The position numbers were made by a program, and so were the translations under genes. DNA of 64,000 nucleotides from Octopus sinensis (lineage: Eukaryota). How positions within the stretch are numbered: the first letter of the stretch is position 1; the number at the start of each line of letters is the position of its first letter. Below the pieces are notes generated by a model. The model had not been told where the DNA came from. It was given only the letters and a program-made list of their open reading frames with translations, and did not search any database. The stretch is from positions 66,774,001-66,838,000 of the forward strand of contig NC_043010.1 in NCBI RefSeq assembly GCF_006345805.1. Reading direction: 5' to 3'. Shown piece after piece: positions 1-64,000 of this stretch.

Positions 1-619
1 AAACTTCGGCTGGACATGGCCAGTTTAAACACTAAAGGGTTAAAATATAGCAAAGAAAGTGGAGAAAACCCAACAAGTCCACAAAGGCATAACAAAGAGT
101 GTGCGCTGGCCAGGGCAGCCCTTGAGTTTGCCCACCATCCACCAACAGCTTCAAAACTATACTTCACCATAAAAGCGCTACCCAGGAGAGCCTGTTCTTT
201 CACCTAGCTACACTGTCGCATGCCTCGAGTGTCACACTGCACCCATATGGATAATCATCCTGCATGCTAGAGTGTGCCAGCATGATACTCAGCTAAGAAA
301 GAAGTACGGCATATAACTGAAACGACAGATCTGTAGACCACTTCTGGTTGTTTAGCTGACTAACTGTGGATATCAGAACCTGACTGGAAAGGGACACAAC
401 TACAACAACAACAAACCATCCTGCTCTTATCTTGCAACAAGCAAATATATACATGATGATGATGGCCATCCACTCGTGACCGAGGAAGACCATTGCCAAC
501 CTTCAGGAACATTGTGCGCTCTAGGACTAACTTATATTTTGCATTTGCGGCTCCGTTGGTGGCTAATGAGCCCTGCTCTTGAATTGCAGACCAAGCTTTC
601 CCCATTCACTATATATGTA

Positions 620-788
620 GGTATGTACATATATGAATGTATATATGCATATATTTATATTATATATATAATTTACTATATATTATGTATATATATATTA
701 TTTACTATATATTATGTATATATATATTATGTGTATATATATATATTATTTACTATATACTATGTATATATATATATTATTTACTATA

Positions 789-825
<37 letters not shown>

Positions 826-1129
826 TACTGTATATTATGTTATATATATATATATTATTTACTGTATATTATGTATATATATATATATATATTATGTATA
901 TATATATATATTATTTACTATATATTATGTATATATATATATATATTATTTACTATATATTATGTATATATATATATTATTTACTATATATATATATTAT
1001 TTACTGTATATTATGTATATATATATATATTATTTACTATATATATATATATATTATTTACTGTATATTATGTATATATATATATATTATTTACTATATA
1101 TATATATATATTATTTACTGTATATTATG

Positions 1130-1164
<35 letters not shown>

Positions 1165-1165
1165 C
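620..1165. repeat. compound (TA)n minisatellite, unit about TATATATATTATTTACT(A/G)TATATTATG
   Basis: Directly visible. Confidence 0.95.
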
Positions 1166-2024
1166 ACACACAAGCTTCCATTCAGTTTCTGTCTACTAAA
1201 TTCCACTCAAAAGGTAATGTTCAACTCACAACACCTCCCTCAATTCCCCAAAGTACAGAACAGTGAGATGGAAACTGAAACCACATGACTGCAAAAGGAC
1301 CATCTTAACCACAAAACCATGAAGGTTAACAGACAGAATAGAACATGGATATAGTTTAGGCTCCCAACAGTTTAAGATAAAATTTTGCTGGGTTTCATAA
1401 AAATAAAGAGTAGTAACATACTGGACCCAATGGTATCAAGTCAATAAGCAAAAGCAGATACTGGGTTTTAATCCCATCAACAGGTTTGTGGTTCTTGTTT
1501 GAAACTATTTTACATTCAGACCAGCTGTACCTAGCCCAGATAACCTACTGGTTTTCTGTTCAAAGTGGCCAGATCCAGCCTCTCACACCTATTCAACAAC
1601 GTCATTCTAAAAACAAACAATCACATCATTGAAATCTCAAAGCTATGATATGGGTTTTTTGACACTACTCTGTAAGGAGCAGAGGGCCAGTTTCCTGTTT
1701 TCTCTGTGTTTATATTCCTCCCCGGGACAAGACACTGATTACTCGTTTTTTGTCAGCTGAGTGGACTGGAGCAACATGAAATGGAAGTGTTTTGCTTAAG
1801 AATACAATGTACTGCCCAAACCTGGAATTGAAACCACAATCTTATGATCGTAAGCCCAACGCCCTAACCACTCAGCTATGTGTCTCCAGAATCTACGATA
1901 TACTGTATGATTAATTCCAAAAAATGTGAATGCTAATGAGTTAATGAATTTATCTAAACTGGGCTAACGAAGATACAAAGGGTGATTAAGGCAGAAAACC
2001 ATTCAACAAAGTTAATTAACATAC

Positions 2025-2101
2025 CTTCATTTTAGATGCCATAGATTTAAGAACTTCTTCTGCACTATCTTCACCGTCACTGGAACCAGCATCTTTTTCA
2101 T
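2025..2101 (-). CDS. RRP12: coding exon c31 ([25 protein letters not shown]); last exon visible
   Basis: 77 nt, phase 1-0, AG/GTATGT. Confidence 0.8.
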
Positions 2102-5100
2102 CTAGTAAATACAACGCGAGAAGAACAAAATTGAATGACATGGATATGTGTCTGTTTGTGTGTTGGAGGCTGGTATAACAGACAGTTCGGACGTCTACAA
2201 AGTAGATCCTTTGTAAATGTTATGGATGTTTCTGTTTCAAGGAATACCAGGAAGATGCTCTCTCACAAAGTCTCTAGTCATGTATAATCTGTGTCCGTGT
2301 TTTTTTTATTTTTCAACAATGTTAGGTGATTAAGGACTTCTTGACATCACACAATGGGCTTCCCACAGAGTATCTATCTACCAAATCCACTCACTGGGCA
2401 TTGGTTGGCCTGTGGCTGTAGTAGAAGACACATGACCAAGGTGCCATGCAGTGGGACTGAACTCACAGCCACATGATATATATATATAAATAAACATGTA
2501 CACACATACATACATCGTTTATATGTCTTGTATATAAAATATTTACAAGCCAAAGACAAATGTTATATATGATTATATACTCTTTTACTTGTTTCAGTCA
2601 TTTGACTGCGGCCATGCTGGAGCACCGCCTTTAGTCGAGCAAATCGACCACGGGACTTATTCGTTGTAAGCCCAGTACTTATTCTATCGGTCTCTTTTAC
2701 TGAACCGCTAAGTGACGGGGACAAACACACACACACACACAAACATATATACAACAGGCTTCTTTCAGTTTCCGTCTACCAAATCCACTCACAAGGCATT
2801 GGTCGGTCCGGGGCTATAGCAAAAGACACTTGGCCAAGATGCCACGCAGTGGGACTGAACCCGGAACCATGTGGTTGGTTAGCAAGCTACTTACCACACA
2901 GCCACTCCTGCGCCTATATATTTAGAAATCTTAACCACTTACATTACACACACACACAAACAGGGACACCAAATCCGAGTCCATTATAGATCCCACATAT
3001 CCATCGCAACTGTAACCTTACTCACCATCATCGTCTTCTTGATTAATGAGCAATCGGCCATCAGGGGCAAGGTCAAATTTGGATGACGACCGGCTTGTCT
3101 GTTGAGATTTCCCAGGTTTGGAGGGTTTGGTCGCTGTTAAAAAAAAAAAAAAGAAAAAAAAAGTCAGTTATTGGGGAAAAAGAAAGAAAAAAGCTAAAAC
3201 AAAAGAACATGAACATGGCCACCACCAGTTGATGCCGGAGTGTCTACTTTGTCAAACGTGCCTGTGTCTAAGTGGCTCTTATTGATGGGGGACATCAAGA
3301 TGCAAACGACAGATTTATAACAGCAATGAACTGTGACTGTGCTGGGTGCTACCTTGAGGAATTTTCAGCCGAATAAATCAACCTCAGTATTTATCAGTTT
3401 CTTTTGCCGAACCACTAAGTTACGACAATACAAAAACACATATGTATGTGTGCTTACACACACACACACACACAGAGACTATGGGCTTCTTTCAGTTTCC
3501 ACCTACCAAATTTACTCACAATGCTTTGATCGGCCTGAGGCTATAGTAGAAGACACTTGCCCAATGTGCCACGCAGCAGGAATGAGCTCAGAACCATGTG
3601 GTTGGGAAGCAAGTTTCTTACCACACAGCCACACCCCAAAGTAATTGTTTTTGACTTTGCTTCCTCATCAGATGAGGTAGATGATGAATGATGCTTTAGA
3701 TAGCACAGAAGAAAGGGATGCTTCAACTAGCTCTATCTGGAAAAAGAGCACCGATTTTTTTTTACCATTTATACATTCATTTGACAACAACACGGGAGTC
3801 CGTGGTGTATGCAAAGGTAAGTGAATATTTTACAGCTCTTTCCAATAATGAGATTATAAATATTCAGTTTTTGTGACGATTTAAAATGAAAATAAGTACA
3901 ACCCTTAAGAAAAAGGGACACTTTGCTCTTAGCCCATTTGTCACATGTGCTCATGCAACCCACTCGTTGTTTAAGGGTTGAAGGAGTGAAAGGGAGAAAC
4001 GAGATCATCATCATCGTTTAACGTCCGTTTTCCATGCTAGCACGGAATGGACGGTTCAACTGGGGTCTGGGAAGCCAGGAGGTTGCACCAGGCTCCAATC
4101 TGATCTGGCAGTGTTTCTACAGCCGGATGCCATTCCTAACGCCAACCACTCCATGAGTGTAGTAGGTGCATTTTACGCACCACCGGCACAGGGGCCAGGG
4201 GAGGCTGGCAGCGGTTACGATCGGTTGGTACTTTTTATGTGCCACAGGCACAGGAGCCAGCCAAGGCGGCACTGGCATCGGCCACGTTCGGATGGTGATT
4301 TTTACGTGCCACCAGCACAATTGCCATGGGAGGCTGGCAGATGAAACCATAAAACCACAACATACTGCTTATGCTTCTTGCAGCACTGACGTCCATGAAA
4401 TCCGTTATGTTATCGTCAGTGTTCTCCTTCAGCCATGCCGCACCAGATGCCGTCGTCGTCTCCTCTTTAGATTTGTCACCTTTCTTTTTCTTTTTCTTCT
4501 TCTTCTTCTTGCTACTGTTGTCATCGTCCTCTTCATTGTCGGAGTCAAAAGCGGTCAGAATGTCTTCGATGCTGAAAGAGATAAATGATAACAACAGATG
4601 TAACACATGAGACGGTGGAGCCCTAGATACACTACTACAACTGAAAATGAGATAGCATGTTTTTTTTTGTTTTTGCTTTTATTTGGTGAGCTTGAAGGAA
4701 GGGACAGTGCCCATGATATGTGAAAGCTTTCCAAACCCATCAAGCTTGCGGCCATTAATGTTGTATTCAAACTAATGCAAGTCAAAACCTGCAAGAAAGA
4801 CTTGAGCAAAGATGAAATTCCAGAGGAGCCAAAGCCCTGGGGAGGAAAGACATCATCATCGTTTAACGTCCGCTTTCCACGCTAGCATGGGTTGGACAAT
4901 TTGACTGAGGACTGGCGAACCAGGAGGCTGCACCAGGCTTCAATCTTGATCTGGCAGAGTTTCTACAGCTGGATGCCCTTCCTTTTCTACAGCTGGATGC
5001 CCTTCCTAACGTCAACCACTCTGAGAGTGTAGTGAATGCTTTTACGTGCCAGTAAGGCGATGCTGGTAACGATCACGCTCAAATGGTGTCTTTTACATGC

Positions 5101-5917
5101 CACTGGCATGGAGGCCAGATAGCCACTCTGGCAACAATCGACAGACTAGTTATAGTTATTAGTGCAGGGCCGGAGGTGAGGGTATACGACAAGGGTGATT
5201 AGAGGTAGAGAGATGAGTGGGTTGGGAGTGCCTAAATGAAGGAGGTAGCCACGTATCTCTTCTTCAGCAAGACGCTTCTAACATCTAATATACTCTAATC
5301 TTACATCACTTGACACAAAGCCACCTCCTTCAATATTGCAATCCCATGCAGTTGAAGGGGTTTGTCTGGCAAGTTACTTGAGAAAAGCACCCAGTTCACT
5401 CTGTAAAGTGGTTGGCATTAGGAAGGGTGTCCAGCCATAGAAACCACGCCAAAGCAGACATTGGAGCTCAAACATAGTTTTCTTATTTCTTTATTGCCTA
5501 CAAGGGGCTAAACATAGAGGGGACAAACAAAGGGATTAAGTCGATTACATCGACCCCAGTGCGTAACTGGTACTTAATTTATCGACCCCGAAAGGATGAA
5601 AGGCAGAGTCGACCTTGACAGAATTTGAACTCAGAACCTAACAGCAGATGAAATACTGTTAAGCATTTCGCCCGGCGTGCAAACGTTTCTGCCAGATCGC
5701 CACCCTTTCTATATTAAGAATTTTAATAAGCATCGTCATATTGGTGAAGTTTTGATCCCAGCTAGCAGTAACATTTATTCCACTGGCAGTCAGGCTTTCA
5801 AAATGATCCGCTAAAACCCTTCATTTCTCTCCTCAACAGTTTAACTCCATATTTTCTATCAACCTTACTATTCATTCCACCTTTACACAAACAGATATAA
5901 CTCCACTCAGACTACTA

Positions 5918-5974
<57 letters not shown>

Positions 5975-6189
5975 CACACACAAATTATATATATATATCT
6001 CCATAGCTCTCCTGTGTGACCCTTCTGTCCGGCATTCACCATAATAGATTGTTAGCCACTACACGTTCCGTATTTTCTCTCCTTGTTTCTTTCTGTGGAA
6101 GAGCGTAGGCTCGAAACGTAAAAGGCTTTTTCACTTCCCGAGCGTTATACTACACCATGTCTTCGCCTTGTTTTTTCGTGAATTCTCCC

Positions 6190-6246
<57 letters not shown>

Positions 6247-9200
6247 CATACATACATATATATATACATACATACATACATACACAGTCAATTCAAATAA
6301 ACAAATAGTTTAAATAAATAAAAAAAAACCGAATGTGAGGACATGCACAAGAAGAGAAATAGCTTGACGCTTGGTGAAAGGAGAGTTTGCACACACACAC
6401 ACACACTCCAGCATACTCTAACCTGTCATCACCTGGCACAAAAGTCATAAGAATGTTACTATCAAACACATTTGACCCCATCCCTCTATACAAACACCCT
6501 CGCTCCAATCCCAATTCCACAAAACGAAACCCTGCCATGCCTACCTCTGAGCTGGAGCAGCCACGTCTTTCTCTTCTGTCTTATCATCCTCCACCTCGCC
6601 ACTCTGTTCTTTCTTCTTCTTCTTGTTCTTCTTTAACTTCTGGATGTTTGTCAACACCTTCCGGATACTGTCCGATGAAAGGTCGTAGATCGCCTTGTAC
6701 CTGGAATGAAATCATAAGCTGTTGTAATTATCTGAACTCACTACCTCCAGCACTCTAGTCTCATCAACCAGCTGAATCAACTAATGAATCAATTAGACAA
6801 TTGTTTTTCGTTAATTATCTTGCAAAGGTGAGACCTTGTCCAAGCCTTTCGTATTCATGTGTTTTAAAACTAATAAAATTAGTTAAAAAAACAAAAAAGT
6901 CTGAAATGTTGTCACACAACCCAGAAACCATGAAGTAGAAAGTAGAATCTGTTGTTTTTTTTGTTCATTTAGGACAATGCTTCAAAAAGTGGAGCACAAA
7001 CTCCTCCAGCAAGGTATGGGTTACTTAAATGCTGAAGGGTTAACAATAAGGTAGCTCATATGGTTCATATACATCCACACATCCAAAGATAGATATAATG
7101 GTAAGAACTAAGGAATTTACCCGAATCTGCGGATCAGTTTTGTATAAACCATTTTTGTCTTGAAGCGGAAGTGTTGCTTGGCTCCATCTTTCATCACTAC
7201 CAAGGTGGACATCTACAGGAAACGAGAGAGAAAGATTGCTATAAAAATCATGTAAATAAAAATCACAGTAGGTTGTCTAAGTAGTCAAAACTGGAAGAAA
7301 TACCTATCTCTTTATTACCCACAAGGGACAAAACACAGAGGGGACAAACAAGGACAGACATAGGTATTAAGTCTATTACATCGATCCCAGTGTGTAACTG
7401 GTACTTAATTTATCGACCCCGAAAGGATGAAAGGCAAAGTCGACCTCGGCGGAATTTGAACTCAGAACGTAAAGAGAGATGAAATACTGCTAAGCATTTC
7501 ACCCGGTGTACTAATGTTTCTGCCAGCTTGCCGCCTCAAAACTAGAAGAAATACCACCAAGCACTTTTTCTGGCAAGCTAACAAATCTGCCGGCTTGCCA
7601 CCATAACAACAACAGCAATCAGCTTATGTACCCTGGATAAGCAAAACGAACAATCAAAGGAATTTTCAATTGCAGACAAGACACATAATTCAAAGCATCA
7701 CCTGTATCAAATCCATCGTTGCTCTGTAACAACTCCTGAAACACAACACAATTAACTTAATAACAAACACCTTAAAATCGACACAAAAAAAAAAAAGGCA
7801 GTAAAATCTCTCACTATTTTTTCCAGGTAAGGCCCCAGCTGCAAGTCAGAGAAACAGGTGAGTAACACCTGCAAATAGCTAAGTGTTGCCTTCACAATCT
7901 CGTGTGTCCTTGACATTAGCAGTACACAGCAATGCTCCACAAAGTTTTCTATGAGGTCTGGAGTCACATCATCTGAAAAGGTAATATTTACAGGTGTAAG
8001 TGTGCAATGTAAACTGACTGTGCAAGTGTGTGTGAGAAAGCAAGTGAACATGAGTATATATATGAAAATAAATACATGCTTGTATAAACCTTAGAGGGCA
8101 CTTGTATACACACACACACACACACACACTCACTCATCACAGGACTGGATTAATAATAATCTTTTCTATTAGAGGCACAAGGCCAGAAAGTTTGAGGGAG
8201 GGGTAAGTTGATTACATTGACTCCCACCCCCCAGTACTTAATGGGTACTTACTTCATCGACCCTGAAAGGATGAAAGGTGAAGCTGACCTCGGCAGAATT
8301 TGACCCCCAGAACATAAGGATGGACAAAATTCTGCAAAGCATTTTGCCTGGCATGTTTACAATTCTTCCAGCTCACTGCTTTTGGATTAATAATAATAAT
8401 AATCACAATCACCATCATCCTAGACTTAACATCTACTTATTCATGTTTGCATGGGTCAGATGGAATTTGTTGAGGCCGATTTTGTGTATAAGGAACTAAA
8501 TCCACACAGACACATATGTAATAAGTTGACAGAGACGTTTGCCAGTGTGGTACTGGAGACAGGCAGTCAGAACCTACAGAAGGATGATATGGTTGCAGTG
8601 ATGTGCATGGGGTTACATGTGGTGTCACATGGATGAATGGATGACCCATCTTACCACTGGAACATTCCAAACAGTCTTCACGACAGGAAGGAAAAAGCAG
8701 AATCGATGGCTTTCAGACAGCAGAAATTATCATACAGCTATGATAGAAACATTTATATCATGGCTATCATATCTTTACTCTGGACTACATTCTCCATCCA
8801 GTCCATGTCTTTCAGGATAGTTAAGTGTGATATGAAGGAGATCATGGCCATCATCATCATCATTGTCATCTTCATTCAATGTCCACTTCTCCATGCTTGC
8901 ATGGGTTGGATGAAAATTGCCGAACCAGATTTTCTACACCTGGATGTCCTTCTGGTCAGCAGCCCTCACCTGTTTTCCTGTCAGGTAGTATTTCCACATG
9001 ATCAAACATGTTTTGTTGGAAGACTGGAAATAAACGACCCCAGTTGCATGACAGTGTCACCCACCCACCCACTCACTCACGAACCATCATGTGACATAAG
9101 GACAAGAAGACAATAACACAAACACATGATGGGTCTCTTAGAGTTTTTGACTCCCAAAATCCACTCACAAGCGACTGCTATTTCTAGCAGGGTTGTCTTC

Positions 9201-9589
9201 AGGCTAAACATTAACAACAAGAACATACTATTTTACTCCCCCCCATTCTTGTCTCCTAGTACTTACCTTTGAAATCAAAAATGACGCAGGATAAGGACTG
9301 CAGGGAGGCACAGATAAAAACTGGAGTTCCACCGAGACCAGCAAATAATAGATGGAAATATTGTGTCAGGATGGCTGAAGATAGAGATTAAACCGATTAA
9401 AATTACCAAAGACAAATCAAGACAAATGAGAGTTCAAATGTATATAATTAATGAAGACAGACCCAAAAGTAATAGTGTTGAAACGTGGCTATCAACATCT
9501 CCCACCATGTTACTAAAGAAGTATGACATTCTTCAGAAGCATTCTGTAATCACTGTTTTGATACCCATTTTTCCATGCTTGTTGAGGCA

Positions 9590-9623
<34 letters not shown>

Positions 9624-12113
9624 GAGGCGCAATGGCCCAGTGGTTAGAGCAGTGGACTCGCGGTCATAGGATCGCGGTTTCGATTCCCAGACCGAGTGAG
9701 TGTTTATTGAGCGAAAACACCTAAAACTCCACGAGGCTCCGGCAGGGGATGGTGGTGAACCCTGCTGTACTATTTCACCACAACTTTCTCTCTGTTTCTG
9801 TTGTACCTGTATTTCAAGGGGCCGGCCTTATCACACTGAATCTCCTCGAGAACTACGTTAAGGGTACACGTGTCTGTGGGGTGCTCAGCCACTTGCACGT
9901 TAATTCCACGAGCAGGCTGTTCCATTGATCGTATCAGCTGGGACCCTCATCGTCATAACCGACGGAGTGCTCCTACTATATATATATATATATATAGTAG
10001 CAGTATTGCCCGGCGTTGCTCGGGTTTGTTTCCACCCTTTAGAATTGGAATTTTTGAAAAGTAAAAATTTTGCATTATGCAACTTATTTTCTTTAAGTGA
10101 ACATTTTTCTGGTTGAAATACACCGAAAAATGGCATTAGAGCAGTCAAAAAATTGTAAAAAAAATAGTGATTTTCATAGAAAAAAAAAAGCACCTTTTTG
10201 ATGTAAATAATTTTTGGTGTTAACATGGTACAATTTGAATTTTTTCTTCTACGGAAGGAAGAGCAAGCCTTCTTCTATCATACTCTCAATTTTGGTCAAC
10301 TTGTGCTGCAGGGTCTCGGAGGAGATAGTGTTAGTTGAAGGTTACCAAACCTGCCATACACAGACAACTTCAGCTTTATATATAGATATATATGTCTGGT
10401 AACAGGACTCTGCACCATGCCACACAAACAGGAGAAGCCAGTCATGGTTGTCAGACAATTCCTCCAACCTCCTTGATTATTGTGTGTGGGCACAGTTGAG
10501 TGAGAGACCAACAAAATCCCTTGTAACACCAAAGATGAACTGAAGGCAAGGATTATGGCAATATTGACCAACTTAAACAAGGAGACCGTCTAGAAGAGTT
10601 GCAGGAGATTCCAAAGTCATCTGGAGGCTGTGGTTGAAGCCAACGGCGATTTTATTGAATAAATTTACTCTTTAGTATTTCGAAATATTTTTATGTAATT
10701 TTGGTAAATATATCTGTTAAATTGAGATGTCAGTGATATTTTCATTTTTGCGTAATTTAGATGACAATTTGTTCACCGCACCCTGTATATAAATCACCAC
10801 ACAGCAGTAAAGCAGCACAGTAGTACTAAGGGTACAAACAGTACAGTCACTTACTTGATTGTTCAGCATCTTTATCAGCACATCGGATCATTGTAGAAGC
10901 CAATTCTGTCAAGAGAGTGTAAGCAGCACGCCTGGCTCGGGATCCCGTTTCACGTGTACAGAGAATGGCCTGCAGAAGACAAACAACGGTAGAGAAGAAT
11001 TAGAGAGCTATTAACCACCCTTTAGCATTCAGATTATTCTGTCAAATGTAATGCTTATTTAATTACGTTATTTGGAATTAATCATGCATTGTCTTGTAGC
11101 TTTGAGATTTCGATGAGGTAACTTAATATCTAAGAATGATATTGTAGGGTAGGTGTAAGAGGCCAGATGTGGCCAGTTTGAACATAAAATATGTAGAACA
11201 TTTGGGCCTTATATGGAAGGTTTAAATGCTAAAGAGTTAAACAGAATGGAGTGTCAATGGTGTAATGGTGCTGGCTACTGGACATAGATAACCACAAAGT
11301 GCATCCCTTGTTGAAGTGCAATGGCCTGAGTGCCTGGGCCTCTCATGCTGGACAGGTCAAAGAATAGAGGCCAGACTAATATGGATCACCTCTTCCCAGA
11401 AGTAAAAATGGGTTTGCATAGAGCTGACAGCTATCATCATTGTTTAACGTCTGTTTTCCATGCTGGCACAAGTTGGACGGTTTGACTGAGGTCTGGAAAG
11501 CCAGCAGCTGCACAGGGCTCCAATCTGATCTGGCAATGTTTCCACAGCTGGATGCCCTTCCTAACACCAACCACTCCAAAAGTGTAGTGGGTGCAATTTA
11601 CATGCCACCGGCATGGGAGCCAATCAAGCAGACCTGGCATTGACCACACTTAGATGATGCTTTTTACATGCCACCGGCATGGGAGCCAGACAGGGGGCAT
11701 TGGCCACAGCTAAGATTTTGGTTTTACTTGACTCAATAGGTCTTCTCAAGAATATCATATCACCTGATGCGTCAAGGGTACTTTATAATGGGCTGGACAT
11801 GCAACACTGACATCAGCCATGGCTGTGATCTCACATTAGTTGCAGGGCCTTCTAAATAACAGCACATCTCCAAAGGTTTTGGTCTCCTGTATATACTTAA
11901 GAAAAAATCAAAGCTATTGAAGCATCAATGAGAATTCAAAGCCAACAAGACCTGAGAGAGGAGGGTCTATCTACCCTGAGCCAAAGACTGGAGAAAAGTG
12001 GCCAATGGCTTATACTCCATAGGGAGTGAACAGCTTAAAGAAGTGGGACATAATCGTAGGTCACTACTATGTTCCATTTATTAAGCTACAGAATAGTGAT
12101 TGTATCACTGATG

Positions 12114-12195
<82 letters not shown>

Positions 12196-13426
12196 TATAA
12201 TAAATCACTGAATACAGCAGAACACACAAGGTAATACACATGGGTAAACAGTAACTCATCATGGTTTAATTCCATGCCATTCAAGGCTCCATTCAACTCC
12301 ATTATAGGAACCGAAGAATATGAAAACAAAATTCCTGCAGAAATAAAGGCTTTCAATGAACAAGGTGCAATATGGTGTCCAATCAAAAATAGTAATTTAT
12401 TTGATATGTCAATTTATCCGAAAGACTCACTGAGCAAATGTTTACTTACACAAATACCAATAAACGTAAGCAGTGCTCCACTGATAGTAGTTGATCACTA
12501 GTGATAGTGATACATGGCACATGTATGTGCAGATACATGTTTGTGTGTGTGTGTGATCATCATCATCCAACTTTTGTTTCCCATGCTGGCATGGGTGTTG
12601 TGTTAATAAATACAGCTGTGTATTACATATTTCTTTACTACCCACAAGGGGCTAAACACAGAGGGGACATAGGACACACAAAGGGATTAAGTCGATTACA
12701 TCGACCCCAGAGTGTAACTGGTACTTAATTTATCGCTCCCGAAAGGATGAAAGGCAAAGTCGACCTCGGCGGAATTTGAACTCAGAACGTAGCGGCAGGC
12801 GAAATACCGCTAAGCATTTTGCCCGGAGTGCTAACGCTTCTGCCAGCTCACCGCCTTAACCGCTGTATATTACAGCCACCTAATCCTACACATATATAAC
12901 ATCAGCATAGCACATGTAGAGGCCTAAAATATAGTCTTCCCACAACAGTCTACTTTATATGTGTGAGCATGTGTGTATTTATTTTACATTCAATTTGGTG
13001 AATATCATTGGGCCAAACAGTGGTCCTTTGAATTTCTGATGTCGAGTAATAAGGGATTATCTGTGAAACACGAGCAGAATAAATAGCAGAGAGGACATTA
13101 TTTGAATTCTTTTTTTTTGCCTTTCATACCTACGCACACATGCTATATCTCTCTCTCTCTCTGTCTATATAGCATTTACTCACTAAGACACAAAACTCTG
13201 GATATACAAAGACAAGTGTTTTTCTTACCTCAGGGATGATTGATTGGATAAAATCCATCTCACTTTTTTCCAACTTTTTCACCACATGGAGCAGACATCG
13301 CAAACGTGGCTGACGAAATGAAAAGTGAAAATATATATGATATGATATAATTACATAATGTGCATGTCTGTATACATGCATGTTTCTATGAAGTATATAT
13401 ATATGTGTATGTGTATATATATGTAT

Positions 13427-13473
<47 letters not shown>

Positions 13474-13578
13474 CTGGAAGTGAAATCCAACCACGTTTTG
13501 AAAGACACAACTATTTTTACAGACATCAAAAGACTAAGGCTGTCTGTTGTTATTGAAGGAGTAGCAGAACTGATTATC

Positions 13579-13627
<49 letters not shown>

Positions 13628-16388
13628 CTAAACAGTGAGCTGACCTAAGAGGCAATGGAAACTGCTGAAACTGATGTCAGTCTTAAGAATTCTCAGTTGG
13701 CACTTTTCAGACAATTATGGTTCTGTTAGTGTATATGTTTTCATTCATTGCATTAACTACAGCATTAGAGCAATTTAGCTCTTATTTCTAGCAACGTAGG
13801 TGTTTCTTAACACCTTAGTCACAATTCTCTTTTTTGGTGAAACATTGCAGCCTGCTGTTTACATTAATTTTGTATATAACATTTTCATTATGCCCACAGG
13901 CATATGGCATAGTGGTTAAGAGCGCAGGCTACTAGCCCCAAGATTCCGAGCTTGATTCCAGGCAGTGACCTGAATAATAATAACATCGAAAAATACCTTA
14001 GGAATGAGAACTCTGGTTCGAAATTTCCTCAAGACACCTGATGAAGGCTGGAGGGTATATCAGCCGAAATGTTGTGTTAACAACAAATAAGATGAAGACA
14101 AATATCCGTCAATTGTAAACATTTTCATTGTGTTAACATTCACTTTTCCATGATGGCCAATTTGAGCATAAAACCTGTAGAATATTTGGGCCACATATGG
14201 TTGCTTTAAGGGGTGTAATATAGCTAGCTATTGGACATAGTTCACTAAGAGGTTCAGTTCCTGTTGCAGTGTGGTAGCTTGTATGTCTCAATGGCCCTGA
14301 GAGCTAGGTCAGTCGAGTGCAAGCTCCTGGTATAGTTTCCCTTGCTGGAAAGGTCAAAGGATAGAGACCAGGCTAAAACAGATTAACACCTCCCAGAGGT
14401 ATATAGTAGTTTTGTGCAGCCAGATGCCCTTGCTGTTGCCGACCCTCATTTGTCTCCAAGCAAGGTAATATTTCCTCATGCCCAGACACGTTTTTCACGG
14501 AAGACTTAATATCACTTGTTTACAAACATTACACAATATGTAGCTAGACAAGGGTACACACCAATGCACATACATATATGAAACTTTCTGTCTACCAAAT
14601 TCACCCACAAGGCTTTAGTCAACCTGGGACTATAGGAGAAGTCACTTTCCTAAGGTGCCTAACAGTGGGACTGAACCCAAGACCACATGGTTGGGAAGCA
14701 AGCTTCTTAACCACCCAGCCATGGAATGAAGTAACCATATAGTAACTGGGTCCATGATCAGGTTTCAATACCAATTTGAAGTTGTTTCAGGCTGCTTATG
14801 TTACCAATGGTCTTGTCAAAGGTGATACAACACAGACACTCCAACATTAGATTTAGTTCACCCCAAAATACAAGGACCACAATCAGCAACATAGCCTTGC
14901 CCAATATTAAACCTCCGGTTACCAACCTGCTTTCAAACTGCTCTTAGTTGTATGCTAACCAGCTCAAAGCTCACCAGTAAATCTCTGATAGATTTATCAA
15001 AGAACCCTTATTAGGATGTGTTCCCATCACAACATTTTAAGATATTAATGTAATTAATATATTAAAACACACCAAAGTTCTGGTTGGTTTACAAAATCTG
15101 TCTAATTTCAGTGTTATTTTAAAATTTAATTGGAATGCTTAGTACACAAAGAAGGTGAGTCTTTGTTAAAAAATATAACAGAAAATCAAAAAGCTGATGA
15201 TCTAAGAAGAGAGGAAATAAAACCAAATGAGAAACACTTACTCCTTTTGAGGATAAAGCTGAGGTGGAGAGAGAAGTGACCAGCAATTCCTTGATGGGGG
15301 TCAATTCTTGATTCACAAACTGCACAGAAGCTTCGGAAGGGTTTCCAAAGATCTCCTCCAAGAGACGATAGCATTTCTTCTGGAGGCTATGATAGGAGGA
15401 CTGAAAAAAATGAAATACACACACAAAATGAATATAACACACACATAAATAAATATATAAACAGATGCACTATGTTAATAATATATATACACATGCACAC
15501 ATGTGCATTATGTTTATTACACACACATATAATATATACATACACTGCTTATTATATATACACAATAAATCTTTAGTTAAATATATTCTATGAGAATATT
15601 ATATACATCACCGGATACCTAGACCCGGCCATCCTCAAAAAATCTGGGAAAACCAGACTTTCGGCTGATTGGGTCCAAAGGGTCAAAACAGCTTTTGACC
15701 CCTCCCAATCAGCCGCAGGCAACATTTTTACATTGAGCAGCTTGGTACTGCTACCACCCAGACCCTGGCGGATAGAGTCCTCTATCCACTCGAGTTCAAT
15801 TCCGGGTGGCAAACCGCAGACCCAAGCCCTCGTCAACTTCTTTCCACAATAAGTGGGGAGGAACATAATTTCATTGCCCTCCAGGGGCCGGCTTGCAAAT
15901 TCACAAGCTTCTTGGAGGGAGTCAAATAGCAACCAGACCGTTGCATATTTGACTCCGCGTGAAATAAATTTAATGGCTGGCGTGTATTCTGCCAGCTCTT
16001 TCAGAATTGTGGCTTTCAGGAAGACGGTTATGGTATCGAGCGACTTTGAATAAATCCTCAATACCACCGTCTTCCTTTCGAACTCTTTGAGCCATGTCTT
16101 GGGAGGTGTCAATCCCCACACTAATAATTCGTTTGCCATTTCAACACAAAGTCCAAATAAAGTTCACAACAGATTTTAAAATAAAGAAAGATACACAAAA
16201 AAGAAAGAAAGACTCAATAGAAGGGAAGAAAAAATAAAAATAACAGTTCAATAAAGTTTTTGTTTTAAACTAAGATAGATATGAAGAAGAGTTCAAATGA
16301 TGGCAATGGTTTCATAGATATTTCAAAATTATGATGCTAGGTGTTTCCATTATTTTGTCCAACCCCTGTGTGTGTGTATGTATGTGTG

Positions 16389-16440
<52 letters not shown>

Positions 16441-19400
16441 CACACACACACAGGGGTTGGACAAAATATATATATATATACAAATTCATTAATAAGGCAT
16501 TGGTTTGACCAGTGTTATAGTAGAAGGAACTTGCCCAAGAAGCCAAGTGCCCTGCAATGGGAATGAACCTATTATCCCTAATTTAGTCTCAGATACATTG
16601 AATGAATCTGGTTAAAAAAAACAGAACAGGACAGAAAAGGCTGATCCAAACTGGAACACCTTGATCATAGCAGCTGTGCTTGATCAAAGCTGACCTGGGG
16701 CTAAATAACAACAACTGTGACAAATCTGCTCACCTTTAAGTTTGATGATGCCAACTGGAAGAGAGACTTCACCTGGTCATTGTTTGCTGATGATGCCATT
16801 AAGATGCAGAGATCAAGCAGGATACACCTGAAGGGACAAAACGAAAAAAAAAAAAAGTCTCAAATAGGTTGACACTTTCAAAAGCAATGAAGGATTCATT
16901 GTCATCATTTTTTAAAAATTAAAAATACCATGTTACATATATTTTATTTTTTATGTTTGGGATGGACTCGACTAGTTTGTGTGTTTTACATACATTTTTC
17001 AATGGTAGCATGGGTTAGATCAGTGGTTCTCAATCATTTTTTATGTATGGACCCCTTTGATTACTATCCTATACTGGTGCCCCCCCCCCCATAGCTATTC
17101 AATGTTTAAAAAACTAGTCATAGATACTTCTTTCGAAATTACCATTTAGGTTTTCACACATTCATTTGCATACATTAGCAAGAAGCACGTTGAACTATGT
17201 TAACCCTTTCGTTATCAACCCGGCTGAAACCAGTTCTGGCTCTGAGTACAAATGTCTTGTTTTCATAAGTTTTGAATTAAAATCTTCCACCAAATCTTAG
17301 TCACAAGTTATGTTCCTAACACGAGCTGAATGATAACTAAGTTACTTTACTAAATTCTTTATTATATTTAAAGTAATTGAAAGAAACGCAGAGCATCTCA
17401 ACAGAAATATGGTAACAAAAGGGTTAAAATATATAATAGAGAAATAATTCTTAACCCTTTTGATACCAACCTGGCTGAAACCGGATCTGGCTCTCAGTAC
17501 AAATGTCTTGTTTTCATAAGTTTTGAATTAAAATCTTCCACCAAACCTTAGTCACAATTTATGTTCCTAACACTAGCTGAATGATAACCAAGTTATTTTA
17601 CTAAATTCTTTGTATTTAAACAGACACATGGTAACAAAAGGGTTAATCATTAGAGAAAGAGACCCAGCTGTTTCTTGCAATAAATCCATCTAAAATAAAA
17701 CACTGTTGATCCCCAAATTACTATTTTGTTTGACAAGACCCCCCCCCGCTTCCATCAATTTTATATGGAGTCCCAGGGGCTCCACATGGATCCTGGTTGA
17801 GAACCCCTGGATTAGATGAATACATATTGTTCAGGCATTGCTTTGCAGCCGTATACCCATCATCATTTAACATCCACTGGCGCCCGTGCCGGTGGCACGT
17901 AAAAAGCACCATCCGATCGTGGCCGTTTGCCAGCCCTGTCTGGCACCTGTGCAGGTGGCACGTAAAAAGCACCATCCGATCGTGGCCGTTTGCCAGCCTC
18001 GTCTGGCACCTGTGCAGGTGGCACGTAAAAAGCACCATCCGATCGTGGCCGTTTGCCAGCCTCGTCTGGCACCTGTGCAGGTGGCATGTAAAAAGCACCA
18101 TCCGATCGTGGCCGTTTGCCAGCCTCGTCTGGCCCCTGTGCTGGTGGCACGTAAAAAGCACCATCCGATCGTGGCCGTTTGCCAGCCTCGTCTGGCACCT
18201 GTGCAGGTGGCACGTAAAAAGCACCATCCGATCGTGGCCGTTTGCCAGCCCTGTCTGGCGGCATGTAAAAAGCACCATCCGATCGTGGCCGTTTGCCAGC
18301 CTCGTCTGGCACCTGTGCAGGTGGCACGTAAAAAGCACCCACTACACTCTCGGAGTGGTTGGCGTTAGGAAGGGCATCCAGCTGTAGAAACACTGCCAGA
18401 TTTGACTGGGCCTGATGAAGCCTTCTGGCTTCCCAGACCCCAGTTGAACCGTCCAACCCATGCTAGCATGGAAAGCGGATGTTAAACAATGATGATGATG
18501 ATGATTTTCCATGGGCCAGAAGGAATTTGTTGAGGCAGATTCCCTACGACTGGATGCCCTTCCTGTCACCAACCTTCACCCGTTTCCAAACAAAGTTATA
18601 TTCCCTGTGGCCGGACATATTTACCACGGAAGATTGTAAACAAACTCCCTTGTACGATGATGACAATGGCCATGTTATAATCATCACAAGATGTCTAGTC
18701 AAGGGTACACACAAAACATGCACACACATACACAACAGGCTTCTTTCAGTTTCCACATACCAAATCCACTTACAAGGATTTGGTTGGTCCAGGGCTAGAG
18801 TAGAATACACATGTCTAAGACTGAACCCAAGACTAAATGGTTAGGAAGCAAGGTTCATAACCACACAGCCATGCCTGCATCTTGTTGTTGCTAATCCTTA
18901 CCCACTTCTCAAGTGATGGAGATTTCATTCCAGTTGTGTCTGAAATCAAAGAGCTACCAGACAATTGGTTGACGAGGGAAATATAAAGAAACAAACTGCC
19001 CATAGCTCAGGGATTTTTCAAGCCAGCACAGAATGAAAACATTCACACAAACATATACACACAGCGGCGAGCTGGCAGAAACGTTAGCGCACCAGGCGAA
19101 ATGCTTAGCAGTATTTCGTCTGCTGTTAAACGCTGAGTTCAAATTCCGCCGAGGTCGACTTTGCCTTTCATCCTTTCGGGGTCGATAAATAAAGTACCAG
19201 TTATGCACTGGGGTTGATGCAATCGACAATCTCTTTGTCTGTCCTTGTTTGTCCCCTCTATGTTTAGCTCCTTGTGGGCAATAAAGAAATGCATATACAT
19301 ACATATTCACACACACACACACACAGGATAAAATTTTTTCAGTTTGTGAGAAACTGAAGGAGAAAATAAAGCTACCTTTGGACATCATTTTTTTCTTCAA

Positions 19401-22400
19401 TCTGTTTCATGGATGTGTCGATATATTGTTGAAGAAGCTGTAAAAGAAATGGGAAATGATAAATTAAACAAAGTAATTCTGATAAAAGAAAAACAAAAAA
19501 CTGCAGAAACTCATGATGATGAATCTACATCATGATATATATATATATGTGTGTGTATATATATATATATTTGCATGTGTGTGTGTGTACCCTTTGTTGA
19601 CATTATGTGAAGGTTTTAAATGAACAGAGAGAGAGTTAGTTTAGATGAGATGCAGTTTGGTTTCGTGCCAGGGAAAAGTACCACTGATGCTATATTCCTG
19701 GTAAGGCAGCTGCAGGAGAAATACCTAGCCAAAGATAAGGCCCTGTACCTGGCTTTTGTTGACATGGAGAAAGCCTTCGACAGGGTCCCCCGATCCCTCA
19801 TATGGTGGTCAATGAGGAAACTAGGAATAGAAGAATGGTTAGTGAGAGCTGTGCAAGCCATGTACAGGGACGCTGCTAGTAAGGTGAGGGTTGGAAATGA
19901 GTGCAGTGAAGAATTCCGGGTAGAGGTAGGGGTCCACCAAGGCTCAGTCCTCAGCCCCCTCCTATTTATCATAGTCCTCCAGGCAATAACGGAGGAATTC
20001 AAGACAGGATGCCCCTGGGAGCTCCTCTATGCTGATGACCTTGCTCTAATTGCTGAGTCATTATCAGAACTGGAGAAGAAGTTTCAGGTGTGGAAGCATG
20101 GTTTAGAATCGAAGGGCCTTAGAGTCAACCTAGCTAAAATCAAAGTCGTAATAAGTAGGAAGGTAGACAAATCACAAACGCCTTCAGGTAGATGGCCCTG
20201 CTCGATCTGTAGAAAAGGTGTAGGTAGAAACTCTATAAGATGCACCAAGTGTAAGCTATGGACACATAAGAGGTGCAGCAATGTCATAGGAAGGCTAACT
20301 AGGAAGATGGTTTTTGTATGTGGCAGATGCTCGGGAGCATTAACCTCTGAAAATCTGCAGAAAACAACTTCCGTCACTTTCCAGGGGGAAAAACTAGAAG
20401 TAGTTGATAGCTTCCGTTATCTTGGTGACCAAGTCAGTAGTGGGGGTGGGTGTGCTGAAAGTGTAACGGCTAGAGTAAGAATAGCCTGGGCAAAGTTTAG
20501 GGAGCTCTTACCTCTGTTGGTGACTAAAGGCCTCTCGCTCAGAGTAAAAGGCAGACTGTATGATGCATGTGTACGAACAGCCATGCTACATGGCAGTGAA
20601 ACATGGGCCGTGACTGCTGAGGACATGCGTAAGCTCGTGAGAAATGAAGCTAGTATGCTCCGTTGGATGTGTAATGTCAGTGTTCATAGTCGACAGAGTG
20701 TAAGTACCTTGAGAGAAAAGTTGGACCTAAGAGGAATCAGATGTTGTGTGCAAGAGAGACGATTGCGCTGGTATGGTCATGTGGTGAGAATGGATGAAGA
20801 TAGGTGTGTGAAAAAGTGCCACACCCTGGCAGTTGAGGGGACCTGTGGAAGAGGTAGACCCAGGAAAACCTGGGTCGAGGTGGTGAAGCACGACCTTCGA
20901 ACTCTAGGTCTCACCAAGGAAATGACCAGAGACCGAGACCTATGGAAGTATGCTGTGCGTGAGAAGACCCGGCAAGACCAGTGAGAACAATCAAAATCAA
21001 ATCATATATCAGAAAGCAGGGGTTAAGTGACCCATCTGTTCGTGTCCGCTGTCAGCCTCGTCTGGCACCCGTGCCGGTGATACGTAAAAGCACCATTCGC
21101 TCATGGCCGTTTGCCAGCTCTGCCTGGCCCCGTGTCGGTGGCACATAAAAGCACCATCCGTTCGTGTTCGTTGCCAGCCTCGCCTGGCCCCGTGCCGGTG
21201 ACACGTAAAAGCACCGTCCGTTCGTGGCCGTTGGCCAGCTCTGTCTGGCCCCGTGTCGGTGGCACGTAAAAGCACCATCCGTTCGTGGCCGTTTGCCAGC
21301 TCTGTCTGGCCCCGTGTCGGTGGCACGTAAAAGCACCATCCGTCCGTGTCCGTTGCCAGCCTCGGCTGGCCCCCGTGCCGGTGACACGTAAAAGCACCGT
21401 CCGCTCATGGCCGTTTGCCAGCTCTGTCTGGCAACCGTGTCGGTGGCACGTAAAAGCACCATCTGTTCGCGTCCGTTGCCAGCCTCGGCTGACCCCCGTG
21501 CCGGTGACACATAAAAGCACCATCCGTTCGTGGCCGTTTGCCAGCTCTGTCTGGCTTCGTGTCGGTGGCACGTAAAAGCACCATCCGTCCGTGTCCGTTG
21601 CCAGCCTCGGCTGGCCCCTGTGCCGGTGACACGTAAAAGCACCGTCCGCTCGTGGCCGTTTGCCAGCTCTGTCTAACTGTGTCGGTGGCACGTAAAAGCA
21701 CCATCCGTTCGCGTCCGTTGCCAGCCTTGGCTGGCCCCTGTGCCGGTGACACGTAAAAGCACCGTCCGTTCGTGGCCGGTTGCCAGCTCTGTCTGGCCCC
21801 GTGTCGGTGGCACGTAAAAGCACCATCCGTTCGTGTCCGTTGCCAGCATCGCCTGGCCCCGTGCCGGTGACACGTAAAAGCACCATCCGTTCGTGGCCGT
21901 TCGCCAGCTCTGTCTGGCACCTGTGCAGGTGGCACGTAAAAAACACCCACTACACTCGCGGAGTGGTTGGCGTTAGGAAGGGCATCCAGCCGTAGAAACA
22001 CTGCCAGATCTGACTGGGCCTGACGAAGCCTTCCAGCTTCACAGACCCCAGTTGACCCGTCCAACCCATGCTAGCATGGAAAACGGACGCTAAACGATGA
22101 TGATGATGATGATGATGATGATCCCCATCATACAAGTGATGTTGCTTGTTTCTAGTCTTCTGTGAAAACATGGGGGAAAGGTTATTTTGCTTGAGAACAG
22201 GTGTAGGTTGGTGACAGGAAGAGCATCAAGATGTTGCAGATCCGTTTCAACAAATTGTGTCTGACCCTCCGACCCATGTGGGGGGCATGTGAAAGTGGAT
22301 GTTAAATGATGACAAAGCGAAATCGGCTTCATAACAAGCCCCATTAAAAGATCAAACCTACCTGAGTTGGGGTAATCCGAATGTAGGCTCTGGCGGTCTC

Positions 22401-23960
22401 AAAGATGGTCAAACGCAATGGGTCTTTGCTATCGTCGGCAGAGAACTGGGTGTAGAGATTAAACAAGATGGGGAGGAAGTTCTTGGCAAAGTGAGCCAGT
22501 TCATTACGGTTTTCCTCTGGAAACAAGAATGCATTGAATATAAATTATGTAAATTGAGAGAGAGAGAGAGAGAAAGAAAGAACTAATTGTAGGGATGGAA
22601 GTGTGGTAAAGAACCTTGCTTTGCAACCGCATGGTCTCAGGTTCAGTTCCACTGTGTGGCACCTTAGGGATCTTCAGCTAAAGCCAATGTTTTGTGAGCG
22701 AATTTGGTAGATGGAAACTGTGGGTGATTTTATTTGTCCCCAACTCCCCATTTGACAACTGGTGTTGGTTTGTTTATGCCCCTGTAATTTAGCAGTTCGG
22801 CAATAGTCTGAGAGAATAAGCACCTGACTTAAGTAGTGGGGTTAATTTTTTTCGACGAAACCCCACCAAGGTGGCACTCCAGCCACTGACTGAAGCAATA
22901 TAAAATATAAAAGACAACATCTACTTACCGTTCTCAAGGTTGGTGTAGATCAGCTTACGCAAGGAAGAGAGTACAGGTGTCCGCAGTTGAGGCCTATCGT
23001 TTACAACACTGCCAAGAGAACGGGCAATATTTCTAAAGGACTGAAACAACAGAAAAAAAATTGATGGCCATAAATGGAGGGACACGTAACAGGCTTTACA
23101 GAACATTCTATTTACCGACAACCAAAATAACTGAAGACAAAAAGAAGAGAGGGGGGGGGTGATGATGGGGTGAAAACTTATAATCATCACCATCCTCATC
23201 GTCATCATTTAACGTCCGCTTTCCATGCTGGAATGGGCTGGACGGTTTGACTGGTGAGCCAGAAGGCTGCACCAGGCTCCAATCTTGATCTGGCAGAGTT
23301 TCTACAGCTGGATGCCCTTCCTAATGCCAACCACTCCGAGAGTGTAGTGGGTGCTTTTACGTGTCACCGACATGAGGGCCAGTCAGGTGGTTCTGGCAAT
23401 GAACTTGCACAAAAGGTGTTTTTTACACGCTACCTGCACGGGAGCCAGTCCGTCAGCACTGGCAATAACCACGTTCGAATGGTGTTTTTCAGGTGCTTGG
23501 AAAAAGTTCAGAGCAGTGTTTCTTGATCCTTTTTCACCTCGGGACCTCATAGGTTCCTATTTTCACTCTACTAGACCCCATAACCATTTAATGTTGACCC
23601 CGCCCCTCCGCCCACCAAGGGTCATATGGACCCTGATTAGGAACCACTGGTTTAGGGAGTTGTAAGCTCTGTTGGAAATACGACTCAATTTACTAGAAAC
23701 AACAGCCAAATTTCCTTCAAATTACACTCAACCAGTTTGAAAAGAGAGGGAGTTGTTGAATAATGCAGTCCAAAATATGTTGAGGAAAAGAATGAGATAG
23801 GGAAGGAATTTCAAAATTTACTGCCTTAATTTTCCTCTCACACTGTCTCTGGTGAAGGGTTATAATTAATTAATATCCTAGAAACAGCTGTAAGACCTAT
23901 CTATAAATGCTCTAATATCTATACAGCCTGGGTTTTTTTTTATCTTATTACGCAAAAAAT

Positions 23961-23998
<38 letters not shown>

Positions 23999-26900
23999 TA
24001 AATTAGAGATAAAACCACTATCAGGCAAATCAAACAGTGAAAAACATAAAGCAAAACATAGAAATAAAATTAATTAATATAATACATACAAAATATATAA
24101 AATATAAAATTCAAAATTTAAATTATTTAAATTCAAAGTTAAAAATTTAAAATGATTAATTTATAAATTTATATACATATATATATATACATACATATAT
24201 TTTTATTTATTTATTATTTAAAAAAAAATTTATTTATTAAATATATATAACTATTAAAAAGTTTAATATAAGATACACACACATATATATATATAAGGAG
24301 AGGAAAAGATTCTTACCGTTTTTAAGTCTGTAGGGTTGTTGCAGAAACTGGGCAGTAGACTCCAGAACTGTACCACAAGAGTGCCATATGTCTTAGCAGC
24401 TACAGTATTTCCTTCAGCTTCATATTGGATACCTGGAACAAACCAATAACTAATTGTATTCTCCAACCAAAAAAGCTTGACGATGTTGTCACTATAAAGT
24501 TAAAAAACAGTAAGCAGTAACTTTTATAAGTCTCAGAAAGTTATGACGAGATTGAGCAGTTAGTAACCTTTTGCAACCATAGTTCTAGGTACAGGAATGG
24601 CTACATAGTTGGAAAGCTTGCTTCTGAGCCAAGTGTCTTCAACTATGGCCCCAGGTTGACCAAAGCCTTGTGAGTGAATTTGGTAGATGGAAACTGAAAG
24701 AAGCCCATCATGTTTGTGTATATACACACTTGTGATGATGTGATGATTATAAATAAACATCAACATCATAGAAGGGTGTGTTGAAAAGATCCTGTCTTTG
24801 GGTAAAAGAAATACAGGAGGATCAGATAATTATGATCTTATTCAACACATTCCCCTCTCAGATCCATAAACCTATCACAGCAGTCCTTTAGCTTTTTGAA
24901 GACCTGTAAAAGAACTTGAACGATTGGGCTTCCAACTAGGACTTTCGTGATACCCTTAAAGCAAGGAACTTTTCAGCACCCCCTCATACATATCATGTTC
25001 TTCATTTCCAGTCTTCCATAGCAAGAGGAAAAAAAAAAAAGGATGGATTGGTAACAGGAAGAGTATCGGGCCATAGAAAAATCTGCCTCAGCAAACTGTG
25101 TTTGATCTAAACAAGCATGATAGAGAAGATGTTGAATGATGAAGATGAAAAACAATTGTTTTGTTTCAGCTAATTATGAAAATAAGTATTTAGTAAAATA
25201 ACTGTCATTAAGCTGGTGCTTCACATATAAACCAACAGAAAATTTTGATTTTCAAACAGGAAGCATGCATCACAGAAGCAGGGAGGGTCTTAGAAGACCC
25301 GGTTTCAGGAGAGATGGTCTCATAAAGGTTAACCCTTTCGTTACCAAACCACCCAAAGCCGCCCGAAAAAAATTTTGGTTCATGTGACCAAGCCGCCCGT
25401 AATTACCTATTCATATTTAAATGAGAATATCAGAGCAAATCTCTTTAGTACATTCGTAAAAACACGTGATTATACTTCGTAAACAATTCATCTACAGTTT
25501 TGTACAACGATCAAAGTGTAATTTTAATTTCGTGAATTTTGGGAGATTTTTTTACCGAAATTTGTTCCTACAGTTAATACTGTAGAAGTTAAAGTTAATA
25601 ATCTCAGATTAAAGACTAAACTCATAACCAATCCCAGCTCTTTGTCATCCATCACTCTTTAGTCTCTCATTCAGTAATGTAACCCTTCAGTATTTGAACT
25701 GGCCACATCTGGCCGAAATATTTTATCTGTTTCATGTTGAAACTGGCCAGATCCAATCTCTCACACCTACTCATCGATGTTATTATAGAAATAAACAGTC
25801 ATTTCTTCAAAATATTGAAGTAACAAGATATGCCATGATTAGTTTTTTAAAATGTGGCTGAATAAATATATTTGATAAATTAATCTGAATGCTAAATGGT
25901 TAAATAGTTGATTTGTAACAACAACCATGAGACTAACTTTTATCCTGCAGTTTCTTTGAGAGCGGCATGAAGTATGTCCGGAAGAATTCCAGTTCCGTGT
26001 TTGAAATGTATTTCTTCAAAACTGGGACCAGCCAACTGCGTGGGAAATCGAGATCACGACTGTAAAGAAATAAACAACAAAGCATGAGTGAAGTGGTAGT
26101 AGCAATAGAGGTGGTGGTAGTGAATGGTAGAGGGCAGAGGTAGTAAGAGAGTGTGGAAGGAGTGTGAGAAGGGGCGGAGACGGAGTGTGAGAAAGGGCGG
26201 AGACGGAGTGTGAGAAAGGGCGGAGACGGAGTGTGAGAAAGGGCGGAGACGGAGTGTGAGAAAGAGAGAGTGGAGGTAGAGTCACTAGCATAGTTGTGTG
26301 GGGGTGGACACACTTTTGGGTCTGCAGCAGCAAATGGAAGGGCTGCCCCTGGGCGGCACACATCCTAGCAATGCTAATGGATAGAGTGTGAGAAAGAGTG
26401 GAGGTGGAGTGGGGAGACAGAACTAGAGAGGGAGAGAGAGAGTCAGTCAGAATGAAGATATAAAGGAGAGGCTGGAGAGAGGCAGATATAATGGCTGACT
26501 GTGGTAGAGAAAGAAATATGACAATATGGAGAAAGGCCAAGAGACAAAAACACGGTCACAGGAGAGAGAGAGAGAGAGAGAGAGAGAAAAATAAATTTGG
26601 TTTTTCAGAAGATACCATTTACAGAAGGCAAAGCATGAAGTACTTACCCATCACCTGTCACTTGTAGTGGTATGATCTCCAATACGTTCTTTGGACCCAT
26701 GTATTTGATAGCGCTGCCAATAGCCTGGTCTATTTCAGAATTGAACTTGAAGTCAGGGGAGTCACGCATGTTGGACAAAGAGCTAAGAGCCTGGCAACAT
26801 AAGAAAGTTAGATATACATGGTAGAGAGGCAGAGAGGAGAGCTGTAGTGTACGGTATAGGACAGTGTAGTATACCACTGAATGATAGTTATTTCTTTATT

Positions 26901-29900
26901 ACCCACAAGGGGCTAAACATAGAGGGGACAAACAAGGACAAACGGATTAAGTCGATTATATCGACCCCACTGCGTAACTGGTACTTAATTTATCGACCCC
27001 GAAAGGATGAAAGGCAAAGTCGACCTCGGCGGAATTTGAACTCTGAACGTAACGACAGACGAAATACCTATTTCTTTATTACCCACAAGGGGCTAAACAC
27101 AGAGGGGACAAACAAGGACAGACATGGGTATTAAGTCGATTACATCGACCCCAGTGCGTAACTGGTACTTAATTTATTGACCCCGAAAGGATGAAAGGCA
27201 AAGTCGACCTCGACGGAATTTGAACTCAGAACGTAACGGCAGACGAAATACGGCTACACATTTCGCCCGGCGTGCTAACGTTTCTGCCAGCTTGCTGCCT
27301 TTAATACCACTGAATGCTAGTGCATATATTATAGTACTGAATGGTACATTGTAGTGCGGTATATGGTGTAGTATCTTTTATTTCTTGTTTCAGGCATTAA
27401 ATTGCAGCCATGCTCAGGCACCACCTTGGTCACTTTTGCCAAACCACTAAGTTACAGGGACGTAAATGCACCAACACCAGTTATCAAGTGGTGGTGGGGG
27501 AGAAACACAATGACACATGCACAAATGTAGGATAGGCTTCTTTCACTCACAAGGCTTTTGTTGGCCCGAGGCCATAGTAGAAGACACTTGCCCAAGATGC
27601 CACGCAGTGGGACTGAACCCAAAACTATGTGGTTGGGAAGCAAGCTTCTTACCACACAGCCACTCTTGTACTGTATGGTAGTAAAATATAAGATATAGTA
27701 CTGAATGGTAGTATGGTGTATGCTTTAGTATTGTAGTGTGGGGCATGGTATAGTACTGTGGTAGTATATATGGCGACACTGACAGACCACCACCACCACA
27801 TCACTACAAATGAAGCATGGAAACCCTTTTACGATATAATATAAAATATGAACTTACTGGCTTCATTAAATCTGGATAATGACCTCCAGCAACCTGACAG
27901 AGAAAGGAAAATAACGTTTTTATATTTATATATAGACAACACAAAGAAAAATACTGAATCATATATTATATTGAAGCAGGAAGGTGCCATAGGGAGACAG
28001 GGTTTGAGAAGGTGAAGGGTACTGCTCCATCAACTCTGCTTTAGATATAAAACAACAACAGCGGAACTTGAAGACCTCATTTCCAGAGTAAATCACTGAA
28101 AAGAGGAAGATTGAATGAGTCAGTTCTCTATTGAATATGCACAATGTTGTGTACAGGAGAGGACATGTTCTTGTAAGACTGGCAGATGCCTTATATTACT
28201 ATTATTAAATGTGCACTAACATATCTTATTTTTCTAGTTGGATCTCTAACCTTTGAATGGCAGATTGAGAAAATTTTTTTTAACTAAGCACTTTCAAACT
28301 TCGGACACTGGTAGAATTTGTCACATAAAACATATTTTATTCTTAGTGTTGTTGAGAAAAGTAAGTTTACATTTTCAAAGTTATTTCGTGTTAAAGTTGT
28401 AGTATTTCGGTAATTCCAACCAATCAATGACGTGTATTTAGCTGAATAAAATTACTGCCATTGTTTGTCAACAACAACAACTTCCGGTGGTGTATATTTT
28501 GTTTGTCACTGTTATTGATGACATATTTCATCTCAGTTATGTTTGTATGAATAAACGACTGTATCTGAAGCATGTTTACTTCATGGCACCACCACAATCA
28601 TTCGTGCATTTCTACTGCTTTTAGTTTTTTTTCCTGTTTTTCAGCTAATATTTTCGGTAAGACTTTTTTGACCCCCACCTCCAATTTCTTCATTTTCACT
28701 TTTTTCCGTAACTAACTCTAAAATCCTAACCCCAACCCCAAAACTAAAACCAGTACAAACACACAAATGATGTCATAAATAACAGTGACAAACAATATAT
28801 ACACCGCCGTAAGTTGTTGTTGTTGACAAACAATGGCAGTAATTTTATTCAGCTGAATACACGTCATTGATTGGTTGAAATTACCGAATTATGACAACTT
28901 TAACATGAAATAACTTTGAAAATAGAAATTTTTCTCAACAACACTAAAAGTAAAAGATGTTTTATATGACACATTCTACCAGTGTCCGAAGTTTGAAAGT
29001 GCTTAGTTACAAAAAATTAATTTCTTGATCTGCCGTTCAAAGGGAAAAGATCCTTCTTGTCATTAGACTGCACCATATTGGGGGTACTGCCTTAAGAGAA
29101 TTTTAGCCAAATAAATCAACTCCAAGGAATTCTTACCTCTAACATGACAGTCAACACAGAAATAATATGTTTCCAGGCAGTGTGGTATTGATAGTTCAAT
29201 CCAGTGGATGCTGTTTTGACAACCTGTTGCAAAGATGGGTTAACGTTCTCTTTGTCTGTCGTGGAAGATGATGGCTTTGCCTCAACAAGTCTTGAGACAC
29301 ATTCTTTGAAGACGTTCTACAGATTTCAGAAAAAAAAAAGAAGAAAAGAAAAAAGGGTTTACATCAGAGTATAATGAAGCCAACATGAGCTGTGTTGGTT
29401 GACCACATGATACATGGTAAATGAGGAAGTACCTCATAGGGTGCGGTAGTTGTTGGGACACAGCTCAGAGCAGGAAAAGTAAAGGGAAAATAGGAAATTT
29501 GAACTCAGAACGTAACGGCAGACGAAATACCGCTAAGCATTTCGCCTGGCGTGCTAACGTTTCTGCCAGCTTGCCGCCTTAGACTGTAATGTTTCTCTCT
29601 CATCATCACCATCATTTAACGTTCATTTTCCATGCTGGCATGGGTTGGGACAGTTTGACTTAAAACTGGTAAGCTGGGGAGCCGCACCAGGTTCTGATCA
29701 AATCCGGCATGGTTTCTACAGCTGGATGACCTTCCTAATGCCAACCACTCCAGGCACGTAGTGGGTGCTTTCTACATGCCACCAGCACGGGTACCAGTTA
29801 CGAAACACCAGCATCCCCCCAAAACTATGATCTCACTTGGCTTGACAGGTCTTCTGAAGCCCGTGTCTATTCCTACATATGCAAGCATCATGTACAAGCG

Positions 29901-32900
29901 TGTACATTTGCCTCCAGCATCAAAACGACAGTCACCAAAATCGGCTCAATGTCCAGACAGCTGTGCTAAAATCACCAGTGTCCAATCATCTCATCCTACA
30001 GTCATAGTGTCGCTTTGTAGCCTTGACAGTAAATGCCACAATAGGTGGCACTGCGCAAGTGTAGAAAGTTGGGAGAGAGAATAAATCATCTAAAGTGCAG
30101 TTACCTGTAACGCATCAGCTGCAGTCTGTTGCACATCAGGGTTTTCCACCAGGAGGTACTTCATGGATGTGGAGACCAGTTTTGGAAGATGGTTTTGGCC
30201 CAACTCAATGTCTTGCCTGTAAATATTTTTGAAAAAAATCAGAGTTATAACAAGAACAATAATCATCATCATCATTTAACGTCTACTTTTCCATGCTTTA
30301 CAAGGGTGAGATGGAATTTGTTGAGGCAGATTTTCTACAGCTGGTATTTTATTCTGCTGATCTTTGCATTTCAAACCACTGAGCTGCTGGATTTTAAAGT
30401 CCGGCATAAAACAATCATAGACGTTAACAGCACTACTCACACAGGGTCAATGAATAAACAGAGACAAATACACATATATTTCTTTACTGCCCACAAGGGG
30501 CTAAACACAGAGGGGACAAACAAAGGGATTAAGTCGATTACATTAACCCCGAAAGGATGAAAGGCAAAGTCGACCTCGGCAGAATTTGAACTCAGCGTAC
30601 TAATGTTTCTGCCAGCTCGCCGACAAATACACATAGATATACACACACCATCATTGTCATTTAGCGTCCGTTGTCCATGCTGGCATGGGTTGGACAGTTT
30701 GACCAAGGCTGGCAAGCTGGAAGGCTGCACTAGACTCCAGTTTGACATGGTTTCTACAGCTGGATGCCTTTCCTAATGCCAACCACTTCGAGAGTGTAAT
30801 GGGTGCTTTTACGTGCCACTTGTGTCTGCCATCACTGCAATTTTTATTTGGCTCCATGGGTCTTCTTCTCAAGCACAACATAATGCCAAAGGTCTTGGTC
30901 ATTGCCTCTGTGAGGCCCAAATAAATATATACATATATACCACAGACACACACACAAATATAATGATCGTTACCTGCGTTACCCTACTGGCACGTGAAAA
31001 AACATTCGAGCGAGGTCGTTGCCAGTGCCGCTGGAATTGCTCCTGTGTAGGTGACACATAAAAAGCACCATTTGAGCGTGGCCGTTGCCAGTACCGCCTG
31101 ACTGGCCCTCATACCGGTGGCACGTAAAAGCACCCACTACACTCTCGGAGTGGTTGGCATTAGGAAGGACATCCAGCTGTAGAAACTCTGCCAGATCAAG
31201 ATTGGAGCCTGGTGCAGCCATCTGGTTCGCCAGACCTCAGTCAAATTGTCCAACCCATGCTAGCATGGAAAGCGGACGTTAAACAATGATGATGATGACA
31301 AACCTCACACGCATGTGATATGGTTTCTATCAAGTTTCAATGGTCAATCCAAGGCTATGGTAAATGGTGCCACATAGTGGGATTGAAACCAAAACCACAA
31401 ATTTGTGAAGCAAGCATCTTAACCATAGGGCCATGCCTGAGCAGATACCATTAAATAAACACTAACTTGACTATTCACTTACTTGCACAGATTAATAATA
31501 GACTTCTCCATAACAGTCATCCAAGCACAGGACGGCTGAACATCGGTCATTAATGGCTGGTAATCATACAGAGCCTACAGAAGAAAAATGACAAAAATTC
31601 ATTAACCCTTTCATTACCATATTTCTGTTGAGATCCTCTGAGTTTCTTTCAATTAATTTTAAATATAACAAAGAATTATTGAAATAAGGTAGTCACCGTT
31701 AAGCTAGGGTTAGGAACATAAATTGTAACTAAGATTTGGTGGAAGATTTTAATTCAGATTTTTTGAAAACAAGACATTTGTATTACAGAGCCAGAGGCGG
31801 TTTCAGACGGGTTGGTATCAAAAGGGTTAAGTTTAACTCTTTATGTCCAAACTAACTAGATTTGGCCTCTTACACCTAAGCTACAATGTCATTTAAAAAA
31901 TAAACAACCACATCGTTGAAATTTCAAAACAATGTGAATATATAAGCGTAATGTTTGACAGGGTGATCTGAATGGTTAAGGGTTAATAGAAACCATCTGG
32001 TTCAACATCACAGCCTGCTCTCTCTTCCACCTATGTACCAGTAGCAGAGCTCATTATGGTTAACAACTGGATCATTCTAGTGGTTGTCTTTGGCAAAAGT
32101 TTACTCTACAAATGTTTAACCCTTTCATTACCAACCTGGCTGAAACCACCTCTGGCTCTGTAGTACAAATGTCTTGTTTTCATAAGTTTTGAATTGAAAT
32201 CTTCCACCAAACTTTAGTCACAATTTATGTTCCTAACACGAGCTGAATGATAACTATTTTTTTTTTCCTAAATTCTTTGTTATATCTAAAATAATTAAGA
32301 GAAACACACATCTCAAAATAAATACAGTAACCATATCTGGTCAAAATATTCTACCCGGTTGATCTTCAAATCAGCCAGATCTGTCCTCTTACACCCACCC
32401 AACAATATCATCCTAAAAATAAGCAATCACATCATTGAAATAGCTATGAAATAATGCCTGATAAATTCAAAACAATGCAGATAAATAAGCTTTATACTGC
32501 TGAAAAATTAAGCTGGGTATCTGTTAAACAAATTGCAATAGTCTCTTCCCAGATGTAAAAATGGGTTTGCACAGGGCCAGCACCCCTACCTAGAACCTCC
32601 CCCCCAAAAAAAACACACACAAAGTTACAAAAGCATTGACGACAATTTAAAAACCACAAAACCTTGGAGAGGAAGGCCAGCCCAGAGTAAAGAACAGAAG
32701 TTCAAAAAAAGGTGTCAATGACCTAAGCTCCACAGGGAGTGAAGGGGTCAAGTGAATAACTATCAGTATTAGTGGGGCTGTGCTGTATTCTGTCAGGCAA
32801 ATGGGATCTCACTGTTGTTGTTGTCATCATTTGTTTTGGGGACCATGATGAAAATGGATAGAAAAGAAGTGATTGTAGAAGATGCCCTGGAGGAAAGGGT

Positions 32901-35900
32901 CTGAGTATGGAGGGGGGTGGAGAGACAAAAGTGATTGCACTAACAGTATGGAAAATAAAGCATTAGATCAATGGTTCTCAACTGGGGTCAACACGGCCCT
33001 TGTGGGGTCCAAATAAGATCTTGTTGTTAAGGTTTATGTGCAGTAAAATTAGTTATATTTCTATAACAGGCAAAACATTTTAATTTCTTAATACAATTCC
33101 TAATAACATTTGATTATAAAAATACAATAGGGTTTTTTTAAAATATGGAATGGCTATGAGGGTCCACCAGAGTAGAATGGGAATCAAAAGGGTCCACAAG
33201 TAAAAATGAATTAGAGTGGATAAAGAAACTCAACTGGATGGTGATTGGAATGACAACTTTGGAGGGAGAGAGAGAGAGAGAAAGAGAGAGTGTGAAAGAG
33301 AGAGAGGCTAAATACTGTATTTGGTTTTGTCAGTCATTGTTAAAGAGTTCAAATCCTATTAAGGGTTGATTTTTGTTTTTGTACCTGACATCATTATAAA
33401 TATACCATGGTTGTCCAGGGGAAGTATTCTATAAACTATGTTGCCCCTAATGGTCTCTCTCTTATAAATACTGGCCTTATACATTACATCATTATTGTGA
33501 AACTAGTTTACTTACTGTGATTAGCTGAGCATTGAGGTGGCTTCCGAGATTCCCCAAACTCGGATCGACACTGACCAATCCATAAAGACACTGCATGGAG
33601 CAAGCCACGACCAACTGTAAACAGAAAAAAAAAAAGAGAGACATTGAGGAAATGAGAGATGGAAATAAGACATTGTTAAGAATACTGGGAATTTGAAGAT
33701 TAAACATACACACTGGTACTATAAGCGTCACAGATGGCAGGCCTGAGATTGTGCCATGATCACCCCACTAGAGTCACAGACAGTAGTGTGAGTCTGAATC
33801 ACAAACAGTGTAACTGCCTCAAGTCACAGACAACAGTGTAACACTGAGCCACACACAGTACTCTTACTCTTTTACTTGTTTCAGTCATTTGACTGTGGCC
33901 ATGCTGGAGCACCGCCTTTAGTCGAGCAAATCGACCCCAGGACTTATTCTTTGTAAGCCCAGTACTTATTCTATCGGTCTCTTTTGCCGAACTGCTAAGT
34001 GACGGGGACGTAAACACACCAGCATCGGTTGTCAAGCAATGCTAGGGGGACACACAAATACACACACACACATACATATATATACGACAGGCTTCTTTCA
34101 GTTTCCGTCTACCAAATCCACTCACAAGGCTTTGGTCGGCCTAGGGCTATAGCAGAAGACACTTGCCCAAGATGCCACGCAGTGGGACTGAACCCGGAAC
34201 CATGTGGTTGGTTAGCAAGCTACTTACCACACAGCCACTCCTGCGCCTACAGTAGTGTAACTACTTTGAGTCAAACAGCAGCCCAACATCTTGAATCACA
34301 GACAGTTTCATAAAATCAAACATAAAACAATTTCCAAAGACGTTTGCTGACTTTATCGACACCCATTAGTTACAGTCCATATGACATACAGATCACAGAT
34401 TGGGGAGTACAAAATTAGATTACATAGCCTTGAGACATCATTGATAACTTCAGAACATCCTCATCCACTTCTGGTCATTACTGTTTTGAGTACTGGGACA
34501 CACACGGCCCATTAACTAGTTTCCATGGCATATAAATGACCAAGATCACAACGCTCCCCCCTGGATGGGATGCCAGTCCATTCCTGAGTTTACTCATTTG
34601 CAGTTAAGTGCACTGGAGTAACATCAAATGAAGTGTTTTGCTCAAGAACACAATGCATTGCCTGATCTAGGAACTGAACCCATGATCTTGCGATTGTGAG
34701 TGCAACACCCTAACCACTAGGCCACATAGCTTCAATTCAGAACACCACAGGTCAAAGTTCATTAAAGATTGTAACAACAAGAAAAGTGTAGGGTGCAGAG
34801 AACTAGGTAAACACACTGATTTTTTTATTTCCCACAAGGGGACAACACAATCTGATTTAGGGTCAGATAATCGAATGGTTACAACATAAATATGAAGTTA
34901 AAAATTTACAAAAATTAGGAAAAATAACAAGAAATCGAATGAAGGGACAGACCGGAAGACATTACGGACGGAGTGGGGAGGCAGGACTAATTCGGACCCC
35001 ATGAGCCCCGCATCACCAGCAGAGAACTAAGTAAACACACATGGGGATACTTACCGGTGTGGCAAGGGTCATGACCTTCAGGATAGCTTCGCACAAGGCC
35101 TGGATGTCACTTTGAGCCAGGACAGGAAAGATTTGCTTGACCAGCATCAGGACATGAAGGGTGCTGACGGCATCAGAGCCACCTGGTGGGAAGCAGAGAC
35201 GGTGAGGAAAAACATTAAAAAATTGTTAGGAATAACAGGTATGATAGATCTACCACCATTTCTAAATTTGACCCTTTAACCCTTTCATTACTGCATTTAT
35301 TTTGAGATGCTCTGTGTTTCTTTCAATTACTTTAAATATAACAACCCATGCTAGCATGGAAAGCGGACGTTAAATGATGATGATGATGAAAGAATTTAGT
35401 AAAATAACTTAATTATCATTCAGCTAGTGTTAGGAACATAAATTGTGACTAAGGTTTGGTGGAGATTTTAATTCAGAACTTATGAAAACAAGACATTTGT
35501 ATCCAGAGCTGGTTTCAGCTGGGTTGGTATCAAAAGGGTTAAGAATTGTTTCCCTATTATATATTTTAACCCTTTTGTTACTATATTTATTTTGAGATGC
35601 TCTGTGTTACTTTCAATTACTTTAAATATAACAAAGAATTTAGTAAAATAACTTGGTTATCATTCAGCTAGTGCTAGGAACATAAATTGTGACTAAGGTT
35701 TGGTGGAAGATTTTAATTCAAAACTTATGAAAACAAGACATTTGTACTCAGAGCCAGAGCTGGTTTCAGCCAGGTTGGTATCAAAAGGGTTAACACTGAT
35801 CACACTGTCTAATATAATGCTTATTTATTCACACTAAATTAAATATGCATTATATCGTAGTAATGATGTGATTGTTTATTTCTAGAGTGACATTGTAGGG

Positions 35901-36183
35901 GAGGCGTAAGAAGCAGTCCTGGTGAAGTAGACCCCACCCCCACCTATGATTTAAAGACATTCTAGCCATGAGCATCCCTGTTTAGTTGCTTTTTTTTTTG
36001 CCTATGTGCAGGAGACTCAGAACTACATTATCCAAATTCAACATATCCTTTTCTTAGACAGTTAGGGTATGATGTGAGGTTGACTTAGCTACTATTTCTT
36101 GCAGGCGAAACAAAAAAGATAACTTTGCGAGTGGATTTGGTAGATAGAAATCCATCAATATATGCGTCTGGGTTTATATGTAA

Positions 36184-36216
<33 letters not shown>

Positions 36217-39200
36217 AGTATATGCAAGCGTGTGTGTGAGCATGTATTCTTGCATCTCTTTGTCTTGACATCACATGATACTTATGAGTATTATGCTCTT
36301 AACCCTTTTGATACCAACCTGGCTGAAACTGGCTCTGACCGAGTACAAATGTCTTGTTTTCATAAGTTTTGAATTAAAATCTTCCACCAAACCTAAGTCC
36401 CAATTTATGTTATTTATTCCCAATATTCTGTGAAGAACATGTCTGGCCAAGGGGGAATTAGTACCTCCCTTAGAAACAAGTGAGGGTTGGTGATAGAAAG
36501 GGCATCTAGCTGTAGAAAATCTAACAAATTACATCCGACCCATGCCAGCATGTAAAAGTGGACGTTAAAATAGTGATGATTATCATCATAACCACCATAG
36601 TCTTACAGCCATTCTTCAGCCACTGGTAGCAAAGGTTGGGGTGGATACTTGTGTGCAGGTTTGTCAAGAAAACTTACCACCAGACTCTTCAATTTTCTTA
36701 ATGCAATGCTTTGCAGTGGGAGGCGCCATAGGATGGCAATTGGGAGGTTTGTCAGACTTCATTATGGCACTCTTCTTCAGAATCTTCTCAACACATTCAT
36801 GTGACAGCTTTCGTATCTGTAATACAGCAGAAACGGAGAAGATTAGAAGAAGGAAAAAAAAAGACAAAAACAAAGAAAATTAAATTAAAAAAAGAGAAAA
36901 ACTGAAGAACAAGTATGGAAAAATATCATATAATCTTCTGGAGGCACATGGTTTAGTGGTTAGGGCAGTGGTTTTCAACCAGGGTTCCGCAAGAAGTTAC
37001 AAAACTGCTAAAATCGGCAGTAGTTTTTAATTCTCCTGTGCAGATATGTGTGCATAAGACTATTAAATTATTGCGCAGGGGTTCCTCGAGCCAGTGGAAT
37101 GTTTCCTTGGGCTTCCGCTCCAGCAAAAAGTTTGAAAAGCACTGGGTTAGGGTGTTGGACATATGATCATAACATTGTGGTTTCAATTCCCAGACTGGGC
37201 GATGTGTTGTGTTCTAGAGCAAAATATTTCAGTGATATCCTGTGACAGACTGGCGTCCCATCCAGGGAGAGGTACATATGCCAGAGAAAGCAGGAAAACA
37301 GTTCCTAACAGAGTAATGTGAACTAACGGTTCCATAATCTGGAGTAGAAGAAATCTGTATTGGTGCAGGTCAGCAACTATTAGTTCAGTAGTTATGATGA
37401 GTGAATGAGGAGTTTAATATCACAGGCCCTTGCCATTTGTTTGAGAGCGGGAAAATGTTGAAAATCAGTCAGATCAGCTGTAGTGGTACCACACATCCAT
37501 TGATAAAAAAAAAACACCATCTGGATGGGATGGGAAGAGAGGCACTCTCTGAATATGAATCTACTACAAAAGATAACCATCTTGTAACTACAGAGATTGA
37601 CCCCATATGCCCCTCCCTTCCAGGGGCTTTCTCCGTCCGGGTTGCGGATCCGTGGAATAAGCTGCCGGACGAGATAGTGAAGATGCCGACGACCGCTCGG
37701 TTCAAAGTCTCTCTTGACCAGAAATGGCCTGAACTCTTTGCATGAACACCCCTGTACATAACTCCATGTCCCCCTACAAGGCCTTGCTTTTTGCTTTTTG
37801 AGCCAAAAAATTAACTTAACTTAAAAGTGACCACACTTGGCCACTTAGTCTTCACTCAATGGTCACACAAACTGACCACAATCAACCAACAAGTATTCCT
37901 CTCTACCAACAAGCAATTATAGACAGTTACTAACCTTTGGCTTCTTGTGGGTAATAAAGGCCAACACACTAAGATAGATCTGTTGGGTAGATGACAGCTC
38001 CCACACTGATGCAGTCTGTGCACACAGCAAATATGATAAACAACGCAGCAGCTGGAAAAAGAACAGATTATGGGTGACTTATATTGAGTATTTATGTGTG
38101 TGTGTGTGTGTGTGTATGTATATATATATATATATATATAGGCGTAGGAATTGCTGTGTAGTAAGTAGCTTGCTTACGAACCACATGGTTCCGGGTTCAG
38201 TCCTACTGCGTGGCACCTTGAGCAAGTGTCTTCTACTATAGCTTTGGGTTGACCAAAGCCTTGTGAGTGGATTTGGTAGACGGCACACACAAAAAAATAA
38301 AAAGATCACTTGTTATTACTTACAGATTTAACCATTGATGTATTGTCACCATCAGAATGTTTGACAAGGATGTCCAGCAATTTCTTGGATACTTCGGAGA
38401 ATCGGTTGATGAGGACAGCATCAGGGACCCTAAAGTCAAGAAGAGAATGACAGGAGGGGTGAGAGGAAATGTAAAGAGCTTTAGGGAGTTACGTTTTGGC
38501 GTGTAGATTGTTTGCATATATACACATACACACCTACACATATATATACACACACACACACACATATATATATACACACACACAGAGAAAATATATACTG
38601 TGAATCATGAGAGACGATTGAATGCTGGGCTCAGTAGTAGGTCCCATATTCCACTGCAGTATGTGGGGTACTAAACCACAAGTTTTGGCAAATAACAACC
38701 ATGCTTACTGTTGAACCAATATTTGATCTTAGTAATTCACCTTATCAGTGTTAGAATTTGCAAGATTATATAATGTTTGTCTATTATGCAATCCTGGTCG
38801 TCATTTGTCAAAACAATGTTTTATTAAGTTTATAATGTCATTCATAAATACTACATATATCGTTGCTTTAGTATAAAAAAGGGCTAACTGGGCATATATG
38901 TCCAGCTAGCCCATTTTGATACAAAGGCCATGATATATATATATTATATACCAGGAAAAATCTAAACCAAGGCAGAACTAGTATCTCAAGTCATTCAGAA
39001 TAAATTAATTAGGGGTAAGGTGAATTTGAAGTCTTACAGCTGTTTCTAGGTAACTTAAGTGGTTGGTTAGCATATCTAGGCACCAGGTATTCTGTCATTA
39101 GAGTCAAGGTGTAACTATTTTAGATGGGGTAAATTTACAGTTTATAAGGAATAAAATAGAAGAATAAAAGTAGAAGTAATTAGAAGAATACAGACAGGAA

Positions 39201-40311
39201 AATAATGTTCACAACTCATCTGTTTCCATATCCTCTGGAGAAAGATGAGTTGTAAACATTATTCTCCTGCCTATATTCTTCTAACTACTTCTACTCTTTA
39301 TTCTTCTATTTTATTCCTTACTAGCAGTATTGCCCGGCGTTGCTCGGGTTTGTAAGGGAAATAACTATATAAGCATTTTTAGAGAGTTACTTCCCTTATA
39401 TAACCCGAGCAAAAATCATTAAAAATGCAGAAAAATGATGGTAAATTTTTTTTAAATCGTAGGCTCATCGTAGACGCGCGCTAATACCCATAAGGGCTTG
39501 ATATGAATGACAACTATAAGATACCCACATTTGGTTAAACTGCACTGCAAAATGTGGGAGTAGTTAGGAATCTAAATCGGAGGAGACAGAGTCTCACACA
39601 AACAACTTCAATTTTATATATAAAGATAACCTATGAATTTTATTCCTTGTAAACTATAAATTGTCGCCGTCTAAAATATTCATATTTTGTCTCTGATGAC
39701 GGAATACTCAGTGCACGGACATGCTAACCAACCACTTGGGTTATCCCAAAAACGGCCGTAAGACTTATTATGAATGACTTGAAATACCCACTATGCCTTA
39801 GTTTTGATATATGCCTGCTATAACGGAACCCTAACACGTATCCCTAGATCCAGCCTTATTTGTGATCATGGAACCTAACGGTCGACCAACTATAGCACTT
39901 ACCCAGCATACCTATTCGTTTAAATCACAAGTGAACTAAACTTCTCATAATCTTTATATATATATATATATATTGATAAAAATGGTAAGACAACAAAAGA
40001 ATGAAAGAGACCTCGATATTATGTAAATAGACAAATGTATCTGTAAATGTAATATGTGACAATTATTTGGTAGCTATGATAAAACTCCGAGGTTCGGATG
40101 CCGAGATGAAAATCCACACCGCCATCTCTTCAGTTATCTGGCCATCAGGAACAATGCTATCCGATGGCCGGATAACTGGAGAGATGGCAGCGTGGATTTT
40201 CACCTCGGCATCCGAAACTCGGAGTTTTCTCATGGCTACTGAATAATTGTCACATATTACATTTACAGACAGACGGACGGATGCATGCATGAGGTAGACA
40301 GTGATACAGCT

Positions 40312-40348
<37 letters not shown>

Positions 40349-43300
40349 TTTAAAGTGCAACACAATAAGAAGAAGACTAAAGCAATGAAGTGGAAGTCTT
40401 ACTTGCTGATCACAACACCGAGAAGATAAAGTGTGGCTGTGAGTCCATCCTCAATGTCCATTGTGTCAAGAGCCGTGACCTGGAAATGTAAACAATTACA
40501 TGTATATGATTAATTATCCACAAAGTTGCAGGAACTTAATTGAAATTTTAACACTCAAACTATGTAACTTAATTTCATGGTTATTCCCATGGTGATGTTA
40601 AATATCTACAGAAACATAGAATTGGGTTTCTCTACAAATTAATTTCTTTATTGCTCACAGGGGAGGGCTAAACAGAGGGGACAAACAAGGGGATTAAGTC
40701 GATTACATCGACCCCAGTGCATAACTGGTACTTATTTAATCGTACCAGGCGGCGAGCTGGCAGAACTGTTAGCATGCCGGGCGAAATGCGTAGCCGTATT
40801 TCGCCTGCTGTTACGCTCTGAGTTCAAATTCCTCCGAGGTCGACTTTGCCGTTCATCCTTTTGGGGTCGATTAAATAAGTACCAGTTACACCCTGGGGTC
40901 GATGTAATCGACTTAATCCGTTTGTCCTCTCTGTATTTAGCCCCTTGTGGGTAGTAAAGAAATAGGTACTTATTTAATCGACCCCAAAAGGATGAAAGGT
41001 AAAGTCGACCTTGGCGGAATTTGAACTCAGAACGTAAAGTCAGACGAAATACCGCTAAGCATTTCACCCAGCATGCTAACGGTTCTGCCAGCTCGCCGCC
41101 TTTCTCTACAAATTGCATTGCCTCATAATAAACTTAACATACTTCAACAAAAGAGATTTTCGAGTGTGACGTTCTTCAATAAAAGACAGACTGGCATATA
41201 AAACCGCTTTCCACAATTGAGGGTAACGAAATCTTGCATGGATACATCAGATTTCGGTAGTAAAAGGGCCAAGGGGGCAAACAAGTTAAGCTATTTTTTT
41301 TTAGCCATCGTGCATGCCTATCTTATGCTAGGAAGGAAACAAAATGGATTTTAACCCTTTAGAATTCAGATTACTGTTAAACGTAATGCTTATTTAATCC
41401 CATCGTTTTGAATGAATTCTGCATTATTACATGGCCAGTGGCAAGTAAAAAGCACCAACCGATCGTGGCCGTTGCCAGCCTCGCCTGGCACCTGTGCCGG
41501 TGGCACGTAAAAAGCACCTACTACACTCATGGAGTGGTTAGCATTAGGAAAGGCATCCCGCTGTAGAAACACTGCCAGATCAGACTGGAATCTGGTGCAG
41601 CCTTCTGGCTTCCCAGACCCCGGCCGAACCGTCCAACCCATGCTAGCATGAAAAACGGATGTTAAACGATGATGATGTTCTTACAATGACATTGCAAGGT
41701 AGGTGCGAGATGCTGGACCTGGCTGGTCGAACATAAAACAGGTAGAAGATGCCTTCTCATAAGCATAAATGGTGGCATAGAAACATAAGTGTAAAATGTA
41801 GACGTCTTGGACTTACCAAAGCTGCAAAGTACTCAGTGTCCGTTTCTTTACCATCGTTTTCTTTGATCACTTCAGTGACAGCAGCAAGCACGGCAGCAAT
41901 CTGTCAAATAAAGAACACAAGACATCGTTTAAGAAATTCTTGAAACAACAACAACAACAGTAGCAATCCTTTCTAATAGAAGCAAAAATTGAAATTTTAG
42001 GAGAGAGGTTTAGTTGAGGACATCGATCCCCCAACCCAACCGGGTTCGACTGGTATGTAATTTATTGACCCTGAAACGAATGAAAGGCAAAGTCGACCTG
42101 GAAGGAATTTGAACTCAGAACGCAAGGATGGATGAAATACTGTTAAGCGTTTTGTATGGCATGCTAATGACTCTGCTAGCTGACCACCTTAACGATAATA
42201 ACAATAGTCCTTTCTACTATAGGCACCAGGCCTGAAATTTTGGGAGATGGGGGCTAGTTGATTACATTGAGCCCCAAAAGGATAAGGCAGAGCTGACCTT
42301 GGCCAGATTTGAATCCAGAATGTAAAAATGGATGAAACACAGATGGACCGCACTGCTGGCTCATTGCAACAACAACAACAATAATAATGATTTCAAATTT
42401 TAATACAAGGCCAGCAATTTCAGGGGAGAGTGTAAGTTGATTACAATCGACCGTAGTACACAACTGGTACTTACTTTATTGACCCTGAAAAAAATGAAAG
42501 ACAAAGTCGACCTTGGTGGAATTTGAACTCAGAGCATGAAGACGGGTGAAATATCGATAAGCATTTTCCCCTGACATGCTAACAATTCTGCCAGCTCACC
42601 ACCACCATAACAATAACAAGAGCACTCAGAGAGTGCAAACTTCCACCAAAGCAACACCAACATCCTTTCAACGATTAGCCAGAGATGATTTTTAAAATGA
42701 GAATGTCTGACATAAACTCAACTGCTCTCAAAATTAAGTAAAAAAAACGGAAAAATAATCCAGAATCCTTGTTCGGCACCAGATCGATCCCAAAATCTAA
42801 TCAGTTCATGCCAGTCATGAGGTCAAGCATCCCTGAAAGGTTCATCCGAATCCGCCCAGTGGTTCTTGAGATATCTTGTCCCCGGACAAACAAACATGAC
42901 TGAAAACAATACCTCCACCTTCGCTAAGGCGAGATAATAGTTAAGTTAATTTTTTTTGCTCAAAAAGCAAGGCCATGTAGGGGGACATGGAGTTATGTAC
43001 AGGGAGGGTGTTCATGCAAAACGTTCAGGCCATTTCTGGTCAAGAGAGACTTTGAACCGAGTGGTCCTCGGCATCTTCACTATCTTGTCCGGCAGCTTAT
43101 TCCACGGTTCCGCAACCCGGATGGAGAAAGCCCCTCTCCTTCGATTGAGATGAACTCGTCCCAGATAGAGCTTTTCGGAGTGACCCCGCAGCCGACGCTC
43201 TGGAGCAGGAGCGAAGAACACCTCTTTCGAGAGGTTACACTTTCCGCCTATGATGTTGTGAGCAAGAATGAGATCACCACGGCGTCGTCGTTTTTCTAGA

Positions 43301-46300
43301 GAATAAAGGTCGAGCGTCTTCAGCCTTTCTTCATAAGACAAATGCTTGAGACCAAGAACCATGCGGGTAGCCAGCTTCTGGACTCTTTCGAGATGATGTA
43401 TGTCTTCGAGGAGATAAGGAGAAGAGGCTTGAATCCCGTACTCCAATATAGGTCTCACCAGCATGACATAATAATGGTTTCTAATTTTGGTACAAGATCA
43501 CAAACCATGAAAGATAATACAATTCCAGTCATTAATATTTCTCTGGTTTCTGAATTCCATTAATGTTCTGCAATGCTAAAAATAATAGAGTAACAAAGCA
43601 ATCACAAACTTGGTGGACAGATGCAGGTATATAGAGGTTGGCTAGATGGGTTTACATATCATCTAGCAGTATCGCCCAGCGTTGCTCGGATTTGTTTCCA
43701 CCCTTTAGAATTGGAATTTTTGAAAAGTAAAAATTTTGCATTATGTAGCTTGTTATTCTCTTTAAGTGAACGTTTTTCTGGTTGAAATACACCGAAAAAA
43801 TGGCGACACAGCAGTCAAAACATAGTAAAAAATAGGGATTTGCATAGGAAAAAAAAAAGCACCTTTTTGATGTAAATAATTTTTGGTGTTAACATGGTCC
43901 GATTTGAATTTTTTCTTCTACGGAATGAAGAGCAAGCCTTCTTCTATCATACTCTCAATTTTGGTCAACTTGCGCCGCAGGGTCTCGGAGGAAATAGTGT
44001 TAATTGAAAGCTACCAAACCTGCCATACACAGACAAGTTCAGCTTTATAAATATATATAGAGATAACAGAATAAAGAACAAAAATGATCCATTATCAATA
44101 TTTTTCCAATCATGAAAGATAAGCTTGGTTAGTTGTTATATCTTCATGGTTTCCCTTGGTTTCTCTTGGAGATTCTGCCATTTCTGTGTGGTGCTGGTGG
44201 TGGTGGTGGTGTGCTGCTGTGAGGATTAGCAGGATTCAGTAGTGTTGGGAGTATAGGTGGCACTGGAGATTGAAAGTTAGCAATAACAGAAACCTTACTT
44301 CAGGAGGTCAGATGATTAAGGGCTGACAAAGAAGCTGGTGATGTCAGCCCAATGATAACATTATCCGGATTAACAAAAATGCTTGAGGATGAATAAGATC
44401 AACACATACCCAGTACTTTGTATGTATTCCCAGTCCACATATAATCTTTCCCAAAGCTATAATTCAAACCATTTATCACAAAGAGTGTATTTAACTCTTT
44501 AGCATTCAGATCGTTTTAAATTACTCATACATATATATATATATATCCACACATGCACACACATATATCCATAAATGTGCCGGTGGCATGTAAAAGCACA
44601 CACTACACTCTTGGAGTGGTTGGCATTAGGAAGGGCATCCAGCTGTACAAACTCTGCCAGATCAGATTGGAGTCTGGTGTAGCCATCTGGTTCGCCAGCA
44701 CTCAGTCAAATCGTCTAACCCATGACGATGATGATGATGATGATCAAGATGGCTTTCAACAATGTTTTGTTCTTTATAACTTTGTTAAATTCTTTTACAT
44801 GCAAATTTGAAATGTTGTCACATGGTGTTTAACTCTTTAGTACTCAAACTGGCCATATCCAGCCCAAAATATTCTACCCGCTCTATGTTCAAACTGGCCA
44901 GATCTGGCATGTCACACCCACCCTACAATTCTAAGAATAAACACCCACATCATCAAAATCTCAAAGCTACAAGATAATTTGAATGCTAAAGGGTTAAATA
45001 TCAATGATTCACAATTACGTGGATTTAATAGGGCCACTGACATGTATTGGTGTTGTATTGTTTAACTATCATCAACATCATCGTTTAACGTCTGCTTTCC
45101 ATGCCAGCATGGGTTGGATGATTTGACTGAGTGCTGGTGAACCAGATGGGTGCACCAGACTCCAATCTGATCTGACAGAGTTTCTACAGCTGGATGCCCT
45201 TCCTAATGCCAACCACTCTGAGAGTGTAGTGGGTGCTTTTATGTGCCACCAGCATGAGGGCCAGTCAGGTGGTACTGGCAACGGCCACGCTCAAATGGTG
45301 CTTTCTATGTGCCACCTGCACAGGAGGCAGTCTAGCGGCACTGGCAATGACCTCACTCGAATGTTTTTTCATGTGCCACCATCCATAATAATTTGAATGG
45401 CATCTGGAAGATCTCCATCACTTCTCTCAAAATACTCATTTTAATTCAAACTAAATTTGCTATATTTTGAGCAGGCATCAACGCATCACAAGGAGCAACA
45501 GCATCAGCACAAACAGGAGGTTTTTGCCTCATTGTTTGTCTGTCCGTCTTTGATAACAGCCCTAATATCTCCTTTTATCAGGAATGATGATGTAGAGACG
45601 AACAGTTAACAGTGTTGGGGAGCAGAAAGATTAAAGTTGAAGTAGAGACAAAACGTTAGCTGACATGGAGGACTGGAAGCCACCTGAATATTGGAAAAGT
45701 GTTACCTGTATCATGATAATTCACAACAGATATCAAAATGCTGACACCATGATTGCTTCTCCATGCTTTGTGAACACTGTAAGACGTGATATGGACAGCA
45801 AGCGAGACTGCAAAGCCGTGGTCAGCAGGGAAGGACACAGCAGGCATTCTGACGACATCTGCGCACCAGAATTTATACAACTGCAGGACAAGGTAAAGGA
45901 AGATCCAAGCAAGGGGTGTGAAAGACAAATTCTGACAGCCAAGGAGAACCACTTGATGAAAGCAAAGAAGCTCCTGAACAAGCCGAGGCATCTAGCTGAG
46001 CTGGGGTACTTCTCAGATGGAAAGAAATTCTACCAGGACCAGTTGCACAACATCCATAACAACAGGTGGCTTGCCTACAATCCATGTGATGCCTCACATC
46101 TGAAAACCAAGTTCCACCAAATTGCGATTAATCTTTGAGTGCGTCTTCAGTGAAGATGAAGTCATGCTGCCCCCTCATCTTTTAAAAGGGCCTTGGGCTA
46201 AATTCTGGCAGCTATGTGAAGCTGTTGGAAACTGTGGTCAAACCCTGGCTGGAGAGGGTTACTACTGGAAGGCCATATGTGTGACTGCAGCATTCAGCTC

Positions 46301-49300
46301 CTTGCCATACTTCTGAAAAGAGTCACATATATATGGTTGTTTCTATGACTTCACCAGCCCCAATTTCTGGTCTCCTAATTCCTCTGAATGTAATCCTAGG
46401 CAGCATGGTTGAGAAAGGACCAACTGTCCTGCTTACAACACCAAGGCTAAGCTGGTGGCCAAGATGAAGGCAGCGGTGAGTTGGCAGAAACTTTAGCATG
46501 CCGGGCGAAATGCTTAGCAGTATTTCATCTGCTGTTACATTCTGAGTTCAAATTCCGCAGAGGTCAACTTTGCCTTTCATCCTTTTGGGGTCGATAAATT
46601 AAGTACCAGTCACGTACTGGGGTCGATATAATTGACTTAATCCTATTGTCTGTCCTCTCTGTGTTTAGCCCCTTGTGGGTAGTAAAGAAATAGATATTTC
46701 GTCTGCCGTTACGTTCTGAGTTCAAATTCCGCCATGGTCGACTTTGTCTTTCATCCTTTCAGGGTCGATCAAATAAGTACCAGTTACACACTAGATTCGA
46801 TATAATCGACTTCATCCGTTTGTCTGTCCTCTCTGTGTTTAACCCCTTGTGGATAGTAAAGAAATAGGTATTTCGTCTGCTGTTACGTTCTGAGTTCAAA
46901 TTCCGCCGAGGTCGACTTTGCCTTTCATCCTTTCAGGGTCGATTAAATACCAGTTACGCACTGGGGTCGATGTAATCGCCAATCCCTTTGTCTGTCCTTG
47001 TTTGCCCCCTCTATGTTTAGCCCCTTGTGGTCAATAAAGAAATAAGATGAAGAAGACATTTGAAGATCTTCACAGGGACACAGTGAGGAATCCATGTGCT
47101 AGGTTCTGGAGTTGTCTTAAGGCCATGGTGGAAGCTGAGGGAGGGTGGCTACTTCCTGTAAACTTATCTCCCAGCCATAATCTAGTTGATATCTTTTGAT
47201 TCTTTTAAAAACATTAATTTTTGAGCAGGATATTGTGTTTTATTTTCCTTTAATGCAAAAAGTCAAATCTAGTCTGAACATCATCATCATCTTCGTTTAG
47301 CATGGGTTGGACGGTTCGACCGGGCTCTGGGAAGCCAGGAGGCTGCACCAGGCTCCAGTCTGATCTGGCAGTTGTTTCTACAGCTGGATGCCCTTCCTAA
47401 CACCAACCACTCCATGAGTGTAGTGGGTGCTTTTTACGTGCCAGCACAGAGGCCAGAGCAGGCTGGCAAACGGCCACGAATGGCTGATGCTTTTAACGTG
47501 TCACTGACATGGACGCCAGTCAGGCGACGCTGGCATCTGCCACGTTTGGACGGTGCTTTTTATGTATCACCGGCACAGGTATCATGCAAAGACAACTCAC
47601 TATAATTACTTTTTCTGTTCTACACTGTATAAATCTTCAAATGTAAATCCTTCCGAGCTACTTGCTGAAGCCATATCACTAATTACCTGACAACTGGTGT
47701 TTGTTCGTTTACATCCCTGTAAATTAGCTGTTCACCAAAAGAGACGATAGGATAAGAACCAGACTTTGAAAATAATTATTGAGGTGGATCTGTTCAACTA
47801 AACCCTTTAAGACTGCTCCAGCATGGCTACAGCTCAATGACAAACAAGTAAAAAATATAACATAGCTTTACCTAAATTAGGCCCAACAAAAGCCTTTAGT
47901 TTTTATTCTTTTTCTTTCTTTTTTTATATTTATTCTTTTACTTGTTTCAGTCATTTGACTGCGGCCATGCTGGAGCACCACCTTTAGTCGAGCAAGTCGA
48001 CCCCGGGACTTATTCTTTGTAAGCCCAGTACTTATTCTACCAGTCTCTTTTGCCGAACCGCTAAGTGACGGGGACATAAACACACCAGCATCGGTTGTCA
48101 AGCAATGCTAGGGGGACAAACACACACACACATATATATATATATACATATATACGACAGGCTTCTTTCAGTTTCCGTCTACCAAATCCACTCACAAGGC
48201 TTTGGTCGGCCCGGGGCTATAGCAGAAGACACTTGCCCAAGATGCCATGCAGTGGGACTGAACCCGGAACCATGTGGTTGGTTAGCAAGCTACTTACCAC
48301 ACGGCCACTCCTGCGCCTGTTTCTTCACTGTTTGTTGTAGACTCATATGTGGAGAGGTTTGCTTGATAAGGTACACAGATGAATAGCCTAGTTTCATTAC
48401 AAATAAGACCCTTCTCTACAGTCAGTTCACAAGAATACTGGGGAAACTGTTTTCTCAAGATCAACCTTTTTCAGTAAATGTGCTCCTTGCTTAAACAAAT
48501 CTCTGGAGTAGTGGTTCTCAACCAGGGTCGATGTGGTCCGTCGGAGTTCATAGAGTTTTTTTTGTAAAAGTTGTGGCACAGGGGCCAGGAGGCTGGCAAC
48601 GTCCATGATCGGTTGGTGCTTTTTACGTGCCACTGGCCCTATATATAAATATATATAATATAAAGTCATTAGTTCCCAAACTATTTCGGGCTGCCACCCC
48701 CTTCGCACCCAGGCCATTTTCCTAGTGCCCCCCCCCCCCGACCTCTTTCTGAAGCAGATTCAAAACAGCTTCATTTCACAAATAAAACATAACCTAATGA
48801 ACTTATCAGTTTGTTGTTTTTACACAAATTGCCCCTTTTTGGCTACACAGTTACCCCATTTTTTGTCAACGACTCCTTGGAACTTTCCACCTCCCCCAGG
48901 TGGGGCAGTACCGCCCACTTTGGGAACCGCTATTTAAGTACTATCAAGTCATCACCATCATCATCGTTTAACATCCGTTTTTCATGCTAGCATGAGTTGG
49001 ATGGTTCAACCGGGGTCTGGGAAGCCAGGAGGCTGCACCAGGCTCCAGTCTGATCTGGCAGTTGTTTCTACAGCTGGATGCCCTTACTAGCGCCAACCAC
49101 TCCGTAAGTGTAGTGGGTGCTTTTTACGTACCACCGGCACAGAAGCCAGTCAAGGCAGTGCTGGCACCAGCCACATTCAGATGGTACTTTTTACGTGCCA
49201 CTGGCACAGGTATCACAACTACAATTTCCATTTGATTTTCATGTTGATGTTGATGTACTTGACTTAATAGGTCTCCTCAAGCACAGCAGGTCATCCTACG

Positions 49301-52300
49301 ATCCAAGGTACTTTGTGAAACTGGTGCAGGAAACAGCTATGGACTCACGTTATTTGTTGGGTCTTCACAGTCACAGCTTATCTCCAGAGATCTGTGTATA
49401 TAACTAACATATTCTATGGCCTTTCTATTAAGAGACCTTGCTACTGTAATTATGAAAGCAACAACAGTAGACGCATCATTTCTCGCTTTGTTGAGTATTT
49501 TACTAAGTCAGGGTTTAGTCTGAACAGTTCCTTTGTCCTATTAACCCTTTAGCATTCAGATTATTCCGTCAAATCGATGCTTATTTATTCACATTGGTTT
49601 GAACTACCGTAAATCTGCATTTTTTCCTTAAAATAATCATCCATAACTTGCAATAAGCAACATTTATTAAACGTTATTTCTTTATTTTCTGCAAACAAAA
49701 TGCACAAAAAAGCTGCACGTTTGCATTATGTTATATATACAATAATAATAATAAAGGACGTTACTATATACAGTTTTACAAACCAAGGATGTTACATATA
49801 CCTCCTTGACTCAAGTAAGAGAAGGGGTGCGTATTATACACAAGGTTTAGGTTTTTCAGAGATATAGTCCCCTAAAAATCCCCTATCGTAAATCAAGGAT
49901 TTACGATATGCATTATCTGCTAACTTTGAGGTTTTGATGATGCATGTATTTATTTTTAGAATGACATCATAGGAGAGGCACAAGAGGTAGGATCTGGGCT
50001 CTTAAACATGAAACAGGTAGAATATTTGGGCTGAAAGTAGCTGGTTCAAATGCTATAGGCTCTTTTTTTTATTAAAAAAATTTTTTTTTTTACATGTTCT
50101 TAAAGTAACAACATTCCCTTTTGATGCAAGAAGAAGCTCAAATATATTAGCAAATTTTGGGACAAACTGGCCCTAATAGTTTATCAAGTCTAAATATTTT
50201 TCAATTTGATTTTCTTTTTCTTGATTTAGGGAAACTAATCTGTTGAAATTTCAGAGATATCCGACAAGTGATTTCATCTGAGGTTGTGTGTTGAAATTAA
50301 AGAAATTACAGCAGGGAAGACATATGTTAGCCATTCAACAGTTGCACTGACAGTGACTAGGTTGTAGATAGTGCAATGAACATTGTGATAAAAAACAATA
50401 ATTAAGTGAAGTTAAGGCGTAGGAGTGGCTGTGTGGTAAGTAGCTTGCTTACCAACCACATGGTTCAGGGTTCAGTCCCACTGCGTGGCAACTTGGGCAA
50501 GTGTCTTCTACTATAGCCTCAGGCTGACCAAAGCCTTGTGAGTGGATTTACTTAGCAGCAGGATGTGTCTTTTAGAATATCTGCATTGGTTAACCTAAAG
50601 ATATAAAGACTATTGACCTCAACAAAGGTGAAGTGCTCAGTTTGCTTTCTAGAGTTGTGAATTGGTGGAGTTGTAACCTGTCTAGACACAAATGCCTTGC
50701 CATATTTGTTTAGTGTATGTGCTCTCAGTTCAGATCCTGCTGAGATTATCATCATTGTGTTAACCCTTTGGCATTTAATCTGGCTAGGTCCAACCTCTCA
50801 CGCCTATGTCATTCTAAAAATATAAAAACATATCATTGAGACCTTGAAGCTAGATGATGCTTGATTAATTCAAAACAATATGAATAAATAAGCAATACAT
50901 TTGACAAAGAAATCTAAATGCTAAAGGGTTGATGCCCACTTTTTCACACTCATAGATTGGACACAGTTTATTTAGAAGGAAACTGAAAGAAGCCCATTGT
51001 GTACTTATGTATCATCATCATTGTTTAACGTCTGTTTTCCATGCTAGCATGGGTTGGACGGTTCAACTGGGGCCTGGGAAGCCAGAATGCTGCGCCAGGC
51101 CCAGTTTGATCTGGCAGTGTTTCTACAGCTGGATGCCCTTCCTAATGCCAAGCACTGTATGTATATATATATATATAGGTGCAGGAGTGACTGTGTGGTA
51201 AGTAGATTGCTTACCAACCACATAGTTCGGGTTCAGTCCCACTGCGTGACACCTTGGGCAAGTGTCTTCTTGCTATAGCCTTGGGCCGACCAAAGCCTTG
51301 AGAGAGGATTTGGTAGACAAAAACCGAATGTGTGTGTGTGTTTATGTCCCTGTAACTTAGTGGTTCAGCAAAAGAGACCGATAGAACAAGTCCTGGGGAT
51401 CAATTTGCTCGACTAAAAGCGGTGCTCCAGCATGGCCGCAGTCAATGACTGAAACAAAACAAAATAAAAGAATATATACGTGTGAGTTTGTGCAGCACAT
51501 GTGGCATTTCGTTTGACCTTACATTCCGAGTTCAAATTCTAGCAAGGTTGATTTTTGTCTTTCATCCTTTTGGGGTCAATAAAGTAAGTACCAGTTGATC
51601 ACAGGAGTCAATGCAATTGACTTACCACCTCCCCCCAAAATTACTGGCTTTGTACCAAAATGAAACACCAGATGAATTTTCCCAAGCCTCAAAACATTAA
51701 CACCTCTAAATATCAAGATGAATTAATGAGAGATATTCTCTCTTACTCTTTTACTTGTTTCAGTCATTTGACTGTGGCCATGCTGGAGCACCGCCTTTAA
51801 TCGAGCAACTCGACCCCGGGACTTATTCTTTGTAAGCCCAGTATTTATTCTATCGGTCTCTTTTGCTGAACCGCTAAGTTACGGGGACATAAACACACCT
51901 GTATCGGTTGTCAAGCAATGCTAGGGGGACAAACAGAGACACACACATATATATATACACATATATACGACGGGCTTCTTTCAGTTTCCGTCTACCAAAT
52001 CCACTCACAAGGCTTTGGTCGGCCTGAGGCTATAGTAGAAGACACTTGCCCAAATTGCCACGCAGTGGGACTGAACCCGGAACCACGTGGTTGGTAAACA
52101 AGCTACTTACCACACAGCCACTCCATAATTCAGTTTCTGGTGATTTATATACATCAATAATTATTTTTCAGTCATCATCATTCAACATCTATCCACTATT
52201 CTAAGCCTGCATGGATCAGTTGAAATTTGTTGAGGCAGGTTTTTATGACTGGATGCTCTTTCTGTCACTAACCCTCACCTATTTCCAAAAATAACATTTC

Positions 52301-55300
52301 ATTATATTGGTCATAAGTAAAAATCTTTATCTCTAAATTCTATATTTTCCTCCTTTTCACACTCCTAAAATGTCTACAACTTTTGGTTCAAATATATTGA
52401 TTAACCATCTGAGTGTGATCATTGCCAGGGCCATGGATTGGCTCCCGCGCCGGTGACATGTGAAAAGCACCATTCAAGAGTGATTGCTGCCAGCATCACC
52501 TTATCAGCACATGAAAAACAATATTTTAGCATGGACGTTTCCATGGACTGGCTCCTGTGCAGGTAGCACGTAAAAACACCTTTTGAGCATGGTCTTTGCC
52601 AGAACCGCCTGCCTGACCCCCGTGCCTATGGAACATAAAAGCACCCACTACACACTTGGAGTGGTTGGCATTAGGAAGGGCATCCAGCTGTAGAAACTTT
52701 GTCAGATCAGACTGAGCCAGGTGCAGCCTCTGGCTCACCAGTCCTCAGTTAAACCGTCCAACCCATGCCAGCATGGAAAACGGACACTAAACGATGATGA
52801 TGATTATAGCCTGACATGTTTTTCATGGAAGACTAGAAACAAACCTGTCTTGTCCTGAGACAGCATTCACCTGGGGTGGGTTGAGCTAGCTTCATCTCTC
52901 ACAAACGCCGACCAGACATGGCGATTTGAGGCTAACGACCGCATGATCTCCAACCACTCCCTATTCCAGTGGCGAACGCTTTAGATATGGGGGCCTAGGT
53001 TGGGTTCCAGATCGGCCTTGACTGTCATCAGCCAGGTTTTTCGTTGTCCACCACATCGCTTTCGCCACTGGAAACAAACAACCTCACATGTAGGATGGTG
53101 ATGCTCATTTACAACTATCACATGATGTCAAGACAAGGGTGTACGCACAAACATACACACATCTTTTACTTGTTTCAGTATTTGGACTGTGGTCATGCTG
53201 GGGCACTATCTTGAAAGGTTTAGTTGGACAACTCAACATATGAATAAAAGTTCCAGTCCAAGTCAAACTCCACATAAATACACGAAATAATGTTTTACTT
53301 TTCATCCAGAAACAGTAAATAATTGAATGCTTTAGACAAAAACTACAGGTGCAAGGATGGCTGTGTGGTAAGAAGCTTGCTTCTCAACCACATGAGTCTG
53401 GGTTCATTCCCACTGCACAGTAACTCGGGCAAGTGTCTTCTACTGCAGCCTCAGTCCAAACAAAGTCTTGTGAGTGGATCTGGTAGATGGAAACTGAAAG
53501 AATCCTCTGTGTGTGTGTGTGTGTGTCTTTGTGCCTGTATTTGACAACCAGTGTTGGTGCATAACTTAGCAGTTTGGCAAAATGGACTGATAGAATAAAT
53601 ACCAGGCTTAAAAATTGATTCATTCAACTAAAAGAAATTCTTCACAGTAGAGCCCCAACATGGCCACATTCTAATGACAGAAAAGGAAAAAGATAAAAAT
53701 GCTTTAGATATAAACTACAGTTTGATAATTGTTCCATGACTAATTACTTGGCCGAGGGCTTCAAAATCAACCAAACTGCTTAATTTTCTTTGAATAACAT
53801 TCTGGTGTCTTAAGAAGAAGAAAAAAAAAAATGATACACTGGTTGATATAGTCCTAGATATATTGTGTCTGAATAAAAGACATTACTGGGATACCTCTGG
53901 TCAGAGGTTTGTACATCTGACATGGAGGTTAACACAATAGCAATGGCAACAACATTTGAGCAAGGTTCACTAAGATTAAAGTACAACAAAATAATATTCT
54001 CAGACTCATAGGTGGAAATTTACAATCTTCATTCAATAGTGCTGTTGATATTACTATTGTGAATAATGAAGAAATACATAGGACAGCCATACAAATCTAT
54101 AATATAAATTGGACATGGGCGATCGTTGTATTCCTTCTTGTCTTGAGGTTTACAGCCAAATGGCTGGGTGGATTCACATGAAAAATGGCACACATGTAGA
54201 GACGGGTGCATAGATTGGAATGCAGTTTGTTGTTTTTTCCTAATCCCCAAACTTACTGAGAAAAATCGATTAAAACTTTTTCTAATGGAATTTCCCTCTT
54301 TCTTCTGCCATCAAAACAACCAGTTGTTTAGAAGCTGTTTTCTGACGAGGGTGGGGTCAGGAAATTTTTTGTATAGCTGGAGGCTCCAATCGAAACAGGG
54401 GACCCAAAATGATAAGGTTGACAAATGCTGTTATAGATTATGCCTAACCGAAAACGATCACAGCCACATCATCCAAAGAGACCGGGTGAAACTGGGCTTA
54501 GCTGCTAGTTATATATATATGAGGAAAAGGAGGCAGTCAGAATTTTGGATAATTCTTTATTAGAGCTTTCGGTTGATAGCCGGACTCTTCAAGACAAAAA
54601 TTTTGTTTTTTAATTTTTGTCTTGAAGAATTTGGTTAATGAACATAAGCATTAATAAAGAATTATCTAAAATTCCGACTGCCTCCTTTATCTCAATTTAT
54701 ATACATAATAAAAGAGAGTTTGTATGTGCATGGCTTATGGGGTATCAAAAGATTCAGTAATCTTTCAGCTACCAAATAAACTTTATTTTCATTTACATAC
54801 TTTCCACGTTATCTCAACAACCAGCTTTATTTGAAAGACAATGCTCTACAATGACCAGGTTTCATTAGAAAGTGAAAGTAATTTCACACTTTCACTTTGA
54901 ACCAAAATTACAAAGTGTTGCATTACGAGAGTGACAGTGTGCAAATAATGAAAGTAATGTTTCTCCGAATTAGTCACATCTGCATTATAATAAAGAAAGC
55001 CGCTTATCATCTATCTATATATATATTGGGTCATCCTGTAAGCAATGTGTTTTTTTCAACTGCATGAACTAAAAGTCAAAGGGGGACAGGATAAACTACC
55101 TACATCAACTTGCTATAAAAGCAGGTAGTAATTTTACCATGCTCTTATTCTTGGTGCAAGTTTTGAAGAGTGCAGTTCGATTTTTAACAGTTATTTTTTT
55201 CAAAGTTATAATGGAAGTGACAAAGGTGTATATTTGGCATATTTTGCTTTCTGAGTTCAATAAAGGCAACAACGCAACGGAAAGTGTGAGGAATATTAAT

Positions 55301-58300
55301 GTAGTATATAGCGATCAGACAATAAGTGTAAGCCAGTCAGAGCTTTAGTTTCAGCAATTTCAAGCTGGAAACTACAATATATATTGCTCTCATGTCCACC
55401 TTTCCATGCTTGCATGGGTCGAACAATTTATTGCAACAAGATTTAAATATGGCCAGATGCCCTTCCTGACACAGACACATCAAACAAAGTAATAATTCCC
55501 CATGGCTGGACATGTTTATGCAGAAGAAACGTTAGCACGCCGGGCGAAATGCCTAGCGGTATTTCGTCTGCCACTACACTCTGAGTTCAAATTCCGCCGA
55601 GGTCGACTTTGCCTTTCATCCTTTCGGGGTCGATTAAATAAGTACCAGTAAATCACTGGGGTCGATATAATTGACTTAATCCCCTTGTCTGTCCCCTCTA
55701 TGTTTAGCCCTCTGTGGGCAATAAAGAAATAAATATTGGAAACAAATGACAAGGCTTGTATGAGAGCAACATCCATTCATAACTAAACAATATATATATC
55801 ATCATCATCGTTTAATGTCCGTTCTCCATGCTAGCATGGGTTGGATGGTTTGACCTGGGATCTGGGAAGCCAGAAGGCTGCACCAGGCTCCAGTCTTATC
55901 TGGCAATGTTTCTACAGCTGGATGCCCTTCCTAACGCCAACCACTCCGAGTGTAGTGGGTCCTTATATATATATATAAGAGATAATGGTGTCATTGAGAC
56001 CCAAAGGTGTCAGCTAATGGTGAATAAGTGCTATAGACAGATCATAGTTAAGTTCCATATTCGGTAATATTGTGAACAAAGGGTTCAACATTGGTTCTAT
56101 GTCAGCGTGTGTATATAAGAATTATTTGCTTAATAAGATAAAAAGCCTTGGGTTTTTTTTATCGTATTACACAAAAAAATTCTTATATATAAACATATAC
56201 AATCTTCTTTCAACTTTCATCTACCAAATTCACCTACAGGGCTTTATTCGGCCTGAGACTTTCATAGAAGACACTTGGGCAACTTGCCTTGCAATGGATT
56301 TAACCAATGGGTCCCAACATTACTTAAAGTAATTGAAAATCATTGAGGTAAACTATTAGGTTAGATTTTTCTAAGGATATATATTTAAATATATCCAGCC
56401 CACTTTGAACTTATGTAAGGAAATAGTAAGATGAAAACTAACACAATATACACCAGATATACAGTTGTAATGGATAAACTTAAGGAAGTTGAGATACTAA
56501 ATGAAGAACCAGAAAACTTTTTAACACCCAGAATAGTGTGTGTGTGTGTATGTTATCATTTAACATCTGTTTTCCATGCTGGTATGGGTCAGACAGTTTG
56601 ACTGGAGCTGGTAGCCAGAGAGCTGCATGAGGCTCCAGCATGCTTTGGCATGGTGTCTATAGCTGGATGTCCTTCCTAACACCAACCACCCTACACAGTA
56701 TACTGGGTGTCTTTTATGTGTCATCGGCACTGGCCATGGCCTTGATTGCTTGTCATTGCCTCCATGAGACTCAACAACCAAAGATATTTCACCACCTTGT
56801 CCCACATCTTCCTGGGTCTACCTCTTCCACCGCTTCTTTCAACAATTGGAGATTGGCACATCTTTATATAGCTGTCCTTATCCATAGGCATCACACGACC
56901 ATACCAGCAGTCTTCTCTCTTGCACATCACACACAAATTTGAATTGACATTGCTATCCATTTGCTAGCTTTCTCCATTTACATGAGAGAATTTATACTCA
57001 ACTAGCAGTATCGCCCGGCGTTGCTCGGGTTTGTAAGCATTTTTAGAGAGTTTATTCCCTTTATATAACCTGAGCAAAAATCATTAAAAATGCGGAAAAA
57101 TGATGGTAAATTTTTTTTTTTAATTGTAGACTCATCGTAGACACGCGCTAATACCCAGAAGGGCTCGATATAAATGACTATAAGATACCCGCTTTTGGTT
57201 AAACTGCACCGCAAAATGTGGGAGTAGCTAGGAATCTAAATCGGAGGAGACAGAGTCTCACACACACAGCTTCAATTTTATATATAAAGATATCTATAAT
57301 AGAGATATTGAATACAACACATCTCGTGTAAAGGATATGACCTACATGCACGAGACAAAAACATGTACCACAAAAGCTGTACGACACACATGCACAACAC
57401 AAGAGTATTTATAAAATAATTCATGTGTCAAGGGTTATACATGTTTATTTCTCAACATCAAGAGAATAATTTACCAGTTTTTTGGGGGACAAAGCTTAGA
57501 GAGAAAAAAAAAACAAGAATAGTACAAAAGGATCTTTTTGGCTTGGAACTACCTCTTCTGATTTTACTGAAAATTTCTCCACAGTTATGGCTTGGTTTGC
57601 GAACATGTGCTTTCAAGTTCAGTCCCACTGTGTGCCACCTTGGGCAAGTGTCTGCTAATATAGTTCCAGATGACCACTGTCTTGTAAGTGAATCTGGTAG
57701 ACAGAAACTGCGGAAGCCTGTCTTTGTGCTTGCCACCCCCACCTGACAATTGGTGTTGGTTTGTTTAAACCACATTTAGTAATTTGGTAAAAAAAAAAGA
57801 CCAATAGACTAAGCACCGAACATAAAGGATGAAAATGTTGCTTTTTTTTTTTGCGCCAGTTATGAAAATCACAACCTTTTTTTGAGAAATTAATAATAAA
57901 ACAGTTCTGAGTGTTTAACCTTTTAATATTTAAACTGGTCACATCCAACCCAAATATTTAACCTGTTCTGTTAAAACCGGGCCAGGCCTGGCCTCTCACA
58001 CCTACCCTACAATGTCATTTTAAAAAAACAAACAATCACATCATCAAAGTCTCAAAGCCAAGGAGATAATCCATGATTAATTCAAAACAATGTGAATGAA
58101 TAAGCAGTTTAAATTCCGCCGAGGTAGACTTCACCTTTCAGCCCTTCGGGGGTCGATAAATTAAGTACCAGTTAAGTACTGGGGTCAAAGTAATTGACTA
58201 TCTCCCCGCACCCCCAAATTTCTGGATTTGTGCCTATAGTAAAAAGGATTACGTTTGACAGGAATCCGATTGCTAAAGGGTTAAAGACTGAAATGTTTTG

Positions 58301-61300
58301 TAATTTTTAGCCAATCAGATCCATCTTTTCCCTTCACACCATGGCGATGTCATGGAAACAGTCAAGTTTTTCTTTTTTTTCTGCATTTTTGAAATGGGAC
58401 AAAGGCAATCATAAATTACTCTTACTCTTTTACTTGTTTCAGTCATTTGACTGCGGCCATGCTGGAGCACCGCCTTTAATCGAGCAACTCGACTCCGGGA
58501 CTTATTCTTTTGTAAGCCCAGTACTTATTCTATCGGTCTCTTTTGCCGAACTGCTAAGTAACAGGGACATAAACACACCAGCAATGCTAGGGGGACAAAC
58601 ACAGACACACACATGCATACATATATACGACGGGCTTCTTTCAGTTTCCGTCTACCAAATCCACTCACAAGGCTTTGGACAGCCCGATGCTATAGTAGAA
58701 GACACTTGCCCAAGGTGCCACACAGTGGGACTGAACCCAGAACCATGTGGTTGGTAAACAAGCTATTTACCACACAGCCACTCCTGCGCCTTAGTTTTTG
58801 AAAAATAACAACATTATAAAGCCACTCCCCCACTCTCAAAAACTTCCCAAAACTTAATGGATGGAGACTTTCTCCTTTTTCCTGGGCGTGCAACCCTGTG
58901 GTTTGCCAGATCCTGACAAACAATCCAATGCATGATGGCATGGAAAAACAGACATTAAGGGTTAAATGATGAGGATTACAAAATCACTGATGCTGAAATA
59001 ATGAAAGTAATAAACTAATGTATTGCAAATAAATTTTGCCATACATTATAGGGGCAGGAGTGGCTGTGTGGTTAGCAGCTTGCTCACCAACCACATGGTT
59101 CTGGGTTCAGTCCCACTGCGTGGCACTTTGGGCAAGTGTCTTCTACTATAGCCTCAGGCTGACCAAAGCCTTGTGAGTAGATTTGGTAGATGGAAACTGA
59201 AAGAAGCCCGTCATATATACGTATGTGTGTGTATATGTTTGCCCCCCCCCCACCATCGCTTGACAACCGATGCTGGTGTGTTTACATCCCTGTAACTTAG
59301 CGGTTTGGCAAAAGAGACCAGTAGAATAAGTACTAGGCTTACAAAGAATAAGTCCTGGTGTCGAATTGCTCAACTAAAGGCGGTGCTCCAGCATGGCTGC
59401 AACAAGTAAAAGAGTAATACATCACAAACCATAACCCTTAGACGATTTCAGGTGGTCACTATATGATTCTGTACAAATAACACTGTCTGCTGGATGATAA
59501 GAATGGATAAATCCGATTGGATAAAATCCCCCCCCCCCCAATTCTATTTTAAAAGGTCACCGATTATCTTTTGTCAATTTCTCCAAAAATCTGAAACTAG
59601 TTGCGATATTCATTTAACTGGCAGGAAAAACTACATCCATGTAGAAATTCTCGATAGAACTGAAAGAGATATTCAAACCAAGAAGATCGTCACAACATTT
59701 AATGTAAGATAACAAAACAGCCATGAACATAAAACTAAAAAATATGAGAGAAAGAAGGGGTACTACTTAAGAAAAGCGGTCCCGGTGCGCGCTTGCTAGT
59801 CGTGACTAGACGATCCTTACTTTGTGTTTTTTTTTTTTTTTTTTACTTTGTTTAAAAAAATTATTTATTTTGTGTTTTATTTACTTTGCTAGGTAGTCGT
59901 CGTAGGATCGACTAGTCACGACTAGCTAGCGCGGATGCGCGCACCTGGCCCGCTTTTCTTATGTAGTACCGAAAGAAGGTTTGAAATGCTGATGTGAAAC
60001 AATCCTTAGGTGTTTTTTGTCAAAGTTCTAGGGGTTCATTGAAACAAATGCCAGCCAAGTTGGTCAAGAGAGGGGCTTTTTAAAAAAAATTTTTTTCTTT
60101 TTTATTACTGACGTTCTTCCATAATCACTCTTCTCAGCGCTTGTACAAACCAGAGAGGATTTAGTTCCATATTATATCATAACCGAGACTATGAATCTTG
60201 GTTTCAAGAAAACCACATTCCAAAACGTGCAGAGAGAGAGAGAGAGATCAACAAATTGTTATTTTTACATAACACACACTGTTAGCAATGTCATTTTCAA
60301 TCCATTTTTCCATGCATCGTAATTTATGCAGCAAATGCTATCAAGGGAGATAACCTCTTCAGTGTGCACAACTCGGGCAGACACGAAACTCCTTAATGCG
60401 ACCAATTCAAGGGTATATTTATGCATTTTTTTACACTTCCCTGTATACTGAAAATCACGAAGTTCGTATTTGATAAGGAATCAGGGTTTTGTTGATGCAA
60501 ACAGATATACTGGCTCGGCACAGATAACATTACTGGTGTCCTGTTTCATTTACCAATCATATCACCAAGCACAGGGAATGCCTGTCCCTTTGTTACCCCA
60601 TCAAAGTGTCCTGTTATTCTCGGCGGTGAACTTTTAGGTAAAAAAACCCCAGAAAAGTACAAGTTTAAAAAATTTTTGGGGGAATTTTCAAAATTTCCTT
60701 CTTGAAATTAGCCATCACTCATTTCAGCTTCACTCTCGCTAACCACATCGTTAGAATAGCTCTCGGCTTCGCTGGCCAAATATTCATCGCCACTGTCCAG
60801 GATTAATATAGAATTATCAGAATCACTTTCTTCCTCCTCCTCTTCGTCGTCATCCTCCTCCTCCTCATCATCATCTTCATCCCCACTGCTGTCATCATCA
60901 TCATCATCGTCGTCCTCATTGTCACCATTATCAGCCGAGCCATTGTTGCCAGCGTCACCACCAAAGGCGTCACCCTCACCAATCGTGTCACCAAATCCAC
61001 CGATCGTCCAGTCATCGTCATCTACATTGCCGCCAAAATGTGGTCCAATGTTGACATAGATAGTAGAAAACACACTACATCTTACCTCTTTGCTGACAGC
61101 ATCACTGTTTGCCCTCAACCTGTGCACATTTCCAAACGTTGTATTTGTACATTCAGTGAAGTTTGTGACAAATGTCTGATAAGTGGATTTCCCAATGCTG
61201 GCATTATCATTATCAGTAATATCCATTCTGCAGCTGTTGGCGGCATTCAATTTGGCAACGGCAGCTTCCGTTAATCCACTGTTACCTGCAGATATAATTA

Positions 61301-61967
61301 GATTTCAATTAGTTTTCTGACAACAATATTGATTTCAAATTTTGGCACAAGGCCAGCAATTTTGGGGGAGGGGCAAGCAGAGTCGATTAAATCGACCCCT
61401 AGTGCTCAACTGGCACTTATCTTATTGACCCTGAAAAGATGAAAAGCAAAGCTGACCTTGGCGGAATTTGAACTCAGAACGTCAAGATGGACAAAATGAC
61501 ACAAAGCCTGGTGTGCTAACAATTCTGCCCTTATTTCTGACAGCAATGGTGAAAGTATTTACAGGTGGTTGGTGGGGGAAGCATGTATAATCATTCATCC
61601 CCAACCCCCAATACCCCCATGTTCCAATCTCACCATTGTCATCTATACCTGAAACCTGCAGGACTTTCTGAATGGTAGGTATGCCTAATGAGAAATTACC
61701 CTTCTTTTTCTTGTCGGTAAGGCTGTCTGATGATGAGCCATGTCTCATGTGGCCCCTTTAAAAAAAAAAAAAAAAAAAAAAATTGCATATGCCTGACCAT
61801 AGCAAAATGCAGAACTCCTCCTAACATAACATAACTTGCCTTTTCCATCACTTTCAAACAGCCTGGTTTAGAGCAAGCTCAAATCCTTGCCAAAACGTTC
61901 AACCCCACTCTCTCCAAAAGTCTTACTCCACCCTTTGGGGCATTCTTTCAGAAGTTGATTGGGCCAT
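2025..61967 (-). CDS. RRP12: RRP12-like protein (nucleolar HEAT-repeat/NUC173 ribosome biogenesis factor); spliced gene, 3' end off the left edge
   Basis: Translated exons match remembered RRP12 motifs in order: [82 protein letters not shown]. All junctions are GT-AG and phases are consistent. Model c1-c31 totals 3582 nt (1194 aa). Confidence 0.95.
3026..3133 (-). CDS. RRP12: coding exon c30 (TKPSKP...[17 protein letters not shown])
   Basis: 108 nt, phase 1-1, AG/GTGAGT. Confidence 0.93.
4002..4335 (-). mobile_element. RTE 3'-end stub (one of many; others near 4852, 23190, 30965, 41435, 45075, 48950, 52425, 56555)
   Basis: (CAT)n-CGTTTAACGTCC...GGATGCC.TTCCTAACGCCAACCACTCC, the reverse complement of the LINE 3' end. 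Confidence 0.88.
4366..4571 (-). CDS. RRP12: coding exon c29 ([12 protein letters not shown]10..[16 protein letters not shown])
   Basis: 206 nt, phase 2-1, AG/GTATGT. Confidence 0.94.
6545..6700 (-). CDS. RRP12: coding exon c28 (YKAIYDL...[18 protein letters not shown]...)
   Basis: 156 nt, phase 2-2, AG/GTAGGC. Confidence 0.92.
7121..7212 (-). CDS. RRP12: coding exon c27 (MSTL...[17 protein letters not shown])
   Basis: 92 nt, phase 0-2, AG/GTAAAT. Confidence 0.93.
7815..7972 (-). CDS. RRP12: coding exon c26 (DVTPDLIE...[14 protein letters not shown]...)
   Basis: 158 nt, phase 1-0, AG/GTGAGA. Confidence 0.93.
9267..9374 (-). CDS. RRP12: coding exon c25 ([15 protein letters not shown]...IFDFK)
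   Basis: 108 nt, phase 1-1, AG/GTAAGT. Confidence 0.92.
9621..9975 (+). mobile_element. tRNA-derived SINE family S3
   Basis: TGGCCCAGTGG A-box, GGTTTCGATTCCC B-box; inserted between (TA)n tracts. Confidence 0.75.
9997..10386 (-). mobile_element. non-autonomous Helitron, subfamily H1
   Basis: Near-identical to 43663-44063; CTAG mutated; flanked by (TA)n. Confidence 0.75.
10393..10785 (+). mobile_element. maT/DD37D-like transposon 3' end with right TIR
   Basis: [13 protein letters not shown]...[28 protein letters not shown]; ends CACCCTG|TA. Confidence 0.85.
10855..10969 (-). CDS. RRP12: coding exon c24 ([20 protein letters not shown]...)
   Basis: 115 nt, phase 0-1, AG/GTAAGT. Confidence 0.94.
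13229..13309 (-). CDS. RRP12: coding exon c23 ([13 protein letters not shown]...IIPE)
   Basis: 81 nt, phase 0-0, AG/GTAAGA. Confidence 0.95.
13893..14117 (+). mobile_element. tRNA-headed SINE with a hammerhead-ribozyme-like body
   Basis: TGGCATAGTGG A-box, degenerate B-box; TSD AACATTTTCATT(A/G)TG; hammerhead motif at 14033-14078. Confidence 0.75.
14033..14078 (+). ncRNA. minimal type I hammerhead ribozyme motif (Penelope-type)
   Basis: GACAC-CTGATGA-A-GGCTG(10 nt)CAGCC-GAAA-TG-TT-GTGTT. Confidence 0.7.
15242..15400 (-). CDS. RRP12: coding exon c22 ([17 protein letters not shown]...SSKG)
   Basis: 159 nt, phase 0-0, AG/GTAAGT. Confidence 0.95.
15588..16139 (-). mobile_element. L1/Tx1-like ORF1 (RRM-type) 5' fragment
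   Basis: 183-aa open frame with V.L.FDS..EA..FA..PL....FLP.Y.G..LT...V.GLPP....EWI pattern; runs into (TA)n; homology from memory only. Confidence 0.55.
16270..16468. mobile_element. Tc1-like TIR ends back-to-back across a microsatellite
   Basis: GGTGTTTCCATTATTTTGTCCAACCCCTG (to 16368) and CAGGGGTTGGACAAAATA (16451-16468). Confidence 0.65.
16734..16827 (-). CDS. RRP12: coding exon c21 ([13 protein letters not shown]...SNLK)
   Basis: 94 nt, phase 2-0, AG/GTGAGC. Confidence 0.88.
17021..17809. mobile_element. hAT MITE containing two nested TTAA MITEs
   Basis: TIR CAGTGGTTCTCAA/TTGAGAACCCCTG; 8-bp TSD GGTTAGAT/GATTAGAT. Confidence 0.8.
17204..17423. mobile_element. piggyBac-like MITE family 1 (also 17455-17642, 35280-35538, 35570-35789, and near 31600, 32120, 36300)
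   Basis: TTAA|CCCTTT...AAAGGG|TTAA with a shared interior of about 220 bp. Confidence 0.8.
17877..18504 (+). mobile_element. RTE 3' fragment with 7 x 63-bp tandem units and (GAT)n tail
   Basis: AAAAAGCACC recurs every 63 bp (one shortened unit); same terminal about 170 bp as the LINE at 19628-22122. Confidence 0.9.
19063..19290 (+). mobile_element. SINE S1 monomer (others near 5490, 7310, 12630, 55525, 62130, 62480)
   Basis: Full head-to-AATAAAGAAAT copy. Confidence 0.85.
19376..19437 (-). CDS. RRP12: coding exon c20 ([20 protein letters not shown])
   Basis: 62 nt, phase 0-2, AG/GTAGCT; supplies the phase needed between c19 and c21. Confidence 0.8.
19620..20984 (+). CDS. RTE reverse transcriptase (C-terminal 454 aa, frame intact) with C4HC3 PHD-type finger
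   Basis: [57 protein letters not shown]; ATG at 19620 is probably not native. Confidence 0.92.
   Translation: MNRERVSLDEMQFGFVPGKSTTDAIFLVRQLQEKYLAKDKALYLAFVDMEKAFDRVPRSLIWWSMRKLGIEEWLVRAVQAMYRDAASKVRVGNECSEEFRVEVGVHQGSVLSPLLFIIVLQAITEEFKTGCPWELLYADDLALIAESLSELEKKFQVWKHGLESKGLRVNLAKIKVVISRKVDKSQTPSGRWPCSICRKGVGRNSIRCTKCKLWTHKRCSNVIGRLTRKMVFVCGRCSGALTSENLQKTTSVTFQGEKLEVVDSFRYLGDQVSSGGGCAESVTARVRIAWAKFRELLPLLVTKGLSLRVKGRLYDACVRTAMLHGSETWAVTAEDMRKLVRNEASMLRWMCNVSVHSRQSVSTLREKLDLRGIRCCVQERRLRWYGHVVRMDEDRCVKKCHTLAVEGTCGRGRPRKTWVEVVKHDLRTLGLTKEMTRDRDLWKYAVREKTRQDQ
19628..22122 (+). mobile_element. RTE-clade LINE, 5'-truncated, antisense in the RRP12 c19-c20 intron
   Basis: RT ORF, then a 3' UTR with tandem repeats, ending in a (GAT)n tail at about 22096-22122. 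Confidence 0.93.
21050..21925 (+). repeat. about 14 x 60-61 bp tandem array in the LINE 3' UTR, largely alternating A/B units
   Basis: Recurrent core CGTAAAAGCACC..TCCGTTCG..GCCAGC..CTGGC. Confidence 0.92.
22362..22516 (-). CDS. RRP12: coding exon c19 ([21 protein letters not shown]...)
   Basis: 155 nt, phase 1-0, AG/GTAGGT. Confidence 0.96.
22929..23040 (-). CDS. RRP12: coding exon c18 ([10 protein letters not shown]...RPQLR...)
   Basis: 112 nt, phase 0-1, AG/GTAAGT. Confidence 0.94.
23845..23896 (+). ncRNA. hammerhead-like motif with palindromic stem III
   Basis: GTCT-CTGGTGA-AGGG(..)TCCT-A-GAAA-CAGCTG-TA-AGAC; core A6>G. Confidence 0.6.
24317..24432 (-). CDS. RRP12: coding exon c17 ([10 protein letters not shown]...[13 protein letters not shown])
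   Basis: 116 nt, phase 1-0, AG/GTAAGA. Confidence 0.94.
25938..26059 (-). CDS. RRP12: coding exon c16 ([16 protein letters not shown]...)
   Basis: 122 nt, phase 2-1, AG/GTTAGT; LDFPRSWL motif. Confidence 0.95.
26159..26263. repeat. 23-bp minisatellite GGAGTGTGAGAAAGGGCGGAGAC, about 4.5 copies
   Basis: Directly visible. Confidence 0.92.
26648..26790 (-). CDS. RRP12: coding exon c15 ([12 protein letters not shown]...[13 protein letters not shown]...)
   Basis: 143 nt, phase 0-2, AG/GTAAGT. Confidence 0.94.
26889..27303 (-). mobile_element. SINE S1 head-to-tail dimer
   Basis: Two units; 18-bp TSD ATACCACTGAATG(A/C)TAGT. Confidence 0.88.
27858..27893 (-). CDS. RRP12: coding exon c14 ([12 protein letters not shown])
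   Basis: 36 nt, phase 0-0, AG/GTAAGT; fills the expected gap (human ACGRQAHPVMRK). Confidence 0.8.
28240..29053. mobile_element. foldback element / long-TIR MITE
   Basis: Inverted arms of about 285 bp (28240-28527 and 28765-29053) around a spacer of about 240 bp; TSD unclear. Confidence 0.85.
29137..29316 (-). CDS. RRP12: coding exon c13 (NVFKECV...[14 protein letters not shown]...LE)
   Basis: 180 nt, phase 0-0, AG/GTAAGA. Confidence 0.92.
30105..30216 (-). CDS. RRP12: coding exon c12 ([13 protein letters not shown]...TAADALQ)
   Basis: 112 nt, phase 2-0, AG/GTAACT. Confidence 0.92.
31483..31574 (-). CDS. RRP12: coding exon c11 (ALYDYQP...[14 protein letters not shown])
   Basis: 92 nt, phase 0-2, AG/GTAAGT. 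Confidence 0.93.
33516..33614 (-). CDS. RRP12: coding exon c10 ([11 protein letters not shown]...LNAQLIT)
   Basis: 99 nt, phase 0-0, AG/GTAAGT. Confidence 0.93.
33861..34248 (-). mobile_element. tRNA-derived SINE family S2 with CORE-like segment (others near 2579, 27390, 47935, 51177, 51746, 58420, 59050)
   Basis: GGAGTGGCTGTGTGG A-box, GGTTCAGTCCC B-box, GGCA(T/C)CTTGGGCAAGTG segment, internal (TA/TG)n, (AAAGAGT)n tail; TSD ACAGTA. Link to described octopus OR/OK SINEs is recalled, not verified. Confidence 0.85.
35055..35182 (-). CDS. RRP12: coding exon c9 ([15 protein letters not shown]...[10 protein letters not shown])
   Basis: 128 nt, phase 1-0, AG/GTAAGT. Confidence 0.92.
36678..36816 (-). 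CDS. RRP12: coding exon c8 ([15 protein letters not shown]...[13 protein letters not shown])
   Basis: 139 nt, phase 0-1, AG/GTAAGT. Confidence 0.92.
36966..37144. mobile_element. hAT MITE inserted in a tRNA-SINE head
   Basis: TIR CAGTGGTTTTCAA/TTGAAAAGCACTG; perfect 8-bp TSD GGTTAGGG. Confidence 0.88.
37617..37823 (+). mobile_element. short CR1 3' stub of the same family
   Basis: [28 protein letters not shown], then a TTAACTTAAC tail; near-identical to the 42938 copy. Confidence 0.88.
37935..38051 (-). CDS. RRP12: coding exon c7 ([12 protein letters not shown]...FITHKKPK)
   Basis: 117 nt, phase 0-0, AG/GTTAGT. Confidence 0.92.
38324..38429 (-). CDS. RRP12: coding exon c6 ([21 protein letters not shown]...)
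   Basis: 106 nt, phase 2-0, AG/GTAAGT. Confidence 0.92.
39321..39626 (-). mobile_element. non-autonomous Helitron, subfamily H2
   Basis: Same termini and interior as 57002-57290; A^T insertion site. Confidence 0.8.
40078..40138 (-). ncRNA. hammerhead-like motif, left arm of palindrome (sense to the RRP12 pre-mRNA)
   Basis: GATAA-CTGAAGA-GATG(..)CATC-C-GAAC-CTC-G-GAG-TT-TTATC. Confidence 0.6.
40171..40231 (+). ncRNA. hammerhead-like motif, right arm of palindrome
   Basis: GATAA-CTGGAGA-GATG(..)CATC-C-GAAA-CTC-G-GAG-TT-TTCTC. Confidence 0.6.
40403..40479 (-). CDS. RRP12: coding exon c5 ([25 protein letters not shown])
   Basis: 77 nt, phase 0-2, AG/GTAAGA. Confidence 0.9.
40643..41101. mobile_element. 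SINE S1 (+, 40743-40964) nested antisense inside SINE S1 (-)
   Basis: 16-bp TSD GGTACTTATTTAATCG at 40727-42 and 40965-80. Confidence 0.88.
41817..41900 (-). CDS. RRP12: coding exon c4 ([28 protein letters not shown])
   Basis: 84 nt, AG/GTAAGT, strong RRP12 motif. Confidence 0.95.
42938..43470 (-). mobile_element. CR1-clade LINE 3' fragment
   Basis: ORF 43012-43464: [42 protein letters not shown]; (TTAAC)n tail. Confidence 0.9.
43663..44063 (-). mobile_element. non-autonomous Helitron, subfamily H1
   Basis: Same 3' hairpin and CTAG as H2 but a different interior; matches 9997-10386. Confidence 0.75.
45640..47280 (+). mobile_element. degenerate Tc1/mariner (maT/DD37D-like) transposase, split by a SINE trimer
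   Basis: AKKLLNK..H.AE..YFSD.K.F.QDQ.HN..N.RWLA; [21 protein letters not shown]; HSAPCHT; after the [21 protein letters not shown]. Confidence 0.85.
46470..47043 (+). mobile_element. tRNA-derived SINE family S1, head-to-tail trimer
   Basis: GGCGGCGAGCTGGCAG head, GAGTTCAAATT B-box, three units; TSD AAGATGAAG. Confidence 0.88.
50764..50928. mobile_element. piggyBac-like MITE family 2 (also near 11015, 25680, 44833, 49545, 57920)
   Basis: TTAA|CCCTTT(A/G)GCATT...AATGCTAAAGGG|TT(A/G)A. Confidence 0.7.
52835..53085 (-). mobile_element. 3' fragment of a second RTE-like LINE family
   Basis: Minus-strand translation [23 protein letters not shown]...[23 protein letters not shown] with a stop. Confidence 0.65.
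55026..55378 (+). mobile_element. mariner 5' end (left TIR plus HTH start)
   Basis: TA|TTGGGTCATCC start; [36 protein letters not shown] from 55211. Confidence 0.85.
57002..57290 (-). mobile_element. non-autonomous Helitron, subfamily H2
   Basis: Minus strand: A|TC...CCCGAGCAACGCCGGG hairpin..CTAG|T, no TSD. Confidence 0.8.
59759..59970. mobile_element. Mutator-like MITE
   Basis: TIRs of about 60 bp starting GGTACTAC (31/34 identical at the ends); perfect 9-bp TSD GAAAGAAGG (59750-58, 59971-79). Confidence 0.85.
60708..61085 (-). CDS. in-frame acidic read-through of exon c3 (candidate alternative last exon, 125 aa)
   Basis: Frame stays open past the c3 donor to TAA at 60708; D/E-rich with mixed codons, not a pure microsatellite. 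Confidence 0.55.
   Translation of the reverse strand, partial: VRCSVFSTIYVNIGPHFGGNVDDDDWTIGGFGDTIGEGDAFGGDAGNNGSADNGDNEDDDDDDDDSSGDEDDDEEEEDDDEEEEEESDSDNSILILDSGDEYLASEAESYSNDVVSESEAEMSDG
61086..61285 (-). CDS. RRP12: coding exon c3 ([13 protein letters not shown]...[23 protein letters not shown])
   Basis: CTGCAG acceptor, GAG|GTAAGA donor, 200 nt; resembles human [20 protein letters not shown]..HKE. Confidence 0.8.
61649..61755 (-). CDS. RRP12: candidate coding exon c2 ([19 protein letters not shown]...VLQVS)
   Basis: Poly-T+AAG acceptor; CAG|GTATAG phase-1 donor joins c3 to give VSGNSGLT (human SGRSDLT); in-frame ATG at 61748. Confidence 0.55.
61927..61967 (-). CDS. RRP12: candidate coding exon c1 ([13 protein letters not shown])
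   Basis: ATG at 61967; GA|GTAAGA donor in phase 2 matches the phase needed by c2; no recognisable homology. Confidence 0.4.
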
Positions 61968-63285
61968 TTGCGACTCTCTAGTTATTACCATTGATTCATG
62001 CAGAAAGAGAAAGGCATGCAATTAGGTGGTTTATAGTGACATACAACTGCTTATTTTTCTGGGGGTACAACTGGTTATCTAACTTCTGAAAGAATGCCAA
62101 TCTCTGAAGAGGACAAACCCTTTAACTTATTTCTTTATTGCCCACAAGGGGCTAAACATAGAGAGGACAAACAAGGACAGACGAAGGGATTAAGTCGATT
62201 ACATCAACCCCAGTGTGTAACTGGTACTTAATTTATCGACCCCGAAAGGATGAAAGGCAAAGTCGACTTTGGCGGAATTTGAACTCAGAACATAACGGCA
62301 GACGAAATACAGTTAAGCATTTTGCTTGATGTTCTAACGTTTCTGCCAGCTCGCCCTCTAACTTAACACACAAATTCAACATTTAATAAAAGGTGATGGA
62401 AACAGCAGTTGGGAGTAAGGCATAAAAAAAAAAAAAAAGCCATGTGGTTAAGGAGCTTGCATTAAAAATATGTAGTTTTGTAATGGTGGTGAGCTGGCAG
62501 AATCATTAGCATGCCGGGTGAAGTGCTTAGTGGTATTTTGTCTGCCGTTACGTTCCGAGTTCAAATTTGCCTTTCATCCTTTCAGGGTCGATAAATTAAG
62601 TACCAGCTACACACTAGGGTCGATGTAATCGACTTAATCCCTTTGTCTATCCTTGTTTGTCCTCTCTGTTTAGCCCCTTGTGGGCAATAAAGAAATAAGA
62701 AATGTTAGCACACTGCACTAAGTGCTTAGTGGTATTTCATCTGCCGTTAGGTTCTGAGTTCAAATTCCACTGAAGTCGATAAATCAAGTACTAGTTATGC
62801 ACTGGGGTCAATGTAATCAACTTAATCCCTTTGTCTGTCCCCTCTGTTTAGCCTCCTGTGGGCAATAAAGAAATATGTAATTTTGGGTTCTGTCCACTTG
62901 CACATCACTTGTACAAAAGCTCAATGCCTTGTAACTGGGTAGACGGAAACTGTGTGGAAGCCCGTCATGTGCGTGTATGTCTCAATAACTTAACGGTTTA
63001 GCAGAAGTAATCACTAAAATAGACACCAGATTTAAGAACTGGGGTCGATTTGACTACACACTTCAAGACGGTGCTCCAGCATGGGCGCCCTCCAATGACT
63101 AAAACAAGAGACAATGAATTCCCCACTCTTCTCCATGGTCAGTAAGGTTTCCATAAAGCCATACAAACTGGTGTCTGTCCTTCATTAGTAATCTCTTATT
63201 AAAGACTTCAGCAAATACAAACCCTCAGGCTACCCCTTACACGAGGACCCCTTTGCTTAATTCCAAACCTCTATGTGTTTCTTAC

Positions 63286-63330
63286 TGGATCGGAAAATCT
63301 GTCAGATCGTACTGCGACAGTGAAGTTTAC
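63286..63330 (-). other. possible non-coding 5' exon
   Basis: CCA|GTAAGA donor in unique, non-repeat sequence upstream of c1; 5' boundary not defined. Confidence 0.25.
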
Positions 63331-64000
63331 ATACATTGTCTATACATGTTGTATACCACAAGTTCTACATGCTGTTGTATGCCTCATGCCTACACCTAAG
63401 CATACCTACTGAGGCAGGAGGTGTACCACAACAACATGTATAACTTACCATGGATAATGTGTAGACTACTTCCACACTATGTGAGGTATACTACACAACT
63501 GTAATCTATCCTATCCCTGATCTGATGACATGGACATCAAATACAGGCTACTTCGTTTAATATGACGTATAAACTACGCATTGCAATGTGATGCAATTCC
63601 ACCTGTACGATATGTTTAATATATAGTCACTGCATTACGGTATCATTCAGTCACTCTCCCAATATCAGAACACCCTAAAAAAATTATCTTATTCCAACCC
63701 ACTTCACCAAGTAATTGTTAATTCACACCATTAACGGAGATAAACAAGTTTTCTATAATTGGTAACTGGCGAGACTAGTGAGGCTTAAACAGTATTTGCA
63801 GTATATTTTCATCGATCCGAATTGGTTTTTTCCCCAGACATTTTCATAATTTAAAGCATTAATCCGTTCTGTATAAATACGGTGAAGAAAAACTCTATTA
63901 TACAAGACTAATTTTTAGGATATTAAATACGATTCACAGAAATGAAATATTTCTTCATACATAAAGGTAGTAGGTAGTTTGTAAGAATATTGCTTTTATC

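Follow-up and report, generated by a model that had tools for sequence, protein, structure and literature searches.

The question raised by this locus is how to read an RRP12 exon whose reading frame does not close at its own splice donor. After ...AGC AAA GAG|GTAAGA the frame of the exon runs on into the intron for 125 codons, and this stretch (the tail, below) may be either an intron start that happens to be open or the coding end of a short form of the protein. The window, that is, the whole 64,000-nt stretch of Octopus sinensis DNA analysed here, matches assembly GCA_006345805.1 exactly and lies, letter for letter, within the locus that encodes XP_029645117.1 ("RRP12-like protein isoform X1"). 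The gene lies on the minus strand, and an exact exon map places 30 of its 34 coding exons inside the window. We took as RRP12 a HEAT/ARM-domain protein orthologous to human and yeast RRP12, and the locus as a whole answers to this, with Pfam PF25772 (HEAT_RRP12_N) and PF08161 (RRP12_HEAT) on its record.

A preliminary description of this DNA, made from the letters only, had counted 61285-61086 as exon 3 and had placed before it an exon encoding KKKK at 61757-61700. In the RefSeq model 61285-61086 is coding exon 2. No annotated model has the KKKK exon, and O. bimaculoides lacks it too; the true exon 1 lies 415 nt past the window edge (Table 1). It holds the RW.KG.S..SNP motif, so that the upstream exon with this motif which had been suspected does exist, not as a second copy but as the sole exon 1 of the gene. 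The exon-1 peptide is basic and NLS-like (pI 11.8). Exon 2, whose in-frame codons begin at 61283 and which contains an internal ATG (MDITD..., 61226), aligns to residues 86-122 of human RRP12 (PDB 7wts_K). When it is joined to exon 3, the canonical partner of its donor, this N-terminal part aligns to the human protein with E=1.8e-14, over residues 86-151 and with no break, ...HKE| standing at the junction. The alternative to reading through the donor is the one already pointed out, namely splicing across the longest intron of the gene: intron 2, from 61086 to 41900, measures 19,185 nt, while the runner-up among the 33 introns has 3,129 nt.

Table 1. Features of the RRP12 5' region and of the exon 2 extension (positions in the window)
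Feature	Position	Strand	Basis or remark
RRP12 coding exon 1 (MHPLKRKKSKR...RWKRGQSCTSNP...)	64562-64415 (window-equivalent)	-	outside window
RRP12 coding exon 2, (G)NSGLTEAAV...DAVSKE, 200 nt	61285-61086	-	XP_029645117.1 exon map
Intron 2 5' splice site, GTAAGA	61080-61085	-	sequence; GTA = tail codon 1 (Val)
In-frame acidic extension, 125 codons, VRCSVF...MSDG	60711-61085	-	translation
Acidic core, degenerate (GAT/GAC/GAG/GAA)n trinucleotide repeat	60830-60923	-	TRF, between-species indels
TAA stop of extension	60708-60710	-	position conserved in three species
Putative 3' UTR, about 600 nt	60107-60707	-	putative role; near-neutral rate, some conserved patches
AATAAA hexamer, then A/T-rich run	60101-60106	-	putative poly(A) signal, hexamer match only
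RRP12 coding exon 3, canonical partner of exon 2 donor	41817-41900	-	exon map

The read-through itself is as it had been described, the 125 open codons occupying 61085-60711 and the TAA 60710-60708. The GTAAGA donor that they pass over is identical in O. sinensis, O. vulgaris and O. bimaculoides, and it is not weak, because the same hexamer forms the donors of exons 4, 12, 16 and 22; with so strong a donor (GAG|GTAAGA), read-through should therefore be a minority event. The encoded tail is highly acidic (pI 4.05, with 49 Asp and Glu residues to a single Arg and no Lys) and, as had been remarked, varied in its codons (GAT 18, GAC 12, GAG 11, GAA 8). Its predicted disorder agrees with a mean pLDDT of 44 in a single-sequence AF2 model, a low-confidence value that we used solely as support for disorder. 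Within the tail, TRF reports degenerate TCC/TCA period-3 arrays at 60832-60919; slippage in such a GAN repeat can yield third-position variation without selection.

By itself, the length of the tail frame is weak evidence and lies within reach of chance. Of the codon starts in the window, 1.5% are followed by at least 125 open codons, mostly in minisatellites, and the 60806-61056 core of the tail is open in five of the six frames. Read-through past the 32 remaining RRP12 donors gives 0-42 codons (median about 4), and among about 21 ORFs reading past the equivalent donor in other animals a single one (P0026) reaches 121 aa.

We looked for the marks of purifying selection on a protein, namely a conserved frame and stop, indels in multiples of three, dN/dS well below 1 and constraint limited to the ORF, in O. 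sinensis, O. vulgaris and O. bimaculoides, a set of three closely related congeners only. In the three-species alignment the frame and the TAA are kept, and the indels are solely of 3 or 6 nt and fall without exception in the acidic repeat core, which thus holds all between-species length variation of the tail. Apart from one synonymous change, the three species agree in tail codons 1-22. Between O. sinensis and O. bimaculoides the tail diverges at 16 of 372 positions (4.3%), or at 8 of 281 (2.8%) outside the repeat, while the intron upstream of it and the sequence downstream differ by 10.2% and 13.3%, with many frame-breaking indels; the deficit of substitutions in the tail is significant against either flank (Fisher p = 3e-6 upstream, 3e-7 downstream). 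For the same pair of species dN is 0.027 and dS 0.126, which gives a dN/dS of 0.21 (binomial p = 0.004), the synonymous rate equalling both that of exon 2 (0.144) and the divergence of the flanks. Exon 2 itself diverges by 5.5%, with a dN/dS of 0.25. From O. vulgaris the O. sinensis tail differs by three synonymous and no nonsynonymous changes.

This pattern belongs to the predicted frame rather than to the remaining two sense frames, where dN/dS is 4.2 and 0.84; an antisense frame that shares third positions scores similarly to it (pN/pS 0.12). Outside the repeat, the coding-specific signal comes from 8 substitutions only, of which 5 are synonymous (p about 0.02). The change at the end of the frame is abrupt: 50-nt windows just past the stop carry 13-14 substitutions and 20 gap positions, as against 0-6 substitutions per window inside the ORF. 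The tail also has the lowest divergence among 31 intron starts of RRP12: in the first 375 nt of the 30 other introns divergence is never below 6.8%, and each has two or more indels, nearly all of them frame-breaking. Judged by these marks, and within three species only, the tail evolves as would be expected of coding sequence under purifying selection. The comparison in other octopods that had been called for, here run on O. vulgaris and O. bimaculoides, points with its ratio of about 0.2 and its lack of frame-breaking mutations to the first of the two models offered in the preliminary description, a truncated isoform, which is supported by the kept frame and stop and by a constraint that ends at the stop.

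The putative 3' UTR differs between O. sinensis and O. bimaculoides by 13.3%, with 14 indels. The AATAAA at 60106-60101, which had been noted as the first after the frame, begins 602 nt past the stop and is also the only AATAAA or ATTAAA within 730 nt of the TAA. Its distance from the stop is nearly the same in the other species, 593 nt for an AATAAA in O. vulgaris and 604 nt for an ATTAAA in O. bimaculoides. The arrangement is that of a composite terminal exon, the frame running past the donor to an in-frame stop in the intron and a hexamer following this stop, still within the intron.

We therefore consider it probable that these three octopuses have a short, 241-residue RRP12 isoform whose tail evolves like coding sequence, and the reading that we favour, with somewhat better than even confidence, is that the conserved extension of exon 2 serves as a composite terminal exon, used when the donor is bypassed and the transcript is polyadenylated in the intron. 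In most transcripts the donor at 61085 would be spliced to 41900, to give the 1,307-aa HEAT/ARM-repeat ribosome-assembly factor. Where the donor is bypassed, translation would continue for 125 codons to the TAA, and cleavage at the AATAAA would end the transcript some 600 nt beyond it, inside the sole very long intron of the gene. The product would consist of the basic, NLS-like exon-1 peptide, the rest of the RRP12 N-terminal extension and the acidic disordered tail, and would lack the repeats with which RRP12 binds the head of the pre-40S particle. The size and the lack of HEAT repeats thus fit what had been foreseen (225-241 aa, no repeats); the KKKK N-terminus does not. Since exons 3-34 are excluded by construction, the predicted 241-aa product has no HEAT/ARM body; it is an isoform of the RRP12 gene and not a HEAT-repeat protein.

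If made, such a protein would presumably act in the nucleus or nucleolus. It might use the N-terminal extension of RRP12 to act as a decoy or a regulator; alternatively, it might associate with basic ribosomal proteins or histones in the manner of an acidic chaperone. The tail also carries an ILIL motif flanked by Ser and Asp and invariant in the three species. SUMO-interacting motifs have a [VIL][VIL]x[VIL] or similar core with acidic or phosphorylatable Ser flanks and bind SUMO, and the ILIL motif, matched to this pattern by eye, is what we take to be a candidate for one.

An exhaustive HMMER search with exon 2 plus tail matched RRP12 N-terminal exons from many animals, and among 1.84 billion cluster representatives, NCBI nr included, it found no tail-bearing protein; P0015 and P0025 are low-complexity matches. 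The tail-carrying ORF is absent from the protein collections, which take in transcript assemblies; the tail is thus modelled neither in RefSeq, for O. sinensis and O. bimaculoides, nor in the annotation of O. vulgaris. The ATG-started ORF, looked up as an exact match, has no record. Word-indexed protein searches, with the read-through product either unmasked or with its D/E tract X-masked, gave 0 matches, a result that is uninformative, because even the orthologue of O. bimaculoides evidently escaped the index. In Pfam, exon 2 plus tail matched no family above threshold and not RRP12 even at E<=10; below threshold there were low-complexity acidic-tract matches to PPP4R2, NOA36, Nop14 and others. 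An origin of the tail by copying of the RRP12 C-terminal acidic regions was rejected as well, BLASTP giving short low-complexity matches only. A literature search for RRP12 intronic polyadenylation found nothing, nor did one for the run accessions of the 54%-identical transcripts (P0028). Exon plus tail folds, as RNA, no better than shuffled sequences do (z = +0.9), and double-stranded RNA or an editing site as the cause of the conservation is therefore unsupported.

Several other explanations of the conserved block have to be weighed. The one that deserves most attention, unlikely as we think it, is a conserved non-coding element of the intron, such as a regulator of splicing or polyadenylation or an enhancer next to exon 2, with the frame being incidental to a stop-poor GAN repeat. 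A core open in nearly all frames and a repeat-rich window in which long open frames are common would suit it, as would the strong donor, the absence of the tail from every annotation and the good conservation of some patches past the stop. Against it, synonymous sites evolve at the neutral rate while nonsynonymous ones are about 5-fold constrained, and the block starts at the donor and stops exactly at the stop codon. Its 375 nt are free of frame-breaking indels, of which the flanks have 14 in 952 nt; no other RRP12 intron start is similarly conserved, and the RNA shows no excess structure. That the frame is a functionless product of chance, its conservation reflecting local variation of the mutation rate among close species, seems quite improbable to us. 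It is true that there are just three congeneric species and 16 substitutions, and that a read-through ORF nearly as long occurs in another animal, but both flanks have diverged by 10-13% with many indels, the substitution deficit has a p of about 1e-6, and by a rough estimate 375 nt would stay free of frameshifts and new stops at the flank rate with a probability of ~1e-3.

The tail might also be translated from some other architecture, either a retained-intron RNA or a nested unit with a promoter in intron 1, for which the internal ATG of exon 2 could serve. We hold this to be improbable, given that the frame is continuous with exon 2, that tail codons 1-22 are conserved in the three species and that the poly(A) hexamer sits at a conserved position; a retained-intron RNA spliced downstream would, moreover, have a premature stop and should be a target of nonsense-mediated decay. 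Very improbable is a plus-strand exon of an unannotated gene, read in a Ser/Pro-rich frame of 99 codons (60760-61056). This antisense frame is the one that shares third positions with the tail and has the low pN/pS, but its stops at 60757 and 61057 lie within the conserved block (60711 to 61085), a start codon is missing, none of its possible splice sites is convincing, and no plus-strand gene is called at any of the three annotated loci. Least of all do we credit the second model of the preliminary description, by which 60.7-63.3 kb would have arisen by partial duplication of the 5' exons of RRP12, with divergence and the gain of a new tail. Its expectation that the first exon lies beyond 64000 was right, the exon with RW.KG.S..SNP being found there, but the duplication part fails: exon 2 and tail are single-copy within the 89-kb locus, 10 kb upstream of the gene included, O. 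vulgaris and O. bimaculoides have the same single-copy layout, and RefSeq joins exon 1, 61285-61086 and 41900 into a product that matches human RRP12 unbroken.

If the short isoform predicted from the comparison is real, a deeply conserved, essential ribosome-assembly gene of octopuses would also yield a small protein that has nothing but the N-terminal extension in common with RRP12 and ends in a lineage-specific acidic tail, possibly a lineage-specific regulator of 40S biogenesis, and the locus would be a clean example of intron-derived new coding sequence coming under selection. The isoform is missing from the three current octopus annotations, and the case suggests that an exon reading past its own donor can be decided on by cross-species comparison even without RNA data. 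A bolder idea, which we consider rather unlikely, is that the octopod tail was born de novo from intron plus GAN repeat, that bypass of the splice site joins it to the RRP12 N-terminal extension, which in human pre-40S particles helps to position CK1, and that the product is a small nuclear protein, unique among animals, that regulates 40S maturation or acts as a decoy in it; were it true, an essential housekeeping gene would host de novo coding sequence already under purifying selection.

Secreted IgM heavy chain, short CSTF3 and soluble FLT1 are examples of intronic polyadenylation with a composite terminal exon. The RRP12 extension resembles them in that an exon is prolonged past its 5' splice site in a long intron, with an intronic in-frame stop and a hexamer, and in that the predicted short form would combine the parental N-terminus with a C-terminal peptide of its own. 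It differs in having a strong rather than a weak donor and a usage predicted from sequence, and its peptide is unusually long (125 aa), appears to be under purifying selection and would replace about 91% of the parent protein. Donor read-through is already annotated once in this gene, in isoform X2 (XP_036365053.1, 1,170 aa), where RefSeq extends exon 29 past its donor at 3026 by G-E and a stop. Unlike the exon 2 extension, X2 adds two residues only, leaves the repeat body intact and has its place in RefSeq.

Acidic D/E tracts occur in nucleolin, nucleophosmin, UBF and SET/NAP. With these nucleolar and histone-binding proteins the predicted product would share a long D/E run with Ser, predicted disorder, a basic NLS-like region and a nucleolar parent gene; the tail has no sequence or domain homology to them. 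A folded nucleoplasmin core, NAP domain or RRMs would mark an acidic chaperone, and no Pfam domain is present, so that the resemblance is compositional only.

Canonical RRP12 itself (human, structures 7WTS-7WU0; yeast Rrp12) is a product of the same gene, and the predicted short form retains octopus residues 1-116, which correspond to the human N-terminal extension up to ...HKE. In the human pre-40S particle RRP12 coordinates CK1 through its N and C termini, while its ARM/HEAT helices and C-terminal extension bind 18S rRNA h34-40, BYSL, SLX9 and BUD23 (PMC9723619); the predicted short form, unlike the canonical protein, would be without these helices and this extension. An N-terminal fragment of Tsr1 (residues 1-84) enters pre-40S particles alone (PMC9723619). 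Although this fragment was engineered, belongs to a different protein and is not a natural isoform, it too is a short N-terminal part of a pre-40S factor and bears an NLS, and the RRP12 short form might, in a similar way, compete with the full-length factor.

The whole window, reverse-complemented, matches positions 10563-74562 exactly in the L008 locus of Octopus sinensis (GCA_006345805.1, CM016872.1), which holds the gene of XP_029645117.1, named 'RRP12-like protein isoform X1'. This protein was threaded exactly through L008, giving 34 coding exons on the window minus strand. L008 was compared with the orthologous locus of each of two congeners, O. vulgaris (L002, OX597827.1) and O. bimaculoides (L001, CM046614.1).

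Exons of RRP12 around the donor under study, in window coordinates
Feature	Position	Strand	Basis
RRP12 exon 1 (MHPLKRKKSKRTHGVTAKRNAARWKRGQSCTSNPTFREHRDRVGQGYTK)	64562-64415 (window-equivalent, just beyond the window)	minus	protein threading
RRP12 coding exon 2 (exon of the preliminary description)	61285-61086	minus	protein threading
RRP12 exon 3	41900-41817	minus	protein threading

Intron 2 of the gene measures 19,185 nt, the second-longest intron being 3,129 nt. Exons 2 and 3, when joined, align continuously to residues 86-151 of human RRP12 (...HKE at the junction; E=1.8e-14, PDB 7wts_K), and because this alignment is unbroken, the preliminary description was right about the canonical junction, 61086 to 41900. 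The exon encoding RW.KG.S..SNP, sought upstream as a second copy, does lie beyond the window, by 415 nt, but it is simply exon 1. A 'KKKK' exon proposed at 61757-61700 is used by no annotated model; it sits in a 2.1-kb intron 1 block (61542-63619) common to O. vulgaris, a block that in O. bimaculoides is matched by SINE-like repeats only, with nothing unique corresponding to it.

RRP12 occupies 68.9 kb in O. sinensis and 67.6 kb in O. vulgaris, against only 38 kb in O. bimaculoides. Intron 2 is 19.2 kb long in O. sinensis and about 8.7 kb in O. bimaculoides; repeat insertions make up most of the difference between O. sinensis and O. bimaculoides. Exon 23 of O. sinensis (window 10855-10969) has no match in L001, which contains 1,019 N, and in its place XP_052828973.1, the RefSeq protein of O. 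bimaculoides, has about 25 residues (IIPYYLASKIQRTSVWSIDIHQIES) matching window intron 13123-12953, probably a gene-model artefact of the assembly gap.

Exon 2 ends in ...AGC AAA GAG, followed by GTAAGA at 61085-61080, a strong donor whose hexamer is identical to that of four other RRP12 donors. Translation past it in the exon 2 frame bore out the open frame described before: 125 sense codons, ending in MSDG, precede a TAA at 60710-60708. Starting from the true exon 1, the read-through product would comprise 241 aa, its exon-1 part having a pI of 11.8 and its tail a pI of 4.05 (49 D+E versus 1 K+R). Many short database 'proteins' from other animals (among P0002-P0026) are the homologous exon read past the same donor, with ...HKE and then V from GTN, and thus a phase-0 boundary after HKE is common to many of them; P0018 runs, after the next exon, into a tandem TDSVTLTSGDY repeat.

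The length of the open frame by itself exceeds chance only weakly. A degenerate GAT/GAC/GAG/GAA repeat forms its acidic core (TRF, 60832-60919), five of the six frames are open across 60806-61056, and in this repeat-rich window at least 125 open codons follow 1.5% of all codon starts, mostly in minisatellites. At the other 32 RRP12 donors the frame shuts after 0-42 codons (median about 4), and in about 21 other animals the frame past the homologous donor usually closes within 6-40 codons, though once only after 121.

Most long open frames in the window stem from two minisatellite arrays in RRP12 introns (about 17,700-18,500 and 21,000-22,100), both open in all three minus-strand frames (stop-free for up to 282 codons) and on the plus strand as well. 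A 191-codon frame in intron 20 (15591-16163, minus) had no Pfam match; as it is missing from both orthologous loci, it is probably a recent O. sinensis-specific insertion, perhaps transposon-derived. Related frames with a common C-terminal ending occur in several places on both strands (43015-43497, minus; 37401-37742 and 42928-43296, plus) and resemble members of a single interspersed repeat family; a Pfam scan of 43015-43497 and 37401-37742 gave no match.

The tail is under purifying selection, unusually long and lineage-specific. Window 61541-59971 aligns collinearly with both L002 and L001, both of which keep the extension open in the identical frame up to the same TAA; length differences are of 3 or 6 nt only, all inside the acidic repeat, so the frame-breaking mutations that would have spoken against the preliminary description occur in neither tail. 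O. sinensis and O. bimaculoides diverge by 10.2% in the intron stretch upstream of exon 2, by 5.5% in exon 2, by 4.3% in the tail (2.8%, or 8/281, outside the repeat) and by 13.3%, with 14 indels, over the 730 nt past the stop. For the shortage of substitutions in the tail, p is about 3e-6 to 3e-7. Constraint stops at the stop codon: 50-nt windows within the frame contain 0-6 substitutions and the two past it 13-14, the first also having 20 gapped positions. As a control, the first 375 nt of 30 other RRP12 introns all diverge by at least 6.8%, typically 8-13% where alignable, with at least two indels each, nearly all of frame-breaking length; the start of intron 2 diverges less than any of these and alone lacks a frame-breaking indel.

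The dN/dS comparison proposed earlier gave 0.21 for the tail (8 synonymous and 8 nonsynonymous changes, binomial p=0.004), a value to be read bearing in mind that within the GAN repeat slippage can produce third-position differences; outside the repeat, the coding-specific signal amounts to 8 substitutions, 5 of them synonymous (p about 0.02). At 0.126 (dN 0.027; Nei-Gojobori, O. sinensis versus O. bimaculoides), the dS of the tail is in line with that of exon 2 (0.144) and with the flanks; the two remaining sense frames have ratios of 4.2 and 0.84, and O. sinensis and O. vulgaris differ by 3 synonymous and 0 nonsynonymous changes. An antisense Ser-rich frame (60760-61056), which shares third codon positions, scores equally well (0.12); it is, however, closed within the conserved block by stops (60757 and 61057), lacks a start codon and shows no convincing splice sites. 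RNA of exon and tail together folded no better than shuffles (z=+0.9), a result that speaks against a double-stranded editing structure as the cause of the conservation. The extension is a real feature and very probably conserved coding sequence. Of the two models put forward for it, a diverged duplicate of the RRP12 5' exons is refuted, because all three species have exon 2 as a single copy belonging to the canonical gene. A truncated isoform made by intronic polyadenylation is the best-supported reading, as a prediction from the conserved frame and stop, the dN/dS and the placed hexamer. This AATAAA, at 60106-60101 as reported, is the sole AATAAA/ATTAAA in 730 nt past the stop. It lies 602 nt past the stop in O. 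sinensis, 593 nt in O. vulgaris (also AATAAA) and 604 nt in O. bimaculoides (ATTAAA), in each species the only canonical hexamer in its interval; apart from this, change in the putative 3' UTR runs close to the neutral rate.

The tail has no homologue: an exhaustive HMMER search with exon 2 plus tail against 1.84 billion representatives returned RRP12 N-terminal exons, the tail giving low-complexity matches only, and Pfam gave only sub-threshold acidic-tract matches. Against the short isoform, the tail was found in no protein of the searched collections (NCBI nr included), and is thus unmodelled in RefSeq (O. sinensis, O. bimaculoides) and in the O. vulgaris annotation. The tail is single-copy within the 89-kb locus, and comparison with RRP12's own C-terminal acidic regions led us to reject its being a copy of them. 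AlphaFold2 predicts disorder (mean pLDDT 44). The N-terminal part contains degenerate short repeats; the C-terminal part, invariant across the three species, holds a candidate SUMO-interacting motif, recognised by its pattern and flanked by acidic residues and Ser. De novo birth from intronic sequence, with expansion of a trinucleotide repeat, in the octopod lineage or earlier would be the simplest origin; the other candidate cephalopod material covered consisted of spliced transcripts (P0028, 54% identical).

We propose that the donor GAG/GTAAGA would be spliced in most cases, while in a fraction of transcripts it would be bypassed and the RNA cleaved within the gene's one long intron, past the hexamer at 60101, yielding the RRP12 N-terminal extension joined to the acidic tail. 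With the stop in the last exon, such a transcript should escape nonsense-mediated decay. Human RRP12 in pre-40S particles is described as having 44 helices and long N- and C-terminal extensions, both termini jointly coordinating CK1; in that study an N-terminal fragment of another factor, Tsr1, that includes the NLS was able to enter particles alone (PMC9723619). The short form might, by analogy, serve as a decoy or adaptor by way of its N-terminal extension, or else bind basic proteins as an acidic partner.

RefSeq X2 (XP_036365053.1, 1,170 aa, ending ...QEDDDGE) is another donor read-through of RRP12, explained by the exon 29 (window 3026-3133, minus) donor ATG/GTGAGT, past which Gly-Glu and a stop are added; RRP12 thus has at least one annotated donor-bypass isoform. 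That RefSeq models X2 while the exon 2 tail is absent from its models counts against the short isoform. Judged from sequence, the extension probably belongs to the known class of composite terminal exons, or intronic polyadenylation isoforms.
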